This document shows, piece after piece, positions 1 to 64,000 of a stretch of DNA of 64,000 nucleotides. The notes beneath the pieces were generated by a model, which ran no database searches, had not been told where the DNA came from, and saw only the letters and a list, made by a program, of their open reading frames with translations. Position 1 is the stretch's first letter. The number at the start of each line of letters is the position of its first letter. Location of the stretch: positions 64,001-128,000 of IMG/VR virus record IMGVR_UViG_3300010163_000006; one strand, written 5' to 3'. Both the position numbers and the translations under genes were made by a program. The stretch is from a virus. Lineage: Duplodnaviria; Caudoviricetes.

Positions 1-3000
1 AATAAGATTCTGGTAATAACAAATTCTGCTTTTCCTCATTCTGCAATGGTGAATGGATTGATGTTTGCAAGAATAACATCAACAAACTTCTCATACAATG
101 ATGCAGGGGCTTTGGAATATAATCATTACAAGATCAGATTCAATAATGCGGAAAAATGTATACTTCCTTTTGGGGCAAGTTCATCTTCCAATGAAGTATA
201 TGCAGACAGATGGATACGGACAACAACGCCACCTACGATTATGCTCCTTGATACAAATACGGGAAAATATACAATAACCAGAGAACTTGAATTCGCCGAG
301 AATGTGACCAATGTTGTTTATTATTATCCATTGGCAGAAACATTACAACCGTTGGAATTAACTGATTTGGAGAATGGAAGATACGAACTTCAAGCAGTAA
401 ACGATGATGGTTTCATAGGTTATCCGTTATTCTGGTTCACATGTGACCAAACAAATGTCGGTTCAAATTTGACATTTGAGAACAACATCAATTCCAGAAA
501 TGAACAGATCTTCTTCATATCCAATGCAGGTGATACATCACCTTTTAATGCTAAGATATATACTGGTGTGGATGGTAATTTAGATGCCACACCTGATGGA
601 CAATTATCTATTAATTACAAGATCAGGTGTTCGTGTAAATCTGACGAAGTGTTTACCAATACTTCATCTGACTTTAATAAAGCAATCGACCCTGCATCAA
701 TCAAGCTGATTAATAATGTGGAACAAACTGAACACAGTGTTCCATTTATATGTAATGACAGCGATATCATAACTATGTCATCTGATATACCATGGGTATA
801 TGTAGATGATCATACATATGAAATTGAAATGTCTTACTTTGATCAGAACTGCATTAATGTCGTAACAACGTCCACGCCATTGATTTCAATATTCGATGTT
901 CATTTCGATGAGTCTATTCCTTTCGTCAAGAAATCCTCGGATGCTGGAATCGCCGGTGTAAGAATGAGTGCATCCAATCCGACATCAGACGTACATGAAA
1001 GATATCCTTACAATATCAACAAGTGGAAAGGTTTGCCTGAATGGATGAACAATCTTGATGAAGGTATGGTACCAGAGCATCTTATTATGTATGCATTTCA
1101 TCAACCGCCAACATATGATTCGGAACATCCTGAAACAATGCAGGGTGCTGGATTGATACTGGATCCTGGTAAACATACTACTGGTGATGATGCATTTGAT
1201 GAACTGGGAAATCCGATCGTTACTGCCGATAATGTAGGTAGAGTATATGTGTTGTCTAATGATGACATCGAATACAAAAATAATGCAAATGAATATTATC
1301 CCAAGCCCGCAAGAACGGCCGCACGAATATGTGATATCCCGACATCAGTAATGCAACTCACCGGCGTTAAAGGATTATCACCGGAACCTATTGTCGATAA
1401 AAGATATGTCAGATCAGAAGCAAGTTATACCAATGCCGATAAGAATAAATTATATAATGAATTGACATCCAGATGGGTGCGTCCAACGGCATTAACCAAA
1501 AACAATAAACCTGTTTGGGAAGAAATGGGATTCCCAAATAAGTTTGCTTTTGAGACACTTGAAACGTTAGAGAATGTTGATATGTATGATCACAATAACT
1601 TCCGTTATTGGGATAATTTAAATCCAATGGTCGATGTATCCAAAATTTCGGTTGAGAAAATAACCAATGGTGGATCCGGTTATAAGAAAAATGACATGGG
1701 TGTTTGCGTTGTTGGCGGATATTCATTCACATACATCGTTGATGATGTTACTGACGATGGTGCTGTAACAAAGATCTATTTATCTCCGGACGATAGAGCC
1801 GCTAATATCAACCTCAGCAATTTCAATATATCTGAAGAATACAACGGTAGCTCTGACGAATATGGAACATCTCCTACATCAGGAAAAGGTAAAGGATTAA
1901 AGTTTACATTCCGTATTAATTACGATTACTATCATTCTATACTCCCGAAAAGAGGAGAGTTCTATCCTGATCTGTTTGCATTAGTCAGAGAACGAAATGG
2001 CTTATATGTTTACAATTACAGAATCGATGAATCATCTGAAGCATCTCCCAAGCCAGGTAAATGGGAAAAAGGAATGATGTTATCAGAATATGAGGTAACA
2101 TCATTTGACAAGAAAATCGGTGGTGTTGCAACACAGGAATCATATATCAATTCCATAATTCCATCCGTCAGAGATCTTCCTATTGCAATGAAAAATAACA
2201 ATACTGATCCTACTTCACTCGTAGTATTACAGACTGCTTCATTTATCAATATCATAGACAAACGATATACTCCCGTTGTACCTGATATGAGCTCTGATGA
2301 TATGATAGAGAACAACGTTGTTGATATGTGTAAATTCTGTTGTGATGGTGTATTGGAAGCAATGGCCGAAGAAAAATCTGTTGAAGGTGTCCGTAAAAAG
2401 CTTAATGAATTAAATGTTTTGAGATTTGATTCATATGTAATCTGGAGATGGAAATCAACGGATGACCGTAACAAAATGTTTGAATACGGTATCATATATC
2501 GTGGCTTCAGCAATCTATTCACGACTGATGAAATCACGATGTTACCTACGAACAAGCTGGTGTGTGACAATTATGTTCATACAAATGCCAATACAACAGT
2601 CGTATGGAATGATGTTCCCGGAATAGGTGTAATGATGTGGGTATATGATCCTTCATATAACAAAAAAGAAAACTATTACATTGACCCAGAAACAATGGAT
2701 CTGCATATCACACGTGATGATATGACATATGAGAGTATCGATATTCGTCAATCATCAGATGGAACAGTTATCAAGATCGTCGAAGATGGTGTATACAAAT
2801 TCAATGTAATGACAAACAATCCAATGTCCGTTGAAGATCCTGGTACATTATCTCCAATATATCAACAACCGGAAATGACACAACTTGACGATGTTCGGGT
2901 TGGTAAAACTGTTGGAGAAACGGTTAAAGAACATATGCCATGCGGAAACTGGAGACTCGTATTCCCAAGAGTTAATTCATTCACTCTTAAGAATGATAAA

Positions 3001-3186
3001 ACCAATACACAATGGATTCCTAAAAAGATGCAAGTCATCAAAGGTAGATTCGTTGGTGATATTGGTAGTGTATATGACTCCGAAGGAAATGATGTTTCTA
3101 TGAAGAGTATCATAATGGATGAGACAGATGATGGTGCTCGTCTAAGGATATTCAATTCAACTACCAAAACATGGGATGAAATATAG
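1..3186 (+). CDS. Large probable virion structural protein, 5'-truncated by the window edge
   Basis: The frame is open from base 1 (ORF track starts at ATG 46). >1046 aa, N/D/T/Y-rich, no enzyme motif recognised; followed by a terminator hairpin. Confidence 0.45.
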   Translation, partial: NKILVITNSAFPHSAMVNGLMFARITSTNFSYNDAGALEYNHYKIRFNNAEKCILPFGASSSSNEVYADRWIRTTTPPTIMLLDTNTGKYTITRELEFAENVTNVVYYYPLAETLQPLELTDLENGRYELQAVNDDGFIGYPLFWFTCDQTNVGSNLTFENNINSRNEQIFFISNAGDTSPFNAKIYTGVDGNLDATPDGQLSINYKIRCSCKSDEVFTNTSSDFNKAIDPASIKLINNVEQTEHSVPFICNDSDIITMSSDIPWVYVDDHTYEIEMSYFDQNCINVVTTSTPLISIFDVHFDESIPFVKKSSDAGIAGVRMSASNPTSDVHERYPYNINKWKGLPEWMNNLDEGMVPEHLIMYAFHQPPTYDSEHPETMQGAGLILDPGKHTTGDDAFDELGNPIVTADNVGRVYVLSNDDIEYKNNANEYYPKPARTAARICDIPTSVMQLTGVKGLSPEPIVDKRYVRSEASYTNADKNKLYNELTSRWVRPTALTKNNKPVWEEMGFPNKFAFETLETLENVDMYDHNNFRYWDNLNPMVDVSKISVEKITNGGSGYKKNDMGVCVVGGYSFTYIVDDVTDDGAVTKIYLSPDDRAANINLSNFNISEEYNGSSDEYGTSPTSGKGKGLKFTFRINYDYYHSILPKRGEFYPDLFALVRERNGLYVYNYRIDESSEASPKPGKWEKGMMLSEYEVTSFDKKIGGVATQESYINSIIPSVRDLPIAMKNNNTDPTSLVVLQTASFINIIDKRYTPVVPDMSSDDMIENNVVDMCKFCCDGVLEAMAEEKSVEGVRKKLNELNVLRFDSYVIWRWKSTDDRNKMFEYGIIYRGFSNLFTTDEITMLPTNKLVCDNYVHTNANTTVVWNDVPGIGVMMWVYDPSYNKKENYYIDPETMDLHITRDDMTYESIDIRQSSDGTVIKIVEDGVYKFNVMTNNPMSVEDPGTLSPIYQQPEMTQLDDVRVGKTVGETVKEHMPCGNWRLVFPRVNSFTLKNDKTNTQWIPKKMQVIKGRFVGDIGSVYDSEGNDVSMKSIIMDETDDGARLRIFNSTTKTWDEI

Positions 3187-3195
3187 AAAAAATAA

Positions 3196-3220
3196 ACATG
3201 GGGGCCGTTGCCCCCATGTT
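3196..3220. terminator. Intrinsic terminator hairpin between convergent genes
   Basis: acatgggggc-cgtt-gcccccatgt inverted repeat with an A-tract on the left. Confidence 0.75.
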
Positions 3221-3227
3221 TAAATTC

Positions 3228-3392
3228 TTATTCATTCTCTGTGTTGAGTTCAGGGAAATCGAAATCGTCATCAATGTAATCAACGTCACAATCATCCTCA
3301 TCGCAATTGAGTATGGAAACTACGATAAGTACAAATGAACATATTGCCGTTATACATGTGATAACACCCACAACCTGAAGAAACTTCTTCAT
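3228..3392 (-). CDS. Small membrane protein with acidic tail
   Basis: RBS AAGGAGGT before ATG at 3392; MKKFLQVVGVITCITAICSFVLIVVSIL hydrophobic helix, then a D/E-rich tail. Confidence 0.6.
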   Translation of the reverse strand: MKKFLQVVGVITCITAICSFVLIVVSILNCDEDDCDVDYIDDDFDFPELNTENE

Positions 3393-3411
3393 TATGTTAT
3401 ACCTCCTTTCC

Positions 3412-3954
3412 TTAATATCCTTCATGTATCTCCAATGAATCATCATTAGATACCCAATGATCAGTATCAATCTGGATCGATCCAGATGAGGATGCAACGA
3501 TTACATATTTGATACCCGCATTAATTATGCATCGTTTACACATTGCACATGGCTGCGCATTCTTTGTAAACGAACCATCATTTTCAATACCGGCCAAATA
3601 CATTACTGATCCGGTCATTTCTTCTTTGGATGCATTTATGATTGCATTCATTTCGGCATGAACCGAACGACACAATTCATATCGTTCGCCCGGTTTGATA
3701 CCTTTCTCATTACGAAGACAAACGCCTCTATCGCAACAGTTGACTCTACCACGAGGAGCCCCAACATAACCCGTCGAGACAACTCTGTCGTCCTTAACGA
3801 TTACAGCACCAAACCTCCTCCTCAAGCAGGTACCACGTTCAGCCACAACAGCCGCCATTTTGAGATAATAATCGATCTTGGAAAGCCTCTTTGGCTTATT
3901 AGAATCGGCATCCCTCGGACCTTTGACATTCATTTCAACTTTACTGTCTTTCAT
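3412..3954 (-). CDS. dCMP deaminase (ComEB/cytidine deaminase family)
   Basis: Zinc-deaminase motifs HAEMNA and PCAMC; N-terminal CLRRRFGAVIV and STGYVGAP. Confidence 0.92.
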   Translation of the reverse strand: MKDSKVEMNVKGPRDADSNKPKRLSKIDYYLKMAAVVAERGTCLRRRFGAVIVKDDRVVSTGYVGAPRGRVNCCDRGVCLRNEKGIKPGERYELCRSVHAEMNAIINASKEEMTGSVMYLAGIENDGSFTKNAQPCAMCKRCIINAGIKYVIVASSSGSIQIDTDHWVSNDDSLEIHEGY

Positions 3955-3956
3955 TT

Positions 3957-4904
3957 TTAAACCTTCCTTTCTATTATACGATGAATATCCAACTCATCAG
4001 GTTTAACCCCATAATCATGAGCAGAGATATTCTCGTAAATATCGATTCGTTTGAATAGATACCTGTATTTGTTATCTATCCATATCTTGTTTGTAGGAAC
4101 ATCTGAATCCTTGAATATCTTAACAGAAACACCAGTTCCAAAGATACCACGAGATATCATATATTCCATTCCTTTGATGTAATTCTTTCCGGTAGTAGCA
4201 ATGTAAATATTGTTCTCACAACCATGATAGTTGTAGTATAACCCTATCACATCCATAACTCCCTCGGCAATAACAACATTGATAGGTTGATATAGATCAA
4301 TGGGCAACGCAAGTTTATATAATCCATAATGTTTAATTCTGGAAGATTTATACTTACGCCATCGAATATCATTGTTGTCATCCTTCCATCTACCGATTAT
4401 ATTACCATTCGTCATCTGAAACCAATATCGGTCATGGATAACACCAATATCATCAATCCCAAGGTACTTTGTAACATACCCATGAGGATCACCAACATAG
4501 TTGAATATCTGTAGATCAGCCAATGTAGGACGTACACCAACACGTGATTCAATATAAGATACAACCTTACTGATGTCATCACGTTCATTTACATTCACCA
4601 ACGGTATCTTTGATGATACCTTTCCATCGGTGTTCAACTTAGTATACCCATTGAACTTCGGTATTGATATATCATCAAGACCTATGCCCTCGATAAACTT
4701 CTGACCAACTATTCCGGAAGAATTACATTTAAAACAATTGAACATTACCGGTTCATCTGAGTTGATATCTATCTTGACATAACAGTGCCATTTTCTGTCG
4801 CCGCAAATAGGACACTCTTTCAATCTGTATTGCACATTGGAAACGCGTTTGAACAGTCCGGAGTTCAATAAACTTTCTTTGAACATGTAGATCTTCTTGT
4901 CCAT
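3957..4904 (-). CDS. DNA primase (zinc finger + TOPRIM)
   Basis: N-terminal CPICGD...CFKC zinc ribbon; TOPRIM-like IAEGVMD and FKDSD. Confidence 0.75.
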   Translation of the reverse strand: MDKKIYMFKESLLNSGLFKRVSNVQYRLKECPICGDRKWHCYVKIDINSDEPVMFNCFKCNSSGIVGQKFIEGIGLDDISIPKFNGYTKLNTDGKVSSKIPLVNVNERDDISKVVSYIESRVGVRPTLADLQIFNYVGDPHGYVTKYLGIDDIGVIHDRYWFQMTNGNIIGRWKDDNNDIRWRKYKSSRIKHYGLYKLALPIDLYQPINVVIAEGVMDVIGLYYNYHGCENNIYIATTGKNYIKGMEYMISRGIFGTGVSVKIFKDSDVPTNKIWIDNKYRYLFKRIDIYENISAHDYGVKPDELDIHRIIERKV

Positions 4905-5050
4905 AGTTCCTTCCTCACCATCTTTCCCTTTCTATTCTTCTTTCTTTTAATCTATTTTTACAAGATATTGATAATATGATAAATAAGTTCATTATCTATT
5001 ACCCACGTCAATATTATTATATATAGATTTAGAAAAAGAAAAAATAGAAA

Positions 5051-5488
5051 TTAAGATGATTCATCCATGATGTTTTTGAGATGTTGTATTCTTCTTGCAT
5101 TCCAAGATTTCATCACCCAGGGAAGCAGTAAGTCATACCAGTTGTTTATCTCCCTATTAAGATATGAACCATCATCAGGTACATTATCAGATTCAAAGGT
5201 GAAATAGTCTGTTTGGTATTGTTTCTCCTCATTGAATACAGAAAACACACGTGAGTTCCTGAAAGTAATGAGTTTGTTTTTAGGAAACTTATTCTTGATG
5301 AAAATGGAATCCCTTGCACCAAAACCAACCTTGAATACGGAAGGTGTGCAATTGATGATTTCTTCTACTTCGAGAATGGAATAGTACTCTTTCCCTACGC
5401 ATAAATACACCGGAATTATTATTCCATCCGTACCATCGAGTTCGTCTATGATCTTTTTGATCAATTCCTTGTCTTCGATATTGAACAT
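5051..5488 (-). CDS. Hypothetical protein
   Basis: 145-aa ORF with GGAGG RBS. Confidence 0.6.
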   Translation of the reverse strand: MFNIEDKELIKKIIDELDGTDGIIIPVYLCVGKEYYSILEVEEIINCTPSVFKVGFGARDSIFIKNKFPKNKLITFRNSRVFSVFNEEKQYQTDYFTFESDNVPDDGSYLNREINNWYDLLLPWVMKSWNARRIQHLKNIMDESS

Positions 5489-5586
5489 AAAATCAAACCT
5501 CCATAAATATATTTTTAATTTGGAATGAAAGACACGGTAAAATTGTCTTTAGAAATTGTTATTTAAAAGAAAGGAGACTATATAAA

Positions 5587-5862
5587 ATGTATATGTACGG
5601 AGATTTCCAAGAAAATAAAGAAATCAAACTTTCACTTGGTTCTATCAAATATCTTACAAGACAGCTACATGATTTCGTTCGAACTTATGAAAAGGATATA
5701 CTAATTACTGATCCAGAAATCAAAGCTAAGTTTGAAAAATTAAAAGAGATATCTGAATTGTTAGATAGACAAAGATATGACGTACTAATATCAGATCCAT
5801 CTTACGTTATCGATTTTAATGATGATAACGAAGATTATCTTCCATCTTATTATCCTATATAA
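5587..5862 (+). CDS. Hypothetical protein
   Basis: 91-aa ORF with AAGGAG RBS; hairpin at 5868-5893 follows. Confidence 0.6.
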   Translation: MYMYGDFQENKEIKLSLGSIKYLTRQLHDFVRTYEKDILITDPEIKAKFEKLKEISELLDRQRYDVLISDPSYVIDFNDDNEDYLPSYYPI

Positions 5863-5959
5863 ATTGACAACGGGGGGTATTTACCCCCCCCGTTATATTT
5901 TTTCTTGGATTCATCCATCGGGACGTAATATTAACCTTTTAAGGAAGGAGGTTTTTGAA

Positions 5960-6295
5960 TTGAATGAAAATGTCGACATGTTAAATGATGAACAGATTTT
6001 TTCTGATGTAGTCGCTTTAATGGAGAAACTTCAGAAAAATCAGGAACTTCAGGATCTTGCAGAAAGAAACGGTCTTGATGTCAAGAACAGTATCCGTCTC
6101 AATAAGACAACACAAGACAATGTTGCAATTGCTACCGTAGCATTGCTGCTTGCTCGTAGAGCGGGGGATCCTAAATATAGGACTCTCACACAAACAGGAC
6201 TTCAGAAGAGAAGACTTAAGGCGGAAATCATTAACGAGTACAAGGGACTCGCTAATCAATTGATACAAAAGTATCGGGGTTCAAAAACCGTTTAA
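5960..6295 (+). CDS. Hypothetical protein
   Basis: AAGGAGGT RBS before a TTG start at 5960, in frame with track ORF 5819-6295. Confidence 0.55.
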   Translation: MNENVDMLNDEQIFSDVVALMEKLQKNQELQDLAERNGLDVKNSIRLNKTTQDNVAIATVALLLARRAGDPKYRTLTQTGLQKRRLKAEIINEYKGLANQLIQKYRGSKTV

Positions 6296-6403
6296 TCCCG
6301 ATATAATAAGCACAACTTTGTAATTTACACAGTAACCAATATTAGGGGGCTCTTATTGTTTATTGATGTGAAAATCCATAATTCGAAAGGAAGTTATACA
6401 CAA

Positions 6404-7417
6404 ATGAAGGTATCAGATGTTTTGTTAGACCTTGCTACTGGTGATGCATCTAAGTACGATGCATATATTCAGGAAGCAGTTGGTCAGGTAAAAGTTTCTG
6501 CAGCTATATACGACGCCGCATATCAGATTGCGGCTCTCAACGATAAAGATCGTGAATCAATTGTTCAGGAGGCTGCGGCCGCAGGTCTTCCTTCTGACAG
6601 AGAACAGTCTATCGATCTTTTGTATGAGGCAACAAGTCGTGAGCTTATCGGTACCGTAAGAAACTTCTACGCTGAAATGGCAATGTTCCTTGAATCAGGA
6701 ACCAGCTCTACTTCACCTATCGCTGCTATCAATAGCATCGCAACAAAGTTCGGTGTTAAAAGCAGAACAAAAATGTCTCCGGATTATGCTGACGAAATCG
6801 CCGAAGCAATTCTTAAAAAGTCCGGTGAACTCAAGGACGGCGCAAAGTTCGTTAAGTCTAAGAAGGCACAGTCAGCTACTACAAACTATCTGAACGGCGT
6901 ATGTCTTCTCGCTAATACATTCGGTCTCAGCACCGAAAAAGTATGTGCGGATCCCATGTTCTCAACAGTAAACCGTGCTCCTCTGTCAACTAATTCAAAA
7001 CATGAAGACGGTGTAGCAGATCTTCCTGCAATGACTGCAACAATTAAGAATGTAAACACCCTTCTCTCAAAGGCATCCATCAAGGAAGCTGACTATACTA
7101 CAACTCCTACAGCTAAGGATGTTTCAATGTATCTCGCATGCGTATATGCAATCCTTGGTATGGCTCATGAATTTAAGATTGATTTGAAAGGTGAAGACGG
7201 CGGTTCTAAGATCGAGAAGTGCATCGAAAAGAAGCTGAGAAAGTGCAAGGACAGCAGAGCCTGCTCCGATGAAGTCAAGGAACTCAATGCGAAGGACAAA
7301 GAGACCGGTAAGAAGCCGATCGTCGAACTCAACGAGTCTCTTTCCAAGACGACCAAGAATCTCTTGGGTGCCTTCAATAATTCTGTATATTCTATCACTG
7401 AAGCTCTCTTCGGATAA
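6404..7417 (+). CDS. Probable virion (internal head) protein
   Basis: ATG 6404 after AAAGGAAG; alanine-rich helical protein with YIQEA and IVQEA motifs. Confidence 0.5.
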   Translation: MKVSDVLLDLATGDASKYDAYIQEAVGQVKVSAAIYDAAYQIAALNDKDRESIVQEAAAAGLPSDREQSIDLLYEATSRELIGTVRNFYAEMAMFLESGTSSTSPIAAINSIATKFGVKSRTKMSPDYADEIAEAILKKSGELKDGAKFVKSKKAQSATTNYLNGVCLLANTFGLSTEKVCADPMFSTVNRAPLSTNSKHEDGVADLPAMTATIKNVNTLLSKASIKEADYTTTPTAKDVSMYLACVYAILGMAHEFKIDLKGEDGGSKIEKCIEKKLRKCKDSRACSDEVKELNAKDKETGKKPIVELNESLSKTTKNLLGAFNNSVYSITEALFG

Positions 7418-7438
7418 TAAAACGGCGGCGGTTAAGAG

Positions 7439-7759
7439 GTGATACATGTGTTATTATCCCATAGAAAAGATTCGTTCACGGTTCCCCATTCGTCAATGTG
7501 CATTATACATACGAAAGGAATTATACATGATGGAGACACAGTTGAAGTAACATCTCCGGTATTTGCTTCGGTCAATTTCTCCTCAAGAGCGGTTAATATG
7601 AGTGATAGATTCAATGTCGTTGCCCGTATCTCAGCATCAGGCGGTAGCATAGAAAATAATCTTCCCGATGGAGAATTCAAGGGAACTTTGAAATGTGATG
7701 ATAATGATGTATTCCATATGTATGTCGAAATATACAATGAAAAGGAGATGATGATTTAA
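7439..7759 (+). CDS. Hypothetical protein
   Basis: 106-aa ORF whose stop overlaps the next start (TAATG). Confidence 0.55.
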   Translation: MIHVLLSHRKDSFTVPHSSMCIIHTKGIIHDGDTVEVTSPVFASVNFSSRAVNMSDRFNVVARISASGGSIENNLPDGEFKGTLKCDDNDVFHMYVEIYNEKEMMI

Positions 7760-8172
7760 TGACGTCGGATGAAATGACTCTACTACCCTCATTGTTAAAA
7801 TATATTGAGTCTGATTTGTTTACGTTCAAGAACATCTCTTCTTCTGTTTTATTGGAAGCGCCTACAAAAGATATATTAGGTAATGATGCCAAGTGGGAGG
7901 CGGTTGTTTCATACCTCCCACTTAAGTTCTATCGGATAATTAATTCGATAACAGACATGATTACTATAGAGGATTTCGATCCGAAATATATCAGGAATCC
8001 AAAGTTGTGTGCATATGAACGTTATGGATCCACTAACATGTGGAGACCATTAATGATACTGAATAGATGTCCTACTATAATGGATTTCAACTTCAAATTC
8101 ATACGTTACTACAACATTGAGAAGTTTTCCAATATATTATCAGTATTGATATCGAGGGTTCAGAGTGAGTAA
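7759..8172 (+). CDS. Putative baseplate wedge protein (T4 gp53/LysM-like)
   Basis: RNPKLCAYERYGSTNMWRPLMILN resembles the P..iA..yYG...lWw.i...N signature of gp53-like proteins. Confidence 0.55.
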   Translation: MTSDEMTLLPSLLKYIESDLFTFKNISSSVLLEAPTKDILGNDAKWEAVVSYLPLKFYRIINSITDMITIEDFDPKYIRNPKLCAYERYGSTNMWRPLMILNRCPTIMDFNFKFIRYYNIEKFSNILSVLISRVQSE

Positions 8173-9526
8173 CTATTCGGATACCCATCCTAACAAGGAT
8201 AATATCAATTATCTCAATGAGGGTAAAATAAACCATGGCGTACATGATCCAATGACGAGTTACCAATATAACGGATTATCTCCACGAGGACATGAACATG
8301 GTTATTCCTTATCACTTGCATGTCAGAGTGGTACGGATATGATGCATACTATCGGAAATGTAACTGCGGTTGCCTTACAATTTATACTTGATCTGTTTCC
8401 TTCAGATACATTTGCAACAGCATTTCCTTCAACTCAATTAGCACATAGACAACTGAGACATACACCTAAACAAATCCGTACACAACCGTATCCAATGTGT
8501 ATCGTTGCACCAAGAGTGTCTTTATCTGGTTTGGATAATAGATTGGCTGCTGGTTCGTTCGCAACAACAACTTGGTCCACCACGTCAAATCGTTTTCAGA
8601 ATCGCTCTGAGATGCCGGAGTTATTCTTCGACAAACAGAAGAAAATAATGTGGCGGGGAAAGATCAATCGTGTTGTTGTATACTTTGATTTTGTATTATC
8701 ATTTCAAAGTTATTCTGAACAACTCCGGTGGGCATCCTATCTGATCAATAAGATTCCAACAGATGGTGGATTCTTCGATATAGATACTGCCTTAGAGATG
8801 GCAATCCCTGATGGGTTCTTGGAAGAAACAGCACGGTATGCGGGTATACCTGTTAAAGATGAGAATGGAGATGTATCTGCGTTTGTGGACTATTTGAATA
8901 TGAATAGTACATTTCCTGTTTCGTACCGTTTTTCTTCAGGAAGACATACTGATGCATTCTATTCTTATTATATGGCCGCTCTGTTATGTAACATAGGAGA
9001 ATTAAACTACTCGAATGGAAGTAAGTCGAATAATCTCGTTGAATCGGATTATCCGATAACATTTACCATGAGATGTGAGTTTAATACAATAGGAATGTAT
9101 GATTTATGCGTTCCTAATCCTGGTCCTGTGCGGATACTCCAACCCAAGGAATATTCAATCGCAATTCCGATATTTTCTGATGTTTGGAATGAAAAGGATT
9201 TCCCTTTGATGTATGGCTGGAAAATACATGCACGACCAATCGTCAAAATGGACTGGGGAGAAAGAGAGATCTATATCGGTTCGACATTCGGTACAACCAT
9301 CAACAGAATGATTGATTATCATCTGGAACACCATTTGGATGTTGGACTGTTCATATCTGTTAAGCTTCGCGAAAACAGATGTTTAATAGATGATGGATAC
9401 TATATTGACTGGTCACGCCGGACATTGGTATTTGACAATATTAACTATGTTCATACATACCGTCTCATCATCGCGGTCAATAAACTGTATATTCAAAATA
9501 TGCTGAAAGACATGTATGAAAAATAA
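8165..9526 (+). CDS. Probable virion structural protein
   Basis: 453 aa, coupled to the baseplate-like gene, in a structural operon; no motif confidently assigned. Confidence 0.45.
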   Translation: MSNYSDTHPNKDNINYLNEGKINHGVHDPMTSYQYNGLSPRGHEHGYSLSLACQSGTDMMHTIGNVTAVALQFILDLFPSDTFATAFPSTQLAHRQLRHTPKQIRTQPYPMCIVAPRVSLSGLDNRLAAGSFATTTWSTTSNRFQNRSEMPELFFDKQKKIMWRGKINRVVVYFDFVLSFQSYSEQLRWASYLINKIPTDGGFFDIDTALEMAIPDGFLEETARYAGIPVKDENGDVSAFVDYLNMNSTFPVSYRFSSGRHTDAFYSYYMAALLCNIGELNYSNGSKSNNLVESDYPITFTMRCEFNTIGMYDLCVPNPGPVRILQPKEYSIAIPIFSDVWNEKDFPLMYGWKIHARPIVKMDWGEREIYIGSTFGTTINRMIDYHLEHHLDVGLFISVKLRENRCLIDDGYYIDWSRRTLVFDNINYVHTYRLIIAVNKLYIQNMLKDMYEK

Positions 9527-9547
9527 TATGTGAAGGAGATTTTAACA

Positions 9548-9820
9548 ATGGCTGATATCATTAAGAATGATTTTGATTTTGATTTTAGTTCAGACACATC
9601 GGCAGTGCAGGAAAGCTATGATGCTGCAAGCTCGGGATTCAAGGATCTTTTCGATGAGAAGTTTACATCTTTCAATCCTGAGGCAATTATATCCAGCGGC
9701 AATAACAAGCTTAACAGTGGCATGTTTGATATGGAGATCGAAAGTACGCCTGATATTTCATTCGGCTACAAGAAGAACGATACTCCGCTCGAACCCAGGA
9801 GACCCGGCAGATTCTTCTAA
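9548..9820 (+). CDS. Small acidic protein with AVQES motif
   Basis: AAGGAG RBS before ATG 9548. Confidence 0.55.
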   Translation: MADIIKNDFDFDFSSDTSAVQESYDAASSGFKDLFDEKFTSFNPEAIISSGNNKLNSGMFDMEIESTPDISFGYKKNDTPLEPRRPGRFF

Positions 9821-9855
9821 TCGGCGAGACAGTGCCGAAAACGTTACACCATAAA

Positions 9856-9891
9856 AAGGATGGCGGGGGATAATCCCCCGCCGAATCCTTT
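9856..9891 (+). terminator. Intrinsic terminator-like hairpin
   Basis: ggcgggggat-a-atcccccgcc stem. Confidence 0.65.
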
Positions 9892-9914
9892 CATTAAGGA
9901 GTTGAAATGTTTAA

Positions 9915-11423
9915 ATGGAATTTTCTACTATTATAGATGACATTGATAATGCTGTTTCTTCATCAGAAATAGATGTATTAATAGCAATTGGTGAAAGCTA
10001 TCAAAAGCTCCTTGACATGATGGAATATACTGACCTTGATGAAAGTATCATCCAGGAGACATGCCTGTTCATGGAAGCTGATGATTCTAATACAAACAAC
10101 GATAGCAAGTCATCTATCAAAGCTGTATTCAATAAAATAATTGATTTTATTAAAACTGCGTTTTCAAAGATTTCAGACATATTCCGAAAGAAGTTTATCA
10201 AGAATAAAGAATCGATGACGATTGTTGCTAACATGTTTACTATCATGGATAGTGTTAAACATGTAAAACAACCAAAACCCACAAAAGAATCTTACTATGG
10301 TGACGAAGATGACGAGGTTGTGCAAGAGGGACTGTTTAACAAAACCCCTCAAGAAAAACTTGCAGATCAGGCTCGTAAAAATATAAAGGCGGAAAATAAA
10401 CAAAAGGCGACTGAAGAAAAGAAACTTTCGAAAGAAAAAGCAAAACTCAACAAAGCCTTGTCAAAGGAATACAAGAGTGCTATTCGTAAGAGACAACTCA
10501 CGAAGAACGACATCAAGGCAATATCTGAACATATTGCGAATGTGTTGACTCCTGAAGAATTCAAAAACCTCCAGAACGCAATAAGTCAGTTTGAAAAAGG
10601 CCAACTCGAAAGAATCAGTAAGGATACTATTAAGAATGTTTTACTCATTGATACGTTGAGTAAACATCTTATGGAAATAAATGAAGTTGCTGACCGTATA
10701 TTGAAACCAGGTTACATATCAGGACATTCTGACAATGTTAGATATCTTAATAAAAAAGATATGAAAGTTGTTGAGAATATTAACAAACAAACAGAAAAAT
10801 CCAGCAGGGTTAAGGTTGAAAAAGATTTAAAACTCATGCGGAAGTTTGCAGAGACTCTTGGAAAAGAACTCAATGAGCTGTCTAAAACAGATAACTTCTC
10901 ATATGAGAACCTTAAACGAATGATGTATGGGGGTAATACCTTTGGAACCATGTTGGCATCAACAGCCAATTGTTTATGGAATATCGGAAAGCGTGCACCG
11001 AAGCTTGTCACCGATTTAAGTAAACATGGCGAAAAGCTATATATTGCTCATCATATGCTTGATGATTACATGATTGAAGATGACGCACTCCGCAAAGAAC
11101 TTGGTGTTGAACTTAACAAAACCATGAAGATTCTCAAAACGGTCGTACTCGATAATATTAAGGAAGAGACATATGGCTGGCAAGATGATGAAGCTTTCAA
11201 TGACAAATCCTATCGGGATCAGAATTTAACAACGTTGTGTTTGGGTGGTCCTATTACATTGAGTTTCAAACTTATAATGCTTGCAATTACAAGAGACCCC
11301 TCTGCGTTGGGAGTACCGGGTGATGTTGGTCCTGTGGATCTGGCATTAATGGGTGTTGCCAGATCATTGAATCCCACTGGTGTTAAATGGAAAGATATAC
11401 AGGGTAATGGAGCAACGTCTTAA
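9915..11423 (+). CDS. Probable internal head protein
   Basis: Acidic N-terminus with IIQET, FMEA and VVQEG motifs, then a K-rich helical region. Confidence 0.5.
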   Translation: MEFSTIIDDIDNAVSSSEIDVLIAIGESYQKLLDMMEYTDLDESIIQETCLFMEADDSNTNNDSKSSIKAVFNKIIDFIKTAFSKISDIFRKKFIKNKESMTIVANMFTIMDSVKHVKQPKPTKESYYGDEDDEVVQEGLFNKTPQEKLADQARKNIKAENKQKATEEKKLSKEKAKLNKALSKEYKSAIRKRQLTKNDIKAISEHIANVLTPEEFKNLQNAISQFEKGQLERISKDTIKNVLLIDTLSKHLMEINEVADRILKPGYISGHSDNVRYLNKKDMKVVENINKQTEKSSRVKVEKDLKLMRKFAETLGKELNELSKTDNFSYENLKRMMYGGNTFGTMLASTANCLWNIGKRAPKLVTDLSKHGEKLYIAHHMLDDYMIEDDALRKELGVELNKTMKILKTVVLDNIKEETYGWQDDEAFNDKSYRDQNLTTLCLGGPITLSFKLIMLAITRDPSALGVPGDVGPVDLALMGVARSLNPTGVKWKDIQGNGATS

Positions 11424-11447
11424 AACAAATAAAGGAGTTGATAAACA

Positions 11448-12602
11448 TTGTTTGAAGAATTTGATCATTTCTTTAACAAACCCCGTTCCGAGAATAATCC
11501 AATGTGTCTAATTGAAGTAGAACTTGCGAAAAACAGAACACGTTCAAAATCACGTAAGATCGTTCAAGAAGGTTCAGACTACACAGTTCAGAACAGGATG
11601 GGTTCAGGGTATAAACTGGAACAGATCAAAGATATGTACAAATTCATCAAGAGTTGTGAATATGGATTCATCGGGACCGATGGAAAACCCATATACTCTC
11701 CATCAGAGGGAGATTTCCAATCGTACAGATATTCCAGTCCTGATGAATTCAGAAAGAATAAGATTGGTACATGCTGGGATTTTTCTGCATATGAATATGA
11801 TGAGCTTCGTTCGTACGGAATCAATTGTAAACTCTTATTCATAAATCTTAAGTATCCCAATAATGAATTTGATACACATACATTTGTCATTGCAAATATT
11901 GATCGCAATAACTTCTATTACATTGAAGGAGCGTTCCGTAAATATATGGGTATCTACCATGTATACACGGAAAATGAAGAAGAAGTCGTTGATATTGTAT
12001 CACAAGTGATTGCAAAGAGAATGTTGACCGAAAGTGGTCATGATAAAGGAAATTACTGGGTATACTCTTATGAGGATAATCAACCTCCTTACGGTTGTAC
12101 ATGTAACGAATTCATGGAACACATTTGGGATACTGGAGAAGATGTTGTATCCGGTGAACCCATTTCCATTGATACAGAACTTGATTCAGATCTTCAGATA
12201 TATTATGAAGGTAAGATTAAACGAGTTAATGACAAGGGTAAAGATGTTCCTGAGAAATGTGACAAGTGTGGTTCTGATGTAAAGATATTCCTTCATGGTG
12301 AACCTGTTTGGTTATGTTCAAATAAGAAATGTAAAAAGTATTTCGGTACTGTACCATGCAATATCCAGGAATCAAAACTTCCGACAACCAAACGAAATAA
12401 ACTCGATGATTCTGATTTCGGTATTCCTGAAAAACGTCAATACCCATTACATGATAAAGAACATGTAGAAGCTGCAGTAAGGATGTTTCCACATGCTCCG
12501 TTTAAGGACAGAAAGAAACTCGCACACAGAATTCTTTCAAAAGCAAGAGAATACGGTATGAATACATCAGGATGGGAATCGTTGAAAATATATAAAGAAT
12601 AA
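11448..12602 (+). CDS. Multidomain protein: transglutaminase-like Cys-His domain, zinc ribbon and DUF6582-like C-terminus
   Basis: GTCWDFS...THTF...YYIE; CDKCG...CSNKKC; C-terminal RNKLDDSDFGIPEKRQYPLHDKEHVEAAVRMF; IVQEG and NIQES motifs. Confidence 0.6.
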   Translation: MFEEFDHFFNKPRSENNPMCLIEVELAKNRTRSKSRKIVQEGSDYTVQNRMGSGYKLEQIKDMYKFIKSCEYGFIGTDGKPIYSPSEGDFQSYRYSSPDEFRKNKIGTCWDFSAYEYDELRSYGINCKLLFINLKYPNNEFDTHTFVIANIDRNNFYYIEGAFRKYMGIYHVYTENEEEVVDIVSQVIAKRMLTESGHDKGNYWVYSYEDNQPPYGCTCNEFMEHIWDTGEDVVSGEPISIDTELDSDLQIYYEGKIKRVNDKGKDVPEKCDKCGSDVKIFLHGEPVWLCSNKKCKKYFGTVPCNIQESKLPTTKRNKLDDSDFGIPEKRQYPLHDKEHVEAAVRMFPHAPFKDRKKLAHRILSKAREYGMNTSGWESLKIYKE

Positions 12603-12622
12603 CAATAAAGGAGTGTGTTAAA

Positions 12623-14581
12623 ATGTTTCCAAGAAGATTCAATGTATACCAGGAATCTGTCGATGACAATGATCAAACAACAACAGAAACCCCGGAAGAT
12701 GAAGCAGTCCAGGAAGGAATGTTTGATGCCGGATTCAGTAATCTCCGTTCTAAAATTGCTCAATCCCTTGGAGGTAAATTCAAAGTAACGAATGTCGTTA
12801 AGGGTATGGGCGGTAAGGACAAGTTCGATATTACTGAGCAAGATGCGGATATTGATTCAACAAAGACAACTGTTGAATCAACAGGTACTGGGGCTAAGGT
12901 GGTATCCAGAGGAAATGGCAAATTTAAATGCCATTTTACAAATATCCCATTATCACAAGCACTGAACAAAATTCTCGCATTGTTTGAAAAGCCGGAGTTG
13001 CTTCTTGAGGATGCTTTGTTTGATATACGTCGTTTCGGTGGTTCTATGTTCATGGAAGATGCTGAAGAAGAGATCCCTGCAAATGCAAAAGGGAGTATTC
13101 CAGAAGAGGGGGATTTCGATGCATACAAGAGCCAGGGTGAAGAAGCTATAAAGAAAATGGATGACAAAAATGATGAATCAAAAGATGATGAACTTTCATC
13201 ATTCGGAACTGACACATCTGATGTTCAAAATGACTTCAATCCAAAGGACATTGAAACTTTGAATAAGTTGATTGCAGCTGAATCGGAAGCAATCAATGAT
13301 TACTTCGATGGTGCTAAGGATGCTCATGATGAGAATCTCCGTCGTCTGTATGGAGACATCGGTCATGAAGAAAGATTCCATCTGGAACAGTTGCTGTATG
13401 CTAAGTCGACACTTACTGGTGAAAAGTATGAACCTCGAGATCCCGAAGTAAAGAGTGAATATGAGGAACTCGTTGCAATGGGTATGGATGAAGAGACGGC
13501 GGCTTCAACGGCTATCGATAAGACATCGTTAAATGACTCTGGTGACGACGGTGACATTGAGAAACTTGAACAAGAGGCAGCTATAGTAGAAACAATGCTC
13601 TTTCATAATGAGATCCTTCTGGGAATATGTGAACAGTTTATCCCCAACGGATATAATGCAGCATACTCTAAATCAATTGGTGTATTCGTAGAAGCATACA
13701 TTCAGGAAGAAATGGAAAACGTTTCACAGGCACCAAAGGAAGTTAAGAGAATCGGTAATCCTGTTCGTCTCCTGTCTAAAGCATTAAAAGCGTCGGTTAA
13801 TGGTTTGATTCGATTGAGTGGCGTCGTTCGTGATGCCGCACAGAAAACAAAGTTCAAAAACCATTGGAAGAAAGAATGGATTAAGAAGCATGGTGTTGCT
13901 GATCTGTTTAAGGGTGGTATACACCTCTATTTCTATTCGGATAAATTTGACAGATTCGACTTAGATACACCATGTCAATATATTGATTTGATGTACAGGA
14001 TAACCGTGCAGATTGGAAAAGAATGTGGGATTAAAGTAAACGGACCTCGTAATCAAAGAACAATCAAAAATCCTATTAGATTCAAAACAGCACAAGAAGG
14101 AATCGATAAACTCAATGGTGCCGTACTTGCAAAGACCAAGGTTGTTGTTACAGACAGCAACAAGGATGCACTTGCCAAAGAATTCTTCGGGTATACTGAT
14201 GAGAAGATCAATGTCAAAACTACCAGGGGAGACGGACCGGCAATCAATGAGAGTGGTAATATCTATAACAGAATCGATGTATTGGCTGTGGTTACAAAGG
14301 CATACTGTGATATATCACAAGAAGTATTGGATAAACTAATCGCTTTCGAAGGTGATGTTAACAGCATTTACTATAAGAACAGGAAAGCATATAATGCTGC
14401 CATTGAGAAGATGAAGACTATTGTAAACAAATACAGTCAATTCATCAAGTGTATGGCACACGATCTCTCATCTATACTGAAACTCGACAACGGTTTGTTG
14501 GAGCTTACAAGACAACGTGACAAAGTTGAACAGACTGGTGGTACGTGGACTGGACGGGATATACGTGCTAATACGAAATGA
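12623..14581 (+). CDS. Probable virion protein with an internal ferritin/rubrerythrin-like di-iron motif
   Basis: LIAAESEAINDY...LYGDIGHEERFHLEQL (E-x6-Y...EExH); VYQES, AVQEG and YIQEE motifs. Confidence 0.55.
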   Translation: MFPRRFNVYQESVDDNDQTTTETPEDEAVQEGMFDAGFSNLRSKIAQSLGGKFKVTNVVKGMGGKDKFDITEQDADIDSTKTTVESTGTGAKVVSRGNGKFKCHFTNIPLSQALNKILALFEKPELLLEDALFDIRRFGGSMFMEDAEEEIPANAKGSIPEEGDFDAYKSQGEEAIKKMDDKNDESKDDELSSFGTDTSDVQNDFNPKDIETLNKLIAAESEAINDYFDGAKDAHDENLRRLYGDIGHEERFHLEQLLYAKSTLTGEKYEPRDPEVKSEYEELVAMGMDEETAASTAIDKTSLNDSGDDGDIEKLEQEAAIVETMLFHNEILLGICEQFIPNGYNAAYSKSIGVFVEAYIQEEMENVSQAPKEVKRIGNPVRLLSKALKASVNGLIRLSGVVRDAAQKTKFKNHWKKEWIKKHGVADLFKGGIHLYFYSDKFDRFDLDTPCQYIDLMYRITVQIGKECGIKVNGPRNQRTIKNPIRFKTAQEGIDKLNGAVLAKTKVVVTDSNKDALAKEFFGYTDEKINVKTTRGDGPAINESGNIYNRIDVLAVVTKAYCDISQEVLDKLIAFEGDVNSIYYKNRKAYNAAIEKMKTIVNKYSQFIKCMAHDLSSILKLDNGLLELTRQRDKVEQTGGTWTGRDIRANTK

Positions 14582-14595
14582 TTTTTACTACTTCC

Positions 14596-14610
14596 AAATA
14601 TATATTATTT
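14596..14610 (+). promoter_or_regulatory. Phage promoter motif AAATATATATTATTT
   Basis: Exact reverse complement of the copies at 33770, 47769 and 54397; about 28 nt upstream of ATG 14638. Confidence 0.6.
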
Positions 14611-14637
14611 GATTGGAATAATATAGGAGGTGATAAT

Positions 14638-14883
14638 ATGCCCAATATCATATATACCGATAGCATCATCAGCGATAATGGGTTACCAGTAAACAATACA
14701 CCGGCGGCGGTCTTTAGCGTGACGGATCTTGAAACGATTCTCGATCGTATTAAGGACGGATCAATCCAATGTGGAACGGGACAACCATATCCTGTTGCAT
14801 GGGAGAATGACAACATGGATCGAGAACCCCCGTGGGATAACACGGTTGGTATGGGTAACCAAAACCCATGGAAAAATTACTAA
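14638..14883 (+). CDS. Hypothetical protein
   Basis: AGGAGGTG RBS before ATG 14638; hairpin at about 14890-14913 follows. Confidence 0.55.
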   Translation: MPNIIYTDSIISDNGLPVNNTPAAVFSVTDLETILDRIKDGSIQCGTGQPYPVAWENDNMDREPPWDNTVGMGNQNPWKNY

Positions 14884-14995
14884 TGATATTAATGGGTCCC
14901 ATGCGGGACCCATTGGTATTAATTTCTTTGGAAAATAATTAAGAAAGTAATATGTCAACCCAAAGACGTTAACATTGGGGGAATAGGAGAATATT

Positions 14996-15973
14996 ATGAA
15001 GAGAATGTTTAAGGTGCATACAGGTCCTCGCCCAGCAGAAGACTGTATCGCTATTCCTGGTTTTACGAATGGCACAATAGTAATTGTTTCAACACTTAAC
15101 ACTGCAGTGAAATTGTGTGTTAACAACACTGGGTTTCTTTTTGCGATTATCGATGAATATCGCCCTATCTGTTATATTAACGACATAAATGCAATTAAAT
15201 TGGGCCTTGATGTAGACGGTGATCATGTTATGATCGACACCGTAAAATATGACCCAACAAAACGCTTAAGCGTTAATTCCATTAAACAAAAAGAAGAGCT
15301 TGAAGATAGATATCTTGAACGTTTAGGACTTGATTCTACCGAATTAATTCCTGAGATTTTCGAAGAGGTTATCAAGCTTGAAAGCGGATACATTTATGCG
15401 ATTGATGGTCATAGTTCTATGAAAATAACATACGAACAGTCAGCATTGGCTCCCGTATCAGACGGTTCAACACACCGTTTCAATTTCATCCTGAAGAAAC
15501 ATAAGTACATTCCATCAAGTGGATACTGTGTTGACAAATATCAAAAGCGTGTGCAGGTTTGGATCAATTATGACCAAATCCAGGAGTTATACAAAGATCC
15601 GTATGAATTCTGGATAAAGTATATTGAACCGAGACCCTTGGGAATATCTGATATATTTGGAGAAGATGCCGAAATAAAGTGCTATGGCGTACTTGCAACC
15701 GTAAAGCAAGATTTACCCGACACAGAGGTTGTACTTCCGGGAATAAATACTGGAGATGTTGTAGTGATATACGATGACGAAGGTCAAACCCATTACAGAG
15801 CCATTGTAAATAATGATAATATAGAGGGTCTTGATGGCGGTCATATGTATATCAGTACAGATCTTGCTTTCAAACTTGGTTATCGTATTATTGGGGATAC
15901 TACTGATTTTAAAATAGCTTTAACTGTCGGAATGAAAGGAGAAATGCCTGATGATAACGAAGGAACAACTTGA
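14996..15973 (+). CDS. Hypothetical protein
   Basis: 325-aa ORF with AGGAG RBS. Confidence 0.65.
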   Translation: MKRMFKVHTGPRPAEDCIAIPGFTNGTIVIVSTLNTAVKLCVNNTGFLFAIIDEYRPICYINDINAIKLGLDVDGDHVMIDTVKYDPTKRLSVNSIKQKEELEDRYLERLGLDSTELIPEIFEEVIKLESGYIYAIDGHSSMKITYEQSALAPVSDGSTHRFNFILKKHKYIPSSGYCVDKYQKRVQVWINYDQIQELYKDPYEFWIKYIEPRPLGISDIFGEDAEIKCYGVLATVKQDLPDTEVVLPGINTGDVVVIYDDEGQTHYRAIVNNDNIEGLDGGHMYISTDLAFKLGYRIIGDTTDFKIALTVGMKGEMPDDNEGTT

Positions 15974-17810
15974 CGAATACATTCGTCTATACCAAGAAGG
16001 AACACCAGCAATTACTGACGAAGAATACGACAGTTTGCTGGAAGAGTATCTTAGGGAACATGGTGAAGACAAAAGGCCGTTCCTCAGATCACAACAGAGC
16101 GATTCTGTGAATGACCTTGTAGGAACTCTTCCAAAAGTTTACGGAACCACAACACCGATGAGAGAAGGTCAGAAAACGTATGAGTCTTGGTTTAATACTA
16201 AGAAGATCGATCCGATGTATGATATCATCATTCAGCCGAAGTTTGATGGTTGTAGTGTTGCTTTGGATGTCACAACGGGGAGATTTTTCACACGTGGGGA
16301 TTATGACAACGGAGAATCAGTTGATGTAACCGAGTTGTTCGAATTCCATAGAAAGAACATGAATCTTCCAAGTGACATTACTGCGATCAAGTTCGAAGCG
16401 ATAATGGCACAAGAGATATTCGAAAGTACTGGATTGAAAGATAAGTATCTCAGACCCCGTGATGCGGTTGCCGGAATAATCACATCACGAAATATAGAGA
16501 TGGCTCAACTGATTACTCTGATTCCATTACGTCAGTATTCTGGTGGACACCAAATGATTCCTGATAAACTTGAGGAAGTATCAATCAAAGCAAAAGTCGA
16601 TGACTTTGATACCATCCAAGGATTCATTAATGACAAACTGTCTGATGGGGCAATCACAAAGTTCTATGATGGGCATTATGCGATCGATGGTGTTGTTGTG
16701 TCTGTTGTTGATGATTCTGGTAAGGTCTTTGTTGATAAAGAGATTGCAATCAAGATCTTGAATAACATTCAGGAGACCAAGATTATCAACATCGAGTATC
16801 AGTATGGAAAGACAGGTAAGATTACTCCCGTTGGAATACTTGAACCCGTTAAGTTTGATAACATCACTGTTGATCATGTTGGTTTATCGACATTAGAACG
16901 AGTCGTTGAGCTCGGCTTACAATACAATGATACGGTACGAATTGTGTACAACATCGTACCATATCTACTATCGACATACCATGATGGAAACTATCCAATC
17001 CCAGTCCCAACAAAATGTCCTATATGTGGGGCAGAACTTAACTACAAAACCCTCAAGACAGTGAGATGCACAAATCCACATTGTAAGGGTTTGAAGATTG
17101 GTATGATCATCAGATACTGTGAGAAGATGAAAATGCTGGGTTTGTCAAAGGGGATAATAACCAAGTTGTTTGATGCGGGGTTGATTGAAACAATTGGGGA
17201 TTTATACAGATTAACACCCGAAAAAATAATGACACTTGATGGATTCAAGGAAAAGAGTGCAACCAACATTTGTAAGACAATATGGAAAGCATCAACCGAT
17301 GTTAGATTAAGCAGATGGTTAGGGGCTTTACCCATAAAAGACATCTCTGACAAAACATGGCAACTCGTCATCGATGCGAAATTCCCAATGAACGAGATGA
17401 AAGCAATGAATGCCGTGAAATACAATATCGAACATGGTACTGTTATGTCGTTCATGACTGAATGTGTTCCTGAATATGTATATGGATTCTCAAAGAACAC
17501 ATACTCATCAATCAAGGAAGGGTTGACATTATATTGGGATGACATCGTGGATATCATTCAATACGTGAACTTCAGATGTACAACTGATCTGACTCGACAT
17601 ATAAAAGGTCGTGTGACATTGACAGGAACTCGGGATGACAAACTTATATCATACCTTACCGAAAAGGGTTATGATGTAAACGACTTCTCCGCAAAAACAA
17701 TTGCATTGGTTATACCTCATCCAACGTATGTATCAAGTAAGGTTGTCAAGGCGAAGAAAAGTGGAATCCCGATATATACAATAGACCAAGCTTATGAAGC
17801 CCTCAAGTGA
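15951..17810 (+). CDS. ligA: NAD-dependent DNA ligase
   Basis: PAITDEEYD, adenylation motif QPKFDG, TRGD, IDGVV, GKTGKITPV, CPICG zinc finger, HhH repeats, BRCT-like C-terminus. Confidence 0.95.
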   Translation: MITKEQLDEYIRLYQEGTPAITDEEYDSLLEEYLREHGEDKRPFLRSQQSDSVNDLVGTLPKVYGTTTPMREGQKTYESWFNTKKIDPMYDIIIQPKFDGCSVALDVTTGRFFTRGDYDNGESVDVTELFEFHRKNMNLPSDITAIKFEAIMAQEIFESTGLKDKYLRPRDAVAGIITSRNIEMAQLITLIPLRQYSGGHQMIPDKLEEVSIKAKVDDFDTIQGFINDKLSDGAITKFYDGHYAIDGVVVSVVDDSGKVFVDKEIAIKILNNIQETKIINIEYQYGKTGKITPVGILEPVKFDNITVDHVGLSTLERVVELGLQYNDTVRIVYNIVPYLLSTYHDGNYPIPVPTKCPICGAELNYKTLKTVRCTNPHCKGLKIGMIIRYCEKMKMLGLSKGIITKLFDAGLIETIGDLYRLTPEKIMTLDGFKEKSATNICKTIWKASTDVRLSRWLGALPIKDISDKTWQLVIDAKFPMNEMKAMNAVKYNIEHGTVMSFMTECVPEYVYGFSKNTYSSIKEGLTLYWDDIVDIIQYVNFRCTTDLTRHIKGRVTLTGTRDDKLISYLTEKGYDVNDFSAKTIALVIPHPTYVSSKVVKAKKSGIPIYTIDQAYEALK

Positions 17811-17844
17811 GGGCTTCATATTCTAAAGGAGGTATCAAATAAAT

Positions 17845-18144
17845 GTGAAGAAATTTACAGAGGTATTGGCAACAGCGATTGCTTTACTGTTGTTCACGGC
17901 ATTCTTGATTTGGTGTGGATACTCGACGATTCTGACAATCGATGTTGTTGTTGATATGATTCTCAATGAGCTTACACCACATCAGATTGTCAAGGTAATT
18001 ATATTCGATTTCGTATCTTTTCTGGGAATATCTTGGATTATTGTAGAACACGAGCAAGAACAGAAAGAACAAGAAAAGAAGGAACACGAGCAAAGACAAA
18101 TAACCTGGAATGATTTATTTGGCAATGGCAATAGGAGGAAATAA
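17845..18144 (+). CDS. Small membrane protein
   Basis: Two hydrophobic segments; AAAGGAGGT RBS. Confidence 0.6.
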   Translation: MKKFTEVLATAIALLLFTAFLIWCGYSTILTIDVVVDMILNELTPHQIVKVIIFDFVSFLGISWIIVEHEQEQKEQEKKEHEQRQITWNDLFGNGNRRK

Positions 18145-18145
18145 A

Positions 18146-18661
18146 ATGAGTACATTTGAAATACAACCAAAACAGCCGCGTATTGACATAGAGAAATTTC
18201 TGGGTGCCGTTAAGGATTGGCATGCATGTTTGGAAAGGCCCTTGCCAAAATTGGTCCCGATATCAGAAAGCCAAGAAGAATTCATATCAGCTCCGGGTGT
18301 CTATGAGGTTATTACAGGATCAACCCAATGTTTCAAGCCACTCAAAACAATAACCAATCTTGAGTGGCTTGCAGAATATATAAAGCTTCACACCCTCGAT
18401 ACCAGAGGTTTTTCGTTAATGGTAAGCCCTCAGCCTCCTACTGTAGACACCACTATCAGTATCAAGAACGTGATACACAGCATCACTCTTGAGATAGATT
18501 CCCTGATAGATGTGTTTAAAATACCTATTGATGCGTTTATACATTCACATCCAGTTGTTATGCGACCTGACCCCACGGTTCATCATAACTTCATTCAGCC
18601 CCAAGAATATTATCTCAAAGACATAAAGATAGAGAAACCAAGAAACTTCGTTTCCCTATAA
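18146..18661 (+). CDS. Hypothetical protein
   Basis: AGGAGG RBS before ATG 18146. Confidence 0.55.
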   Translation: MSTFEIQPKQPRIDIEKFLGAVKDWHACLERPLPKLVPISESQEEFISAPGVYEVITGSTQCFKPLKTITNLEWLAEYIKLHTLDTRGFSLMVSPQPPTVDTTISIKNVIHSITLEIDSLIDVFKIPIDAFIHSHPVVMRPDPTVHHNFIQPQEYYLKDIKIEKPRNFVSL

Positions 18662-18815
18662 TAAACCTTGTTGACCTACCCATCAGGTTCCTTCTCCGAA
18701 ATGGGGATGGATACTTGCGTCGCGACATCTTTAATAAAAATAAAAATAAAATATAAAATCATCTATATTAAGGGAAGTTTATTGCTTCCCTTATTTTTTA
18801 TAAGGAGATGCTTAA

Positions 18816-19526
18816 ATGAATATAAAGGAACACAAGCTGAAAGAAAATAAACTTGATGAACAACTGAAAGATCCCAAAGAGTCTCATTCAAAAGAAATTG
18901 CAAAATTAATTGATAAAACCATTAAAGGTAAACATATGGTGTACTTATCAACGGATTGGCATCTTTGGACAAGACTTGAAAAAGGAAAACGGGCATGCAA
19001 GAGAAGAAATGGATTTGAAGAAATCATTAAGAATGCAAACGAGGCAATGACTAAAGATGATCTCCTCATTTATATGGGCGATCTTGTTGACGGAGAGTTT
19101 GATGATAAGGACGAACTTAAATCCATATTAAAGACAATCCCAGGTAATAAGATTCTTGTTATCGGAAATAATGACATATTTGATGTGTCTTTCTACAAAT
19201 CTTGTGGTTTCGAATATGTCGTTAGATCATTCGTGTGGCATGATATTTTATTCACCCACATACCGGTCGTAAATGATAACCAGCTAAACATACACGGCCA
19301 TCTACATAATTTTCGAACATATTGGGTTCCATATAAAAACCATATCGATGTAGCATCATGTGGAGGTCGAGAGAAACCCGTTGAACTATGGATGGTTATA
19401 AAATCTCAAAAATCATACTCCAGAACAATCAAAGAAAGTCCGGAACATTTCAATGAATCTTACGACTTGTTTTATACGATAATGAGAACAAATTACTTTA
19501 TCCCGGATCCATACGAGGCTGAATAG
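18816..19526 (+). CDS. Calcineurin-like metallophosphoesterase
   Basis: STDWH, MGDLVD, IGNND, FTH, NIHGHLH motifs. Confidence 0.85.
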   Translation: MNIKEHKLKENKLDEQLKDPKESHSKEIAKLIDKTIKGKHMVYLSTDWHLWTRLEKGKRACKRRNGFEEIIKNANEAMTKDDLLIYMGDLVDGEFDDKDELKSILKTIPGNKILVIGNNDIFDVSFYKSCGFEYVVRSFVWHDILFTHIPVVNDNQLNIHGHLHNFRTYWVPYKNHIDVASCGGREKPVELWMVIKSQKSYSRTIKESPEHFNESYDLFYTIMRTNYFIPDPYEAE

Positions 19527-19551
19527 GTCTGATCTAATATTTTAATTATTC

Positions 19552-19566
19552 ATGCATATATTATTT
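19552..19566 (+). promoter_or_regulatory. Phage promoter motif variant (ATGCATATATTATTT)
   Basis: Shares the ATATATTATTT core; about 50 nt upstream of ATG 19618. Confidence 0.5.
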
Positions 19567-19617
19567 CTACGGACAAACAGAAAACAAATTCACTTTGTCC
19601 AGAAGGAGTAATAAAAG

Positions 19618-20709
19618 ATGAAAACAGAAGTTTTTGAAAAGATCATGGAGGGCCTTGACACAGAAATTCATGATCAAATTGCATCACAGGATCGCTACAG
19701 AATACAACTCTTGAACGAGTACAACACAGCCGAACGTGGAACCAGAGAGGCCATTGGTAAACTCAATGCTCTCATAGATCAGGAGAATGTACTTAATACC
19801 TTGATTCTTATGCATAAGCATTGGCTCGAAATTCTCAAAGAATTTAACGACCAGTACTTTAAGGCAATGGGAAAGTCGACTGAGGTAGAATACTCTACAG
19901 GTACAATGACTGGCGAATTACGAATGATCATCAACTATGAATGTGTCCGTCTGGTTCCATTAGGAGTTGCAACTAAGTTCAACAAACCGATTGGATTCAA
20001 ATTAGGATTGGAAATTGATGATGAGCCAAAAGATAAGTTTAAAACATATGTTGCATCTAACATTGACTCAGAATCCCGCGCACATATCTTAGATGATATT
20101 ATCAGCAATATAAAGAAGAAAATAAAACCTATTGATTACGTAATAAGACAACAGTACTTTGCCGATGTAGACAGGGTACCCATTAAGGGTATCAAAGGAG
20201 TAAATGATGGGCATTATTCCATATCTGATCAAGGCGTCGTACGAAACGAGTATATCGACGCTAATGTCATGACATACATTGATACCAAAAAGAAAACTGT
20301 GCTGGTCACCGAAAATGGATCTACAATTGTCAGAAATGTGGATACCCTTGTTGTACGTGCATTCCTGGAGATTCCTCCATGGCTTCCTACCAACAGGCTT
20401 AATATCGTCCATATAAACGGCGATGAAGACAACTGCAAACTCAAGAATCTAAAAGTCTTGATTACCGGGTCACCAGCTCCAGGCAGAAGAAGTTGTTTGA
20501 CATTAGATCAGTATACGGACGTTTGTAATGTTATCAGAGAAACGATGGAAAAATGGAAGATCTATGATACTGTAGCAATGTTTGATTATACAATCAATGA
20601 CATTGTTATGCCGGATATCATCGGTACCTGTAAACGCAAGTTAGGTATAAAGGTATATACCAGATACATTTGCAAGATTTTACGCGAAGCCGGCAAACAA
20701 TTGCTTTAG
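19618..20709 (+). CDS. Protein with a C-terminal NUMOD4/HNH-endonuclease-like module
   Basis: HYSISDQGVVRN (NUMOD4-like), VDTLVVRAFL, and NIVHINGDEDNCKLKNL (HNH-like). Confidence 0.55.
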   Translation: MKTEVFEKIMEGLDTEIHDQIASQDRYRIQLLNEYNTAERGTREAIGKLNALIDQENVLNTLILMHKHWLEILKEFNDQYFKAMGKSTEVEYSTGTMTGELRMIINYECVRLVPLGVATKFNKPIGFKLGLEIDDEPKDKFKTYVASNIDSESRAHILDDIISNIKKKIKPIDYVIRQQYFADVDRVPIKGIKGVNDGHYSISDQGVVRNEYIDANVMTYIDTKKKTVLVTENGSTIVRNVDTLVVRAFLEIPPWLPTNRLNIVHINGDEDNCKLKNLKVLITGSPAPGRRSCLTLDQYTDVCNVIRETMEKWKIYDTVAMFDYTINDIVMPDIIGTCKRKLGIKVYTRYICKILREAGKQLL

Positions 20710-20715
20710 AATTTA

Positions 20716-20750
20716 ATCATGGGGGTATATACCCCCATGATTTTTTTTCT
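20716..20750 (+). terminator. Rho-independent terminator
   Basis: atcatgggggta-ta-tacccccatgat followed by a T-run. Confidence 0.85.
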
Positions 20751-21128
20751 TCTTTTGTAAGAATATTATTTATTTGGAAATTCATATCAACATTCTAACA
20801 AACTTTATTTAGGAGGATATTTATAATGAGAGAGTCATTACGAAAATTATGTAATCAGGAGGTGGCGATTGCTGCTGATATTGTTGATAAGGATGTGATA
20901 TAATGAATAAGAGGATTAAGAAGAAACCGCAGAAAAATATTCTCAATGAAATGCAACGAATGATACATGATACATGATACATGTACGGAACACGTGTTCA
21001 AGTTTGTCGATCCGGATATACCGCCGAATAGAACAGAACAACTACCTCCTTTTGAAATGGAAGAATTTCCTAAGGGAATGAAGGCATATGTATTCAAGAA
21101 ATAATGTAGAAAGGGGGATGAGGAATCT

Positions 21129-22187
21129 TTGTTAGCTTTCATAGGAGATCTGCATATTGGGACAAAGCTTCCTCAGGCAGATTATTTAAAATCTCTTGAC
21201 AAGTTCCTTGGTTTGATCAAAGAACATAAGGAAGAATGTCATTGTATCTTCGTGTGTGGTGATTTATTCGATCACAAGTTAACAATCGATGAAGCCAAGT
21301 TTGCTTCAATTTTCCTACTTAATCTCGTTTGTAATAACTGTGGTCGGAACGGTCACCAACATGTTCCAGTACATTTCATTCATGGGACATATGGTCATGA
21401 CCATGACCAGTACGAAATATTCTTACCAATGCTTGATAGAATTCCTAATGTCAATATATTCTATACAAAGACCGCGTGCATCAGTGTATTACGTAACGGA
21501 TTGCGTGTTTTATATTTACCCCAGGAATATGGAGATGTCGATTATTCTAAAGCATTTGATAAGAAATATGACATCATTGTTGGTCATGGACCATTGTCAT
21601 CAGAAACTAAACATCCGTGCAAATCAACACAGTATGAGATACTTCATTCTGCTGAACAACTCGGTGATATATCGAAACTTTGTGTTTTCGGACATTATCA
21701 TGGATATACTGATTTTGGTAATAATGTTTATTATACTGGACCATGGTTACGATGGAAATACGGTGAGGATGAACCAAGAGTCTTCTTCTTCTGTAACGAC
21801 AATTTCGAAGTGGAAACAGTTCCAAACGAATTTGCATTAGAATATGAAACTTTTGAAATACACTCTCCAGAAGAACTTCGTAGAGAGGTATCAAAGGAGA
21901 TTAACAATCCTCACAGATTTATCATTCATTGTAAGAACGATGAACTCACCGAGTATCATGCTATAATGAATGTGTTCAAGAAGAATCAATTCTTGAAATA
22001 TCAAATCATATCAGAGACCATCAGCAAAGATGATTCCATCAAGAAGTTTGATAGTAATCAAATAACCAATCCAATTGTTGAACCGGTTCCTGCATTGATA
22101 GAATATGTCAAGGATAAATATGACATTGATGTGTCTACTGAGATAAAGGAATACGAGACAAAAATCAACCGTGATAGAAAGGAATAA
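21129..22187 (+). CDS. SbcD/Mre11-like nuclease subunit
   Basis: IGDLHIG, CGDLFD, IHGTYGHD, VGHG, FGHYH, YYTG motifs; near the recombinase gene. Confidence 0.8.
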   Translation: MLAFIGDLHIGTKLPQADYLKSLDKFLGLIKEHKEECHCIFVCGDLFDHKLTIDEAKFASIFLLNLVCNNCGRNGHQHVPVHFIHGTYGHDHDQYEIFLPMLDRIPNVNIFYTKTACISVLRNGLRVLYLPQEYGDVDYSKAFDKKYDIIVGHGPLSSETKHPCKSTQYEILHSAEQLGDISKLCVFGHYHGYTDFGNNVYYTGPWLRWKYGEDEPRVFFFCNDNFEVETVPNEFALEYETFEIHSPEELRREVSKEINNPHRFIIHCKNDELTEYHAIMNVFKKNQFLKYQIISETISKDDSIKKFDSNQITNPIVEPVPALIEYVKDKYDIDVSTEIKEYETKINRDRKE

Positions 22188-22189
22188 AA

Positions 22190-22522
22190 ATGTACACTCA
22201 AAAATCCTGTACAATAGTCGATACTGAAGAAAAAACCACCAATATTTGGGATGCTTATGGGAGACCAAAATGGCTTGAAACACGTTATGTTTACAAGGCT
22301 GATGGCGATCCTATGTTAATCGGGAAAGATATGAATTTTCCTTTTATTATTAAAAAGGCATTCGTCTTTTTCGAGCAGGATATAAACCCAAAAGAAATCA
22401 GAAGGGACGAGCAAAGCGTTAGGATTTGGGTTGATACGCGTGAGATGAACATGTTGTATACAAATCCCAGAGAATTTATCAACGCACTCTTCCCGGACAT
22501 GAACAAACCATGTTGGTCTTAA
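22190..22522 (+). CDS. Hypothetical protein
   Basis: 110-aa ORF directly after the nuclease gene. Confidence 0.55.
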   Translation: MYTQKSCTIVDTEEKTTNIWDAYGRPKWLETRYVYKADGDPMLIGKDMNFPFIIKKAFVFFEQDINPKEIRRDEQSVRIWVDTREMNMLYTNPREFINALFPDMNKPCWS

Positions 22523-22568
22523 TATAGACTAACAATATTTATGCAATATGCAGAAAGGAATAAAAATA

Positions 22569-23366
22569 ATGAACAATTTAACTGAGAACAAATCCGATAT
22601 TTCTGTGGAATATGACATTGATAAAAATGTCATTTCTGATGAAGATCCCGAGGCTGTTAACAACCTTCTGAAATATACGAACTTCGAACTCAACGACAAC
22701 CTTAAGAAATTCATCACGGTTGTTGATGGCCTTAAGGGTAGCACAGACAATCTTGAACAAATGATCAAACACATCAAGTCATCTATATACAATGTGGATA
22801 TTGATGATAACAACGGATTGTCTATACACCTCAAAAACTGTAGGTTGTATCCTGTTCCTGAAGATAGGGAACAACTTAACACAGTTCGTGAATTCAAATG
22901 TGTTGTTAATAATCCGTCTCTGAAATCAGCGACAGAAAACAATACGATCTTGATCACACCTGACCTTTTCGAACTGGATTGTATAAAAATCACCAACGCG
23001 CATTACAGCCACGCCGATGCAACAGACCTCTTCAGATTTATTCTTTTGAATAAATATACTGATAATGTGGTATCATATAAATTCAATGTATCGGCTTTCA
23101 AGAAATTACCAAAGTTAGACGGGTACAATACGTTTCTCTGTTTGCAGTATATATTCGGCAACATTAAAATTGCACAGTTGCGTGGTATATCAGAAGATAA
23201 TATCATGTTGGAAATTAATAATTCTTACTACGATTACAATCCAAGACAATTCCTTTCCGGACAGATATTTCCTTTCGCTGAGGTTAAGGATGTTAGTCGG
23301 ACAGAAGATGGATTGATTGTACCCAAGGTGACTCGCATCATCCCGTTGGCAGAAGCTGAGATATAA
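22569..23366 (+). CDS. Hypothetical protein
   Basis: GAAAGGA RBS before ATG 22569. Confidence 0.6.
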   Translation: MNNLTENKSDISVEYDIDKNVISDEDPEAVNNLLKYTNFELNDNLKKFITVVDGLKGSTDNLEQMIKHIKSSIYNVDIDDNNGLSIHLKNCRLYPVPEDREQLNTVREFKCVVNNPSLKSATENNTILITPDLFELDCIKITNAHYSHADATDLFRFILLNKYTDNVVSYKFNVSAFKKLPKLDGYNTFLCLQYIFGNIKIAQLRGISEDNIMLEINNSYYDYNPRQFLSGQIFPFAEVKDVSRTEDGLIVPKVTRIIPLAEAEI

Positions 23367-23418
23367 ACGACGATCAAGGTACATCATTATACTAAAAATA
23401 GGAAAGGATTATGTTTAA

Positions 23419-24759
23419 ATGGCTACTAAAAAACAAAGTGTACTTGAAGCTGAACTTGCTAACGCTGACCTGATGTCCATCCTTTCGAGCGGTAGTTCTT
23501 CCAAAGTTTTTGAGAAGAACGAATTGGTCGATTACTGTTATCCAACGGGTATATCAGTAATCGACTATGCCCTTGGTTACAAGGTCAATGTCAGAGACGA
23601 ATCAGGTACCATCATCAAACAGAGAATATGTCTTGGTCTTCAAGCAGGTTCTTTCAACGTTCTCACCGGAGCAACTCAGTCGTTTAAGACAACACTTGGA
23701 ATGCAGATGTGTGCAAACATTGCTTATTCTCATGCGGGTAACGTGGTTCATATCGATGCCGAGAACAGACTGTCGTTACAGAGAGCGAAGACTTTAACTA
23801 AACTCCCCGAGGATTGGTTTGATGGGGATCATCCTCGTTATGCTATCAAGTATGGTGCTATTGGTTATGACACTCTTCAGGCATATGTTACTGAGATCTA
23901 TGAACGTAAGATGAGTCACAAGACATTACTGCTGAAAGATACTGGAGAAGTTGATGATCATAACAGACCCATATGGCTTATGCCTCCAACGGTAATGTTT
24001 CTTGACTCTATCTCTGATGTTATATCCAAGGAATACGACATGAGAGATAAAAAGGAATGGGATAAACAAAAAGAGATGCGTTCAAATACAGATGGTATGC
24101 AGAATGCAAAAACTCTTAAAGGTGTTATCTCTGACATACTGCCCATGATGAAAGAGGCTAACATTATATTTATTACAATCGCTCATGAGAATGCAAATGT
24201 TGCAATGACTGCATTTGCAGGACCGAAGAAACAATTCCAGTATGGTAACAAAGATATCAAGATCTCCGGTGGTAAAGCTATCGAATACAATGCTTCCGCA
24301 CTTATGACGTTTACTGGTGAGATTAAAGAAGATTCTCGCTATCATATCAATACTGATGGTTTCGAAGGAAACACTGTTCTGTTCGAACCAACAAAGGTAT
24401 CAACAAATGAATCAGGCAATGCTAAGACAGGTCTTGGATTCAGAATCATCGTTGATAAACGTAGAAACGGTGCGGACAATGTTAGAACCCTTGTTAAGTT
24501 CCTTGAAGACCGTGGTCGTATCAAGGGTGACAGGAGAGGTTACAAGGTGCTGTCTTCTACTGGTGAAGAGATAACAGATAAGTTCTCATGGAAGAACATA
24601 TACGAAGATTTCCAGAAAGACCCGGTAGCATACAAAACATTCATTCTGACCGCCAAGGAAGAACTCGAAACATTGTTAGCCGATGCTCCTGATGTAGCAG
24701 GTCAGATCGATCCTTTCAATATTGATAAGATTTTATCGGGAATGGATTTAACGGCATGA
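23419..24759 (+). CDS. RecA/UvsX-like recombinase
   Basis: PTGISVIDYALG, Walker A GATQSFKTT, HIDAEN, Walker B MFLDSI, ISGGKAIEYNAS. Confidence 0.88.
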   Translation: MATKKQSVLEAELANADLMSILSSGSSSKVFEKNELVDYCYPTGISVIDYALGYKVNVRDESGTIIKQRICLGLQAGSFNVLTGATQSFKTTLGMQMCANIAYSHAGNVVHIDAENRLSLQRAKTLTKLPEDWFDGDHPRYAIKYGAIGYDTLQAYVTEIYERKMSHKTLLLKDTGEVDDHNRPIWLMPPTVMFLDSISDVISKEYDMRDKKEWDKQKEMRSNTDGMQNAKTLKGVISDILPMMKEANIIFITIAHENANVAMTAFAGPKKQFQYGNKDIKISGGKAIEYNASALMTFTGEIKEDSRYHINTDGFEGNTVLFEPTKVSTNESGNAKTGLGFRIIVDKRRNGADNVRTLVKFLEDRGRIKGDRRGYKVLSSTGEEITDKFSWKNIYEDFQKDPVAYKTFILTAKEELETLLADAPDVAGQIDPFNIDKILSGMDLTA

Positions 24760-24801
24760 GTCGAAAGAAAAAATAAAAATAAGACAAAAGAAAGTTAAAA
24801 A

Positions 24802-24822
24802 CCGGGGGCATAATGCCCCCGG
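24802..24822. terminator. Terminator hairpin between convergent genes
   Basis: ccgggggcat-a-atgcccccgg. Confidence 0.7.
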
Positions 24823-24834
24823 ATAAATAACCTT

Positions 24835-25311
24835 TTATATATCGTCCAGAGAGACCTCATTCCGGAAGTCTTTCGGGAAGACATAATAATTGTAACCCGC
24901 ACCACCGCCATTAGATCGAGCGTATTTTGAAAATAACGCTTTCTCCTTCAGTTCAGGAAACTCTGTGCCACGAGATGGCTCAAAGCAGCCTCCCCATGTA
25001 GTGCGAATTAATATATGTGAACCGTCTTCTTTGGGTCGGAAGCACGGGGTTCCCTTTTTTGACACCCAGAATTCTCCTGGCATCCATTCAACTTTCTTTG
25101 CGTCGAAAGTAGCATTAATGTCGATCCCGTGGTATGTTACATCTAACCAATGCTGATCGATATTGTTTTCTGTTAACAGAAAACACATTGCTGGTTGGTA
25201 CTTTTCATACCGGCGTATTAATGTCTCTCCATTTCCAAGCTTGATAGATTTGTTGACCTCGAAATATTCCGGCCATGTAATCTTAGCGATTTCAATCATA
25301 TTATTACTCAT
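24835..25311 (-). CDS. Hypothetical protein
   Basis: AAAAGGAG RBS before ATG 25311. Confidence 0.6.
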   Translation of the reverse strand: MSNNMIEIAKITWPEYFEVNKSIKLGNGETLIRRYEKYQPAMCFLLTENNIDQHWLDVTYHGIDINATFDAKKVEWMPGEFWVSKKGTPCFRPKEDGSHILIRTTWGGCFEPSRGTEFPELKEKALFSKYARSNGGGAGYNYYVFPKDFRNEVSLDDI

Positions 25312-26278
25312 AAATATACTCCTTTTTGTCATTATCAAATACAAGTTCTCTGTCACGTGTGTCGCAATTCTTTAAATCACGAGCAACACCCTTCCAGTAA
25401 CCCTGGATGAATATCTTCTTACCGTTCGAATAATGTCTCCAATGTCCAGTCACGTACCATAAAGGTTTAGTCTTTGTGCTCTTGGGTTTTGCATTGATGA
25501 CTATGTCTTCTTTGTCCATCTTGTTTGTGTTAATGTATATCCGGCGGATATATTTCTTTGGTGGTTGTTTTCCACCCTTGTGTTTCTTTGAAGGTGCTGA
25601 CAGTATTGGCTCTCGTCCAGTACTGATGCATTTCTTTATCACCGGATTTTGCAAGAGAACATTAACGGCATACCAGAATGCAGTAAAGATATATCTCACA
25701 TCATCGATTACTCTAAAGATTCTACCAACATCTATAGACAACATATCAAACCTGTAAGAATACCATATATCTGTCACTGCCTTGGGTCCTTTGAAACCCA
25801 AATCCGGTTTGACAACGATCATGTTTGTACCTGCCTCTACGTAGATTACACAGAAGACTTCAAGTTTTTGTGACATATTAATTAATGTCACATAGACAGA
25901 AACAATGCCAATCGCACCCATTTGTTTTTTACCATCGATTACTTGCTGTAATTCCATGTGACGATATTCATCATCAAACAATGTCACACGACCAGCAATA
26001 TTGTGGAATTTAAATTCCACACTTTTAAGTGGAATATTATCCGCAAACACAATGTCGATCGGGATTTTAAAGTCAGAATCATCTTCTTCTTTTTGTCCGG
26101 TAATGTTCCTGACAATTGATATCAATCGCTCATCAAGATTATCAGAAACTTCCAATTTGTCTGTTGGTTTCGAAATGAGATGGTCACAGAAATCATTAGC
26201 AACTTCTTTGTTCATTATATAAACATATTGCGTTGGCACCTGTGCAATACTTTCTAAAAGTAGTTCATTAAGCTCCAT
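25304..26278 (-). CDS. Hypothetical protein with a C-terminal GHWR motif
   Basis: WYVTGHWRHYSNGKKIFIQGYWKG after a basic linker. Confidence 0.6.
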   Translation of the reverse strand: MELNELLLESIAQVPTQYVYIMNKEVANDFCDHLISKPTDKLEVSDNLDERLISIVRNITGQKEEDDSDFKIPIDIVFADNIPLKSVEFKFHNIAGRVTLFDDEYRHMELQQVIDGKKQMGAIGIVSVYVTLINMSQKLEVFCVIYVEAGTNMIVVKPDLGFKGPKAVTDIWYSYRFDMLSIDVGRIFRVIDDVRYIFTAFWYAVNVLLQNPVIKKCISTGREPILSAPSKKHKGGKQPPKKYIRRIYINTNKMDKEDIVINAKPKSTKTKPLWYVTGHWRHYSNGKKIFIQGYWKGVARDLKNCDTRDRELVFDNDKKEYIYE

Positions 26279-26301
26279 CGTTTAACAACCCCCCCCCTTC
26301 A

Positions 26302-27003
26302 TTAGTCAATGTTAAACAGCTCCATCATCTTCTCAGAGCATGTGTTCAATAGGAACCTTGACATTCCCGGTTTCTCATAACCTTGAACATAATTACAGTT
26401 GTTATACTTCCACAACCTGATGTGCTTGATTATGTCTGTCAGGTCAACGGGATGGCAATCTTCTCTGCATATACAGATATTATCATCCGGATACGCGTGA
26501 TAATACGCTATGGAGTCAACATCTGTGTTGTCCCGGTGCATATGCCCGTGGACGTTTGTATGACATCCAGTGTCTTCCGTAAAATGGAGTGGAACCGATA
26601 TATGACTGAAGAAGATATCCTTGTATCGGATACCATACACGACTTCGTCAAACCCGAGATTCTTATACGAATGGTCAGAGAAGGTATCGTTGTTCCCTCT
26701 GATCATGAACTTGTACTTTCCTGTCAACTGCCGTTCTGCTCGACATCCCAAAAGTTCATATATTGGCATGAATTCGGGTAAATCATCATCAACGAGATCG
26801 CCAAGGAAGATGAATACGTCGTTCTCCCCACATGCCTTGTTTTGCATGCGGATGATGTCTTCCCAATCCTGTTTAAGATAGAACGTACCGGCACTTTTGT
26901 CGTACCTGATTAAATGCCAATCGGTACCTAAGATTACCTTGTTACCGTTCTCGATTGTTGACGTAATGATTTCTGTTATTTCCTGATCCGTATATTTTTT
27001 CAT
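26302..27003 (-). CDS. Calcineurin-like metallophosphoesterase (second copy)
   Basis: GTDWH, LGDLVD, RGNND, FSH, NVHGHMH motifs. Confidence 0.82.
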   Translation of the reverse strand: MKKYTDQEITEIITSTIENGNKVILGTDWHLIRYDKSAGTFYLKQDWEDIIRMQNKACGENDVFIFLGDLVDDDLPEFMPIYELLGCRAERQLTGKYKFMIRGNNDTFSDHSYKNLGFDEVVYGIRYKDIFFSHISVPLHFTEDTGCHTNVHGHMHRDNTDVDSIAYYHAYPDDNICICREDCHPVDLTDIIKHIRLWKYNNCNYVQGYEKPGMSRFLLNTCSEKMMELFNID

Positions 27004-27067
27004 AAAATATTCCTCCTATATTTCGGGAGGGTTTATCCCTCCCGAAATATGTTTTATTATTGTACCT

Positions 27068-27792
27068 TCATTCCAACTGGAGTGAATCTGCGTCTTCCTG
27101 TCTCTGCCTCAACCGTTTCATCGCAAACGCTTCCTGCCTGAGACATTTAATTGTCTTTACGTTTGTGAAATTGTCTGCTGTAACTGCTGCTAATGCAGAC
27201 TTTGTTTCCGCCACTTCAGTTGACCATCCGAAGATCTTGTCAGTTAACATACCCAATGTGAAGCATACAATGACACATATGAACGATATCACTGCCATCC
27301 GCCAATCATACATCGCTTCCTTAACAATCAGAGTACCAAACGGTACAATGAATGGAATCATGTTGATAAATGACATTACGATCATTCCCTTCATTGTTGA
27401 CAGAGATGTTACGGTTCCAAAGATTTTGCCTGATGAAACCCTCTGAATATCTGGCATCTTTGAACGGAGGGTTTTCTCAAGATTGTGATTATACTCGCGA
27501 TCACAACTCTTTGTTCTGTAGGCCTTCTCTGCTGTACGTCCAATAAGTCTCGAAATCAACCACCATACATACAGCATCATTATCGCCCAAAAGATAGTCA
27601 TGCTGAACTGTTTAATCAGCGATGGCTCCTTGAGGTTTATTTTGGATATAAATGCACCTTCCAAAATACACGCGATGATTTTGCCATGAGCAATACCCAA
27701 TCAGGTATTCTCATCAGCCATTTCGACGTTGCGGTTCTTACTTTTTCCGCTGTACGCAACATCTTTGAAATTCTGGTCCTTAACTTTTTCAT
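27068..27792 (-). pseudogene. Frameshifted, truncated ABC-exporter transmembrane domain
   Basis: The RBS-led ORF (ATG 27792) stops at 27637. An overlapping frame encodes TM helices with SSGKIF, YDWRMAVISF and DNFTNVKTIKCLRQE (ABC membrane-domain-like) and ends with no ATPase domain. Confidence 0.5.
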
Positions 27793-27853
27793 GGACCACC
27801 ACATTCCTTTCTGGACAAGGTGATTTGAAATTATTCTTTTCATTTGTCCAATT

Positions 27854-27868
27854 AAATAATATATGTAT
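27854..27868 (-). promoter_or_regulatory. Phage promoter motif (ATACATATATTATTT on minus)
   Basis: Identical 15-mer also at 36362-36376. Confidence 0.6.
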
Positions 27869-27954
27869 AGAATGTTAAAATAATAGAAGCTGTAGCATAC
27901 AAAAAATATTAATTAAACAAAAAAAAGAGGACGCTATGCGTCCTCATAATTTCT

Positions 27955-28662
27955 TTAATGGGTTTTCTGTTGTTGTTTCTTTTTCGCACGTTTCTTCTGT
28001 TTTCGCGACCTGGTTTTCTTCCGTCGTTTCTTCTTCGGAGGATTCTTCTGTTGTCCCATACCGTCGTGTTCTACTGCCGTTTCATCTGTTTTGAGATTTT
28101 CTCCATTTGTCTCGGGTTGATCTGCTTCTGTGTTTTCTCCCTCTATTTTATTGATTTCTCTAACGAGGTTATCTTGCGTTTTATAGATAAGAGACATTGC
28201 GTCGTTTTCAATACAATTAAATTGTTTCGTAAGCTCTACTGTAAAACGAGATATCTCAGTATCGGTTAACGGTCGATTGTTCAGTTTAAAAGAACCCAGG
28301 ATGACGGCCTGAATATGTGCCTTCATATCAACCGTGTTAAAATCAGGAGGACTGGGGTCCTCGTTTGACGAATCGTCGGATGACACATCATCATCCTCTG
28401 CATCAGGTGTGTCTGTTGTTGCAGGAGGAGTTGTGATGTTCTCGTTGTTGTTAGCAGCCTTTGCAGCTCTCTTTGCAGCAATTGCTGCAAATCCATGCTT
28501 AGCAGACTTACAAGCTGTTGTTGCCATTGCTGTTGCAGCAATACCAGTGATAGCACTACCAATTCCAACAGCGGCAACGGGGTTCTTCTTGGCTACCTTT
28601 GACGCTTTCTTAACGATTCTCTTAGAGGACTTGTTAATCTTCTTAACAAATGTCTTTTTCAT
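27955..28662 (-). CDS. Hypothetical protein with basic termini, a hydrophobic segment and an acidic linker
   Basis: AAGGAG RBS before ATG 28662; K-rich N- and C-termini. Confidence 0.6.
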   Translation of the reverse strand: MKKTFVKKINKSSKRIVKKASKVAKKNPVAAVGIGSAITGIAATAMATTACKSAKHGFAAIAAKRAAKAANNNENITTPPATTDTPDAEDDDVSSDDSSNEDPSPPDFNTVDMKAHIQAVILGSFKLNNRPLTDTEISRFTVELTKQFNCIENDAMSLIYKTQDNLVREINKIEGENTEADQPETNGENLKTDETAVEHDGMGQQKNPPKKKRRKKTRSRKQKKRAKKKQQQKTH

Positions 28663-28729
28663 AAGTATTCTCCTTCTCCCTCTATATGTATGAGGGTATA
28701 AAATTATTTGAATAATTTGAAACACTATA

Positions 28730-28790
28730 TTTCTTTTTATTCAATATAATAATATATATTTAGAGGATTGAAATAATAGGTGGTAGCATA
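28730..28790 (-). repeat. 61-bp dispersed promoter-region repeat, copy 1
   Basis: tttctttttattca[a/c]tataataatatatatttagaggattgaaataataggtggtagcata; 60/61 identical to 61827-61887. Confidence 0.9.
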
Positions 28791-28834
28791 GAAAATATAC
28801 TGTATAATGGGGAGGGATATCCCTCCCCATTAAA

Positions 28835-29074
28835 TTAGTCTTTCTCAAAAGCCAATGCATCATATTCATTGGCTACATCTACTACGGCATTACTCATTAT
28901 TTTATCATGGGATTCAATAATCCCGTTTATAATTGTTTGTGACTCCGGAGATGATTCCAATAATCTCTTTTTAACACGATCAAGATTACCAGCTTCTTGA
29001 TCGTATATTGTTACAAATAATACAGCAAGATTGTTTATTTCTTCATTTGTTAATTCTGTATTCATACACTTCAC
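28835..29074 (-). CDS. Hypothetical protein
   Basis: 79-aa ORF with AAGAGGTG RBS; start may be 29068. Confidence 0.55.
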   Translation of the reverse strand: MKCMNTELTNEEINNLAVLFVTIYDQEAGNLDRVKKRLLESSPESQTIINGIIESHDKIMSNAVVDVANEYDALAFEKD

Positions 29075-29088
29075 CTCTTTTACTTTAC

Positions 29089-29122
29089 AAAAAATAATCC
29101 CCCAAATATTTGGGGGATTATT
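29089..29122 (-). terminator. Intrinsic terminator closing pentamer array 1
   Basis: aataatcccccaaa-ta-tttgggggattatt hairpin; the plus-strand A-tract is a U-tract on minus. Confidence 0.8.
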
Positions 29123-29130
29123 GTCTCTTC

Positions 29131-29586
29131 ACCAAGCATCACAAGACTGAACCAAGCCTCACCATGACAGAACTAAAATAAACTATACTTAGCTTCACCA
29201 TCACTCTACATGACGTTGCCTCACCAGTACCAAACAACACAATACCTGACAATATCATACCATGACGATACTTGGCTGAACCATCACGTTAATATACCCG
29301 ACACCACTCAACTTTACCAATACACCACCCACTTCAATACACCTGACAACACTCTACCAATACATGACGGGACTGAACGATGCCACACCAACACATTGCA
29401 TCACCCCACGAAACATGACAAAGCCTTACATTCACTTAACTCTGCAACACTATGCGTAACCTTAACGTTACTGTGCAACTCACAGCTATGCCTTTACTGA
29501 ACATCAGGTCATGTAATACTATATACATACCATCACATGACCTGACTACACCACACTTTAATACGCCACACTTCACTTTACCATGG
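29131..29586 (-). ncRNA. Pentamer-periodic array 1, (NN-NGY)n; candidate guide-RNA array
   Basis: Plus strand parses as accaa gcatc acaag actga accaa gcctc ACCATG acaga actaa aataa actat actta gcttc ACCATC actct acatg acgtt gcctc ACCAGT...; begins about 20 nt after the RAMP stop codon and ends at a terminator. Confidence 0.75.
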
Positions 29587-29605
29587 CTGTGATATTTGTG
29601 GCTGA

Positions 29606-30238
29606 TTAGTGTTCTGAAGCATTACCCCCGATTACATTTCCGTCGGCATCAAGCTCTTCCCAGACAAATTTACCCTTTCCACTGTTGCGCCACTGACCCG
29701 TTCCGTGGTAGAATCCATAGTCCAACCATTCACGAACGAGTGTTTCATCTTCATCCACCATACACAGTACGGTGAATTCGTTAGTGGAGCCGACCGGCAC
29801 GGTTTCTGAACATGCCAGTGAAACACGTTCACCCTGTGGTGTGTTGGCTCTTAACGGTCTCTGACACAACGTTATCTCACCATTAACGTTGATGACGGAT
29901 TTGCGTTCCTTGATAAAGATCAGACCGTCTATCTGTTTCTTAAACGCTTTGATCTTTGATGAAGCGGTACCTTTAACCTTTTTGAGGAAACTACAGGTCT
30001 CCTTGAAGTAACCTCGCCACTGATAGTCGTAAATGATCAGATTTCCGTCATCGTCTCTCGGGAATACGGTTGTTCCCTTTTCAACAGTCGGATCAACACC
30101 GACAGATGCTACCTCATCATCGATTGTGGTTGCATCGGGTGACTTCGAAGCGATGTAGCTTCTGTAGATTTCCTGGTCATTGGTTGCTGTGCCAAGCAGC
30201 TCCTCGATAAATGTTACGCGTACTCTGATTTCTTTCAT
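29606..30238 (-). CDS. Stand-alone Cas7/RAMP-superfamily protein
   Basis: N-terminal strand IRVRVTFIEELLG; IYDYQWRGYFKE (Cas7-like iPgss.kG.lr position); ETVPVGS; C-terminal glycine-rich loop GTGQWRNSGKGKF; AAAGGAGGT RBS before ATG 30238. Confidence 0.75.
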   Translation of the reverse strand: MKEIRVRVTFIEELLGTATNDQEIYRSYIASKSPDATTIDDEVASVGVDPTVEKGTTVFPRDDDGNLIIYDYQWRGYFKETCSFLKKVKGTASSKIKAFKKQIDGLIFIKERKSVINVNGEITLCQRPLRANTPQGERVSLACSETVPVGSTNEFTVLCMVDEDETLVREWLDYGFYHGTGQWRNSGKGKFVWEELDADGNVIGGNASEH

Positions 30239-30341
30239 AGAAATCAACCTCCTTTAGATAAATAATAAGTAGTTTATGGATATCTCATTTCTGATATATC
30301 CATAATAATTAAATATATTTCAAAAATAAGAAAAATAGAAA

Positions 30342-30361
30342 GTCCGGGGATAATCCCCGGA
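30342..30361 (-). terminator. Terminator-like hairpin after the 30378 gene
   Basis: ccggggat-a-atccccgg stem with an A-rich left flank. Confidence 0.65.
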
Positions 30362-30377
30362 CATGAAATTCTTCTAT

Positions 30378-30764
30378 TTATGGAGCCGGATATATGACAA
30401 AAGTTTTCAGACCTTTGATCTTGAACCCGCCGTCTTCTGTCGGTTCTCCGAACACTCTTGGGACGGCAATCAATTTGGGATTGTTTGACACAAATTCCTT
30501 GATCATTTTGTCAGATTGGTCAAATTCAACATCTATCCACCCACCAACAAATCCCATATCATAACCAGTTATCACTCCTATGATATCATTTATATCAACT
30601 CTCAAATGTAAAATATCTACTGTTTTACAGTCTGTTCCCTTCACAACCTTCATACCAACCAAACCATGTGTAGATATATGTTTGTATAAGTCTTTAAATG
30701 ATAGACATTCGTTGATTCTGACGGGAATGGTTTTCCTGATCTTCTTAGGGATCCTGACTTTCAT
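30378..30764 (-). CDS. Hypothetical protein between the RAMP gene and array 2
   Basis: AAAGGAG RBS before ATG 30764; track ORF starts at 30785. Confidence 0.6.
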   Translation of the reverse strand: MKVRIPKKIRKTIPVRINECLSFKDLYKHISTHGLVGMKVVKGTDCKTVDILHLRVDINDIIGVITGYDMGFVGGWIDVEFDQSDKMIKEFVSNNPKLIAVPRVFGEPTEDGGFKIKGLKTFVIYPAP

Positions 30765-30790
30765 TAATTTATCACTCCTTTCCATATAAT

Positions 30791-30829
30791 AAAAAATAAC
30801 CCCCGTAAGGTGGGAGGAGGTTATTTTTC
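30791..30829 (-). terminator. Terminator-like hairpin closing pentamer array 2
   Basis: aaaaaataacc-ccc...ggaggttattttt imperfect stem flanked by A/T tracts. Confidence 0.6.
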
Positions 30830-30845
30830 TTTAAGATATGTCGTT

Positions 30846-32372
30846 ACCATTACTCTACAAGACCCAACTTTGATGAACCATTACTGAACCAAACCGCGCT
30901 TTGCCTTACAACACTTGGCATCGCCGCACCGTAACACCGCTATACTGGGCTGAACTATGCCTTTACGCAACAGCACTATTCGACGCTACACCATAACTTC
31001 ACAATACCCACGCGGTACAATGCGTTACAGGACATAGCCTTTACTGGTACCATTCGACACCTTACCTGCACATGACATCGCCACCTATCACAACACAACA
31101 CCAATACAGAACAATACCGAACGCCACACTACCTTTACGATACATACGAACACGAAGCTCAATATTACTATACTTAACATTACCCGTTACGTGACCATGC
31201 GGCACCTGACCTTACCAAAACATTACTCTACGCCTCCTGGCTTTACCCAAACATTACGCTCGCAGCATTACTGCACCATCACAGCACCATACGTAAACTG
31301 ACTATACATTACCGATACAATACGAATCAGTACGGAACATCACGGAACCCATTACGTAACGTAACGCCACTTGACCGAACTGCACCCTCACAAAACTATC
31401 CCATACTGTACCATTAATGTACACTGCGTGACTAAACACGACTCTACCTGTACTTTACTATGAGCAACGTATCTCCGCTCCGCTTTACCTTTACTAAGCA
31501 TTACCTGGTATTGCTTAACCTTGCCTATACGATACCAAGCGTGGCATTTCTTCACCGCACCGTTTACTCTACATTACTCGACTTCACTCCAACATTACCC
31601 TCACATGGCATCATAAGACCACACTTTACCTTTACGACACCTCACAGAACAGGACCAAACCATGCCTGAACATTACCTTTAGATCACAATACGCGACGAT
31701 ACTTCACCTTACCATTACCAGAGAAAACGTCACCATACCGATACCGCAACCATGCTTCACCTTACTTAACCCTTACTTGGCTTGGCGGAACAAAACTATA
31801 CTATACCGTTACATAATCATACCGCACCCGGCCTTACCCATAACATCACAAAACTTTTCTGTACACTTCCTTTGCGGAAACTATGCCCGACACAGCATCA
31901 CGACACTATACCGGAACGCCACGTCACTCTACGGTACACCACCATGCTATACCAGCACAGTGCATTACTTGACATTGCTTTACCTTACCAATGCTGTACA
32001 TCACAATACCATTACGAAACAATACCAGACTGCAACTCACCGCGCATCACCTATGCTAAACATTACGTTCAAGACCCCGCTTTACTGAACCTTGACAAAA
32101 CCAAACAGTGCCTCACCGAAGCATTACTTGACATTGCTTGACCATACTTCACATCACCTTTACTGAACGTTATGAGACAAAGCGTCACCTCACAGCACCA
32201 TTACTTGGCAAAACTTCACGTGACACGACGATACTTCACCTTACCATTACCCAACATGACAATATGACACCATGCGTTGCCGTTAGCCATACATAACACA
32301 ACATGCCCTCACAACGCAATACCTTTACAGAACATAAAAGCTCAGCACTACACTTCACCGATACGTCACATA
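30846..32372 (-). ncRNA. Pentamer-periodic array 2, (NN-NGY)n; candidate guide-RNA array
   Basis: Plus strand ACCATT actct acaag accca acttt gatga ACCATT actga accaa accgc gcttt gcctt acaac acttg gcatc gccgc ACCGTA...; about 1.5 kb, starting right after the stop codon of the 32373 gene. Confidence 0.75.
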
Positions 32373-33677
32373 TTATTGTTGAGATAAAATGTCATAATAT
32401 CGAGAGACGTCAAATCCCAGTTTGTTTAGCTTGTCTATAAATTCCTTATAAGACTTCCGACCCAGATTTCGTATCTTCATTATATCTTCAGGAGCAGTAG
32501 ATAATATATCACCAATTGTACGGATTCCTCCGCATTTCAGGGAATTGAAAGTCCTGACACTTAAGTCGATTAAATCTATATCCGTATCCTCTGTAAATTC
32601 AGGTATCTTCCCATCAACATCGAGAGAAATTTCTTGTGTTCGCAGTACCCCATACTTAAGAATCATCAACGCTCTTTTGTCCGCGATAATAGCGTTCGAT
32701 ATTTCTTCAACTGATTGTCTGGTATCAATACCCAAAATATGGATCAGAAATTCGACAGTCTCGACGTCACAAAGGTTGTCATCGAGATATCTCATGTTGT
32801 ATATGTTTTCATACACACGTCTACCCAAGCGTGTAGAATTCTTTTCAACAAGATGCCGCAGCTTGTTTTTGTGTTCTCCATAAACGATAGTCCTTAGTGC
32901 TCGGGCTTCTATTTGTCTTATTCTATCCGGAGTAAGATTGTATTCATTTGCTATCTCTGTCAGAGTCATGTGATCAATAAACCTCTTGTCAAGTATATCA
33001 ATATCTCTAATTTGTCTAATTGATCTTTGAATAAAGAGCTCGATATCTGTAGTATCTGTTCCGATAATTTCAAGATCATCTGAAAAGAAATCCATACCGT
33101 CTACTGCTGCAGCGATTAAGTTCCATGGATAGAGACTATATTGCACGGGGTATATGTTGGATATCATCTTTTCCATCCGTGTGAAATAAGGATTCTCTTT
33201 GTAATGGTAGATCTTTGCACAAGCGATTATGTTCGCAAGTTCACGCACGGTCTTGTAGATGTGGTTGTTATTTATCACCATCTCAAGTAGGTCTGGTTCT
33301 AACCATAATCGTGAGATTGTGACGTCGGGAGAAAACTTCGATAAACGGATATCCTCAGTTTTCCAGAACTTTGATTTCAGCTTATCGGTAGGGATACTAA
33401 CCCTTTGGGATACTAATGTCATTCCTGTATGTTCACTAATTGATTTCGGAGAAACTCCTAATATATTCCTATAACCAAAAGCGATTAATGTGTCGTCACC
33501 GATGGTTGACAAAAGATCGTCAATCTTTTTCATGAGTTTATCCTCATTGATTTCTTCAATATCATTCAGAGACAATCCCGGGAGAAATCCCTTCTCGATC
33601 AATCTCGTTATGATTGTTTTCACATCGACACCGGCTTCGAATACGTGGTTGTTAATAACTAATTCGCTAAACTTCAT
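32373..33677 (-). CDS. Sigma70 region-4 HTH + RNA polymerase alpha-CTD fusion protein (putative transcription regulator)
   Basis: ILDKRFIDHMTLTEIANEYNLTPDRIRQIEARALR (sigma region 4) and IDLIDLSVRTFNSLKCGGIRTIGDI...IMKIRNLGRKSYKEF (alpha-CTD). Confidence 0.85.
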   Translation of the reverse strand: MKFSELVINNHVFEAGVDVKTIITRLIEKGFLPGLSLNDIEEINEDKLMKKIDDLLSTIGDDTLIAFGYRNILGVSPKSISEHTGMTLVSQRVSIPTDKLKSKFWKTEDIRLSKFSPDVTISRLWLEPDLLEMVINNNHIYKTVRELANIIACAKIYHYKENPYFTRMEKMISNIYPVQYSLYPWNLIAAAVDGMDFFSDDLEIIGTDTTDIELFIQRSIRQIRDIDILDKRFIDHMTLTEIANEYNLTPDRIRQIEARALRTIVYGEHKNKLRHLVEKNSTRLGRRVYENIYNMRYLDDNLCDVETVEFLIHILGIDTRQSVEEISNAIIADKRALMILKYGVLRTQEISLDVDGKIPEFTEDTDIDLIDLSVRTFNSLKCGGIRTIGDILSTAPEDIMKIRNLGRKSYKEFIDKLNKLGFDVSRYYDILSQQ

Positions 33678-33769
33678 AACTTTCTCCTTCCGAACCTATC
33701 ACAGGTTCTGCTTATTAATTATTTTAAGTATGAATAATATGAAAGCAACCACTTTCTTCTTATTCGCAT

Positions 33770-33784
33770 AAATAATATATATTT
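33770..33784 (-). promoter_or_regulatory. Phage promoter motif AAATATATATTATTT
   Basis: Exact motif copy about 90 nt upstream of ATG 33677. Confidence 0.65.
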
Positions 33785-33908
33785 ATAAAATATAAATAAT
33801 AACCAGCATAATAGAAAATGAAAAAGAAAAATGGAGCCGGGCATTATGCCCGGCGTTAGAGAAAGAATTAGTAGGATAAATTTGTTCCGTAGTTTGTAGA
33901 ACACGGAG

Positions 33909-33954
33909 TGGTTGTGGTAGAGGAATTCGAATCTCCGGAATGACAGAGTCAAAT
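33909..33954 (-). pseudogene. 3'-half tRNA remnant (Gln-like)
   Basis: Minus strand ...TTTGACTCTGTCATTCCGGAGATTCGAATTCCTCTACCACAACCA: TTG anticodon context, T-loop and CCA, but no 5' half. Confidence 0.5.
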
Positions 33955-33964
33955 CAATACCACA

Positions 33965-34040
33965 TGGTTGGGATGCCCAGATTCGAACTGGGGGAATTAC
34001 GGGGTCAAGGCCCGCCGCATTACCGCTTTGCTACACCCCA
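33965..34040 (-). tRNA. tRNA-Gln(TTG)
   Basis: Cloverleaf: acceptor TGGGGTG/CATCCCA, anticodon arm GCGGG-CCTTGAC-CCCGT, TTCGAAT T-loop, encoded CCA. Confidence 0.88.
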
Positions 34041-34113
34041 ATTTACTTCCCTTTTGTATATTGGTTGCCTTTAAACTTATGACCCATTGCGTTTTGACGA
34101 TACCACAATATTT

Positions 34114-34188
34114 TGGTGACGCGTATGAGGATCGAACTCACGTCACCGCCGTGAAAGGGCGGTGTCTTAACCACTTGACTAACGCGCC
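34114..34188 (-). tRNA. tRNA-Glu(TTC)
   Basis: Acceptor GGCGCGT/ACGCGTC, anticodon arm CCGCC-CTTTCAC-GGCGG, TTCGATC T-loop, CCA. Confidence 0.93.
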
Positions 34189-34192
34189 AGTT

Positions 34193-34267
34193 TGGAGGTC
34201 CCGTCCAGAGTTGAACTGGAGATCGTGGTGTTGCGGACCACTGTCTTAACCTCTTGACTACGGGATC
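34193..34267 (-). tRNA. tRNA-Cys(GCA)
   Basis: Anticodon arm GTGGT-CCGCAAC-ACCAC, U73 discriminator, TTCAACT T-loop, CCA. Confidence 0.87.
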
Positions 34268-34395
34268 ATGTGGATTAGATGTGTATTTTTAATGGACCGT
34301 TATATTCCACATTACCTCCTCCGTTGATACAGAGCTGCAGTGTGTCAACTTCTGGTGTTCTCGGATTTTAAACTAATGATACACATAATCCACTT

Positions 34396-34473
34396 TGGTG
34401 GGATATGCTGGATTCGAACCAGCGTCATAACGCCGTGCACAACGTATACTTTTCCCCGCTAAAATAATATCCC
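34396..34473 (-). tRNA. Degenerate tRNA, anticodon undetermined
   Basis: Perfect acceptor GGGATAT/ATATCCC, T-arm GCTGG-TTCGAAT-CCAGC and CCA, but irregular anticodon arm. Confidence 0.55.
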
Positions 34474-34476
34474 ATT

Positions 34477-34552
34477 TGGTGGATGGTGATGGAGTTGAAC
34501 CACTATTCTCATTATCGTCGTGATAATGCACTTTCCTTAAGCTACATGCGTC
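34477..34552 (-). pseudogene. Pseudo-tRNA
   Basis: T-loop GGTTCAACTCC and CCA present, CATTATC/GATAATG hairpin, poorly paired acceptor stem. Confidence 0.45.
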
Positions 34553-35058
34553 ATTTTATATTTATACGTCTGCCAAGGGATCTACATACGGTGTACATGG
34601 AAATAGATCAAATATCCCTTTGTTCCAGTCATCAAACAGATCGTCTTTACTGATTGTCGGATTGCCTTCCCTTGCCATGATTGTTGAAAGAGAGCAATTG
34701 GTACACTATACGCATCCTATTACATATTTCTTATCTCCTTTTGACACTTCGCGTGTTACATATTTTACTTTATCGGCAGAATTACACCGAGGACATGGAT
34801 TGATATTCATGTATGCCATCCTTTACCAAGACATCTTTATGTAGTATGAATTTAAAAATATATAATAAACAAAATGTGTATCGGGGCTCGGGAAGCGACC
34901 CCTCCTCCTCACTCAATGCATAGCCATGGTACATTGAGGTCTGGTGTTCTCATTAACTTTAAACTATTAACACATTTCATTTATTATTGTAATCGCCAAC
35001 CCAGACGATCACCACATTCGCCACACCTGATGGTCTCCCTATCGAATGCATTCCTCGT

Positions 35059-35143
35059 TGGTGACTGAGGTGGGACTCGAACCCACATACCTTTCGATAC
35101 GGGTACTTGAAGCCCGCGCGTCTGCCAATTCCGCCACTCAGGC
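35059..35143 (-). tRNA. tRNA-Leu(CAA)
   Basis: GCGGAATTGGCAGACGC D-arm, loop TTCAAGT, long variable arm, GTGGG-TTCGAGT-CCCAC, CCA. Confidence 0.88.
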
Positions 35144-35360
35144 AAATGGGACGCATCATGGCCTTTACCTAACAACGAGGGAAGCCTCCTATGATACGTC
35201 CATTTATAGAGGTCAACACACCATCACTCTTCCAATGACGATGTGTATATTACTGTAATAATATTATCTAAAAATATTTGGTGTTAAATGACCTTCCTTT
35301 ACTGCAAACAGTTTATACATGATAAATCTCCTTATTTATTCATCTGATAACAGATCGAGA

Positions 35361-35972
35361 TTATCCGTATCTTTTGAATACATAGCCTGCTTTGATTAAC
35401 TTATTGAAAAGGTCGGACGATATTTGTATCTTTGTCACTTTTCCCTTGGTAAATACCAGCACTTCAAAGATGGTAGGATCTTCGATAACCACCATGTAAT
35501 CACAATTGACCATGATATCGATGATTCGTTCATCTTCTTTTGTCAGCACATGTCTATTCCAAGTAGCAACGTCAAGTCTATACAGTCCCGGAAGAGTCAA
35601 ACCAAGTGACACGATTTTCATTTGTTCGGCTAAATGTTTCTCATTTACGATCATAAACGGTTTTGAATACTTTGTACAGATATCCATCTCAACACAACAT
35701 CCATGAGAGAGCTCGTATTTTGAGTCAAACAGAACAATGTCGGCTTCCGACATACATTCCATTATTCCTCTTCCGAGGAAATACAACGATGCATCCTTGT
35801 GTATGTCTTCGATGTCTTTGTCGTCAGATTTCATATTAACGAGCCATTCAACATTACCATACTTCTTTGTGAAGTAAGGACCATAAGTGTTCTTTATCTC
35901 GTCGATACGGGTTTTAATTGCTTCTTCTGTTCTGCCTGACATAGGCAGGCAGATCATTACCTTAATAATCAT
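35361..35972 (-). CDS. DUF4406/nucleoside-deoxyribosyltransferase-like protein
   Basis: ICLPMSG...MSEADIVLF...SHGCCVE pattern. Confidence 0.55.
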   Translation of the reverse strand: MIIKVMICLPMSGRTEEAIKTRIDEIKNTYGPYFTKKYGNVEWLVNMKSDDKDIEDIHKDASLYFLGRGIMECMSEADIVLFDSKYELSHGCCVEMDICTKYSKPFMIVNEKHLAEQMKIVSLGLTLPGLYRLDVATWNRHVLTKEDERIIDIMVNCDYMVVIEDPTIFEVLVFTKGKVTKIQISSDLFNKLIKAGYVFKRYG

Positions 35973-36054
35973 TTGATCATTTCCTTTCTCGTTATTGGTG
36001 GTAAATCTGGTGGTGGTGCCTCACAATCATCAGGACACCACATCGACCATACCT

Positions 36055-36312
36055 CTAAACTCGTAAACCTAAGAAGTAACTGGTACCTTGTAGAGTAATT
36101 ATCCTAACATCTTTCTGCTGCATACAATACTTGACAGTATCATCCATGTAACTGAGATACGGGATAATGAGGTAATCAATTCCTTCAGGATCATTGTAAT
36201 CCCTAACTATAAATCCTTTGAATTCGAGCTCATGTAGTAGACTCGAGCATGATTTAAGGGGTTCAACAATCCCAACATGTGGGAGTCTTTCTCTGCAGTC
36301 ATTGTCTGTCAT
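36055..36312 (-). CDS. Hypothetical protein
   Basis: AGGAGGAG RBS; promoter motif at 36362-36376. Confidence 0.6.
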   Translation of the reverse strand: MTDNDCRERLPHVGIVEPLKSCSSLLHELEFKGFIVRDYNDPEGIDYLIIPYLSYMDDTVKYCMQQKDVRIITLQGTSYFLGLRV

Positions 36313-36388
36313 TACTATCTCCTCCTAAGTATAATTCAAATGGAATCCCATTTGTTCATAAAAATAATATATGTATATAAAAATGAAA

Positions 36389-36414
36389 TTCAGGGGGTGT
36401 TAACACCCCCTGAA
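36389..36414 (-). terminator. Terminator hairpin downstream of the RNAP beta' operon
   Basis: ttcagggggtgt-ta-acaccccctgaa. Confidence 0.75.
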
Positions 36415-36424
36415 TATTATATGA

Positions 36425-37819
36425 TTAAGAAGACATAAGTCCAAGACAGATGGTCGACCAATCCATCAGAGGTAATTCGATCTTTTCGGTAACGTAGTTA
36501 GTTACACAAGAGAAGTGGAACTTTTCGAAATGCTGAACGATTCCATCTTCTTTACATCCAAGGAATAAAGTATTCAGTTGGTCTCCATCAAAGTCCGCAT
36601 TAAAACCGGGAAGTGGTTCTGGAGGTAAACTGATCGTATCATCATTTACCTTGAAACGACGTATCTTTGCAATCTCAATAGAAGCAAAGTTGTTTGTCGG
36701 TTCTCTAAGGATCATGATCCATTGTTCTTTGTCGAGTATCTCTTGAAGGATATCGACTACCTCGGGATGAATCTTATAATCTCTGACATACAGATATGCC
36801 TGTTCAAGAGTGAAGTTATATCTGACAGATAAGATGTGTGTTATCTTGTACTGGAATGCGGTAATACACATTGGCAATGGCAGATCAACTTCATCGACGT
36901 TCAATGATATATCGAGGGTGATTACCGCACGACCAGAGAATGAAAACGTACCACCAACAATCTCTGATCTTACGAAACCATCCTTCTTTGAAACCTCATT
37001 CGTTATCAGATGCTCAGCAGCTTCAACCCAATAATTCTGAATAAAGTTCAATGCCTGAATCGTTTCGATTGGTAAAGCCATGTCTTTCAACTTGCATTGA
37101 ATCGAAACGATTTGTGAAAACCATTTATTGATCTTCGGGTAGAACATCGTCTCTGATGTCTTAGATACAGGACGGAATGCTGTTGAGTAGATCGGGATCT
37201 TCGAAGTGAACACAGCTTCTTTCTCTTGGATCAATGTCGCAAGTTCCTCTGTTGATTTACCACAAGCGGTCAATACCTCTTCGAATCTTTGGTAAAATAC
37301 ATCGTGTCCAAGACCTTCGTAAATCTGTTTCGACTTGGGTATTTTCTTCCTGATATATGCGATGTCGTTTTGTGCAATACGACCTGTTTTTCGGTTCTTT
37401 TTGTTCTCTGCAAAGTTCGTATCATTCTCATTATAAGGAACAGAGAAATCGGCCTTATAGTCTCCGAGAATATATTTCAACATATTTACAGACAATACTC
37501 TCTTGAGCATTGAATAATAGATTGGTGATATAACTTTGTGTGGAGATATATCAACCCATCCAGTATATTTAAAGTTCAATGAGCGAAGAGTGATCTCAGA
37601 GTTACAACGTGGGCATACTCGGCCAATGATATCTTGACCGATGAATGCACCACAGTCGCATCTGTACTCAACGTCCATGAACTTGGAAGAATTGATCAGT
37701 TGATCAACATTTACTGGAGCATACATATCTTCCTCTTCGTTGATTAAAAACCCATTGTGGGTAATCATGTCGATGATATACTCGTTCTCCAGATTTATTC
37801 TTTCAAGTGTGACGCCCAT
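36425..37819 (-). CDS. Phage multisubunit RNA polymerase beta' subunit, N-terminal half (probably non-virion RNAP)
   Basis: CDCG...CPRC zinc site, IPIYSTAFRP, FSGRAVIT, ILREPT, catalytic FNADFDGDQL near the C-terminus (split beta'). Confidence 0.92.
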   Translation of the reverse strand: MGVTLERINLENEYIIDMITHNGFLINEEEDMYAPVNVDQLINSSKFMDVEYRCDCGAFIGQDIIGRVCPRCNSEITLRSLNFKYTGWVDISPHKVISPIYYSMLKRVLSVNMLKYILGDYKADFSVPYNENDTNFAENKKNRKTGRIAQNDIAYIRKKIPKSKQIYEGLGHDVFYQRFEEVLTACGKSTEELATLIQEKEAVFTSKIPIYSTAFRPVSKTSETMFYPKINKWFSQIVSIQCKLKDMALPIETIQALNFIQNYWVEAAEHLITNEVSKKDGFVRSEIVGGTFSFSGRAVITLDISLNVDEVDLPLPMCITAFQYKITHILSVRYNFTLEQAYLYVRDYKIHPEVVDILQEILDKEQWIMILREPTNNFASIEIAKIRRFKVNDDTISLPPEPLPGFNADFDGDQLNTLFLGCKEDGIVQHFEKFHFSCVTNYVTEKIELPLMDWSTICLGLMSS

Positions 37820-37831
37820 GCTATGATCCTC

Positions 37832-39493
37832 CTATTTCATAAGCTCAAATAATTCAACAACCATGTCCAACAACAACAAGGTCATGTTTCCTGATTCATA
37901 GATCAATGGATTGTCCAATAACGATTCATCATTATGATTGACGATCGTGTATGAAGACAACACACAATTCATGATGTTCTCAACAAACACATTTACGTTC
38001 TTTTCAGAAAGCAAATATTCCTTAAGATTGTTGAGTTTAACATATTTCTTGATACCATTGATGTCCTTCTGTGTCAATGATCTCGTTGTGGTTGAAACCG
38101 TTTTTCCCATAAGGATATTAATGATGGGACTGTTGAGAGTGTCCTCTTCTGACAGACCATAGATATCCATTACGAGATGTCTGACATACAGCAACAGGAT
38201 ATACTTCTGCCTCATACTCAACGTGTTTGTTGAAATTGATGAATGGAACTTGTTGTACAATACCGTGTCAACAAGAATCTTCGAAAGATCATTCATTTGT
38301 GGTATGTGCTCGAGATAATAGTCGACAGGACTTACATCAATCTCCAACGCTATATGAGCGATGATGATATTCAAGTCCTTCAGCATACAACTGTATTCAC
38401 CGGGGTTAAATGAACGGATCATTGATATAGGTGAATTGGAACTGATGTTATCGGATAAGAGTTGTGACACATCATCAACATTCACAAGCGAATATCTTAA
38501 TTGACGTTTTCTCGTCAAGAACGATGCCTGCATGATGATTGCCTTTATCAATCCGACACATGAGTACGTCGGACGTTTATTGATCTTATCCCATGCTGAA
38601 GCAAATGTGAGCTTAATGAGTCCATCACACAAAAGGATTTTTCTCATGACGAATTGTGTTGTTGTTGGCGCAGTAACACCCTCAACTGCCTGCATATCGT
38701 AAATGTTTGCATTTGATGATATGCTCTGAATAACATTCTTGTTGACATAGTTATACAACAGAATGTACATGTGTGGGTTGATTTGATTCATCGCATATGA
38801 GAACGCACGAGCAAACAACTCATACATATTCTTTGGGGAGTTTCCTGTTAAACCAATAAAATGTTCAATAAAGATATGCATAACCTTTATCATGAATGAT
38901 ACGATATACATGTCTCTCAAGAAGTCCAAAGGGAACAATCCGACTGTATCATCACCGACATCGTTTTCCTCAACCATTTTTTTGATCTTGTCCATTGTCT
39001 TATCAGGAAACAGTATCTCATAGAGTTGCTTATAATACTCTTCAAAGGTTGCAATAGTATAAGTTTCACTGTCCGTGATATACTTTGCAATGAGCATTGA
39101 AGTGATGAGATCATTGTCATCATCATACAATGCCGTGAAGAAATTTATCTGTTCACAGATATAATTCTGCAAATCAACTCTTTTGGCTCTAAGTTGAAAT
39201 ACTTGGATGGAAGGATCGATAACATCATCCGGGAACAATGCCATGAAATTCACGAATATTTGAGAACCGTTGTGACGGATGATTATATCTTCCGGAATGG
39301 GTTCCCAATCAATGAATCGGGTTTTCTTGTATTTCCTTCCGTGCAAACCTGTTGGAAATCCATTATAAGGATATTCGGTGCCATGTTTTGCATTGTACGT
39401 ATACGTCGCATCAGGGTCATACGTATACGTGAGTGTCTTGGAAGATGGTTCTTTTTTGGCCATGACTCCCGTAACCTCCTTTTTTCTTTTCAT
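37832..39493 (-). CDS. Hypothetical 553-aa helical protein adjacent to beta' (candidate RNAP specificity subunit)
   Basis: Position in the operon and size only; no diagnostic motif. Confidence 0.35.
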   Translation of the reverse strand: MKRKKEVTGVMAKKEPSSKTLTYTYDPDATYTYNAKHGTEYPYNGFPTGLHGRKYKKTRFIDWEPIPEDIIIRHNGSQIFVNFMALFPDDVIDPSIQVFQLRAKRVDLQNYICEQINFFTALYDDDNDLITSMLIAKYITDSETYTIATFEEYYKQLYEILFPDKTMDKIKKMVEENDVGDDTVGLFPLDFLRDMYIVSFMIKVMHIFIEHFIGLTGNSPKNMYELFARAFSYAMNQINPHMYILLYNYVNKNVIQSISSNANIYDMQAVEGVTAPTTTQFVMRKILLCDGLIKLTFASAWDKINKRPTYSCVGLIKAIIMQASFLTRKRQLRYSLVNVDDVSQLLSDNISSNSPISMIRSFNPGEYSCMLKDLNIIIAHIALEIDVSPVDYYLEHIPQMNDLSKILVDTVLYNKFHSSISTNTLSMRQKYILLLYVRHLVMDIYGLSEEDTLNSPIINILMGKTVSTTTRSLTQKDINGIKKYVKLNNLKEYLLSEKNVNVFVENIMNCVLSSYTIVNHNDESLLDNPLIYESGNMTLLLLDMVVELFELMK

Positions 39494-40116
39494 AAAATAC
39501 CTGCTGATATTATGCTGGTAAAACGTAAGAAGATGTTAGGCAAAGCCTTCAACTTCTCGTCTACTTTGGAATTAAATATTTCTGAAATGTATAAATAATC
39601 GTCACATATGACCAAGCATACAGGAGCTTTTAAATTTTCGCAGCTCTTAATATTATCTACTGATGAAGTGAGATAAGTAAAGTTGGGATGCTCATTTAAG
39701 AATTCAATGATATTACCATGAACATACTGAATTCCGGGGAAACCATATGATCCTGTTGCTTGTTCGACAATTGGGGAATAATTGTTCGAATATATGTAAA
39801 GAGTATTTATGTTTTCATCATGGGATGCAGTAAATACTTTATATGAGTACAATAAATTGGGTTGCATCGTTAAGAAAGACGTTAACATATCATCGGGATT
39901 AATTAAAATATCAAATTCTTTTTTTAACCATTTTGAATAATCTTCGTCTTCCCGATTAATGTAGCTCAACAGCACATCCTGTACGGACATGCTGTCAAGT
40001 TTATCAGAAACACCTTGTTTCCTAAATGCTTTAGCTACATTAAATCCGATCATCGAAATTATGTCCTCATATTGTATTATAATCCCAGATTTTCCAATGT
40101 CTCTGAGATCAAACAT
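39490..40116 (-). CDS. Hypothetical protein
   Basis: 208-aa ORF overlapping the next gene (ATGA). Confidence 0.6.
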   Translation of the reverse strand: MFDLRDIGKSGIIIQYEDIISMIGFNVAKAFRKQGVSDKLDSMSVQDVLLSYINREDEDYSKWLKKEFDILINPDDMLTSFLTMQPNLLYSYKVFTASHDENINTLYIYSNNYSPIVEQATGSYGFPGIQYVHGNIIEFLNEHPNFTYLTSSVDNIKSCENLKAPVCLVICDDYLYISEIFNSKVDEKLKALPNIFLRFTSIISAGIL

Positions 40117-40124
40117 AATCAGAT

Positions 40125-40700
40125 TCAGATAGGCAGATCGTCATCGTTGCCATTGTCTGTACCTACAGCCATTGCAAACTCATCAGGATCAAGCTTGTTC
40201 GTAAGAGCCTTTCTGTATGCAATCTTCAGGTACTCACAAAGATTTATGAATGCAGCATGAACGTTCTTGTTACCCATAGCAACAGAGTCAAATGTAATTG
40301 TTCTTGAACCGTTCTTAGCAGAATCGATCGTCATCTTGATTGTACCACCCTGACCAACAACAGTGAGTTTGCTATTGTTACCCTTGTCGATCACAAATGA
40401 AAGTGAACCGTAGTCCTGAGCACTTTCAACAGTAACGAGGAACGCCTTAAGAAGATCGAGGTTCATAAAGAATCCGGGAAGTTCGCTGGGCATTCTCTGT
40501 TCGAGCATCGGTGCACCTGTAGAAGGATCTTTGCCAGCAATTGACTTGATGCGAAGGATTGCACGAGCACCTGTGGGAGGAATCCACATAGAAACCACGA
40601 GCTGACCATCCGATCCCCACAGTTTACCAATCGGGAAGTTTTCCTTCTTCTTGTCTCCGTTGTTTGAGTTGTTAAAATTGTTATTCTGATTGAAAGCCAT
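40125..40700 (-). CDS. Putative single-stranded DNA-binding protein
   Basis: AAAAGGAGG RBS; acidic C-terminal tail DNGNDDDLPI like SSB tails; in the DNA polymerase operon. Confidence 0.45.
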   Translation of the reverse strand: MAFNQNNNFNNSNNGDKKKENFPIGKLWGSDGQLVVSMWIPPTGARAILRIKSIAGKDPSTGAPMLEQRMPSELPGFFMNLDLLKAFLVTVESAQDYGSLSFVIDKGNNSKLTVVGQGGTIKMTIDSAKNGSRTITFDSVAMGNKNVHAAFINLCEYLKIAYRKALTNKLDPDEFAMAVGTDNGNDDDLPI

Positions 40701-40757
40701 AACAATTTCCTCCTTTTCAATAATAGTAAAATTTAGTTCCAATATAGGAACTTTATA

Positions 40758-41315
40758 TTATGATTCATCTTCGTCCAGTTGGGCGAAGTAATCATCCCTG
40801 ATTGCTGTTACGGTGAAACTCAAGTTCGTAACATCGTTTTCATGAAGACCCAATACTGTCACAAATGGATTGTCTTCGTCGTCATCCTCAACGAGATATG
40901 TGTTAAACAAATCTTTCTCAAGAATTTCATCAAGAGAATTTGATTTTAACATCTCTACCAGTTGACCGATTGTGTACAGCTGTTGCTCAAGTTCATCAAA
41001 GTTACTGATATCTTCCGTTTCAATATTCAATTTTCTTTTAATTGAATTGATGTTTGATACCAGTTCGCCAAGAACATATGACGCAACAAACTTTTTCAGA
41101 TCATTTTTACTTGGCATATCTTCACCAAGGAAATGTCCATATTCCTCGATACAATCCAATGCATCTTCCAGATTGTCAAGAATACGAGAAACCGTATTAT
41201 TCCATCTGGTAGGATCAATGAAAACAGTATCACCTATTATGACATCGATGTCCTCAACAAAGTCATATGATACACCAGCGAACTGTTCGAAGAAATTATA
41301 TATTTCTGGCCACAT
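40758..41315 (-). CDS. Acidic hypothetical protein
   Basis: AAAGGAGGTG RBS; 185 aa. Confidence 0.6.
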   Translation of the reverse strand: MWPEIYNFFEQFAGVSYDFVEDIDVIIGDTVFIDPTRWNNTVSRILDNLEDALDCIEEYGHFLGEDMPSKNDLKKFVASYVLGELVSNINSIKRKLNIETEDISNFDELEQQLYTIGQLVEMLKSNSLDEILEKDLFNTYLVEDDDEDNPFVTVLGLHENDVTNLSFTVTAIRDDYFAQLDEDES

Positions 41316-41347
41316 GATCTATATCACCTCCTTTCATGTTGAGTTAA

Positions 41348-43276
41348 TTATGGGAATACCATTCTCGAAGGTCTGAAGCCTCCGGGAACATCCGCAACAT
41401 ACACATCAAATGCATTAAACAATTGACGGAATGGTATCAGCAATTTATCAGCCGCATAATCGATATCGATTACCGGACGAATCCATTCTGGTATATCATG
41501 ATAATGTTCAGGTATACATATATAAGGATCCGTTTTCTCATCCGCATTATCAACTAATGACAACCTCAGTATCTCTGATGTTTTGGAGAAATCATTTGCA
41601 TGTTGCTTTAATAGATCAAATGATAACGGAATTACCCTTACACGGTCCATTGGAAGCATTTCTTCATCATGCATTATATTATTCCAAACAATCGCACCAC
41701 GCATCTGTGCTGGTAATACTTTTGTGGGATCATATGCACTGATGTCCTTGATAGACAAAACCTTGTAATATGAAGGATCCGAACCTATCTCATTGATAAG
41801 TCGATTCCTCAGATTGTTGTATTCATCTAATACACCCGAAATGGATATCTGATCAGCTGTTAGTATATATTTATCGTATATATCGATCATTATCGGTTCA
41901 AGGAATTCTGCCGAATCTCGTTTCTTAAATGACAAACCTGATACGGCAATATCATGTGGGTTACGAGGTTTTCCTTCCTGAACGAACATAGATGAAGCAT
42001 ACATCTTCTTCGCAATAAGAGCCATTGATAAGAATGCGAACTCATTCTTGAACACGAACTTCGATCTATAGTATTCATCATTTATATTACAATACATAGC
42101 AATGTAACCTACCATTGTCGGTATGATATGTTCAATAAATAAACGCATACCAAAAGCAGATGCAACAAGACATGATGACAGGAATGATCCAACATATGAT
42201 TGGAAGTCATTTATATAACTTGCGAACTGAACCATGAGTGAATCTGTATCTGTAACACATACAATGACTCTTTCCATATTAGCCGCTCTGATTTCACAAT
42301 CATTCGGTATAAAAGGATAAACACAATTGTCAACAATAACCTTGCTGACATACTCTATCAATGATACTATCTCCTCGGGTGCTTTAACACCGTAACCCCA
42401 TCTATGAAGAGTCTCTTCTGATATATCATTGATATCGAATTGATTCTCCTTGAGATAATCCGATATTGTCTTTATCTCATTTACGAGATATTTTCTCATG
42501 ATAAGTCTCGGATTAAACGCCAACATGAGCTTCGTCAATTCCTCATTTGACAATGTGGACAAATACATTTGAAGAGTTTCTATATCTCTTCCTGTGATGT
42601 TGTTTGTCCTTGATAATAACCATTTGAGGACATCATTCACACGATAAGTATCGTTAATCAATACCCTATCTTCACGAGTATCCTCAAGTACGATAAAGAT
42701 CATGTCAAACAATTCATTCACGTTATTTAACTTCGCCCATTGGTTGTTATTCCCGGAAATGAACTCCAAACAGCAGATTAAGCTCGTCGTTATATTCTTT
42801 GCACTTCCGGTGGTAGCCGGGGGAATATAACACGAAAAGAATGGTGACAGTCGGGTGCCAGACCCACCGTAGTCAGCATTCATAATGACCTTAATAGACA
42901 TCTGGGCAACATTTGCATTCGTGTATTGGATCGTACCTTTCCCATATGTGTACATTTCCTTCTTTTTCTTTTTACGGTCTTTTTGTAATTTTTCCAACAT
43001 TTTAACAGTAGGAGCCAAATACTCCTCATGTTGTTTGAAAAACGTACCGTTACCTGAGATGATGGGATTGCGTTGCCCTATCCAGTCAAACACATCGATC
43101 ATTGATGTGTTTTTCAATTCCTGTGTGATGTTATTATGCATCGTACACGGAATGTTACGAATTCTTTCATTCGTAAGTTCATCGATGAGTGATCGTACTA
43201 AATTCAGATTAGCATTAGGATGTGTTTTCATATACATCTCAACAATCTGATTCTGATATCTTTCTACGACATTCAT
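41348..43276 (-). CDS. Family-B DNA polymerase, polymerase-domain subunit
   Basis: Motif B QMSIKVIMNADYG, motif C VTDTDSL, KKMYA, VSGLSFKK; no exonuclease motifs seen. Confidence 0.85.
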   Translation of the reverse strand: MNVVERYQNQIVEMYMKTHPNANLNLVRSLIDELTNERIRNIPCTMHNNITQELKNTSMIDVFDWIGQRNPIISGNGTFFKQHEEYLAPTVKMLEKLQKDRKKKKKEMYTYGKGTIQYTNANVAQMSIKVIMNADYGGSGTRLSPFFSCYIPPATTGSAKNITTSLICCLEFISGNNNQWAKLNNVNELFDMIFIVLEDTREDRVLINDTYRVNDVLKWLLSRTNNITGRDIETLQMYLSTLSNEELTKLMLAFNPRLIMRKYLVNEIKTISDYLKENQFDINDISEETLHRWGYGVKAPEEIVSLIEYVSKVIVDNCVYPFIPNDCEIRAANMERVIVCVTDTDSLMVQFASYINDFQSYVGSFLSSCLVASAFGMRLFIEHIIPTMVGYIAMYCNINDEYYRSKFVFKNEFAFLSMALIAKKMYASSMFVQEGKPRNPHDIAVSGLSFKKRDSAEFLEPIMIDIYDKYILTADQISISGVLDEYNNLRNRLINEIGSDPSYYKVLSIKDISAYDPTKVLPAQMRGAIVWNNIMHDEEMLPMDRVRVIPLSFDLLKQHANDFSKTSEILRLSLVDNADEKTDPYICIPEHYHDIPEWIRPVIDIDYAADKLLIPFRQLFNAFDVYVADVPGGFRPSRMVFP

Positions 43277-43313
43277 CAGTTACCACTACCTTTCTTATGA
43301 TGGAGGGAAATTC

Positions 43314-43463
43314 ATGAATGATTATAATGAACTTGAGAATCGTCCAACAATCAACGGAGTTGAACTTACCTCCGACATGGATCTTTCTGACATAGGAATA
43401 CTCGAAATGACTGCCGAAATGGTTGATGAGATATTTCTCGAAACTTTCGGATATCTATTGTAG
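43314..43463 (+). CDS. Small 49-aa acidic protein absent from the ORF track
   Basis: GGAGGG RBS; MNDYNELENRPTINGVELTSDMDLSDIGILEMTAEMVDEIFLETFGYLL. Confidence 0.55.
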   Translation: MNDYNELENRPTINGVELTSDMDLSDIGILEMTAEMVDEIFLETFGYLL

Positions 43464-43560
43464 AGTATGACTAATCAGTAGATTTCGGACTATTATGTCC
43501 GTGATCAATAAAATGATATATTTATATCAAAAAGAATATTTGAAAAGGAGTTCTGATTAT

Positions 43561-46170
43561 ATGCTTGATTATATTAGACGGCAACTTCAGCCTCAGAAAT
43601 CACAACCTACCAGTATTAAACCTGAAGATGTGCCCGATGAAGCAATACTTGAATATGCACAACTGTTTCAGGAGCTTGATGATCTTTCTGTTGAAGGTAC
43701 TGATGCTGGTAAAGAGAGATCTCTGGGAATTGATATTCCGCTGGAAGATGATCTTGAAATTGAAACAGTGGAATTCAATCTTAATGACGGAAGAATCAGT
43801 GATGTCCCCGGCGATGCAACTGTTGTTGAAGGGTACGAACATGTTAAATCATACGATTCTTTCTATGAGGAAGCTGTTGAAATGGTACACAGATTCACGA
43901 GGGAATCTGACTCATCTTACGATAAACGTGTCAGACAAGTCGCTGACAAAATGTATGCAGAATACTGTGATGAATCCACTGAGCTCGGTTTGAACGGCTT
44001 CGGTGAAATCAATATCTCAAATGATAAGATTCCTTCAAAGGCAAACATAAACTTTGGTCCTTATATGGAAAACGGTGATACTGCTTTCATCGGAAGACTC
44101 CAAGTTTTCTTTGCAACAGATGGGGATCACAACATCACAAAGAAACAGCTTGATTCATTCAAACTTGTTCAGGAAGGAGCATTTACGAACATTGGTCCTT
44201 CTCTCAAGGCATACATGGAAAGCAATTACGACGTTCCTGAAGGATCGAACGTATGGGATCTTGTATCTCCACAGAGGCTATTTGTTCCCCGTGGAAATGG
44301 TGATTCTTTCTGCGTTGTTCTCGAATACGCTAATGAGCTTACTGGCAAGAAAGAATACTTCGGCTGGACACGTCCGACAAATAAATCCGACGACAGCGGC
44401 AGCATAGAAAACTGTGAAAAAATAAATATGGAATCATTTGTTAATGCTGACAGGTATGAGAACCATGCTACATTCATTCAGGAAAGTGAATCTATCGCAA
44501 GAAGAGAAAGACTCTCGAGAAGACCCTTGTCCCGTTTCGTCCAGGAGGCAATCGATTTCGGCGGTGGTGACGATGGTGGTGATTCTACTGATGTTGGTTC
44601 TGGTGATGTTGGAAACGATATGCCTCCGACCGACGATAATGCTGCTGATAACACTGGTGGTTCAGATACTGACGTTAATACTGACAATGATACGAGTAAT
44701 TATACTGAAAACAATGAAGGCGGGGATGAAGACAAGGAAACTGCCGCTGTTAATAATGTATCAGATGCAATTGCAGAAAAGGTAGCTAACCAGACCCAGG
44801 CTGACGCGGTTGATTCGGGTGATGGCGATACTAACGTAACATTTGATGATGATACATCAGATGATTCAAGTAATGGTGCTGATAACGAACCGTCTGTAGA
44901 TGATCAGCTCGATGATCTTGATAGTTCACTTGGTGGCGGTTATGGTACCGATAGCGATGCTGATGTTGATGCTTCTGAAAATACCGAAGGTGATGAAATG
45001 TCGGATGGTGAGGATGGAGAGATCGATATCAACAATATGACTATCGATGATCTCATCGAGCAGGGTTCGGAGAAGTTGAAGGGTATGACAATCGAACAGA
45101 TCAAGAACTTCATATCATCAAACAATCCTGATGCTGTTCAGGAAGCGTTCATTCTTACTCCCAAGAATATCAATAAAGAAATTGATGTTTCTCTCAGGAA
45201 ATGTTTGGGAACTTTGAATGACAACAAGATGAACATTGATAAACTGATCTCAAAGTTCAAACTCAATGGACGTCATCTCAACAGAGTTCTTTCTAAGGCT
45301 GCTAAAATGCCAAAAGCATTCAGCACCGATGAAATCGAGTCCATCAAGAAACTCAACCAGAGTCTCGTTAACCTCATGATGTCTCTCAAGAAGTCAAAGG
45401 ATCAGAGTCAGGTTTCAACAATAAAAACAAACATTGCTGCATTTACTTCTGCAAGCAAGGTTGTTGCAAAGATTGTTGAAACAAAACTTGCTAACCCGAA
45501 GGTCAAGGTTCAACAGGAAGCATTCCTTCTCAATAATATCAAGGACAAGATTACAAATGCCCTTATCCCCGTAAAGAGTAATATGGAGGAACTCAAAAAG
45601 ATATATGATGAAGGAAACCTTACACGAGGTAGAATCATAAAAAGATATTCTGCAAAATCAACAAATGCATACATTAACTTCGGTACTTCTGCAAAGAGTG
45701 CAAATATGCCCGGTACCGATCACGGATACTCCGGTTATGCTAAATACGCCATTAATATCGACACAGCTCTTAAGCTTCTCAACAAAGCCATTCGAAAGAA
45801 AGGTGTTGATGACATGGAGCTCATAACAAAATTGGCGGATAAGCTTGATCTTATTTCGGACTATATCGAAACGGTCATTGATGATCATGTTGAAAACAAG
45901 GAAATCATCAAACGTATAGGAATTCTTTCCGGTGAAATCATTGATACCATTAATGAATTCATCAATACCGGAGATGAGGCAGCTGCTACCACTATGAACA
46001 ATGAACCGACTCCGGATACTCCGTCGGTACCGGAAGATACCGAAACAACTGAAGTATCCGATACTGATATCCCGGATTTCGATGATGACGATACAGATAC
46101 ATCTGATGATAAGTCTGATGAAGCATCATCGGATGATGATACAGATGATACAAAGGAAGGTGAAGAATAA
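43561..46170 (+). CDS. Large acidic probable internal head protein
   Basis: AAAAGGAG RBS before ATG 43561; long D/G/T-rich disordered tract; LVQEG, FIQES, FVQEA, AVQEA, VQQEA motifs. Confidence 0.55.
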   Translation: MLDYIRRQLQPQKSQPTSIKPEDVPDEAILEYAQLFQELDDLSVEGTDAGKERSLGIDIPLEDDLEIETVEFNLNDGRISDVPGDATVVEGYEHVKSYDSFYEEAVEMVHRFTRESDSSYDKRVRQVADKMYAEYCDESTELGLNGFGEINISNDKIPSKANINFGPYMENGDTAFIGRLQVFFATDGDHNITKKQLDSFKLVQEGAFTNIGPSLKAYMESNYDVPEGSNVWDLVSPQRLFVPRGNGDSFCVVLEYANELTGKKEYFGWTRPTNKSDDSGSIENCEKINMESFVNADRYENHATFIQESESIARRERLSRRPLSRFVQEAIDFGGGDDGGDSTDVGSGDVGNDMPPTDDNAADNTGGSDTDVNTDNDTSNYTENNEGGDEDKETAAVNNVSDAIAEKVANQTQADAVDSGDGDTNVTFDDDTSDDSSNGADNEPSVDDQLDDLDSSLGGGYGTDSDADVDASENTEGDEMSDGEDGEIDINNMTIDDLIEQGSEKLKGMTIEQIKNFISSNNPDAVQEAFILTPKNINKEIDVSLRKCLGTLNDNKMNIDKLISKFKLNGRHLNRVLSKAAKMPKAFSTDEIESIKKLNQSLVNLMMSLKKSKDQSQVSTIKTNIAAFTSASKVVAKIVETKLANPKVKVQQEAFLLNNIKDKITNALIPVKSNMEELKKIYDEGNLTRGRIIKRYSAKSTNAYINFGTSAKSANMPGTDHGYSGYAKYAINIDTALKLLNKAIRKKGVDDMELITKLADKLDLISDYIETVIDDHVENKEIIKRIGILSGEIIDTINEFINTGDEAAATTMNNEPTPDTPSVPEDTETTEVSDTDIPDFDDDDTDTSDDKSDEASSDDDTDDTKEGEE

Positions 46171-46961
46171 TGCCAAACGATGTTAAATCATTACTCGATT
46201 CGATTATCGATGATACTGACAACTCATATCCCAAGGGTAAAGGTGGTCATACATCCATCGGTCCCGTTGGTTCACATAGCCATCCGCAGACATTCGATTC
46301 GGGTAAGTTCCGCGAGAAGCTGAGCCTTTATGTTCTTCATGATCTCGTTGTTGCAATGATGCATGATGAGACTAAAGATCTGGATGATATGATCGATCAT
46401 TCTATAATGAGACATATAAATCAAGAGTATAACGGCTCTTGTTATGGATACCTGTGTGGTGCACGTGATCGTCTGAAGTCGCCCCTGTTCAGCGACATTA
46501 TCCAAGAGATTGATGATAAGACCGATAAGGTTAAAGACGAAATCAAGGAAACGAAGGATGATGAAGAGGCGCTTAACGGCGAGATTAATATCCAGGACAT
46601 CTTGAAAAATGTTACCGACTATGAAGAGTTCAGAGATAAGCTCAAGGAAGTTGTTTCGAACAAGGTTGTTGATGATGTTGCGGGAGTAATCACAAAGAGA
46701 AATGATGCTCCTACATTTGATGACCTTGACGAAGTAATGGTAAAAAAAGATGCCGATAAGGTCAAGGAAGAAGATACTACACAGGAATCCGTTATATTAA
46801 GACTCTGTGGCGCCATCGTAACAGAATCGGCTATTAACAATGAACCAATTTCTACCGAACAGGGTTTAAATATGGCAATCGTTGAATATTGTCTGAACCA
46901 GATGGATTTCTTATGTAAGGCAATACCAAAAAAATCGATGTACGACAGGTACCGTATCTGA
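46170..46961 (+). CDS. Probable virion protein
   Basis: Coupled to the previous gene (TAATG); acidic; TTQES motif. Confidence 0.5.
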   Translation: MPNDVKSLLDSIIDDTDNSYPKGKGGHTSIGPVGSHSHPQTFDSGKFREKLSLYVLHDLVVAMMHDETKDLDDMIDHSIMRHINQEYNGSCYGYLCGARDRLKSPLFSDIIQEIDDKTDKVKDEIKETKDDEEALNGEINIQDILKNVTDYEEFRDKLKEVVSNKVVDDVAGVITKRNDAPTFDDLDEVMVKKDADKVKEEDTTQESVILRLCGAIVTESAINNEPISTEQGLNMAIVEYCLNQMDFLCKAIPKKSMYDRYRI

Positions 46962-47008
46962 TTAAAGAAGAAAAATATAATTGTCGGGGGCGCGAGGCCC
47001 CCGATATA

Positions 47009-47404
47009 CTAACTTTCTTTTGTTTCTTTGTCGGATTGTTTATTTGCTGTAGATTCGATTACTTTGTCAAGCTTCGAATCTATTGTCGACAGGTTGAGCT
47101 TGTTGATTCGATCTGTCAACTCATTAACTCGATACATCAGCGCGGCTGTTGTTTCATCCGTGAGCTGCTTAGCTCTTTTGTACTCTCGTTTCCAGATATA
47201 TGATTCAAGAGCACTGACACCCGTACCAAGCAGTGTTAACACCTCTAAGCTTGTGAGCTCAATTCGCTGCATCTTCAATGCCTTTTGTATTGCTGAAATC
47301 TTGCGGTACGTCATCATATGAGCACTGGCTCCAAGCGCCGATGTGGCAAGCGTGTAAATACCCACAATAGTAACATCAATCATTGTTATCTTCAACCTCC
47401 TCAA
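47009..47404 (-). CDS. Hypothetical membrane/coiled-coil protein
   Basis: Hydrophobic segments; true start probably the MIDV ATG after GAGGT. Confidence 0.5.
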   Translation of the reverse strand: MRRLKITMIDVTIVGIYTLATSALGASAHMMTYRKISAIQKALKMQRIELTSLEVLTLLGTGVSALESYIWKREYKRAKQLTDETTAALMYRVNELTDRINKLNLSTIDSKLDKVIESTANKQSDKETKES

Positions 47405-47717
47405 AGTTGTTAAACAAGTCCCCGCCTGTCTTCACCGACGGTTCCTCAGGAATTTTCTCCGGCAGGTCTGTGATGTACTTATGCATCTCTTCCAGCTGCA
47501 TCGACAGGTCTTTGACCGACTTATCATATACGCTTCTAATGGACGACGTGTGCTTTTTAGCGACGAGTACCGATGCAGCCAATGTCGCAACAATACCACC
47601 GCCACCAATGACGGCGTTACGCTTTGCTTTTCTTTTGTACTCTTCCGCTTTCTTCGCGTTCTCGTTTGCGTGGATAACATTTGACGCGGTTTTTTTCATT
47701 TTTTCCCATGTAGTCAT
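47376..47717 (-). CDS. Hypothetical membrane protein
   Basis: AGGAGGT RBS; one TM segment; promoter motif at 47769-47783. Confidence 0.6.
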   Translation of the reverse strand: MTTWEKMKKTASNVIHANENAKKAEEYKRKAKRNAVIGGGGIVATLAASVLVAKKHTSSIRSVYDKSVKDLSMQLEEMHKYITDLPEKIPEEPSVKTGGDLFNNFEEVEDNND

Positions 47718-47768
47718 AGATATGACCTCCTATAAATAATTCAAAGAGTCAATTCCCTTTGTTCATAA

Positions 47769-47783
47769 AAATAATATATATTT
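47769..47783 (-). promoter_or_regulatory. Phage promoter motif AAATATATATTATTT
   Basis: Exact motif copy about 50 nt upstream of ATG 47717. Confidence 0.65.
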
Positions 47784-47837
47784 CTTTTAAAATAATATTA
47801 GATATATATTTTATTAGTGTGAAAGGAGGAATGGTAT

Positions 47838-48440
47838 ATGGGAAATATATCATTGGAAGATGCCAAAGCAATGGTATCCGATGAATCAATTACAAAGCTC
47901 AAGAGTATGGTAGACCCAAGACCGATCATCAATACTGATGCGAAAGTCAACAATGATATTATCATGGCTGCGTTATGTGATGCAGTGACAAAGGGCGTCA
48001 TAAAGATGACATCATTGAATGACCGTCTCGTAAAACTACTTAACTCTGGAACGAACACTTTGTCTGCTGTTAAGGTTGGGAATATATTAACGCATTTACG
48101 ACAGTACCAACCAAACATGTGTTGTGTGGTATCGCTTAAAACAGCAGACATGACCAATGTCGTATCCGAGTGGGTTTTTACAGGACCTACGGTGTACTTC
48201 AATAAGATATTCGAATTCGTCATTGAGTATTTTAAGATTACACCAACGCTCATCAGAAGCAAAATGACGGAGTTTCTCAAGACAACTATTGTGAACAATG
48301 TTGCTCAGCTGGTTGCGAAGTACAATAGCCTTGAGAATGAGGAAGAGAAAAAGAAATTGACGATATCAATATCGACAGTAACCAGACTGGTTAACATGTC
48401 AGGGCATATTCTGTTAGCGGAATTCAAAGAGATTGTATAA
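47838..48440 (+). CDS. Hypothetical protein
   Basis: AAAGGAGG RBS; 200 aa; terminator hairpin 48445-48465. Confidence 0.65.
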   Translation: MGNISLEDAKAMVSDESITKLKSMVDPRPIINTDAKVNNDIIMAALCDAVTKGVIKMTSLNDRLVKLLNSGTNTLSAVKVGNILTHLRQYQPNMCCVVSLKTADMTNVVSEWVFTGPTVYFNKIFEFVIEYFKITPTLIRSKMTEFLKTTIVNNVAQLVAKYNSLENEEEKKKLTISISTVTRLVNMSGHILLAEFKEIV

Positions 48441-48473
48441 TAAGCGCGGGGGATAATCCCCCGCGATATTTTT

Positions 48474-48743
48474 TTACTTCCTGGCTTCGATAAGTATTTT
48501 ACGTAGCTTTTCAACGAATTCGTTGAGTTGATGAATCTCATACTTCGTCAAATCCGTTAACTGTTCCGATGTTAATTCAACACCGGTATGTTCTTTGATG
48601 GTCCTGAATAACAGTTCTACCCTGAAAGGTATCGGATCCTTAGCAGGATTGTAGATCACTGGGTTGTATTCTTCGAGTCGATTAGTTATATCACTAAGAC
48701 ACACGAACCTATCAAAGTTAGCTCTCTTGAACATCTTTATCAC
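48474..48743 (-). CDS. Hypothetical protein
   Basis: 89-aa ORF convergent on the same hairpin. Confidence 0.45.
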   Translation of the reverse strand: MIKMFKRANFDRFVCLSDITNRLEEYNPVIYNPAKDPIPFRVELLFRTIKEHTGVELTSEQLTDLTKYEIHQLNEFVEKLRKILIEARK

Positions 48744-48926
48744 CTACTTGGACTGATTTGTAATTGTCAACATCTGATTCATCTTCAGATTTCTTTCGAC
48801 AATCACAAGATTCACCAGGGTCTAAATTTGCCTTGCAATAAGGACATGTCCAATAATATGTTTCACTCATTTAATCACCTCTTTCTTGATAGTTGATAAA
48901 TCTTACAAAAAAAAGGAGAATGTACC

Positions 48927-51900
48927 ATGTTTTACCAAGAAGCTGCAGTAGATCTTTCACGCGGTACGAATTTCTTACCTCAAAGGACGAGATACCGTTT
49001 ACCGATGCAGAAGGCTGATACTTCGATATATTTGTTGTCAAACTCATTCGAATATGATATCGAAATGATAAAAAATATGCCAACCCCTAAATTGGATTAT
49101 AAGAATATTATAATTCCGTATCGTGTAATGGATAAGATCGGTGTTAAACCATTTCGATACAATAGTTCCATGAACGACTTCAATCGCAAAGTTTCTTATA
49201 TTCTCAAAAAGAAACTTATGCCGAATGTTAATCCATTGAGATTCCCTTATCCGAAAACAATCAAGGATAATCTTTACATATCAATGTCAGAGATTATCCC
49301 GATGGTCACACCATTCATGAGAACGTTTTCGAAACAATACATCCAAGAACACATCTTTGATTTGTTTAACAAAGTGATGGGCTTCTTTAATTTTTCAAAA
49401 AATAAGATTCTCATTATCGACATCCGGCATTACAAGATCTATCAAACATTAACTCTCGATACTTTCATGTCAGACCTGATAAATGCATTATTGACTGCAT
49501 ATATCATGAATGATCCCGCTAAGATCAAGAAGCTTGATTATGTAATAATCTTTAGAGCCCCTGATGCTGATTACAAGTTTGATTTATCGTTGTTCGAGAA
49601 ACGCGATGTTCAACGGATGAAAGCTATGTTACGAAAAATAGGAGTACCTTCTGAAATGACTGCAACTACATCCGAAGAAGCGGGTGAAAGTTTTGATTCA
49701 TTTACGAAGAACTCCGAACCAGAATTACCGGATCTTGCTAATATTAATGACGATGCTGATGATTCGGAAGATAAACCTGAGGTAGACGAAGAGGTTAAAA
49801 ACCTTCAAAAAGTGAATAACAATGAGACTAAATCAATCAAAGACACGATCAGTCAATTGTCTACTCAGTATGGTAAGGTAAAAAACGATGACAAAGCACC
49901 TGATGAAAATCGGGAATTATATAATGTCAAAACAATGGATATCAACGCCCAGTTGATAAAACGGATTAATCCTGCAACCGAAGTTGTTTCGAATTATAAG
50001 AAACTCTCTGATTCAATGGTTGCTGGTGGTTCTAATACCGTTGAAAAAGACATAATGAAAGATGCTGCAAAGACGATGTCTTCGGAAGTTGAACCGTCGA
50101 ATGTAAAAACTGTTATGAATGCAACATCATCAGCACGAGAGCGTGAGATACGAGAAAAACTTGGTCAGGTCAAATTGAACAATGTAACATTCAACACATT
50201 GACATCAATTACAGATGTTCCTAAACCTAAGCCGGTCAGACCAAGAAATCTCACAACCACAAATCCAGGAGCTCTTCATGGTTCATCGTTTGCACACATT
50301 GCAGAAGAGTACGAAGACAAACTACTCGACAGAGACATAGTTGCAACATTCATGAATTTCTCCAAACTTCCGGATGGTTTCTATGTTACCAACGTTGAAG
50401 TGACAGACATTTCAACGGTAACAAGTTTGATGAATAACTGGAAGGTTACACTTAAAAACAAAGAATCTGATCGTCAATCAATTATAAACATCAGAGTCCC
50501 CCGAGTTATCAATGGTCGATTCTATAACAACGGTGTTTGGTACAACATCGGAAAACAAGACTTCCCAATACCGATTCTGAAAATCAACAAGAAAACTGTT
50601 ATGTTGACAAGTAACTATAACAAAATTACCTGCACAAGATACGACACAAGATCGCTTGTTGACCTTGGTATGTTGGTTAAAGTAATCGATAAATTGACTG
50701 ATGATAATGGAAAAAATAAATATGTAAGAGTTGGTAATTCTTCCAATACCAATTCCCGATATGTATCGACAATTGAGTACGATGAGTATGCAAGGAAGTG
50801 GGTTCATTTCATTAACAAGGAAGCTAATTTACAAATATATTTTAACCGTTCACAATGTGACAAGGCATATTCGTTTGTTACTGTACAACCAAATGAGTTC
50901 TGTTGTGGAATGATAAATCAAGTTCCTATTATCCTGAATACCGATACTGGATTAACAAGAGACGGTAACACTATAACGGATACCATATTAAAGACCTTAC
51001 CGGAAGACATAAGGAATGCATATCGTAAACAGAAACCAGGTAAGATGTCAATGTATTCTGAAATCACTATAGGAGTTACAATTCCCCTTGGAGTTGCTAT
51101 TGCTGCATGGGAAGGAATGGGTTCTTTATTAAAGAAGAGCGGTGCAAAATATCAGTATGTTGATAAGAACTTTGATGACATACGATACTTCGTTATGCCA
51201 TTTAAAGATAAGAATCTTGCGATCGAAAGCTCCGTTGCGAACCAGTTGATCTTCAACGGTTTCTATCGAATTAATACGAAATCATACATGGCATCGGAAT
51301 TCGAAACACCGATTATGAATTCAAATTCGATCTATGTTGATATATTCAACCAGTTATTCTTCAAGCAATATTCACAGCTTACAACGTTTATCACATATTA
51401 TAATTTCTTCGTTGATGCAATAACGGCGGATGTATGTGATCACTATCATATTCCAAATGACATTGCCGGAATGTTGATATATGCCTCTAATCTGTTGGCT
51501 GATAACAATCATACTTCAGAAAACAATGCTGCATTGTACAGACTACGCTCATCGGAAATTATTCCGGCCATCATACATTACAGATTAGCGTTTGCAATAT
51601 CAAAATACAACAATAGTGTCGGATCCAAAACAAGAGGGCATTCAATCGCATTCAACCCGAATGAAGTAATGAATGAATTGTTAGCGGTTAATAATGTAGA
51701 GCCGATGTCTTCATTAAATCCTATAAATGAATTACATGCCAGAGAGAATGTAACAAAGAAAGGCTTCAAGGGAGTTAACTCAGATCGTTCATACACACAG
51801 GACAAACGTACCTATGAGGATTCCATGATTGGAAAGATGGCATTATCATCTCCTAATAATGGAACCGTAGGCGTTACACGTCAGCTCGTTGCGGATCCAA

Positions 51901-53198
51901 AGATTGAATCTGTTCGTGGTTATACATCAACAGATGGCCCTGAATCCGATTTCAATGATCTCCAATTGGCATCTTTCTCGGAATTACTCACACCGGGAAC
52001 AGTCACCAGAGACGATGCTATCCGAACTGCAATCGCAACATCCCAAACATCGCACATCGTATCAACCGAAGGCGCTCAACCAGTATTGGTATCCAATGGT
52101 GTTGATGAGATTGTTCCTGCGTATTTGACGGAGGAATTTTCGTATGTTGCGAGAGAAGATGGTGAAGTAATCGACATGAATGAGGATTACATCATTATCC
52201 AATACAAGAGTGGAAAAAAGAAAGCGATTAATATCAATCACAAACAATCATTCAATTCTGGCTCAGGTTTCTTCGTTGATAACAAACTCACATCTAATGT
52301 TGAGATGGGTGACAAGTTCAAAGAAGGAGATATCCTTGCATATCATGAGAAGTATTTCTCAAAGGATTGTGATGGTATTGTCAGAATGAACATAGGACCT
52401 CTTGCAAAGGTTGCATTCGCTGGATTGTATTCAACATATGAAGATGCTGGTCTTATCACAACCAAGATGTCTAAGAAACTTGGCACAAAGTATTCAATGA
52501 AACAACAAATCAAAATCAATGCAATGGATGATGTAGAAAGTATCGTCAAGATTGGTGATGAGGTTGAGGTCGGTGACCCATTAGTTGTATTCGGCATGGG
52601 TGGTACAGGAGATAAGGCAGTAGACAATTTCCTTAAATCATTTGGTAAGGATTCATCTGATGATGTCTTAAACAAAGCAAAGAGGGTAATTAAAGCCAAG
52701 AATGCAGGAACTGTTGTTGACGTCAAAATGTATACGACCAAGAGTATGGATAAACTGTCACCATCATTATTCGATATCTTTGATAAGTATTTCAAAGATA
52801 ACGTTAAACGTCGTAAAATATTGGACAAACATGACAAAACTAATTCCGTGTATAAAATGGATACGTTGTATTCATTACCAACAGAACCTCTCAAGGGTAC
52901 AACGATCAAGGGTATAACATGTGATGTGTTGGTTGAGATATTCATCGAACATGGTGATGAAGCATCTATTGGTGACAAGCTGGCCATCTATGGTGCATCA
53001 AAACAGGTTCTTTCGGAAGTAATACCTGAAGGACTGGAACCGTACTCCGAAACACGACCCGAAGAAGAAGTAAGTATCTTCGTTGCTCCGAGCTGTATCT
53101 TGAAGAGAATGATCCCATCACTCATTATCACTGCCTCGGCGAACAAAGTACTTGTCGAGCTAAAACGCAAAGTGAAGGAACTGTGGGAACAAGGATAA
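48927..53198 (+). CDS. Phage multisubunit RNA polymerase beta-like subunit (probably virion RNAP)
   Basis: beta motifs LNPINELH, SSPNNGTVG, DDAIRTAIATSQTSH, YEDAGLIT, IGDKLAIYGASKQV; long N-terminal extension beginning MFYQEA. Confidence 0.88.
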   Translation: MFYQEAAVDLSRGTNFLPQRTRYRLPMQKADTSIYLLSNSFEYDIEMIKNMPTPKLDYKNIIIPYRVMDKIGVKPFRYNSSMNDFNRKVSYILKKKLMPNVNPLRFPYPKTIKDNLYISMSEIIPMVTPFMRTFSKQYIQEHIFDLFNKVMGFFNFSKNKILIIDIRHYKIYQTLTLDTFMSDLINALLTAYIMNDPAKIKKLDYVIIFRAPDADYKFDLSLFEKRDVQRMKAMLRKIGVPSEMTATTSEEAGESFDSFTKNSEPELPDLANINDDADDSEDKPEVDEEVKNLQKVNNNETKSIKDTISQLSTQYGKVKNDDKAPDENRELYNVKTMDINAQLIKRINPATEVVSNYKKLSDSMVAGGSNTVEKDIMKDAAKTMSSEVEPSNVKTVMNATSSAREREIREKLGQVKLNNVTFNTLTSITDVPKPKPVRPRNLTTTNPGALHGSSFAHIAEEYEDKLLDRDIVATFMNFSKLPDGFYVTNVEVTDISTVTSLMNNWKVTLKNKESDRQSIINIRVPRVINGRFYNNGVWYNIGKQDFPIPILKINKKTVMLTSNYNKITCTRYDTRSLVDLGMLVKVIDKLTDDNGKNKYVRVGNSSNTNSRYVSTIEYDEYARKWVHFINKEANLQIYFNRSQCDKAYSFVTVQPNEFCCGMINQVPIILNTDTGLTRDGNTITDTILKTLPEDIRNAYRKQKPGKMSMYSEITIGVTIPLGVAIAAWEGMGSLLKKSGAKYQYVDKNFDDIRYFVMPFKDKNLAIESSVANQLIFNGFYRINTKSYMASEFETPIMNSNSIYVDIFNQLFFKQYSQLTTFITYYNFFVDAITADVCDHYHIPNDIAGMLIYASNLLADNNHTSENNAALYRLRSSEIIPAIIHYRLAFAISKYNNSVGSKTRGHSIAFNPNEVMNELLAVNNVEPMSSLNPINELHARENVTKKGFKGVNSDRSYTQDKRTYEDSMIGKMALSSPNNGTVGVTRQLVADPKIESVRGYTSTDGPESDFNDLQLASFSELLTPGTVTRDDAIRTAIATSQTSHIVSTEGAQPVLVSNGVDEIVPAYLTEEFSYVAREDGEVIDMNEDYIIIQYKSGKKKAININHKQSFNSGSGFFVDNKLTSNVEMGDKFKEGDILAYHEKYFSKDCDGIVRMNIGPLAKVAFAGLYSTYEDAGLITTKMSKKLGTKYSMKQQIKINAMDDVESIVKIGDEVEVGDPLVVFGMGGTGDKAVDNFLKSFGKDSSDDVLNKAKRVIKAKNAGTVVDVKMYTTKSMDKLSPSLFDIFDKYFKDNVKRRKILDKHDKTNSVYKMDTLYSLPTEPLKGTTIKGITCDVLVEIFIEHGDEASIGDKLAIYGASKQVLSEVIPEGLEPYSETRPEEEVSIFVAPSCILKRMIPSLIITASANKVLVELKRKVKELWEQG

Positions 53199-53447
53199 TA
53201 GGTGGTACAACATAGAAAAAATAAAACGTATCACTATACTTTAATTCTTCCAGGAATAGTTTCTAATGGATTATCCACCTCAATCTGTTAAGAAACACCC
53301 TCTCTAACGAAATGAAATTGAAGAAAAATGGATGTCTGGGCGGTCAAAACCCAACATCAACCTACCAGGAATTGGTTTTTGTCTGGAAGAAGAAATTAAA
53401 CACCGGGGCATATTGCCCCGGTGTTATGTTATTTTTTTGCTTATTCA

Positions 53448-54350
53448 TCATTCATCGAGAGATTCTATAATGGCTTCGACAGCGTCATCGCCATATTTCT
53501 CTCTCATTTTGTCGAGACGCTTCTTGCATCTTTTTATACTTCGTGAATATATACGATAAATCCGCGTCAATTCCTTAGGTTTATTTCGGAGGATTTCCCT
53601 CCATACGTTTTCCGTAGCTTTTCTTGTTTGCTCTTCAGCAAGTTTCTCTTCGGCGACATTTTCAATGTTGACTACGTCTATGGCTTCGTGTACCATACTT
53701 GTTAAGAAAGGAGCAAATATGTTCACCCATTTAGTGGCAGCATAAGAAGGGAATAACTCTTTTGCTCTTCCTTCCATTAAATTTATTTGTTCTCTGATGT
53801 CTTTTAACAAATTCTGTGTGGAATCAAACATGAAATCTTTTAGTGATTGGTCCTTCAGGAAGTTACACTTTGTTCTTATGGACGCACAGTCGTCCATAAA
53901 GGCTTTAATCGAACCAGGCATTTCATTAGACTTATAGGCATCACGATACTTTTCGAAGAGTTCGTTAAGTATATCTAATAATATGCGTACAGTCATGAAA
54001 TCATTGGTGTACACAGGAGCCAAGATAGAAATGATTCTGGCCCCTTCTTCACCAATTTTAATTGCTTCATTGATGGAGGTTTGTGTGAATGGACCTATTC
54101 TTTTCATGTAGCACAATGCGAAGTCACCGAGAAATCTCTTTGATGTATCACATATGTCGATATCATCGACCTTGATGTAATCCTGAAGAGGATTGTTCAA
54201 CAAACCGGATTTGTTGAATAGGTCCTCTGCGGATGATGAAACGCATATGAACATGTTTAAATATCCTTCAGGGGATATTGTAAATACGGAATTGATTCCG
54301 TAGGGAGGCATAGCCAGCATGGGAAGCATGTTGAAAAATGTATCTTTCAT
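53448..54350 (-). CDS. Hypothetical protein
   Basis: AAAGGA RBS before ATG 54350; promoter motif at 54397-54411; terminator 53401-53423. Confidence 0.6.
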   Translation of the reverse strand: MKDTFFNMLPMLAMPPYGINSVFTISPEGYLNMFICVSSSAEDLFNKSGLLNNPLQDYIKVDDIDICDTSKRFLGDFALCYMKRIGPFTQTSINEAIKIGEEGARIISILAPVYTNDFMTVRILLDILNELFEKYRDAYKSNEMPGSIKAFMDDCASIRTKCNFLKDQSLKDFMFDSTQNLLKDIREQINLMEGRAKELFPSYAATKWVNIFAPFLTSMVHEAIDVVNIENVAEEKLAEEQTRKATENVWREILRNKPKELTRIYRIYSRSIKRCKKRLDKMREKYGDDAVEAIIESLDE

Positions 54351-54396
54351 TTTTAAATTTCCTTTCCGGACAATGGGATTTTGTTTTTGTCCATAT

Positions 54397-54411
54397 AAAT
54401 AATATATATTT
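54397..54411 (-). promoter_or_regulatory. Phage promoter motif AAATATATATTATTT
   Basis: Exact motif copy about 47 nt upstream of ATG 54350. Confidence 0.65.
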
Positions 54412-54485
54412 ACAGAATGAGAATAATCAAAAACGCCAAGGTAAGCTTCTATTAATTTGAAATATAAAGAAAGGAATGATGTTTT

Positions 54486-57400
54486 GTGATTATGAATTAC
54501 AATAAATGGTTCTATAATCAACATAAGTATCTGAAAAACATCCGCGATAACTCTGAGGGTTTTAATGATACTAAGTGGGTTACTATCAACAAGCGTTACC
54601 AAATACTTGACGATATGAAATCCGAATTGCTTTCACAAGGACTATTGGTTCATGGTAACAATACTGGATTTGATAAACTTATTGATTTGATGGGTAGATC
54701 TAATTATACATTCGAAGATATCAATGATTCTTTAATTGATACATACAGGGTTTCATTGCATTTTGCAATGAGTAGAAACCTTGTTAATACTCATGCGGTT
54801 ATGTTTCATTGTACCAATATGGATACCAAGAATGTTACTGCGGAGAAGTTCACTCATTACAGAATAATTGATGCGCCTTTTAATCAATTACACTTTGGAC
54901 ACCGTGATGAGTTCATACGTCAAAAGCTCCAGGAAATGCATAATATCAGTAATGGTAATTATGTTGATATGCCCCGATTTAATTCCACTCAATTCACCAA
55001 GATCCTTGATTTCTCAATCATATGCACAGTCAATGGTTATTTTTGTAACGATTGTAAAGTTGCTATTGATGATAAAGGTTTTAAATTCAAAGTAGGATGG
55101 CCTTATGCTTCGGATGTTGATTTCATTGTATACAAATTGGATCATGGTAGAATGATTTCCAATAACATATCACCAGATTATGTTAAGAAGGGATTGATTC
55201 CTTATGACGTACTTGGTGGTGTTGGTAAAGAGATGCTCGGATTAAAATGCATCATAAATGTGTTTGATCCTTTGTTTATCAAGACAACTTCATCTGTTCC
55301 TAACTTCGGTATATTCACCGAAAAGGGATTGGAGATAAGGAACTTACAAAGAGCCACATCTGATATGATTGATAGATTGTCGTCATCAAATGTGACCGTT
55401 GATGTATATGCCTTGAAATTCTTTCATGAAATACCCAACTTGTATCCCGCTATCAATTATTACGATATAATGGATACAAGGAATGTGTATGACGAAAAGA
55501 GCGAAAGCATTAAAACAACCGAGGGACATAACGTTGTCGCAACACCATCGAAGAACATAAACAAACTTGAAGTATGTACACCACCGATATGTCTTGATCG
55601 AGATGTATCATATTCATTTGATATCATCACAAGGTGTTTATCCATGTATGATGACATGATGTCATATGAAAGTGATTTAATCCGTGTTGGACAAGAATTG
55701 CTATATGGCAACCAAGATTCCTTCATGGATACATTCAAACCTATATTGCAGAAAATCTATTCTGGATTGTTGTCAATGTATAAGATCTATGAACAAGGAA
55801 GCATCATAACTTCATTGATTGAACCAGAACAACTTGGGCTGTTCTCCGACCTTTTGTCAAAAGTCCATAAGATTTCAAACATGACAGACTTCCGTCATTC
55901 TCAGAATTATTCCTTCGATGAATTATACGGAGAAAATTATAGAAACACGGTTAAGACTATAACAGACCCATTCAGGAATACAGCATTACTACCATTCGCA
56001 TGCATGAAATCAATCAAGAACAATTTCTTTGTTGATAACAACACAACTCGATTCAATCGACCAATATCGGAGCAGTGTTTCATTGCACTCCGATACCATA
56101 CAAATGATGGTTGTTGGTTGTTTGATTATCCGGACATCAAACATTTCCATGGGATCGGAAACACATTCTATGTCGATTCGAATCTCAAGGGTGATGAGAT
56201 ATTCAAGTTCTTTGTTCTTTACAGTGATACCGAAGCTCCTGATGAAAAGGATATTGAACATATGGATCTTAATACCGTATTGGATTTTGATTTGTTTTCT
56301 AAGGAAATAGAGAAACATATCGGGATGATTCGTTACTGGGATGCGGAATGTCGGTTGATGAAGTTATCAAAAATCATGTATAAGAAATACAATGATGAGA
56401 CATGTGTTCAAGTATTATCAAAGATTCTTAAACGGAAAATATCCGGAGATAACATTCTCAAATTATATCCTTCTGATATAAACTATGAAGAATCAAATGT
56501 CTCTTCAGATAGTTGGGAATCTTATGATGAAAACACTGAACGAGGTCCTTTCTCAATAAATTTCCTGTTTTATACCCTCTCTTTATTGAATAATAATGAG
56601 GATAAACTCCAATCGTATTTCTATAGATATCTTACTCATAATAAGTATCATAATAGATATACTGATATTGATATCTCGTCCATCATTGACAATGAGAGAT
56701 ATCCCATCAGTTATTCTCAATACACAATATCTCCATCAAGAATCCCCGACAGTTGTGCGAAACCGGATGTAAAGATATTCGCATATTATGGATTACCATT
56801 GATATTGGATTCAAAAGGAAGTAATCTGTATGAACCGTACCGATATGTCTTGAACGTTTATGATCCAGATACTAAGTATCCCATGATATCCGAAAACGAT
56901 ATTGATGGGTCTTTCTATGTTCAATATGACAATATCACAGATTATGCTGGACGGGTTGTTTCTTATCATAACAATATTCAAATCGGACATCTGATGACAT
57001 TATACCTGACAGATCTTTACAACTACATTTCTGAATTACAGACAAATTACAAAACAACATTCAACCAGTCAACCGTGATTGAGTCTGCTATAAACACAAT
57101 GAACGAACGAATTTCAACCATCAGAACACATATACTTGATAACGGACTTGATGATATTGATGGGGTTTCATCTTTTGGTAATGCTGTTGATATCGTTATC
57201 AATGATAATGAATTTATTCGTAAATTGAATGAAATGAAATCATTGATTGATTCAATCGATGTAATCAGGTATAACAATACAAATTCATCAATTCGCGTGT
57301 TCATAAATACGCATGTACTTGGTACGTTAAAACGTGCGTACGTTAATTTTGGTTTCAATAACAATATTAACAAACGTGCACGTATGCTGTACATACACCT

Positions 57401-60400
57401 GAAGAAGATCAATGAACCAATGAATGCATACACATTCAAGAAATGGTTAACTGATATAGATCTTCATACATTAACAAACCTTGATTCATTGGTTTCTAAT
57501 AATGAAAATTATGACATCGGCAACAATGTCTTCAAAATATTGGGTAATGCTTTATCTGCTTATATTGACAATGCTGTCGGTTTACTTAATGAATTGGATT
57601 CATCAATTGAGAGCTTGTCTGGTGATTTCAAGACAGATCATATTACACCCATTGCAACATTATGTGATGATGTAATAAACAAAATCATATTCGATATGTA
57701 CTCAATGAATTCAGTTGAGTATGATGCTTCTATTAAGTATGAATCAAAACCAATGTTCGTGGTTGTAGCTATCCCTGATACACAACACACAAAACCACCG
57801 ATCGGTGTTATAATATCTGGAACACGAAATCTCATATTCCAACCTATCACGCATAAAACCAATAATGGATATATGATAAGATCATTAGCAAACACATGTG
57901 AATATGTGTTCTTCGATGGTACACCATTAACAGGTTTGACAATGACTATACTGGACAAAGATGGTATTGTTATAGGTACACAAAATGTTTCGATGACATT
58001 TAACAGAACATGTTCTACCGCAGATAGAGTGAATGAATTCACCATGATTCCAAATGGAAAAACCACCGCAATTGATTTCGAAAATGGTCATGAATCATTT
58101 GATGTTGTAAATGGTTTGATTGTAAATGAGAAACATGCAGACATGAATTATGAGATGTTGATTGGAAATCATTTCACCCAACTCGATCATGAGATTGAAT
58201 ATGTATTGGAACCAACAACATGGCTACAGGGTTCCATCGATAGAATATACATTGAAAACCAGATGATCAATCGTATGGCAATAACTGATTTTGGTCATAA
58301 GGTATGTTCTAATGTATTCTTTAAACCCGTTCAGGTTATGCATATTCCATTGAATGAGAATGGATCAATTGATTCTGTAAATGGTAAATACTTTGAAGGT
58401 GAGACCATCTATCTCCAAACAAATGATGGTATGACAATATTCCCGGTTGTAATAACCAAAGTCGATCATTCTATAAACAAAGGATTCATTGAAGCTCGTG
58501 TTGACGATTGGAATTCTAAATGGTTTGAAATTACCGATCCAAATATGATTTCTAATTATCTTTTGAATGAGATCGAATGTTCTGTTATTGATGACAACAT
58601 GCGAAACTTCCTTGATGAGTTCTCTGATAGTGATATGCCGATATATTCAAATCCCACCAATCAAGTTATCGACATAAGTAATATCGACAATTGTTACGAC
58701 TTGCCAGGTGATCCAATGTTTGTTTCATCAAACTCAAATATTCTCCATAGAAGATTGAAGTGGATATTCAATGAAGTCGTACCAAATAGATTTATTGATG
58801 ATGACCACAAGAAGTATCGTTTTGTATACATTGCAAATGGATTCATCATGAATGATAATGACGAGATCAAAATCAACATGATCAATCATGATTTCAACAA
58901 TACAACCATACCGGAAAGATATCCTATCTTAAGAAGTGAACCAAACGACCACACAATTTGGGATAGGGAATTGAATCTGTTCCGTGACGAACAATTGCAT
59001 TCTCATATGAGAGAGAACACTTATTATCGCAATTATAACAACGCGATGTATGCATATTCTCAAGCGAAAACAATCCATGAAAAAGAAGTTGCTCTGTTAA
59101 ACGTTGATAAAGAAAAACGGAAAATGCAACGGGAACAAGAATACCAAAAGAGAATGGAACAATATTCCCGTCAACTCGAAACACCGACAACGTGGTATAA
59201 TGTTCATTCATATGAAGCATCACTTGTATACATTTCAAATGGTCGTGCTGATAGATTCTCTCCGAGTTTCGTTTCTAACATAAGAGATGTTGTTTATTCA
59301 AATGAATTAGAAGTGTTCTTATATGATTGGCAACACAAGAAATGGTTAGATCCTTCATCATATGACGTGTCAATCAAAATGGTTGATAATGTTCGTATTG
59401 ATGAAAATGATGACTACACAACAAACCGTGTTCTTCATACATTGACAATCAAACCGAAGGAAGGATTTTCTTTTTCCAATAAGATACTCATTTATTTCTC
59501 ATACGAGAAATCAAATGTATTCAATTCAATTGAGATGAATGAACCAAACTGTTTTGTCCGGTTCAAACCGTTATTATCTATTGATAATGAGATAACGGAT
59601 TACGATCCATATCGTGATATACGTATAAGGAAACACTTCGATGGTTATGAAAAATACAAGGTAGATGGTAGTGATATCCATATTAAGAGAGTAAATCGTA
59701 ACGGTAAATACACAAATACCCCAGTATTCAGAGTATGTGATATGAAGATAACCGACATCAATGGTGAACACACATTTGATGATATCGATAAATTCTTGGT
59801 GCGGACGCCATTCAAGGACATAACAACCACCAGAACATTCCATACTCCGGTATACAACACAAAAATATGTTCGGAGATTGATTCATTCGTTCCCGACAAG
59901 GAAATCAAACTCATATGTATTTCAAATAATGAGATCAATTCATATGATGGTAATATCTCGTCTGTTATGTTCAATGCAACAACCGCGTATGATGATGAAG
60001 GAAACCAAACAATCTTAATTACTAAATCCACATTGCCAAACTATGTTTCTGGTAAGTTCATATGCACAGTATTCCAGGATGACATGTATAACCCTGTAGG
60101 TGGAGTTATAGAAGTAGAAGTATCTTCCATTGAAGATACTGTTTACGAAGGAGACTGGTTGCAGGTTCCATTGTCATACATGAAGTATCGTGAGATTCCT
60201 GAGGAATTCAAAATCATTATGAAAAATCCAACAGAAGGAATCGTTGAAGTTACATTGGAAAATAAGTACATCAAACGTACTGATGACATCATAGACATCG
60301 ATAACAGCAACTTGATGAATCCTTTCGAATACTATTATGACAATAAACACTTTACAAGATTACCTATCTCTGATGTCAGAACTAATTCCAACAACAAACG

Positions 60401-61406
60401 ATTTGTTATTGATGAAGACATCAATCCCAACGTTAGTATTGTCAAATCTCCATATATTGGAATATGTAGATACTCATTGAATAGGATTCCTACTGACGGT
60501 ATGATAGACATGACAGGATATCTGCCTACACCGTTATCACGGGACAGATATGAATTCTGGGTTAATGGTAGATGTGTCATTAATGATAAGGATATAACGA
60601 TACTTTCACCAACATCTATTCAGCTTCGTAACATGAAATCATTAAGGAACTTTGAGGCAATCGAACTCGTTGATGATTTCAATACGGGAAATGAATTACT
60701 GGATGAAGGAACCGTATATGTTGATATCAACGGTAATAGTTATTCTAATTATAGACTGGCTATGTTAAGCAATTCTAAGATTCGCAATCAGGATATAATG
60801 TTTACATTCAATACAAATGTCCATAGGCCAATCCATGATTACACAAAAAACATTACTCCTTCGGCAAATAATCACGACATTGAAGAGGATATCCTTGATC
60901 ATGTTTCATTCGATGAAACCATTAAGGATTACAACAAACTGTACAACATTCCATCAATAAATGGAGTAACATTATTCCATACTAAATTACAGGGATTGGG
61001 TCTTTCGGAAATACCGAATGAAAAAATAATCGAATCCTTTGATAAAATATGGAAAATTGAAGAGACCACAAATCCGTTATTTATGAGGACACATCGTTCT
61101 ATGATAAACAATGAGAAGCTTCGTATATGTGCTAAACAATTGACAGAGCCTCATTGGAATAAGTTATCTGTTACAACGACTGGTATGTTCCTCGTTTATA
61201 CATTAGGACCTGTTGAGAAATACTTCTCTTTTTACATCTCAAAGAAACCGGATGGATTGATTGATGACGTAAAGAATACTGTTAAGATTATTCCATTTAT
61301 CACTTCGGGTGTATATGTCCTGATTGATAAAAAGTACCAGGGAATGTGGTTGCATTCAACATACGAAAAAACAAAGCCAATTCATCTAATTGGGAATACA
61401 AGATAA
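54486..61406 (+). CDS. Very large (2306 aa) probable virion structural protein
   Basis: Size and N/D/Y/I-rich composition typical of jumbo-phage tail/baseplate proteins; no enzyme motif seen. Confidence 0.5.
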   Translation: MIMNYNKWFYNQHKYLKNIRDNSEGFNDTKWVTINKRYQILDDMKSELLSQGLLVHGNNTGFDKLIDLMGRSNYTFEDINDSLIDTYRVSLHFAMSRNLVNTHAVMFHCTNMDTKNVTAEKFTHYRIIDAPFNQLHFGHRDEFIRQKLQEMHNISNGNYVDMPRFNSTQFTKILDFSIICTVNGYFCNDCKVAIDDKGFKFKVGWPYASDVDFIVYKLDHGRMISNNISPDYVKKGLIPYDVLGGVGKEMLGLKCIINVFDPLFIKTTSSVPNFGIFTEKGLEIRNLQRATSDMIDRLSSSNVTVDVYALKFFHEIPNLYPAINYYDIMDTRNVYDEKSESIKTTEGHNVVATPSKNINKLEVCTPPICLDRDVSYSFDIITRCLSMYDDMMSYESDLIRVGQELLYGNQDSFMDTFKPILQKIYSGLLSMYKIYEQGSIITSLIEPEQLGLFSDLLSKVHKISNMTDFRHSQNYSFDELYGENYRNTVKTITDPFRNTALLPFACMKSIKNNFFVDNNTTRFNRPISEQCFIALRYHTNDGCWLFDYPDIKHFHGIGNTFYVDSNLKGDEIFKFFVLYSDTEAPDEKDIEHMDLNTVLDFDLFSKEIEKHIGMIRYWDAECRLMKLSKIMYKKYNDETCVQVLSKILKRKISGDNILKLYPSDINYEESNVSSDSWESYDENTERGPFSINFLFYTLSLLNNNEDKLQSYFYRYLTHNKYHNRYTDIDISSIIDNERYPISYSQYTISPSRIPDSCAKPDVKIFAYYGLPLILDSKGSNLYEPYRYVLNVYDPDTKYPMISENDIDGSFYVQYDNITDYAGRVVSYHNNIQIGHLMTLYLTDLYNYISELQTNYKTTFNQSTVIESAINTMNERISTIRTHILDNGLDDIDGVSSFGNAVDIVINDNEFIRKLNEMKSLIDSIDVIRYNNTNSSIRVFINTHVLGTLKRAYVNFGFNNNINKRARMLYIHLKKINEPMNAYTFKKWLTDIDLHTLTNLDSLVSNNENYDIGNNVFKILGNALSAYIDNAVGLLNELDSSIESLSGDFKTDHITPIATLCDDVINKIIFDMYSMNSVEYDASIKYESKPMFVVVAIPDTQHTKPPIGVIISGTRNLIFQPITHKTNNGYMIRSLANTCEYVFFDGTPLTGLTMTILDKDGIVIGTQNVSMTFNRTCSTADRVNEFTMIPNGKTTAIDFENGHESFDVVNGLIVNEKHADMNYEMLIGNHFTQLDHEIEYVLEPTTWLQGSIDRIYIENQMINRMAITDFGHKVCSNVFFKPVQVMHIPLNENGSIDSVNGKYFEGETIYLQTNDGMTIFPVVITKVDHSINKGFIEARVDDWNSKWFEITDPNMISNYLLNEIECSVIDDNMRNFLDEFSDSDMPIYSNPTNQVIDISNIDNCYDLPGDPMFVSSNSNILHRRLKWIFNEVVPNRFIDDDHKKYRFVYIANGFIMNDNDEIKINMINHDFNNTTIPERYPILRSEPNDHTIWDRELNLFRDEQLHSHMRENTYYRNYNNAMYAYSQAKTIHEKEVALLNVDKEKRKMQREQEYQKRMEQYSRQLETPTTWYNVHSYEASLVYISNGRADRFSPSFVSNIRDVVYSNELEVFLYDWQHKKWLDPSSYDVSIKMVDNVRIDENDDYTTNRVLHTLTIKPKEGFSFSNKILIYFSYEKSNVFNSIEMNEPNCFVRFKPLLSIDNEITDYDPYRDIRIRKHFDGYEKYKVDGSDIHIKRVNRNGKYTNTPVFRVCDMKITDINGEHTFDDIDKFLVRTPFKDITTTRTFHTPVYNTKICSEIDSFVPDKEIKLICISNNEINSYDGNISSVMFNATTAYDDEGNQTILITKSTLPNYVSGKFICTVFQDDMYNPVGGVIEVEVSSIEDTVYEGDWLQVPLSYMKYREIPEEFKIIMKNPTEGIVEVTLENKYIKRTDDIIDIDNSNLMNPFEYYYDNKHFTRLPISDVRTNSNNKRFVIDEDINPNVSIVKSPYIGICRYSLNRIPTDGMIDMTGYLPTPLSRDRYEFWVNGRCVINDKDITILSPTSIQLRNMKSLRNFEAIELVDDFNTGNELLDEGTVYVDINGNSYSNYRLAMLSNSKIRNQDIMFTFNTNVHRPIHDYTKNITPSANNHDIEEDILDHVSFDETIKDYNKLYNIPSINGVTLFHTKLQGLGLSEIPNEKIIESFDKIWKIEETTNPLFMRTHRSMINNEKLRICAKQLTEPHWNKLSVTTTGMFLVYTLGPVEKYFSFYISKKPDGLIDDVKNTVKIIPFITSGVYVLIDKKYQGMWLHSTYEKTKPIHLIGNTR

Positions 61407-61410
61407 AAAA

Positions 61411-61440
61411 TATGGGCGGAGGGTTATCCTCCGCCCATAT
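61411..61440. terminator. Terminator hairpin between convergent genes
   Basis: tatgggcggagg-gttat-cctccgcccata. Confidence 0.75.
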
Positions 61441-61442
61441 CC

Positions 61443-61742
61443 TTACTTCGTAGAAGTAGGATCAGGAAGCTCAGGAATCTTCTTAGACAGAATTGCATTA
61501 AGCAACTTCACGTCAGAATCGGTAAGCTTGTCAGACATAGACTGATAAGCGGGATCACCGATTATCTTGGCTAAGAAGAGACCAATCTCTGTAGACTGTA
61601 CCGCAGCGTCATTGTTAAAACGAATGATCTTGCAGAGGTCTTCAATATCAGCAACGCCATCAAAAGATGTGTTGGTAGGAAGACTTTCTTCGATCTGTTT
61701 CATACGTGCCATGACAAATTCCAGTGCTTCTTTGAATTCCAT
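61443..61742 (-). CDS. Hypothetical protein
   Basis: GAAGGAG RBS before ATG 61742. Confidence 0.6.
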   Translation of the reverse strand: MEFKEALEFVMARMKQIEESLPTNTSFDGVADIEDLCKIIRFNNDAAVQSTEIGLFLAKIIGDPAYQSMSDKLTDSDVKLLNAILSKKIPELPDPTSTK

Positions 61743-61826
61743 ATATACTCCTTCTACGTGGGTTTGATACGCAGTTATTCCTTCTGCGTAATATGTAATT
61801 TGAATAAGTCGAAAGTGAGTGGAACC

Positions 61827-61887
61827 TTTCTTTTTATTCACTATAATAATATATATTTAGAGGATTGAAATAATAGGTGGTAGCATA
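61827..61887 (-). repeat. 61-bp dispersed promoter-region repeat, copy 2
   Basis: 60/61 identical to 28730-28790. Confidence 0.9.
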
Positions 61888-62548
61888 CCAAATCCGATAG
61901 CATAGAAAAATGAAAAGAAAAATATAATTAATCCCGGGCCGAAGCCCGGGATATTATTTCAATAATTTTATCAATCGAATGATCCGGAAATCCATGAGGG
62001 TGTGGTTTGTCCATATGGCGTCAGAAAGGACAATTCATGAATGTTCCCGGATCTGATTGATAATATCTGGGAATGTAAAAACGAAAGGAGGTTCCGTAAT
62101 CTCAGCAGGAATCGATGATCTATTCTCACGATCATAATTGTTGTATCAACAGGTCCTTCCCAAATATTAATCACATGTTACATGACGTGCAAAATAAATA
62201 TTCATTTCCCGGGGGTCATGTGACCCCCAAGTTATGAATATTTTTAAAAGAAAAAAGGAAGATACAGGACAAACATGTGCAGGTTATTTGTCCTATAAAA
62301 TGGATATCCCAATATGATTATCCAATGTAGTTTCCCCCTTACATTGAATTATCCTTAAGTAAAATCAATATTAAACAAAAATGACACTTTCATTACCGGG
62401 GCTGCAGCCCCGGTAATTACTTGTGTAGACGAGAAAGAAACAAACACAATATATTGTTCCATACACTCGTCGCATTTTGGAACTTAAATTTTACGACGAG
62501 GAACATTCATAGCACTGACTATACTACAAATATTACAATTATGTGATT

Positions 62549-63769
62549 TTATTTCATAGGATTATTCATCCTGATTGTGTCATACAATTCCCGTTCTATT
62601 TTCGCAGCATCTTCATTATAATTGAAACTATCAACGGGAGGTTGTAGATAATTCGGAAGCGTATAATCATATCCGCCTGTTTGTAATGCCTCTGTCTTCA
62701 TGCTATTAAGGAACTCTCCAGCATTGCCATATACCGATGAATCAAACATTCCACCGTTATCACTATCAACACTTCTAATGAGGTCGGTCGTGGATGGCTT
62801 ACGACATTTCACGAGATCATAGTATTCAGCACCTGCACCTTCTCGCATCCAATCAAACAGAATCGGTTCTCCATTCGAATCCAAATTGTTGAGAGGGTCA
62901 TTCTTTAAAAACGGCGACATCTTGGGACTGTAAACAGTTGACTTATATCGGATGATAGCTGACAACGGTGTATCATATCCCTGACGATGGGCTGCAACCA
63001 TTGCTGCATACTCGTCATCTCCAGTGACTGTGTATTTAACATGTACAGGTCTGCTATCGCCATTCTTCCGTTTCTGTTCAGTTTTCTCTTCGTGTCTGTT
63101 CTTAAGAACTATGTCTCCAGATATAACACCTTTGAGAATCTCTGGATCCGTGATTATCTGCGAATGGTTTATATACAACTTAGGGATTTCACAGTATTTG
63201 AATTTAATATTACCCGCATTAAATTCCCTGACTGCCTCCTCATAAGTTAACCACGGATAATCACCCGAGCCATATTTACCAAGAGACAATTCAATGGCAT
63301 CCGTGATTATCTTGATCGCATTGACATAATCGGTCTGATTGTAATAACAGTTTCTCAAACCTTTCAATCTTTCACGAATCAACTGGGCTTCCTTGTTTTC
63401 GTTTACCTGTGAATCGGGTAGATTGTACGGATCGTTTGGATCAGGTCTGACGATCGAGCACGACATCTCTTCTCTGATCTTTGCTTTTTGTTCATCAGAA
63501 ATCTTGAGCTCAATAACATCTCTACGGGATGCTTTCCTCTTATCGTTCTCAATCGATTTTTTGATTGCTTCATGATGTTGTCTTAACAGAGCAGCATCAA
63601 CTTCATCTTCGTCCTCGATTCCGAACTCTTCTTTCTGCCGTTCTTTCCATCGAAGTTTTACCTCCAATTCCATTTGGTCATCCAGCATTGGTTGAATTCC
63701 ATTCATCATTTCTTCAATGATTTTATCCAACTCTTCAACCGGATATACGTATTCGTATTTTTCTGACAT
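62549..63769 (-). CDS. Hypothetical protein
   Basis: AAGGAGGT RBS before ATG 63769; 406 aa. Confidence 0.65.
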   Translation of the reverse strand: MSEKYEYVYPVEELDKIIEEMMNGIQPMLDDQMELEVKLRWKERQKEEFGIEDEDEVDAALLRQHHEAIKKSIENDKRKASRRDVIELKISDEQKAKIREEMSCSIVRPDPNDPYNLPDSQVNENKEAQLIRERLKGLRNCYYNQTDYVNAIKIITDAIELSLGKYGSGDYPWLTYEEAVREFNAGNIKFKYCEIPKLYINHSQIITDPEILKGVISGDIVLKNRHEEKTEQKRKNGDSRPVHVKYTVTGDDEYAAMVAAHRQGYDTPLSAIIRYKSTVYSPKMSPFLKNDPLNNLDSNGEPILFDWMREGAGAEYYDLVKCRKPSTTDLIRSVDSDNGGMFDSSVYGNAGEFLNSMKTEALQTGGYDYTLPNYLQPPVDSFNYNEDAAKIERELYDTIRMNNPMK

Positions 63770-63800
63770 GGTTGATACCTCCTTCTGTCTAATTATATAT

Positions 63801-64000
63801 CTATTGGATTTCGAAATGTTCCTGTATCGGAATAACGGGTCCATGATCAATATTGATCTCCCTTATCTTCAAACAGACAACATTGACAGGACTATTGAGG
63901 AATGTGTGCCATCCATATGCGTTTGTTGCAATGTGTTTGAAGTCAGAGTATCTATACGTATGATCAATCCATTTCTGATCCTTCTTGTTGAACATATATC
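63801..64000 (-). CDS. Probable 3' end of a gene truncated by the window edge
   Basis: Frame open to the window end. Confidence 0.35.
   Translation of the reverse strand, partial: YMFNKKDQKWIDHTYRYSDFKHIATNAYGWHTFLNSPVNVVCLKIREINIDHGPVIPIQEHFEIQ

What the first reader, a model, noticed from the sequence alone, without database searches (positions are those of the whole stretch)
29089..33784. Candidate non-CRISPR RNA-guided system: solitary Cas7/RAMP-like gene with two 5-nt-periodic non-coding arrays
Seen: a 210-aa protein (29606-30238, minus) carries the RAMP glycine-rich loop GTGQWRNSGKGKF and a Cas7-like QWRGYFKE helix. About 20 nt after its stop begins a ~455-nt array that ends at a terminator. 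A second ~1.5-kb array with the same grammar lies upstream (30846-32372). On the transcribed strand both read (NN-NGY)n: a conserved G-pyrimidine every 5 nt separated by variable bases. No cas1/2/3/5/6/10 or repeat-spacer array is in the window. Established: RAMP/Cas7 proteins polymerise along guide RNA with a fixed footprint (6 nt per subunit in Cascade). Inference: each subunit binds one pentamer through its conserved bases and displays the variable bases, so the target is specified by a non-contiguous code. A plausible role is nuclease-free binding or repression of competing phage or host DNA. From memory, this resembles recently reported phage 'VIPR'-type systems (RAMP + GGY/NN repeat RNAs); that needs checking. 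Here the first triplet base is degenerate, which may mark a distinct variant.
Basis: partly seen in the sequence, partly recalled or inferred. Interest (0 to 1): 0.97.

Follow-up and report, generated by a model that had tools for sequence, protein, structure and literature searches.

The report
Phage VIPR guide-RNA system, YNNNG arrays
This 156-kb uncultured phage carries a VIPR system, a CRISPR-related RNA-guided DNA silencer first described in 2026 preprints. It has one small Cas7-like gene and two arrays holding about 53 short guides written in five-base units, so it is a new example of a known kind. One extra hint is that all three free bases of each unit spell codons.

Summary
On the minus strand, 40 of 41 runs of at least four in-phase G-pyrimidine pentamers in the window lie in 29123-29581 and 30846-32358. 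The rest of the 155.7-kb genome has only isolated runs of 4-5 pentamers.

The 210-aa protein folds with high confidence as a single-RRM Cas7-type RAMP (Z about 13 to type VII Cas7 and Csm3). It aligns end to end with the SUSP1 Vipr clade, though weakly (hhalign E 8e-5).

Of 165 homologous loci, 132 carry at least 8 in-run pentamers on the same strand within 3.5 kb of the gene, concentrated in the first 500 nt after the stop codon. 133 yielded parsable YNNNG units.

No Cas1, Pfam RAMP or CRISPR-like array is in the genome.

This is a VIPR system (bioRxiv 10.64898/2026.04.26.720920, .720927, 2026.10.15.759431). That work already mentions YNNNG repeats and 'staggered' arrays. This scan has noted VIPR on other DNA before: 152 notes in at least 120 genomes.

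Details added here:
- One extra G every 5-8 pentamers cuts the arrays into units of 5n+1 nt.
- The residues that read the first G in SUSP1 Vipr are replaced.
- The three variable bases behave as in-frame codons, and stop codons are halved, so the third variable base may also carry target information.

No natural target was found.

The parts
29606..30238 (-). vipr gene: 210-aa minimal RAMP (single RRM, thumb, G-loop G179-F191)
   Evidence: ORF and ribosome-binding site. AF2 model pLDDT 90. Foldseek and VIA hits to Cas7/Csm3, Z up to 12.9. hhalign to the SUSP1 Vipr clade, E 8e-5.
29123..29581 (-). vrRNA array 2: 13 units of at least 4 pentamers, 88 pentamers (77 perfect YNNNG), directly after the vipr stop codon
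29093..29122 (-). intrinsic terminator closing the vipr + array 2 transcription unit
   Evidence: 13-pair stem followed by a T run
30846..32358 (-). vrRNA array 1: 40 units of at least 4 pentamers, 289 pentamers (261 perfect YNNNG), lying in the 3' region of the 434-aa gene
30800..30817 (-). terminator-like hairpin plus T run closing array 1
32373..33677 (-). 434-aa protein with sigma-70 region 4 and an RNA polymerase alpha-CTD-like domain. Array 1 follows its stop codon. It is a DNA-binding candidate accessory, but it is not conserved next to vipr in relatives.
   Evidence: Pfam, PHROGs, no homologue in 165 related loci
30378..30785 (-). 135-aa ORF between array 1 and vipr, with its own terminator at 30342-30362. 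Function unknown, and it is not a conserved neighbour of vipr.

Best explanation
This is a phage-encoded VIPR system. It belongs to the branch that uses YNNNG pentamers in 'staggered' arrays.

Proposed mechanism:
- Two minus-strand transcripts (434-aa gene + array 1, and vipr + array 2) carry about 53 guide units. Each unit is one G followed by 5-8 YNNNG pentamers.
- Vipr protomers polymerise along the RNA, one per pentamer.
- Each protomer holds the constant G and the following pyrimidine and displays the variable bases.
- The filament binds double-stranded DNA with a step of three base pairs per pentamer, in register with codons, and blocks transcription of genes of rival mobile elements or of the host.

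Shown here: the RAMP fold, the array anatomy, the gene-array linkage across relatives, the absence of cas genes, and the codon-like statistics of the variable bases.

Inferred from the published SUSP1 work: filament assembly, DNA binding and silencing.

Unknown: how the RNA is cut at the extra G, and what the targets are.
For: Fold. The AF2 model has pLDDT 90. The top matches are all Cas7-type RAMPs (Foldseek E 1e-7; VIA Z 12.1-12.9 over 146-167 residues). An HMM of the family hits type VII Cas7 at E 7e-5 through the G-loop.

Link to a proven Vipr.
- SUSP1 Vipr was located (L002:28474-29061) and equals PDB 36pp.
- Profile-profile alignment to its clade gives E 8e-5 over 183 collinear columns.
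- W178 and R179 of SUSP1, which contact G2 and Y3, are kept here as W183 and R184.
- D177 and H17, which contact G1, are Q182 and a gap or Thr here. This matches the loss of the first G in the repeat.

Arrays. They are specific to the two sites and to the gene's strand. My scan recovers the four published SUSP1 vrRNA sites as a positive control.

Linkage across relatives.
- 132 of 165 related loci have at least 8 in-run pentamers on the same strand within 3.5 kb of the gene.
- These pentamers peak in the first 500 nt after the stop codon.
- 682 units were parsed in 133 loci. 586 have the single-G lead, and the logo is the same.

Variation. Among related guides, differences fall on N2-N4 (151, 152 and 188) and not on Y1 or G5 (38 and 17).

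Codon register.
- The base composition of N2, N3 and N4 equals that of codon positions 1, 2 and 3 of the phage's own ORFs.
- Triplet use correlates with codon use (rho 0.72, against 0.3 in the other frames).
- Stop triplets number 8 against 18.3 expected here, and 101 against 189.5 in relatives.

Context. The record is a virus record with terminal repeats. It encodes DNA polymerase, ligase and RNA polymerase beta. There is no Cas1, Pfam RAMP hit or CRISPR-like repeat.
Against:
- No natural target was found. Local databases show no excess over shuffled guides. IMG/VR, metagenome and 802-genome scans gave chance-level numbers of hits.
- Sequence homology to SUSP1 Vipr is weak (hhalign probability 58-62%).
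- The solved Vipr structure is not in the fold library, so no direct structural comparison was possible.
- No conserved vap gene lies beside vipr.
- The SUSP1-type invariant 3' tail is absent.
Confidence: 0.87

Rival explanations
1. Same VIPR machine, but a different code. In this YNNNG branch the base that replaces the first G (N4) also reads the target. Each pentamer would then specify three contiguous target bases (a whole codon), rather than two bases plus a skipped wobble base.
For: - Given N2N3 = TA, N4 is depleted in A/G (odds ratio 0.52, p 3e-5).
- Given N2N3 = TG, N4 = A is depleted (odds ratio 0.61, p 0.006).
- Both tests were run on de-duplicated units, and control dinucleotides show no such effect.
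- N4 composition equals that of codon position 3.
- Reverse-complement stops are depleted only in the frame that again puts N4 at the wobble position (76 against 124 expected).
- The residues that bind G1 in SUSP1 are replaced.
- In the local database, contiguous NNN decoding gave 1 perfect and 6 one-mismatch 18-mers (the six are three distinct targets), against 0 and 0 for shuffled guides.
Against: - The codon signal would also arise if guides are copied from coding DNA and N4 is simply inherited without pairing.
- The local NNN hits are few, and four of the six one-mismatch hits are one A-rich site repeated in near-identical loci.
- Among IMG/VR hits to the two-base pattern, N4 matched the skipped base only at chance level.
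- Changes between related guides are not enriched for synonymous ones (69 of 383).
Confidence: 0.35
2. The particle targets RNA (messenger RNA of rivals), as type III and type VII Cas7 complexes do, not DNA.
For: The closest solved folds are RNA-targeting Cas7 proteins: Csm3, type VII Cas7 and Cas7-11.
Against: - In this window the stop-free frame is the sense frame (8 stops against 18.3 expected; the antisense frame is not depleted, 26 against 20.9). Most guides therefore have the polarity of the mRNA and could not pair with it.
- Published VIPR binds double-stranded DNA on either strand.
- No nuclease or Cas10-like partner is nearby.
Confidence: 0.04
3. The RAMP gene is an orphan relic and the pentamer tracts are unrelated simple-sequence DNA, for example protein-binding or structural repeats of the phage genome.
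For: No expression data. No conserved accessory gene.
Against: - The family has 5675 close homologues and 1680 clusters at 50% identity, with invariant G-loop residues.
- Arrays sit on the gene's strand just after its stop codon in most of 165 loci.
- Variation is confined to the N positions.
- The tracts are bounded by terminators.
Confidence: 0.03

Closest known systems
VIPR systems with YNNNG repeats and 'staggered' vrRNA arrays (bioRxiv 10.64898/2026.04.26.720920, methods and legend of fig. S18)
   Same: A lone minimal RAMP gene in a virus. Same-strand arrays of five-base units with constant G and Y and hypervariable bases. Units abut with a one-base offset and have no long tail. No cas genes.
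   Different: The figures and tables of that paper are not held, so I could not check which of its seven types this clade is, or whether this protein is in its set. This locus has about 53 guides in 2 kb. Three quarters of them follow a sigma-like gene rather than vipr. No vap gene is recognisable.
Type II VIPR of Escherichia phage SUSP1 (Vipr = ALH47069, PDB 36pp; vap1; four vrRNAs)
   Same: About 200-aa RAMP with a G-x-G-x-W-R...G-x-F loop. Arrays on both sides of the gene on its strand. Guides as short as six units work there. Targets are read in codon register.
   Different: SUSP1 uses GGY-NN, vrRNAs of 9-16 repeats, each with an invariant 3' tail, and has a vap1 partner. Here the first G is free, units are 5-8 repeats set off by one extra G, and there is no tail and no vap1. 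Sequence similarity is detectable only by profiles (E 8e-5).
Cas7 backbone subunits of type III (Csm3/Cmr4) and type VII CRISPR-Cas
   Same: Best structural matches (Z 12-13). RRM core, thumb and glycine-rich loop. Polymerise along a guide RNA with a fixed footprint.
   Different: Those use a 6-nt footprint on CRISPR RNAs, sit in cas operons beside CRISPR arrays, and target RNA. Here there is no cas gene and no CRISPR array, the period is 5 nt, and the guides have sense polarity.

Membership tests
VIPR | Vipr protein: small single-RRM RAMP with thumb and glycine-rich loop | tested here: met
   AF2 pLDDT 90. Cas7-type matches at Foldseek E 1e-7 and VIA Z up to 12.9. The G-loop is invariant across 69 homologues.
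VIPR | Sequence or structural homology to an experimentally proven Vipr (SUSP1, PDB 36pp) | tested here: inconclusive
   hhalign of the family profile against SUSP1 Vipr: E 1e-4, probability 58%. Against the SUSP1-clade profile: E 8e-5, probability 62%, 183 collinear columns. 36pp is not in the fold library.
VIPR | Same-strand tandem pentamer arrays flanking vipr, with constant GGY or a related consensus and hypervariable bases | tested here: met
   (YNNNG; G 93%, Y 96%). Variation lies on the N positions. YNNNG is listed in the paper.
VIPR | The gene-array association is conserved among homologues | tested here: met
   132 of 165 loci have at least 8 in-run pentamers within 3.5 kb on the gene's strand. 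These peak 0-500 nt after the stop codon. Units were parsed in 133 loci.
VIPR | No CRISPR array and no cas operon; viral genome | tested here: met
   No Cas1, Pfam RAMP hit or CRISPR-like repeats in the 155.7-kb record. It is an IMG/VR virus record with terminal repeats and phage replication and RNA polymerase genes. Other cas families were not searched singly.
VIPR | vipr-accessory (vap) gene next to vipr | tested here: not met
   The 135-aa and 434-aa neighbours have no homologue in 165 related loci. The only common neighbour class there is heterogeneous HTH proteins, which are absent from this genome. The paper says 'typically', so this is not strictly defining.
VIPR | Target read with a 3-nt step (two read bases plus one skipped wobble base) | tested here: inconclusive
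   The codon register of the variable bases supports a 3-nt step. No natural target above chance was found.
VIPR | vrRNAs are expressed and co-purify with Vipr; binding silences transcription | not testable with these tools
This needs wet-lab work.
CRISPR-Cas type III / VII (Cas7 subunit) | Encoded in a cas operon beside a repeat-spacer array | tested here: not met
   The window ORFs around the gene show no cas domains.

The most novel reading that the evidence does not exclude
In the large YNNNG branch of VIPR, the position that is the first G in the published GGY motif has been freed and now reads the wobble base. Each five-base unit would then spell a whole codon, and the guide would recognise an uninterrupted stretch of target DNA (three of five guide bases read, no skipped target base). 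The single extra G every 5-8 units would be the punctuation that separates or phases the guides.
Probability: 0.35. Interest if true: 0.75.

Novelty: new member of a known kind. Interest (0 to 1): 0.42.

Why it matters
VIPR is a newly described way of recognising DNA with RNA, and it is proposed to predate CRISPR.

This locus shows that a very large gut and rumen phage clade uses the relaxed YNNNG form, with dozens of short guides per phage. The clade has thousands of homologues.

The locus also gives concrete, testable leads on two open points.
- How 'staggered' arrays are punctuated: by one extra G, giving units of 5n+1 nt.
- Whether the freed base takes part in target reading. If it does, that would change how natural targets are predicted and how such systems are programmed.

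As a finding in itself it is a further example of a published kind, not a new kind.

Tried and rejected
- **Plain Fourier period-5 power over 200-nt tiles.** It did not single out the arrays, because the phase slips by one base every 26-41 nt. I replaced it with in-phase run counts and a phase-tracking parse.
- **Targets in local data.** I searched the phage's own genome and 165 related loci under eight decoding rules. There was no excess over shuffled guides for the two-base rules. There was a small, unconvincing excess for contiguous three-base decoding.
- **Decoded peptides against six-frame translations.** No excess.
- **IMG/VR scans of four long guides.** They gave 0, 2, 13 and 47 exact hits, which are chance-like numbers. 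The skipped base agreed with N4 at chance level for the two scans with enough hits.
- **Metagenome scan of the 10-unit guide.** Four hits, about the number expected by chance. One lies in frame in the recB gene of a recBCD operon (L237). No other guide hit that contig above control.
- **The same pattern in 802 Bacillota and Bacteroidota genomes.** One hit, against two for the reversed-pattern control. The recB lead is therefore rejected as unproven.
- **The 135-aa ORF and the 434-aa sigma-like gene as vap candidates.** Neither is conserved beside vipr in relatives.
- **Direct structural comparison with solved Vipr (36pp).** Not possible, because the entry is absent from the fold library.
- **Alignment-based locus search with the 69-sequence alignment.** It failed for lack of a conserved stretch. 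It succeeded with a closer set.
Full report
**What is there.** The minus strand of window 29089-33784 holds three transcription units, each closed by an intrinsic terminator:
- a 434-aa gene (33677-32373) followed after about 12 nt by a 1.5-kb non-coding tract (32358-30846), with a terminator at 30817-30800;
- a 135-aa ORF (30785-30378), with a terminator at 30362-30342;
- a 210-aa gene (30238-29606, good ribosome-binding site) followed after 24 nt by a 0.46-kb tract (29581-29123), with a terminator at 29122-29093.

**The periodicity is real and specific.**
- On the minus strand, 40 of 41 runs of at least four in-phase 'G then pyrimidine' pentamers in the 64-kb window lie in the two tracts.
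- These hold 225 pentamers, against at most 17 in shuffles.
- The whole 155.7-kb genome has nothing comparable elsewhere.
- A phase-tracking parse gives 377 pentamers with the logo Y(T78/C18)-N-N-N-G(93%). The three middle positions carry 0.2 bit or less.
- Strict GGY is not the motif; only one such run exists.

**Punctuation.** In 51 of 66 phase segments the next segment starts after one extra G. The tracts are therefore strings of units of 5n+1 nt: 36 nt 13 times, 31 nt 10 times, 41 and 26 nt 5 times each. Most units hold 5-8 pentamers. The junction reads roughly G-TAA-N-G-G-TA. This is why a plain Fourier test failed. About 53 units have four or more pentamers.

**The protein.**
- Pfam finds nothing, but the family is huge: 5675 homologues by word search and 1680 clusters at 50% identity.
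- With a 69-sequence alignment, AlphaFold2 gives pLDDT 90.
- Every top structural match is a Cas7-type RAMP: type VII Cas7, Csm3, Cmr4 and Cas7-11. Foldseek gives E 1e-7, and VIA gives Z 12.1-12.9 over 146-167 residues.
- A family HMM reaches type VII Cas7 (E 7e-5) and Csm4 through the glycine-rich loop.

**The literature.** They are described in three 2026 preprints from one laboratory.
- They consist of a minimal RAMP (Vipr) in phages, flanked by vrRNAs built of GGY/NN pentamers.
- One protomer binds each repeat, the GGY is flipped out and held, and the NN is displayed.
- The particle binds double-stranded DNA, skipping every third base, in register with codons.
- It silences transcription of rival elements.
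- The methods list alternative NNNGG, YNNNG and NNNNG repeats. [quoted passage not shown]

**Link to a proven Vipr.**
- I fetched phage SUSP1 and located its vipr gene at L002:28474-29061. This was confirmed as PDB 36pp, 'SUSP1 Vipr protein'.
- As a positive control, my run scan recovered the published layout of one upstream and three downstream vrRNAs.
- Profile comparisons of my family with SUSP1 Vipr and with its clade are collinear over the full length but weak: E 1e-4 and 8e-5, probability 58-62%.
- The alignment is informative at the G-loop. SUSP1 W178 and R179, which hold the second G and the pyrimidine, are W183 and R184 here, and both are conserved.
- D177 and H17, which read the first G, are Q182 and a gap or Thr here. 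This fits the loss of the first G in the repeat. The residue mapping is an inference from the alignment, not a structure.

**Relatives.** I gathered 165 loci with homologues from IMG/VR viral contigs, metagenomes, and gut and rumen MAGs, mostly Oscillospiraceae and other Clostridia.
- 132 have at least 8 in-run pentamers on the gene's strand within 3.5 kb.
- These pentamers are concentrated in the first 500 nt after the stop codon.
- Parsing them gives 682 units in 133 loci, 586 with the single-G lead. The logo is Y(C63/T27)-NNN-G(96%).
- The unit format is therefore a trait of the whole clade.
- Among related guides, differences fall on the three N positions (151, 152 and 188) and rarely on Y or G (38 and 17).
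- Even the 80%-identical relative shares no guide with this phage.

**Context.**
- The record is an IMG/VR virus of 155,671 bp with terminal repeats.
- It encodes DNA polymerase, NAD ligase and a multisubunit RNA polymerase beta subunit.
- It has no Cas1, no Pfam RAMP hit and no CRISPR-like repeats.
- The two neighbouring genes (135 aa; 434 aa with sigma region 4 plus an alpha-CTD-like domain) have no homologues beside vipr in relatives. No vap gene can be named.

**A new observation: the variable bases look like codons.**
- The base composition of N2, N3 and N4 matches codon positions 1, 2 and 3 of the phage's own long ORFs almost exactly.
- N2N3N4 triplet frequencies correlate with codon usage (rho 0.72 here and 0.61 in relatives, against 0.2-0.3 in the other two frames).
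- Stop triplets are halved only in that frame: 8 against 18.3 expected here, and 101 against 189.5 in de-duplicated relatives.
- In relatives, reverse-complement stops are depleted only in the frame expected for antisense guides (76 against 124).
- This supports the published 3-nt, codon-registered reading.
- It also shows that most guides of this phage have sense polarity, which argues against mRNA targeting.
- The effect also involves N4 itself. After TA, N4 avoids A/G (odds ratio 0.52, p 3e-5). After TG, it avoids A (odds ratio 0.61, p 0.006). Control dinucleotides are flat.
- Either N4 pairs with the wobble base, or guides are born as copies of coding DNA and N4 is a passenger. I cannot tell which.

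**Targets.** None was established.
- Local searches under eight rules showed no convincing excess.
- Exact scans of IMG/VR with four long guides, of the metagenome collection with the longest guide, and of 802 bacterial genomes gave chance-level counts.
- A 20/20 in-frame match in a recB gene (L237) is recorded as a lead only.

**Verdict.** This is a genuine VIPR system of the YNNNG/staggered kind, so it is a new member of a known kind. This scan has already noted VIPR on other DNA (152 notes in at least 120 genomes), including other readings of this same stretch. The punctuation rule, the residue changes at the G1 pocket and the codon statistics of N4 are useful additions. The codon statistics of N4 are the only part that could turn out to be new biology.

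Noticed in passing
window 29504-29546 (minus strand): A strong hairpin (16-bp stem, -27 kcal/mol) lies inside array 2, right after its first, unusually long unit (11 pentamers). Its 5' arm is made of pentamers 8-10 of that unit. The other array tiles are unstructured (mean z about 0). It could be a tail-like cap or a processing signal. It was not seen in five relatives.
   Followed up: partly
window 32373-33677, 48927-53198 and 54486-61406: The phage encodes a multisubunit RNA polymerase beta subunit. A 2306-aa ORF next to it was not examined. The 434-aa protein fuses sigma-70 region 4 with an alpha-subunit C-terminal-like domain, and three quarters of the guides sit in that gene's 3' region.
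   Followed up: partly
L237:3950-3979 (metagenome contig Ga0315905_10006823): The 10-pentamer guide at window 30879-30929 decodes to ADQVKKALSN. It matches 20 of 20 read bases (and 6 of 10 third bases) in frame in the recB gene of a recBCD operon of a 38% GC bacterium. The number of database hits equals chance expectation, so this is a lead only.
   Followed up: yes
window 32199-32244 and 31677-31712; 32117-32157 and 31953-31988: Pairs of guides share their first four pentamers (decoded KEIR, differing by one third-position base) or an internal block (decoded NQN). This looks as if they were variants aimed at alleles of one target.
   Followed up: no
L010:1050-3088 and 8755-10236; L006:3083-4637: In related phages, the vipr gene sits near two AcrVA2-like genes and a TnpB/Cas12f-like gene (L010), or a PemK-toxin-domain protein and a sigma-70 region 2 protein (L006).
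   Followed up: no
window 33968-35143 (minus strand): A cluster of four tRNA genes lies just upstream of the locus.
   Followed up: no
window 30378-30785: The Atlas model of the 135-aa ORF resembles a domain found in phage prohead protease (S77/S80) family proteins (TM 0.63-0.66 by query). No DNA-binding signature was found.
   Followed up: partly

Follow-up and report, generated by a model that had tools for sequence, protein, structure and literature searches.

What does the tract of five-nucleotide units that follows a small RAMP gene in this phage genome encode? The tract occupies 29131-29586 of the window, by which we mean the whole 64,000-nt stretch of Caudoviricetes DNA analysed here, and a framework for it is offered by VIPR, an RNA-guided system for silencing DNA that is related to CRISPR and was reported for the first time in 2026 (bioRxiv 10.64898/2026.04.26.720920). 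According to that preprint, Vipr proteins are phage-borne minimal RAMPs that were found by their fold and occur without CRISPR arrays, and vrRNAs composed of YNNGG pentamers flank their genes. The variable NN bases pair with double-stranded DNA, every third target base being skipped, and rival phages and satellites are silenced (10.64898/2026.04.26.720920). The methods of the same preprint name NNNGG, YNNNG and NNNNG as alternative repeats (also in the legend of fig. S18), and tail-less 'staggered' arrays are named as well, which are not among the layouts confirmed by RNA sequencing. In the filament structure, one protomer sits on each repeat of a helical assembly, and contacts to G1, G2 and Y3 are given (bioRxiv 10.64898/2026.04.26.720927). 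A further survey reports 99 period-5 clusters, 21 of them with non-canonical motifs such as WGT/NN, beside Vipr-like folds (bioRxiv 10.64898/2026.10.21.760802). An accessory vap gene beside vipr is described as typical, not universal. As set out below, the tract, which we call Array 1, very probably encodes the guide RNAs (vrRNAs) of a VIPR system that is carried by the phage and uses a non-canonical repeat.

A phased array of G-Y-N-N-N units

The plus strand of 29131-29586 is poor in G (48 G in 456 bases), and the genes around the tract in the window lie on the minus strand. Base autocorrelation of the tract peaks at lags 5, 10, 26, 31 and 36, with z values against shuffled sequences of +7.9, +5.4, +6.9, +5.6 and +5.5, while in the two flanking genes, which served as controls, no lag exceeds +3.0. 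The Fourier peak of the tract lies at 5.1-5.25 nt. When the complete 155,671-bp contig was scanned, the pentamer signal appeared in two places only, 29001-29700 and 30701-32500; the second of these holds Array 2, which is described in the last section.

We divided 29125-29600 on the minus strand into units by dynamic programming tuned toward G-Y, and the same parse was applied to shuffled sequence as a control. The result is 92 units (78 pentamers, 12 hexamers and 2 tetramers). Array 1, as delimited by autocorrelation, Fourier analysis and this parse, spans 29128-29581 on the minus strand and consists of about 89 phased G-Y-N-N-N units, putative vrRNA guides, in good agreement with the approximately 90 pentamers counted in an earlier sequence-only reading. 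In its pentamers, G occupies position 1 in 86% (1.22 bits), T (77%) or C (19%) occupies position 2 (1.04 bits), and positions 3, 4 and 5 are nearly free (0.06, 0.23 and 0.11 bits). The per-position information content of the phased pentamers confirms the pattern of two fixed and three free positions put forward in that reading, and the RC that it had placed at positions 1-2 of the plus strand is the reverse complement of the minus-strand G-Y. G-Y stands at the start of 88% of the units, compared to 39% (sd 4%) in shuffled sequence under the same parse, and successive G-Y sites are spaced by 5 in 48 of 93 cases. The base preceding G-Y is G in 19-20% of the units; the array does not have the canonical YNNGG form, in which both G are conserved, and its G-Y-N-N-N is the published YNNNG repeat form.

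Other identities were considered for the tract. A coding or recoded gene was rejected, as the period is 5 and not 3 and the tract contains no ORF; the NNN triplets of the units show no consistent depletion of stop codons. A tRNA or another known RNA family was rejected as the identity of Array 1: Rfam finds no family in the arrays at gathering or E-value thresholds, and there are no hammerhead ribozymes between the units. A Rho-loading site on the plus strand was also rejected, the fixed dinucleotide being RC and not YC. A blastn search of the region against 50,697 phage records returned no match.

Layout of the locus

On the minus strand, the order of elements is upstream terminator, inverted repeat, ribosome-binding site, vipr, spacer, Array 1 and terminator. 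The terminator of the preceding gene (30342-30362, minus strand) marks the upstream limit of the predicted vipr-Array 1 transcription unit. Between it and the ribosome-binding site lies a perfect 10-bp inverted repeat (TTATGGATAT, 12 nt, ATATCCATAA; 30274-30305), which is a candidate operator or 5'-UTR/leader hairpin of the unit. The ribosome-binding site AGGAGG (30248-30253, minus strand), as read from the sequence, is located 9 nt before an ATG at 30238, which is likely the start of vipr in place of the TTG at 30247 given in the ORF list. The gene (29606-30238, minus strand) encodes a 210-aa minimal Cas7-like RAMP (P0001). Array 1 begins 18-24 nt past its stop codon, and no terminator is found in this spacer. 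The array is closed by a strong intrinsic terminator at 29122-29093 (minus strand), with a 13-pair stem, a 4-nt loop, a U-rich tail and perfect 15-nt arms. The order of gene, array and terminator that had been proposed before is therefore present, and co-transcription of vipr and Array 1 on the minus strand would be its simplest reading, as in the analogous locus of phage SUSP1. The locus is compact, with approximately 1.25 kb from the promoter region to the terminator, and would make a convenient construct for the study of array processing and base reading.

The gene product resembles Cas7-family RAMPs

Pfam, PHROGs and PADLOC give no match for the 210-aa product. In metagenomes, it has 5,026 homologues at E <= 0.001, which come mostly from gut and rumen Clostridia. 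A profile built from 28 homologues matches the G-rich loop of Csm4 (E 0.0019) and type VII Cas7 (E 0.044) in the PDB. The AlphaFold2 model of the product (pLDDT 84, pTM 0.79) matches Cas7-family RAMPs only, with Csm3 found by Foldseek at E 6e-6. The profile and structure matches together uphold the identification of the gene as a RAMP. No second copy of vipr is present in the 155.7-kb genome.

The published Vipr proteins are the PSI-BLAST family of X1U2U4, and our profile comparison used the Vipr of SUSP1. The pentamer signal led us to the SUSP1 locus (KT454805.2), where the 195-aa Vipr is encoded at 28474-29061 on the minus strand, and we verified that its residues H17, K33, E71, M72, R138, C173, D177, W178 and R179 are numbered as published. 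Between the family profile and SUSP1 Vipr, hhalign detects a weak, marginal similarity (E 0.043, probability 1.2%, 98 columns). In this weak alignment, the G-loop GVGDWRPRFGRF is aligned with GTGQWRNSGKGKF and the N-terminal strands also line up. The two proteins share the Cas7-like fold and the G-loop form GxGxWR...GxF, and the residues W178 and R179, which hold G2 and Y3 in SUSP1, are kept here as W183 and R184, with W and R invariant in the family. The residues H17 and D177, which read G1 in SUSP1, correspond in the same weak alignment to T17 and Q182, and the loss of the canonical first G of GGY would fit these two substitutions.

Gene and array are conserved as a unit in related genomes

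We compared 87 homologue loci (49-80% identity) drawn from IMG/VR, metagenome assemblies and GTDB genomes. Most of them lie on gut or rumen Clostridia contigs, with genes for an integrase, a cI-like repressor, SSB and a recombinase nearby. A tract of the same 5.2-nt rhythm, with G>C on the strand of the gene, abuts the gene in 86 of the 87 loci, and in the exceptional one the sequence stops 34 bases past the gene. In 67 loci the array is confined to the downstream side and in 11 to the upstream side, and 6 loci have it on both sides. A downstream array is present in 73 of 85 loci, without exception on the strand that codes for the gene, and the median gap between stop codon and array is approximately 0. 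The logos are alike, with G-C-N-N-N in a 65% GC phage and G-T-N-N-N in AT-rich phages. A crude scan places terminators at the array ends of 11 of 70 loci, compared to 5 of 70 controls.

The content of the arrays changes rapidly. In phages with a 71-80% identical protein, no segment of the arrays can be aligned to Array 1 or Array 2. Where arrays of relatives can be aligned, the mismatch is 0 at position 1, 0.14 at position 2 and 0.37, 0.375 and 0.42 at positions 3, 4 and 5, rates that come from a small sample and from BLAST alignments partly driven by the common G-Y. Four contigs with an 80%-identical protein carry identical arrays, and they are therefore uninformative on the substitution pattern. 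Gene and array together form the conserved unit; the content of the array is hypervariable and its grammar is kept. As for an accessory vap gene, none of the genes adjoining vipr recurs in any of the 87 relatives, and clustering of the ORFs in the relatives reveals no gene at a fixed position beside vipr.

These comparisons bear on the idea that the tract is a degenerate simple repeat without function, which would account for its repetitive look and for nothing beyond it. Conservation is position-specific, and the same grammar and punctuation recur in approximately 100 arrays from genomes of very different GC content, so the comparative data contradict this idea and leave it next to no credit. 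The earlier statement that the tract is not a decaying microsatellite holds likewise: two positions are kept, three are near maximal entropy, and the grammar recurs from AT-rich relatives to those of 65% GC.

Separately, in one 111-kb relative (L007), a second 214-aa gene lies directly upstream of the vipr homologue (5189-5833 and 6001-6645), and it could be a tandem paralogue of the homologue.

Six-base units divide the array into modules

The 11-12 six-base units of Array 1, mostly GTNNNG followed by GT, delimit modules of 4-8 units. Such a unit, ending in an extra G, recurs approximately every 6 units; of those in this genome, 92% have G as the extra base and 100% are followed by a unit that begins with G. 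The consensus leans to G-Y-A-A-W-G, then G-Y-R, and approximately 1,500 six-base units in the relatives have the same signature. The mode of module size is 6 units in this genome and in the relatives, and the modules abut, with one extra base between them. By analogy with published vrRNAs, the six-base units most likely delimit separate short guides of approximately 6 units.

An internal hairpin at 29504-29545 (minus strand) is formed by a 19-nt-arm inverted repeat of 84% complementarity, which appears in both the MFE and the centroid fold, and it divides Array 1 into a 5' block of approximately 11 units and a main block. The 5' arm of the hairpin consists of four in-phase units, but its 3' arm breaks the grammar, so that of the pentamer array claimed for 29131-29586 the rhythm proves real and this arm falls outside it. 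Hairpins are not enriched in the arrays of the family relative to unit-shuffled controls. A structured 3' tail of approximately 40 nt, as on type II vrRNAs, is not found in Array 1; its structures are the internal hairpin and the terminator only.

The punctuation also explains the mean period of 5.15-5.2 bp, with peaks at 5, 10, 15/16, 21, 26, 31 and 36. A period of 5.2 bp is half a helical turn, and it could come from a feature of double-stranded DNA, such as a phased protein-binding or bending region. Here, the value of 5.2 arises from discrete pentamers plus the signature six-base unit and not from a smooth phase. The tract is moreover strand-asymmetric, always in favour of the coding strand of the RAMP gene, in 86 of 87 loci, a stop codon and a terminator form its boundaries, and it is linked to an RNA-binding fold, all of which makes a DNA feature highly improbable.

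Searches for targets

We searched the phage's own genome with sliding 8-unit windows under seven pairing rules (positions 3-4, 4-5 or 3-5; target steps 2-5), and the best matches equal those of unit-shuffled guides, giving no self-target; the absence of self-targets in the own genome has been published for other VIPRs too. For exact spaced seeds from approximately 11,600 units of 98 arrays, this genome and 0.9 Mb of related loci yielded no more matches than reversed or shuffled controls did, and none of the matches extended. Two long modules, in which 20-22 bases are specified, had 0 matches in exact scans of IMG/VR, and the 18-base versions of these modules each hit 2 independent sequences, which we judge to be approximately the chance level; other modules did not converge on the contigs that were hit. 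The dinucleotide after G-Y resembles codon positions 1-2 in composition, which is what one would expect from wobble skipping as published. This likeness to codon phase is equal in unit-shuffled controls, and the signal is therefore one of composition only.

These results can be set against two readings that keep the ribonucleoprotein and change what it does. In one, the array belongs to a VIPR-like ribonucleoprotein with a code or target unlike the published one, which might use three pairing bases, an RNA target or one filament over the whole array. The three positions after G-Y are about equally free and have similar mismatch rates, the modules are short, the residues that would read the first G differ from those of SUSP1, and staggered arrays are without experimental confirmation in 10.64898/2026.04.26.720920, all of which would suit such a code. 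On the other side, no skip rule rises above the shuffled controls, so that no rule is favoured, and the codon-like dinucleotide, though of the kind that wobble skipping predicts, is a matter of composition. We consider a different code or target unlikely. In the other reading, the array would be a decoy or sponge RNA that titrates a Vipr, its own or that of a rival, and guides nothing to DNA. Satellite-encoded solo vrRNAs are known to redirect the VIPR of a phage (bioRxiv 10.64898/2026.10.15.759431), and the searches of the own genome, related loci and IMG/VR found no target, as a sponge would lead one to expect. However, in nearly all relatives the array lies in cis directly behind its own vipr, and its content is highly diverse, as in specific guides and unlike a generic sponge; we regard titration as quite improbable. 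Guide function in a VIPR system is the reading that we retain.

Probable assignment to the VIPR systems

The assignment of Array 1 to VIPR is made because a phased G-Y-N-N-N array, a Cas7-like RAMP fold and a conserved linkage of gene and array coincide with the published description of Vipr proteins and their pentamers. It is also made because content is hypervariable while the grammar is kept, and because no self-target, no CRISPR-like repeat and no Rfam family is found in the searches of this study. Array 1 is most likely a new example of the already known, recently described VIPR and not a new kind of system. What counts against the VIPR reading is that no vap gene was found, that there is no structured tail of approximately 40 nt, that the similarity to SUSP1 is weak and that the modules are short; under a rule of two bases per unit, modules of 5-8 units provide only 10-16 specified bases.

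The closest published counterparts are YNNNG/staggered VIPR and WGT/NN arrays. In these as here, the gene of a minimal phage RAMP is accompanied on its own strand by an array of pentamers that lacks a tail. A single G and the pyrimidine after it are invariant in the units and the other bases vary, and there is no CRISPR array and no other cas gene. The arrays described here differ from published YNNNG/staggered VIPR in being very long, with 89 plus approximately 299 units for one vipr, and in that no vap was found. The +1 punctuation may correspond to the published 'staggered, 1-nt overlapping' layout. The type II VIPR of SUSP1 shares with the present locus a gene and pentamer repeats on the same strand and in the same order. 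Its units are strict GGY/NN, with 9-16 per vrRNA, whereas here the first G is free and the modules have 4-8 units; each SUSP1 vrRNA has a pseudoknot tail of approximately 40 nt, whereas here the modules end in a six-base unit, and the SUSP1 locus has vap1, whereas here no vap was found. Class 1 CRISPR systems stand further away. Their Cas7 proteins (Csm3, Cmr4, type VII Cas7 and Csf2) have a 6-nt period on the contiguous spacer of a crRNA, and the systems have repeat-spacer arrays and Cas5, Cas6 and large-subunit partners; by contrast, the present locus has a 5-nt period and holds fixed bases within the guide itself, and it lacks repeats, spacers and further cas genes. CRISPR-like repeated k-mers are absent from the whole 155.7-kb genome, and Pfam, PHROGs and PADLOC detect no cas family among the genes neighbouring vipr, to which that search was confined.

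By analogy with SUSP1, the mechanism would be as follows. From the joint minus-strand transcript of vipr and array, Vipr protomers would bind one pentamer each and form a filament, in which pockets of the protein would take up the flipped-out fixed G and Y and leave the variable bases that follow exposed. These variable bases may then pair, with gaps in the register, with double-stranded DNA that belongs to a rival mobile element or to the host, and this pairing would silence transcription.

The +1 punctuation, the short abutting modules and the three free positions per unit go beyond what has been characterised experimentally, and the latter two, together with the altered G1-reading residues, are still of some interest. 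If the third free base also pairs, or if the modules share one long filament, the rule would differ from the published one of two bases in five with one skipped. It is possible, if somewhat doubtful, that this gut and rumen phage family runs a VIPR variant of its own code, with short abutting guides of approximately 6 units closed by a conserved G-Y-A-A-W-G unit in place of a structured tail. The protein family is very large, and the tail-less, +1-punctuated type of array is known so far from sequence data. VIPR itself has been proposed as an ancestor-like relative of CRISPR effectors.

Array 2 and the genomic setting

Array 2 (30826-32372, minus strand) contains approximately 299 units of the same grammar and is closed by a terminator-like hairpin at 30800-30817 (minus strand). 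Since the genome has a single vipr copy, Array 2 is presumably served by the same Vipr protein as Array 1, and this 156-kb phage with its own RNA polymerase would then use one minimal vipr for close to 390 pentamer units in two arrays. Within Array 2, a 26-nt segment, made up of one six-base unit plus the four units that open a module, is exactly duplicated (32226-32251 and 31694-31719, minus strand), and a 19-nt duplicate is also present; these duplicates suggest that modules may duplicate and then diverge. A hairpin with 11-nt arms (TAAGCATTACC / GGTATTGCTTA; 31495-31517) lies near the middle of Array 2 and is analogous to the internal hairpin of Array 1.

The array lies behind a sigma-like gene (32373-33677, minus strand), whose stop codon directly precedes it. 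The 434-aa product is an unusual fusion of sigma-70 region 4 (residues 227-262) and an RNA polymerase alpha C-terminal domain (residues 364-418). A 26%-identical relative of this protein is encoded approximately 1.3 kb downstream of vipr in one related locus (L083), and a Sigma70_r2 protein is encoded upstream of vipr in another (L003). The fusion might act as a partner that binds DNA, or it might be no more than a transcription factor of the phage. The 135-aa gene that separates Array 2 from vipr (30378-30785, minus strand) is an ORFan without a homologue among 5.8 billion clustered proteins; its model in the ESM Atlas is similar to the fold of the prohead protease (S77), at a TM score of 0.63-0.66 by query.

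The genome is that of a large phage which encodes a multisubunit RNA polymerase of its own. PHROGs matches identify split RNA polymerase beta-like subunits (36425-37819 on the minus strand and 48927-53198 on the plus strand), a DNA polymerase (41348-43276) and an NAD-dependent ligase (15951-17810), and these phage genes, carried with the arrays on a single 155,671-bp piece, show that the locus resides on a mobile element. The phage tRNA cluster includes a tRNA at 34396-34473 (minus strand; Rfam tRNA score 43.6 bits) to which ARAGORN assigns a four-base anticodon (tgca) in an 8-nt loop.

Follow-up and report, generated by a model that had tools for sequence, protein, structure and literature searches.

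A phage locus with a small Cas7-like protein and two long pentanucleotide arrays resembling staggered VIPR guide arrays

Genes and arrays at the locus

The window, i.e. the whole stretch of DNA analysed, comprises 64,000 nucleotides (positions 64,001 to 128,000 of the IMG/VR record IMGVR_UViG_3300010163_000006). It is part of a circularly assembled phage genome of 155.7 kb with genes for a phage RNA polymerase, a DNA polymerase, a ligase and a UvsX-like protein, by which the locus was recognised as phage-encoded. All features described here lie on the minus strand. A gene for a 434-aa protein (32373-33677) is followed, right past its stop codon, by array 2 (30840-32372; about 300 GYNNN repeats in about 55 segments), which is closed by a terminator-like hairpin (30800-30817). 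An ORF of 135 aa (30378-30785) with its own terminator at 30342-30362 separates array 2 from the vipr gene (29606-30238), which encodes 210 aa from an ATG and whose open frame reaches a TTG at 30247. Array 1 (29131-29590) lies directly 3' of vipr and holds about 90 GYNNN repeats in about 14 hexamer-cut segments. The unit of vipr and array 1 is closed by an intrinsic terminator (29093-29122) consisting of a 13-bp stem and a T run. Both arrays are placed between a gene and a terminator.

No other pentamer array of this kind was found elsewhere in the 155.7-kb genome. Tandem Repeats Finder and a repeat search yielded no CRISPR-type direct repeats (about 24-40 nt) with unique spacers, comparison to Rfam gave only sub-threshold noise and no CRISPR direct-repeat match, and Pfam/PHROG annotation revealed no Cas families among the neighbouring genes.

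The 210-aa protein was modelled with AF2 (pLDDT 80). With this model, Foldseek retrieved type VII Cas7, Csm3 and Cas7-11 at E values of 1e-6 to 1e-4 and a TM score of about 0.5 (0.5-0.55). Profile searches matched Csm4 (E 8e-4) and type VII Cas7 (E 0.025), and a homologue in BFVD is annotated as RAMP superfamily protein. By its predicted structure, the protein is a small stand-alone RAMP with a Cas7 fold, as the first-pass annotation had guessed from the DNA letters. The family comprises more than 5000 clusters at 90% identity and 2079 clusters at 50% identity and is covered by no Pfam family. Of the 82 homologue-bearing loci in IMG/VR, 81 have a G-rich, 5-nt-periodic array that abuts the homologue on the gene strand.

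According to the text of the 2026 preprints in which it was first described, VIPR is a CRISPR-related RNA-guided DNA silencer (10.64898/2026.04.26.720920). No BLAST-level similarity was detected between the present protein and the Vipr of the SUSP1 system. Alignment of the family profile to SUSP1 Vipr with hhalign was weak (E 0.036 over 100 columns), but placed the G-loop GxGQWR on GVGDWR with W178/R179 conserved. W186 and R187 of the present Vipr align with the SUSP1 residues holding G2 and Y3; the G1-binding D177 of SUSP1 corresponds to Q185, and H17 probably to T20 (hand alignment), which fits the loss of G1 conservation inside the array segments.

The 434-aa protein is a fusion of sigma-70 region 4 (PF04545, E 2e-8) and the RNA polymerase alpha C-terminal domain (PF03118, E 4e-17). 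Its gene is probably co-transcribed with array 2, and the product may be a DNA-binding accessory protein. The 135-aa ORF had no Pfam or PHROG match. Neither this ORF nor a homologue of the 434-aa gene was conserved beside vipr in 87 related loci, and for this reason neither can be called a vap.

Pentamer rhythm and hexamer steps

Self-match at lag 5 was 0.43-0.44 in 29131-29590 and 30840-32372, compared to a background of about 0.25. The 5-nt period was absent from the two genes between them (29591-30839), so that the span named in the first-pass annotation, 29131-32372, comprises both arrays and these genes. The autocorrelation peak drifted from lags 5 and 10 via 26/31/36 and 62 to 93-98, which provides model-free evidence for a net step of +1 about every 31-36 nt. 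A Viterbi-trained tiling of both arrays yielded 315 pentamers, 57 hexamers, 6 heptamers, 1 octamer and 5 tetramers; hence, plus steps exceeded minus steps by 64 to 5.

On the minus strand, the unit reads GYNNN; the first position is G in 93% of the units, the second is Y in 95%, and the other three are variable. On the plus strand, 91% of the hexamers started with C, versus 21% of the pentamers. The earlier statements that the phase shifts are mostly +1 and not random indels, and that they prefer plus-strand hexamers of the form RCC-NNN, were confirmed by these counts. The segmentation into 5-mers and 6-mers, proposed as a check, gave the hexamers a motif of their own, which is G-Y-A-A-N-G followed by G-Y-A on the minus strand. 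The two bases after G-Y (a, b) are conserved as AA in the hexamer unit and are not variable there.

Hexamer-to-hexamer distances in the window were 26 nt (5 cases), 31 nt (10), 36 nt (13) and 41 nt (6), with few others. The coefficient of variation (CV) of these gaps was 0.50, versus 1.07 when the order of the units was shuffled 2000 times (lowest value 0.79). The hexamers are therefore far more evenly spaced than by chance, and the recurrence noted for both arrays is regular, mostly at 26-41 nt. A typical segment of 31 nt (29461-29491, minus strand) is composed of five pentamers and the hexamer GTTAAG. A long segment of 10 repeats and 51 nt (30879-30929, minus strand) ends in the hexamer GTAATG and was used as query in the target scan described below. 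The first four repeats of a 9-repeat segment (32199-32244, minus strand) recur in segment 31677-31712, so that the two are probably paralogous guides. The array RNA folded no better than shuffled sequences (z = +0.41). As it is no more structured than these, the arrays hold no hidden hairpin repeat, in agreement with the proposal of guides that do without one.

Related loci, base composition and target searches

In 76 distinct arrays, 15% of the units were hexamers, the last base of which was G in 99%. Of 850 hexamer-to-hexamer distances, 708 (83%) measured 26, 31 or 36 nt, and the motif common to the steps of the relatives was GYAANG followed by G(Y/M)A. Related arrays were strings of common segments in conserved order, with replacement segment by segment and unchanged neighbours. 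In one pair of loci (L007/L010), a 144-nt indel comprised exactly four segments and was located between two gaaacg hexamers. Clean indels ran from hexamer to hexamer in 6 of 13 cases (6 of the 7 that measured at least 47 nt), compared to 7% at random placement, and 71 of 89 right-hand homology breakpoints were at most 7 nt from a border. The large indels running from hexamer to hexamer support the hexamers as guide borders. Substitutions between homologous segments were concentrated in the variable positions. No segments were common to the arrays of this phage and those of its closest relatives (71-81% Vipr identity). Four contigs with identical Vipr had identical arrays as well and were therefore uninformative for array comparison.

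The a,b dinucleotides were similar to the first two positions of codons, with r = 0.88 for the window and r = 0.80 for the relatives. The residual r was 0.54 (window) and 0.60 (relatives) for a,b, and 0.15 and 0.12, respectively, for b,c. The permutation test for codon-likeness of a,b gave 1/1000 in the relatives and 262/1000 in the window; in the window alone, the likeness is thus explained by single-position composition. Under the published wobble-skipping rule, a codon-like a,b composition is to be expected. Within segments, the sense/antisense codon score of a,b showed weak coherence for the relatives (3/500) and none for the window (208/500).

All segments of the window and the relatives were compared to the 87 loci and the phage genome using eight reading models (including ab, ab_x, ab_xx, ab_xxx, bc_x, abc and abc_x). 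No targets above controls were obtained, and the sole excess was that of ab_xxx, which trivially matched the arrays themselves. Scanning IMG/VR with the 10-repeat segment of the window gave three matches versus a rough chance estimate of about two, and no other guides of the arrays matched at these three loci. The 13-repeat segment of locus L038 gave no match in IMG/VR. A 9-repeat segment common to four phages gave 93 matches, a number inflated by database redundancy, over several unrelated protein families. None of these three pattern scans of IMG/VR yielded a target beyond chance expectation. The segments carry 10-16 specified bases if only a and b are read.

Interpretation and comparison with known systems

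The locus is most probably (probability about 0.75) a VIPR system made up of one Cas7-like Vipr and a pair of long vrRNA arrays of the staggered kind with YNNNG (GYNNN) repeats, in which the hexamers would be the guide borders. It would be expected to bind and process RNA and to silence competing mobile elements at the DNA level. RNA sponges of the TRAP, Hfq or Rho type and telomere-like repeats were dropped as candidates, since the adjoining gene encodes a RAMP and the literature led to VIPR.

Minus-strand transcription that runs on past the 3' ends of vipr and of the sigma4/alpha-CTD gene would produce the array RNAs. On the model of the solved SUSP1 complex, each 5-nt repeat would be bound by one Vipr protomer, which would hide the G-Y scaffold and offer the next two bases (a, b) for pairing with DNA, and every third target base would be skipped. 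The 6-nt steps would act as guide borders, at which the long transcript is split into units, most of them 26-41 nt long with 5-8 repeats; the split would come about through RNA cleavage or through a restart of the protein filament. Each segment would close with G-Y-A-A-N-G, whose final G, joined to the G-Y that follows, would form the segment's only canonical GGY.

The role of the hexamers as unit boundaries, proposed in the first-pass annotation and not a new idea, is well supported at the sequence level by the lengths quantised at 26/31/36 nt in the 76 arrays, the conserved motif, the sharing of cassettes and the whole-segment indels. A more tentative suggestion is that the Vipr of this clade no longer recognises the first scaffold G, that GGY, occurring only at the steps, is a start/stop mark for mini-filaments of 5-8 protomers, and that the guides read 10-16 bases. 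If this suggestion were true, the guides would be shorter than any characterised RNA guide, and about 70 of them would have to act by number, tiling or cooperation of neighbours on one transcript.

The steps could alternatively serve strain relief in one very long Vipr filament that coats the transcript and requires an additional base at roughly every turn of the helix, with guides spanning many segments. For SUSP1, 5-6 protomers per turn are reported, six subunits being the number in its binary filament, and the mean distance of 5-7 repeats between steps comes near to this. We nevertheless consider the reading improbable: the subunits of a helical filament are all equivalent and need no periodic insert, the SUSP1 vrRNAs are free of such inserts, and a contiguous target of 900 bp is implausible. 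Moreover, the spacing varies (26/31/36/41) inside single arrays, the steps bear a conserved 9-nt motif, and indels and segment swaps respect them. Similarly improbable is a function of the hexamer within the code, by which one more target base is skipped or read and at least two neighbouring segments jointly read a longer target. Such a code would solve the low information content of guides with 5-7 repeats, and the weak coherence of the a,b sense/antisense score within segments of the relatives (3/500, versus 208/500 in the window) points in this direction; however, related phages exchange segments singly while the neighbours stay the same, and the a,b positions of the hexamer are fixed as AA.

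A signal at the DNA level was considered first, in which G-Y every 5.17 bp (31 bp corresponding to three turns of 10.3 bp) would phase protein binding to, or bending of, double-stranded DNA. The 5.17-bp mean period coincides with half a turn of B-DNA, but the strong strand asymmetry, with the array always on the strand of the adjoining RAMP gene, the position of the arrays between gene and terminator, the hypervariability of the variable positions and the match of the repeat to the published RNA code render this very unlikely; the idea was dropped once the adjoining gene proved to encode a RAMP and the literature gave VIPR. That the phase shifts come from a pentanucleotide microsatellite slipping at random or decaying, as the few tetramers and heptamers might suggest, is refuted by the counts of 64 plus and 5 minus steps, and the specific motif, the regular spacing (CV 0.50 versus 1.07) and the retention of the pattern in 76 distinct arrays also stand against it.

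The locus has in common with the class 1 CRISPR-Cas backbone (Cas7/Csm3 on crRNA) the RAMP fold, the thumb and the glycine-rich loop and, by analogy, polymerisation of the protein on guide RNA with a fixed nucleotide period. This period is 6 nt with five pairing bases in class 1 systems and 5 nt with three variable bases here. In contrast to those systems, the present locus is phage-encoded and contains no 24-40-nt direct repeats, spacers, cas1, cas2, cas6 or cas10.

The SUSP1 type II VIPR system is described in the preprint texts as Vipr, vap1 and four vrRNAs (10.64898/2026.04.26.720920, 10.64898/2026.04.26.720927), and a filament with one protomer per repeat is reported (10.64898/2026.04.26.720927). 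By analogy, the present locus would share the one protomer per 5-nt repeat, the G-loop W-R contacting the scaffold and the hypervariable dinucleotides; the arrays flank vipr on its own strand in both. In SUSP1, every vrRNA is an RNA of its own, about 100 nt long, in which 9-16 strict GGYNN repeats keep a single phase and a pseudoknot forms the 3' tail, whereas here G1 is degenerate except at the borders, tails are missing, the units have 5-8 repeats and no vap1 homologue is present. Characterised vrRNAs specify 18-32 bases, more than the 10-16 of the segments here if only a and b are read, and the model system has only four vrRNAs, compared to about 70 segments in two arrays.

The closest likeness is to the "staggered vrRNA arrays" named in the legend of fig. 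S18 of 10.64898/2026.04.26.720920, to which, on our reading of that legend, the hexamer steps correspond. The text of this preprint describes YNNNG repeats, lists GGY or the variants NNNGG, YNNNG and NNNNG as scaffold forms, and does not count staggered arrays among the architectures confirmed by small-RNA sequencing. As far as the text describes them, such arrays likewise combine a phage-encoded lone RAMP of about 20-24 kDa with adjoining long non-coding pentanucleotide arrays, a fixed G-Y scaffold with hypervariable bases, and consecutive guides that abut with a one-nucleotide shift, with no spacer-repeat structure, tail or ribozyme between them. The +1 steps of the present arrays fall between G and GY, the last G of the final YNNNG unit being G1 of the next segment's GGY. 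The layout was already known from the VIPR preprints, and the phage locus is a good fresh example and not a new kind of system. New are the boundary motif (G-Y-A-A-N-G, then G-Y-A), the segment lengths quantised at 26/31/36 nt in the relatives and 26-41 nt in the window, and the cassette-like turnover; spacing statistics or a boundary motif were not found in the preprint text. The locus adds a large, clean example of the VIPR array layout that has received the least study, a single 155-kb phage contributing about 70 guide units. Segment lengths of 5-7 repeats plus one base, border motif and cassette turnover provide direct predictions for small-RNA sequencing and for the engineering of multiplexed VIPR arrays without tails or ribozymes.

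Locus organisation and the Vipr protein

The phage genome comprises 155,671 bp with a GC content of 38%; the window covers its positions 64001-128000, and the overlap of both genome ends shows that the assembly is circular. It encodes pieces of a phage-type multisubunit RNA polymerase, a DNA polymerase, an NAD ligase and a UvsX-like recombinase. Every gene around the arrays is encoded on the minus strand. In the order of transcription, a gene (32373-33677) whose 434-aa product combines sigma-70 region 4 with the C-terminal domain of the RNA polymerase alpha subunit is followed by array 2 (32372-30840), a hairpin resembling a terminator (30817-30800), an ORF of 135 aa with no known relatives (30785-30378) and its terminator (30362-30342), the 210-aa vipr gene (30238-29606), array 1 (29590-29131) and a strong terminator (29122-29093). 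The span 29131-32372, treated in the first-pass annotation as array, thus contains both arrays, and two genes as well. Further 5-nt-periodic tracts were found nowhere else in the 155,671-bp genome.

In the 434-aa protein, sigma-70 region 4 covers residues 227-262 and the alpha C-terminal domain residues 364-418, an unusual fusion of two promoter/UP-element-binding modules encoded directly upstream of array 2; gene and array apparently form one transcription unit. The minus-strand stretch 36425-39493 encodes a beta'-like RNA polymerase fragment of 464 aa (Rpb1 domain 2, phrog_2987) and, behind it, an ORF of 553 aa without match; a beta-like subunit of 1423 aa (phrog_3148) is located at 48927-53198 (plus strand). 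The phage thus carries its own multisubunit RNA polymerase, with a resemblance to the split polymerases known from jumbo phages. At 54486-61406 (plus strand), a very long ORF encodes 2306 aa.

Comparison of the 210-aa protein to Pfam and PHROG retrieved no family. Its own family is very large: clustering at 90% identity gives more than 5000 clusters, and clustering at 50% gives 2079. With 21 homologues as input, AlphaFold produced a model (pLDDT 80) that was matched by Foldseek to type VII Cas7, Csm3, Cmr4 and Cas7-11 (E-values 1e-6 to 1e-4, TM about 0.5), and the family profile retrieved Csm4 (E 8e-4) and type VII Cas7 (E 0.025) at the sequence level. The predicted structure thus matches a Cas7-type RAMP. 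In 81 of 82 IMG/VR loci encoding a homologue, a 5-nt-periodic array was located directly upstream or downstream of the gene, always with the G-rich strand on the strand of the gene. One JGI contig (3300031760; L087:4189-5645; Vipr 71% identical) carries two tandem 214-aa vipr-like genes before a single 1-kb array. The representative search also retrieved proteins of 430-460 aa with two Vipr-like stretches (P0128, P0147), possibly fused Vipr dimers.

Pentamer periodicity and +1 steps

Self-match at lag 5 was 0.43-0.44 in each array versus about 0.25 in the neighbouring genes. The model-free autocorrelation peak drifted from lags 5 and 10 to 26/31/36, about 62 and 93-98. At lag 31-36 it reached 0.40, nearly equal to lag 5, which requires a fairly regular +1 step every 31-36 nt. 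The segmentation into 5-mers and 6-mers proposed in the first-pass annotation was performed with a tiling model trained on arrays 1 and 2, and resulted in 315 pentamers, 57 hexamers, 6 heptamers, 1 octamer and 5 tetramers. Hexamers have a motif of their own: on the plus strand, pentamers read NNNRC and hexamers CNNNAC, and C occupies the first place in 91% of hexamers versus 21% of pentamers, which corresponds to the RCC-NNN of the first-pass annotation. On the strand of the genes, the regular unit is G-Y-N-N-N (second place T in 76%, C in 19%) and the step is G-Y-A-A-N-G followed by G-Y-A. Information content was higher at the step than in the array interior; GTAAAG and GTAATG were the most frequent hexamers in the window.

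Gaps between hexamers were 26 (n=5), 31 (n=10), 36 (n=13) or 41 nt (n=6), with few others, and their coefficient of variation was 0.50, compared to 1.07 (minimum 0.79) when the order of units was shuffled 2000 times. The earlier claims that the shifts are non-random and mostly +1, that they fall at RCC-NNN hexamers and that they recur in both arrays, often at 31-36 nt, were therefore confirmed in full. A DNA-phasing signal and microsatellite decay were excluded, since the arrays are linked in strand to the RAMP gene and since plus steps, which have a specific motif, outnumber minus steps 64:5.

Among 76 distinct arrays of relatives, pentamers made up 79% and hexamers 15% of the units, and the last hexamer base was G in 99%. 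Gaps of 26 (n=243), 31 (n=254) and 36 nt (n=211) accounted for 708 of 850. Their border motif, G-C-A-A-N-G|G-M-A, matches that of the window despite a clade-specific second scaffold base. The punctuation is a family property and not a peculiarity of the window phage. The window and its closest relatives have T as second scaffold base, and most relatives from gut phages have C or A (G-M-N-N-N; L001-L082), so that the published 'Y' is not universal; among border hexamers of the related arrays, 81% have C in this place.

Segment turnover and the role of the hexamers

Arrays were cut at hexamers and the resulting segments were compared between related phages. Related phages had segments in common and in identical order, with individual segments replaced or missing, much like the turnover of CRISPR spacers; homologous segments varied mainly in the three variable positions. 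A 144-nt difference between two related loci (L007 and L010) corresponds to exactly four segments between two identical 'gaaacg' hexamers. Among 13 distinct clean indels of at least 15 nt, collected from 114 aligned pairs, 6 were whole-segment indels from border to border (7% by random placement), and these six all belong to the 7 indels of at least 47 nt; four of the remaining indels represent one in-phase 20-nt deletion. Homology ends between arrays clustered near steps, with 71 of 89 right ends at most 7 nt from a step. Within array 2, the minus-strand segments 31677-31712 and 32199-32244 have the preceding hexamer and first four repeats in common and then diverge (plus-strand repeat 31684-31719/32216-32251, 36 nt with 89% identity); they resemble a pair of paralogous guides against two variants of one target.

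The only canonical GGY per segment arises at the border, where the G at the end of one YNNNG unit doubles as G1 of the GGY that follows; two consecutive vrRNAs with a '1-nt overlap' would have this appearance. As the first-pass annotation had supposed, no hairpin repeat is present: array RNA showed no excess of structure (z = +0.41), which leaves the sequence with no other means of separating guides. Five independent observations thus concern the question of borders: the family-wide punctuation, the shared segments, the indels, the GGY at the border and the unstructured RNA. We consider it likely (probability about 0.75) that the hexamers are the guide borders of a staggered VIPR array. Such a border would act either by RNA cleavage or, with the transcript left intact, by a new start of the filament.

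Two main rival readings were weighed. The extra base could be needed once per helical turn of a continuous filament, and the hexamer spacing comes near the turn of the SUSP1 binary complex, which comprises six protomers (10.64898/2026.04.26.720927). Alternatively, hexamers could be part of the code in guides spanning several segments; this would cure the low information of guides with 5-8 repeats, i.e. 10-16 read bases compared to 18-32 in characterised vrRNAs. Against both stand the variable step spacing inside one array, the AA conserved at 'guide' positions of the hexamer unit and the turnover of single segments.

Read bases, targets and comparison with published VIPR systems

The module of gene and array was named VIPR (Viral Interference Programmable Repeat) in 2026. 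According to the preprints of that year (10.64898/2026.04.26.720920 and 10.64898/2026.04.26.720927), Vipr is a small ancestral RAMP which holds the GGY of vrRNAs composed of tandem YNNGG repeats. The NN pairs with double-stranded DNA, every third target base being skipped. Most targets are located in genes of rival phages and satellites, where the base that is skipped falls on the wobble position. Seven types are distinguished. NNNGG, YNNNG and NNNNG occur as alternative repeats; the window arrays belong to the YNNNG type. Layouts include tailed vrRNAs, ribozyme-separated arrays and staggered arrays with overlapping vrRNAs, the last being outside the layouts confirmed by small-RNA sequencing.

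Of the three variable bases a,b,c of GYNNN, a and b correspond by position to N4 and N5 of the canonical repeat, and c takes the place of G1. Frequencies of a,b dinucleotides correlated with those at codon positions 1-2 of phage genes (r = 0.88 for the window, 0.80 for relatives). After removal of single-position composition, the correlation was 0.54 and 0.60 for a,b, and 0.15 and 0.12 for b,c, respectively. By permutation, the a,b signal reached significance for the relatives (1/1000), but not for the window by itself (262/1000). Stop triplets were not depleted in a,b,c. As indirect evidence, this codon likeness fits the published rule of two read bases and a skipped wobble base, and a bias of the guides to the sense strand is suggested.

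No targets were identified. Under eight reading models, matches to the own genome and 87 related loci never exceeded those of shuffled guides, in agreement with published reports that self-targeting is absent. None of 42 real guides matched the own genome exactly under any model, and shuffled ones occasionally did; this may hint at self-avoidance, with numbers too small to judge. IMG/VR was scanned for three segments with exact-match patterns, a poor and thus uninformative substitute for the mismatch-tolerant search of the preprint. A 10-repeat segment of the window gave 3 matches versus about 2 by chance (rough estimate), at loci to which no other guide points, and a 13-repeat segment gave none. 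A 9-repeat segment common to four phages gave 93 matches, mostly in frame with ORFs and scattered over unrelated protein families.

SUSP1 Vipr (L091:28474-29061, minus strand) carries all residues named in the structure paper at the stated numbers, except for V instead of T at 175. Profile comparison with the window family was weak (E 0.036), with the G-loops aligned. In SUSP1, W178 and R179 hold G2 and Y3, and D177 reads G1 (10.64898/2026.04.26.720927); the corresponding residues of the window Vipr are W186, R187 and Q185. By hand alignment, H17 of SUSP1 probably corresponds to T20. Conservation of W186/R187 together with the change from D177 to Q185 fits a repeat in which G2 and Y3 are kept and G1 is variable. 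The vrRNAs of SUSP1 differ in having a single phase, no +1 steps and a structured tail at the end.

The VIPR system was already described in the 2026 preprints, as was the array layout, as far as the legend of fig. S18 shows. New are the size of the example (arrays 1 and 2 together comprise about 70 units, and array 2 follows a sigma4/alpha-CTD gene), the quantisation at 26/31/36, the border motif and the indel evidence, and the correlation of the D177-to-Q change with the loss of G1.

What the first reader, a model, noticed from the sequence alone, without database searches (positions are those of the whole stretch)
30846..32372. Array 2: ~1.5 kb (~290 pentamers) of the same code, attached to a different gene
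It has the same RC-NNN grammar and C/A-rich, G-poor plus strand, and is three times longer than array 1. It starts immediately after the stop of the sigma4/alpha-CTD gene and ends at a hairpin near 30791-30829, so it is a separate transcription unit. If the units are guides, this is a library of roughly 40-50 acting in trans with the RAMP protein (inference; counts are approximate, by hand).
Basis: partly seen in the sequence, partly recalled or inferred. Interest (0 to 1): 0.85.

Follow-up and report, generated by a model that had tools for sequence, protein, structure and literature searches.

The report
Long phage VIPR guide-RNA array
This 1.5-kb stretch is a very long, non-coding array of five-base units that most likely encodes guide RNAs for the phage's own small Cas7-like protein; this CRISPR-related "VIPR" kind of system was first described in 2026 preprints, so it is a new example of a known kind.

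Summary
Window 30846-32372 is one of only two 5-nt-periodic regions in the 155.7-kb phage genome. On the minus strand it has about 294 G-Y-N-N-N units. It starts 3 nt after the stop of a sigma-region-4/alpha-CTD gene and ends at an intrinsic terminator.

The 213-aa ORF about 600 nt downstream (29606-30247) has a confident Cas7/Csm3-like fold. It aligns over its full length with the characterised Vipr of Escherichia phage SUSP1. In 77 of 80 other genomes, homologues sit next to a same-strand 5-nt array. Arrays of relatives share almost no sequence.

So this is a vrRNA array of a VIPR system (bioRxiv 10.64898/2026.04.26.720920), in the relaxed "YNNNG" form that the preprint lists. It has no tails or ribozymes.

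Two details may go beyond the text I could read. First, the array is exceptionally long and is appended to another gene's mRNA. Second, an extra G is spaced regularly every 5-8 units (family-wide mode 6), which divides it into modules of about 31-41 nt.

No target was found, and RNA data could not be obtained. This scan has already found VIPR systems in more than 130 other genomes, including a GY-NNN jumbo phage.

Verdict: a real feature and a new member of a known kind.

The parts
33796..33824 (-). Promoter-like site upstream of the sigma4/alpha-CTD gene; it follows a terminator at 33836-33854
   Evidence: Consensus scan only. The number of promoter-like sites in the region equals the number in shuffles, so this is weak.
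32373..33677 (-). 434-aa gene with Sigma70 region 4 (residues 227-262) and RNA polymerase alpha C-terminal domain (364-418). Array 2 follows its stop codon.
   Evidence: Pfam; PHROG sigma factor. Homologues are rare (21 proteins). The link to arrays is not conserved: none in L009, an upstream array in L010, and a sigma4-like gene 1.3 kb from vipr in L076.
30846..32372 (-). Array 2: about 294 G-Y-N-N-N units, read here as a vrRNA guide array. Six-mers carrying an extra G (making GGY) recur every 5-8 units.
   Evidence: There is no Rfam family, and so no hammerhead. A 300-nt piece folds no better than shuffles, z +0.41.
30791..30829 (-). Intrinsic terminator that closes the array 2 unit
   Evidence: Hairpin followed by a T run
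30378..30785 (-). Small ORF (128-135 aa) between array 2 and vipr; function unknown; followed by its own terminator at 30342-30362
   Evidence: No Pfam or PHROG hit. The Atlas shows only phage hypothetical clusters. It is not found in other vipr loci.
29606..30247 (-). vipr: Cas7-like minimal RAMP. The likely start is the ATG at 30238, giving 210 aa.
29126..29588 (-). Array 1: about 89 units with the same grammar, directly downstream of vipr
29093..29122 (-). Intrinsic terminator that closes the vipr-array 1 unit
   Evidence: 13-bp stem followed by a T run

Best explanation
Array 2 is a vrRNA (guide RNA) array of a phage VIPR system.

Proposed mechanism:
- It is transcribed on the minus strand as the 3' extension of the sigma4/alpha-CTD mRNA, up to the terminator at about 30800.
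- The G/U-rich, unstructured RNA is coated by the Cas7-like Vipr protein encoded about 600 nt downstream, one protomer per five-base unit.
- The invariant G and the pyrimidine of each unit are held by the protein. The variable bases are presented to pair with double-stranded DNA in a gapped, 3-nt-periodic register. The complex then silences genes of competing mobile elements. This step follows the SUSP1 work.

What is shown here: the periodic grammar, the Cas7-like fold, the homology to SUSP1 Vipr, the family-wide protein-array linkage, the hypervariability of arrays, and the gene-array-terminator layout.

What is inferred: transcription, coating by Vipr, DNA targeting, and the following mapping. 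G = canonical G2. Y = Y3. Positions 3-4 are the pairing NN. Position 5 is a relaxed G1 slot that faces the skipped (wobble) base of the target. The extra G every 5-8 units probably marks guide or module boundaries of about 31-41 nt, which would give roughly 36-59 guides.
For: - Grammar and uniqueness in the genome.
- Vipr fold: pLDDT 92.5. The model has a long beta-hairpin (126-150, thumb-like), a helical insert (25-48) and a C-terminal glycine-rich loop GxGQWRNSGKG. Foldseek gives type VII Cas7 and Csm3 at E 2e-8. The family profile hits Cas7 at E 1.2e-4 and Csm4 at E 2.7e-3.
- Direct link to the characterised system: I located the SUSP1 locus, a 195-aa ORF flanked by GGYNN arrays, and its residue numbering matches the structural paper at 9 of the 10 residues checked; position 175 is V in this record where the paper names T175. 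The hhalign comparison covers 169 columns at E 1.1e-4.
- Residues: W178 and R179 are conserved as W186 and R187. The G1 contacts H17 and D177 are replaced by T20 and Q185. This fits the loss of the first G.
- Linkage: 77 of 80 loci have a G-phased array on the vipr strand.
- Arrays of relatives with 80% and 71% protein identity share only short matches.
- The preprint lists YNNNG, NNNNG and NNNGG repeats, as well as staggered, tail-less arrays.
- Non-5-nt units are regularly spaced: CV 0.45 against 0.87 when placed at random, P<1e-4. The family-wide mode is 6 units.
- In array 2, positions 3-5 look like in-frame sense codons: +0.22 bit per triplet against 0.05 or less for the other frames. Stop triplets number 3 against 13 expected, and permuting the third base gives P 0.017.
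- Paralogous segments differ most at position 5: mismatch rates for positions 1-5 are 0, 0.064, 0.078, 0.116 and 0.173.
Against:
- No target was found under any decoding rule. I searched the genome itself, 0.9 Mb of related loci, IMG/VR, JGI metagenomes and 401 Clostridia genomes.
- The units are GY-NNN, not GGY-NN. No 3' tail, pseudoknot or ribozyme separates guides, so how a 1.5-kb precursor is divided is unknown.
- The codon-like signal is seen in array 2 only, not in array 1, L004 or L008. Part of the stop depletion seen family-wide could be due to dinucleotide bias.
- The alignment to SUSP1 Vipr has only 22% identity and 56% probability, so the residue mapping is tentative.
Confidence: 0.85

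Rival explanations
1. The array encodes decoy or hijacking vrRNAs. These would not serve the phage's own targeting. They would load onto, redirect or titrate the Vipr proteins of competing phages, like the solo or orphan vrRNAs described for satellites and SUSP1-family phages.
For: [quoted passage not shown] Array 2 is not attached to vipr and sits in a different transcription unit. Arrays appended to unrelated genes occur elsewhere, as in L010.
Against: The phage has its own vipr 600 nt away. Array 1, attached to it, has the same GT-NNN grammar and the same 6-mer punctuation. The grammar (T at position 2) is specific to this phage clade, which suggests a match to its own protein.
Confidence: 0.07
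2. The RNA is a non-guide scaffold: a long Vipr-coated filament or a protein sponge whose variable bases carry no targeting information.
For: The array is 1.5 kb long with no tails or processing signals. No target was found. The punctuation period of about 6 units equals the six-subunit turn of the binary filament.
Against: Positions 3-5 are close to maximally diverse (102 distinct five-mers among 235) and turn over completely between relatives. Array 2 has a codon-like frame signal. In homologous systems these positions have been shown to program targeting.
Confidence: 0.04
3. The array acts at the DNA level, for example as a replication origin, a recombination or packaging site, or bent DNA, and is not an RNA gene.
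For: In prophage relatives the vipr gene lies in the replication and recombination module, next to SSB and RusA genes.
Against: The G phase is on the vipr coding strand in essentially all of the 77 loci. The layout is always gene, array, terminator. A 5-bp period with one invariant base matches no known origin architecture. The partner protein has an RNA-binding RAMP fold.
Confidence: 0.02
4. The region is protein-coding, for example the plus-strand ORFs 31777-32141.
For: ORFs of 103 and 119 aa exist on the plus strand.
Against: The period is 5, not 3. No minus-strand ORF exceeds 55 aa. The sequence is not conserved in relatives.
Confidence: 0.01

Closest known systems
VIPR systems with relaxed repeats (YNNNG, NNNNG, NNNGG) and staggered, tail-less vrRNA arrays (bioRxiv 10.64898/2026.04.26.720920, methods and Fig. 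S17-S18 legends)
   Same: A lone small RAMP (Vipr) in a phage, flanked by intergenic pentanucleotide arrays on its own strand. One or two positions are fixed and the rest are hypervariable. There are no CRISPR repeats. The YNNNG phase equals the G-Y-N-N-N seen here.
   Different: I could read only the text and legends, so I cannot say which of the seven types this family belongs to. Three things are not mentioned in the text I read: 1.5 kb of uninterrupted units, an array appended to another gene's mRNA, and the regular extra G every 5-8 units.
Type II VIPR of Escherichia phage SUSP1 (Vipr plus vap1 plus four vrRNAs; structures in 10.64898/2026.04.26.720927)
   Same: The protein is homologous over its full length. 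The G-loop W-R pair that holds G2 and Y3 is conserved. There is one five-base unit per protomer. Arrays occur both upstream and downstream of vipr in the family.
   Different: SUSP1 vrRNAs are discrete RNAs of about 100 nt, each with 9-16 GGY-NN units and a 3' tail of about 40 nt with a pseudoknot. Here the units are GY-NNN, there are no tails, and hundreds of units lie in one transcript. The G1-binding residues H17 and D177 are replaced by T and Q. No vap1 homologue was recognised.
Class 1 CRISPR Cas7 backbones (type III Csm3, type VII Cas7) with crRNA
   Same: The RAMP fold has a thumb and a glycine-rich loop. The protein forms a filament on a guide RNA, with periodic base flipping.
   Different: The period is 5 nt rather than 6. 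There is no repeat-spacer array, no Cas6 or Cas5 handle and no cas operon. The guide information is interleaved inside every unit instead of lying in a contiguous spacer.
Solo or orphan vrRNAs of satellites and VIPR-null phages (bioRxiv 10.64898/2026.10.15.759431)
   Same: The vrRNA genes are not physically attached to a vipr gene.
   Different: Array 2 lies in a genome that has its own vipr 600 nt away, and it shares that system's grammar.

Membership tests
VIPR system (Vipr + vrRNA) | A small stand-alone RAMP protein with an RRM core, a thumb and a glycine-rich loop, and no second RRM | tested here: met
   The protein has 210-213 aa. The AF2 model has pLDDT 92.5 and shows a beta-hairpin at 126-150 and the C-terminal loop GxGQWRNSGKG. 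Foldseek hits Cas7 and Csm3 at E 2e-8. The family profile hits Cas7 and Csm4 sequences.
VIPR system (Vipr + vrRNA) | Sequence homology to an experimentally characterised Vipr | tested here: met
   hhalign of the family profile against SUSP1 Vipr (KT454805, 28474-29061 minus strand) gives 169 aligned columns, E 1.1e-4, probability 56% and 22% identity. The support is modest. The G-loop motif aligns convincingly.
VIPR system (Vipr + vrRNA) | Tandem pentanucleotide repeats next to vipr, in which fixed positions alternate with hypervariable ones | tested here: met
   The same arrangement is found in 77 of 80 homologous loci. Arrays of relatives are unrelated in sequence.
VIPR system (Vipr + vrRNA) | Canonical GGY/NN unit | tested here: not met
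   The unit is G (96%), Y (96%), N, N, N. G precedes GY in only about 20% of five-mers, plus the 6-mers. The preprint explicitly admits YNNNG and NNNNG variants, so this excludes the canonical form but not the class.
VIPR system (Vipr + vrRNA) | vrRNA is expressed and co-purifies with Vipr | not testable with these tools
VIPR system (Vipr + vrRNA) | The variable bases spell targets in rival mobile elements with a 3-nt period (1-nt skip rule) | tested here: inconclusive
   No target was found. There is indirect support only: a codon-frame signal in array 2 and the greatest divergence at position 5 between paralogous segments.
VIPR system (Vipr + vrRNA) | An accessory vap gene beside vipr | tested here: inconclusive
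   The neighbours are a 128-135-aa ORF of unknown function and the sigma4/alpha-CTD gene. Neither is conserved next to vipr in relatives.
Type II VIPR (SUSP1-like) | Discrete vrRNAs of 9-16 repeats, each capped by a conserved structured 3' tail | tested here: not met
   Array 2 contains no recurring conserved element, hairpin or promoter. For contrast, see the SUSP1 arrays.
Hammerhead-interspersed VIPR arrays | Hammerhead ribozymes between vrRNAs | tested here: not met
   The Rfam gathering scan of the window finds only tRNAs.
CRISPR array | Direct repeats of 25-40 nt alternating with spacers, and cas genes nearby | tested here: not met
   The period is 5 nt. Tandem Repeats Finder and the repeat scans show no long repeats. 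There is only one RAMP gene in the genome.

The most novel reading that the evidence does not exclude
In this very large gut-phage Vipr family, the guide format is a distinct one-turn code. Guides are tail-less modules of about 6 units (about 31 nt), each opened by a full GGY made by one extra G. This matches the six-protomer turn of the Vipr filament. The relaxed fifth base tracks the wobble base of the target codon. Array 2 would then be a library of about 40-60 codon-phased mini-guides released from the 3' UTR of a transcription-factor mRNA, which would be the largest VIPR arsenal in one transcript.
Probability: 0.25. Interest if true: 0.6.

Novelty: new member of a known kind. Interest (0 to 1): 0.4.

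Why it matters
VIPR is a months-old class of RNA-guided DNA recognition proposed to predate CRISPR. Only the canonical GGY-NN, tailed type II form has been studied at the bench.

This locus belongs to a family that is abundant in gut Clostridia phages: more than 5,000 protein clusters at 90% identity and 1,685 representatives at 50%. The family uses a relaxed one- or two-letter scaffold and tail-less arrays with regular punctuation.

A 294-unit array on a single transcript raises two concrete, testable questions. How are guides delimited without handles? Does the third variable base pair with the target?

The residue substitutions at the G1 pocket (H17 to T, D177 to Q) give a structural hypothesis for how the scaffold code was relaxed.

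For genome annotation, the result shows that a simple test, a 5-nt autocorrelation next to a RAMP gene, finds these systems reliably (77 of 80 loci).

Tried and rejected
1. Target search under a 3-nt-periodic reading.
- The 9-unit module, written as an amino-acid-degenerate pattern, gave 0 hits in IMG/VR.
- The same module written as NNx gave 2 hits, which is chance level. One is in a giant-virus MAG record (GVMAG); the other, in a 334-kb record, lies in a gene for a zinc-finger protein of the kind I associate with giant viruses. A second apparent 9-unit match in L096 came from my filter dropping a 4-nt unit.
- The 10-unit module as NNx gave 0 hits in IMG/VR.
- In JGI metagenomes it gave 4 hits, about the 2-4 I expected by chance from my rough guess of the collection's size. 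One is in frame in a RecB/AddA-like helicase (L094) with 6 of 10 third bases matching. This is not significant once AT-richness is allowed for.
- It gave 0 hits in 401 Clostridia genomes with up to 1 mismatch.

2. Self-targeting and cross-targeting. I tested the phage genome and 0.9 Mb of related loci under twelve test settings (nine decoding rules: different base pairs and triplets, target periods 2-5). None exceeded shuffled controls.

3. A 17-nt block shared by array 1 and L002, and nearly shared with L003. I first took it for a conserved handle. Half of its letters are fixed by the grammar, it is absent from the closest relatives, and its recurrence in other loci is at chance level. Rejected.

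4. GCAT[AG] as a regular separator. Its spacing is irregular.

5. The sigma4/alpha-CTD gene as a dedicated accessory gene. Homologues are rare and mostly have no array.

6. Stop-codon depletion across the family. It is present (ratio 0.70), but it also appears in another register on the antisense strand, so it cannot be separated from dinucleotide bias.

7. Ideas considered before the literature search and then dropped: TRAP-like or Rho-related RNA, T4-primase RC-NNN sites, McrBC R(m)C sites, 7-deazaguanine targets, and a replication origin. None explains the RAMP linkage.

8. Calls that failed or found nothing useful.
- The search for related loci with the 68-sequence alignment failed and was repeated with 16 sequences.
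- The record behind L096 is not held, so the rest of that contig could not be examined.

Full report
**Observation**

The region 30846-32372 has a strong 5-nt periodicity. Autocorrelation is 0.43, 0.39 and 0.35 at lags 5, 10 and 15. At most other lags it is about 0.18-0.27, with spill-over to lags 11 and 16. Lag 3 gives 0.25, so there is no coding signal.

The window is bases 64001-128000 of a 155,671-bp viral record with direct terminal repeats. A sliding scan of the whole genome finds only two such regions: array 1 at window about 29126-29588, and array 2.

All neighbouring genes lie on the minus strand. Read on that strand, array 2 segments into 294 units, of which 235 are five-mers and 46 are six-mers. 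Position 1 is G in 96%. Position 2 is T in 76% and C in 20%. Positions 3-5 are close to maximally diverse, with 102 distinct five-mers among 235.

The array starts 3 nt after the TAA stop of a 434-aa ORF that carries Sigma70 region 4 and the RNA polymerase alpha C-terminal domain. It ends at a hairpin followed by a T run at about 30791-30829. Array 1 has the same layout behind the 213-aa ORF 29606-30247 and ends at a 13-bp-stem terminator.

**The partner protein**

The 213-aa ORF has no Pfam or PHROG match. It nevertheless belongs to a very large family: 5,026 clusters at 90% identity passed E 0.001, and 1,685 representatives at 50% identity.

A profile of 68 members hits Cas7 of type VII CRISPR (E 1.2e-4) and Csm4 (E 2.7e-3) among PDB sequences. 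The match lies over the C-terminal glycine-rich loop.

The AlphaFold2 model is confident (pLDDT 92.5, pTM 0.86). Its best Foldseek matches are type VII Cas7, type III Csm3 and Cas7-11, with E from 2e-8, probability 1.00 and TM about 0.55. The model has the expected long beta-hairpin (residues 126-150, thumb-like) and a helical insert (25-48).

**Literature**

A full-text search led to bioRxiv 10.64898/2026.04.26.720920. That preprint describes VIPR systems as follows:
- A minimal phage RAMP (Vipr, about 20 kDa) works with vrRNAs made of pentanucleotide repeats.
- The canonical unit is GGY/NN. The preprint lists the alternatives NNNGG, YNNNG and NNNNG.
- The complex recognises double-stranded DNA through the NN bases and skips every third target base.
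- Arrays may be tailed (type II), staggered without tails, or interspersed with hammerhead ribozymes.

The companion structural preprint (10.64898/2026.04.26.720927) adds these points:
- One protomer binds one repeat.
- The binary filament has six subunits per turn and the DNA-bound filament has five.
- G1 is read by H17 and D177, and G2 by R138 and W178.
- Y3 is held by E71, M72, R179, C173 and T175.

A third preprint (10.64898/2026.10.15.759431) describes solo and orphan vrRNAs.

**Direct link to the characterised system**

I fetched phage SUSP1 (KT454805). A 195-aa ORF at 28474-29061 (minus strand) is flanked by GGYNN arrays with tails. Its residues match the paper's numbering at 9 of the 10 residues checked; position 175 is V in this record where the paper names T175.

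A profile-sequence comparison with my family alignment covers 169 columns, with E 1.1e-4, probability 56% and 22% identity. In that alignment:
- W178 and R179 correspond to the invariant W186 and the nearly invariant R187.
- The two G1 contacts, H17 and D177, correspond to T20 and Q185.

This fits a scaffold that kept the G2 and Y3 pockets and lost specificity at G1. Under that reading, the unit here is [n][G][Y][N][N], seen one base out of phase. The mapping is an inference from a weak alignment.

**Family-wide linkage**

A scan of one genome per prokaryotic species returned 80 loci with homologues at 49-73% identity. Most are in gut Oscillospiraceae, Lachnospiraceae, Ruminococcus and other Clostridia MAGs.

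In 77 of the 80, a 5-nt-periodic, G-phased array lies on the vipr strand next to the gene. It is usually downstream and sometimes upstream, and in a few loci a second array lies 1-5 kb away. Array lengths are 170-1280 nt.

Array 2 (1527 nt) and the array of the 80%-identical relative L004 (about 1570 nt) are the longest seen.

G at position 1 is invariant across the family. Position 2 depends on lineage: C, A or T, with T in this jumbo-phage clade.

Arrays of relatives with 80% and 71% protein identity share only a few matches of 18-24 nt with arrays 1 and 2. This is the behaviour expected of guide content and not of a structural RNA.

**Architecture of array 2**

- No Rfam family matches, so there is no hammerhead.
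- There is no internal promoter or convincing terminator.
- No recurring tail-like element is present.
- A 300-nt piece folds no better than shuffled sequence, z +0.41.

The array is therefore not the tailed type II or the ribozyme form.

Following a lead from other first-reader notes on this genome, I tested the spacing of units that are not 5 nt long. Most of them are six-mers whose extra base is G, which creates a full GGY.
- In array 2 they recur every 5-8 units. The coefficient of variation is 0.45 against 0.87 for random placement; no permutation out of 10,000 was as regular, and the largest gap is 10 units against 21 expected.
- Across 77 arrays of the family, the gap distribution peaks at 6 units (339 cases), then 5 (287) and 7 (186).

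Array 2 is thus divided into modules of about 31-41 nt, 36 of them with five or more units. Whether the modules are the mature guides is unknown. I note, as speculation, that six units is one turn of the binary Vipr filament. The 'staggered' arrays of the preprint may be the same thing, but I could not see the figure.

**Decoding attempts**

In array 2, positions 3-5 resemble in-frame sense codons.
- Using this phage's own codon usage, the score is +0.22 bit per triplet, against 0.05 or less for the five other frames.
- There are 3 stop triplets against 13 expected.
- Permuting only the third base gives P 0.017.
- Two modules share four units and differ by a synonymous-like change at position 5.

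In 31 pairs of internal near-duplicates across the family, the mismatch rates for positions 1-5 are 0, 0.064, 0.078, 0.116 and 0.173.

These results favour a 3-nt-periodic target in which positions 3-4 pair and position 5 faces the wobble (skipped) base. This agrees with the residue mapping above. However, array 1, L004 and L008 do not show the frame signal, and the family-wide stop depletion is confounded by dinucleotide bias.

**Targets**

None was found.
- The phage genome and 0.9 Mb of related loci gave no excess over shuffled guides under twelve test settings.
- Pattern scans of IMG/VR with three patterns from the two longest modules gave 0, 0 and 2 hits.
- One scan of JGI metagenomes gave 4 hits.
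- A scan of 401 Clostridia genomes gave 0 hits.

The hits are at chance level, and inspection showed them to be implausible: one is in a giant-virus MAG record, one lies in a gene for a zinc-finger protein of the kind I associate with giant viruses, one is out of frame, one is between genes with a near-identical copy on a second contig, and one is an in-frame match in a RecB-like helicase that is not significant after allowing for AT-richness. The single-pattern tools are poorly suited to this search, so the negative result is weak.

**The gene in front of array 2**

The sigma4/alpha-CTD fusion is rare: 21 proteins passed the threshold, several of them true RpoA. Of the homologous loci examined:
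- One has no array (L009).
- One has a 350-nt array upstream, appended to a YunG-like gene (L010).
- One prophage has a sigma4-like gene 1.3 kb from vipr (L076).

The attachment therefore looks lineage-specific. In these jumbo phages, arrays are cassettes appended to the 3' end of various genes. There is no good evidence that the sigma4/alpha-CTD protein is a dedicated VIPR accessory.

**Verdict**

Array 2 is real and non-coding. With about 85% confidence, it is a vrRNA guide array that serves, in trans, the Vipr encoded 600 nt downstream.

The kind has been known since April 2026, and the YNNNG variant is listed in the preprint. This scan has already reported VIPR systems in more than 130 genomes, including a 277-kb jumbo phage with GY-NNN arrays.

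What may be new is descriptive:
- the extreme length of the array;
- its placement in the 3' UTR of another gene;
- the regular extra-G punctuation across a very large gut-phage family;
- a structural rationale for the relaxed scaffold.

Expression, processing, the decoding rule and the targets remain to be shown.

Noticed in passing
window 34396-34473 (-): ARAGORN calls a tRNA with a four-base anticodon (tgca) and cannot name its amino acid. Rfam scores it as a tRNA at 43.6 bits. It lies in a cluster with tRNA-Gln, Glu, Cys and Leu, just upstream of the sigma4/alpha-CTD gene. It could be a frameshift-suppressor-like or otherwise unusual tRNA.
   Followed up: no
window about 29515-29565 (-), inside array 1: A 10-bp inverted repeat (CAGGTCATGT ... 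ACATGACCTG) interrupts the pentamer phase about 60-100 nt after the vipr stop. It might be an attenuator or a processing site. Array 2 has no equivalent.
   Followed up: no
window 29476-29492 (-); L002 1806-1822; L003 about 6674: A 17-nt block (AAAGGCATAGCTGTGAG) is identical between array 1 and a 55%-identical high-GC relative. After allowing for the fixed grammar letters and the number of comparisons, it is not clearly beyond chance.
   Followed up: yes
L010 4385-4760: In another phage contig, a 350-nt GY/GC-NNN array is appended directly to the stop of a YunG-like gene. It is followed by a hairpin, tRNAs and then two sigma4/alpha-CTD genes in tandem. No vipr lies on the 6.7-kb contig.
   Followed up: partly
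L008 5759-7438 and 9189-10645: The 71%-identical relative has a TROVE (Ro60-like) gene 2.5 kb upstream of vipr. A second 214-aa gene lies immediately before vipr and is not detectably similar to it.
   Followed up: no
L004 7083-8637: In the 80%-identical jumbo-phage relative (243-kb contig), a PemK-toxin-domain gene and a Sigma70_r2 gene precede a tRNA cluster and vipr. Its single array is 1.57 kb long and directly follows vipr, whereas here the units are split between two transcription units.
   Followed up: partly
window 48927-53198 (+) and 54486-61406 (+): Two giant ORFs of 1423 and 2306 aa. CheckV rates the 155.7-kb record, which has terminal repeats, as only 58% complete, and relatives are 243-272 kb. 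This suggests a jumbo-phage lineage.
   Followed up: no
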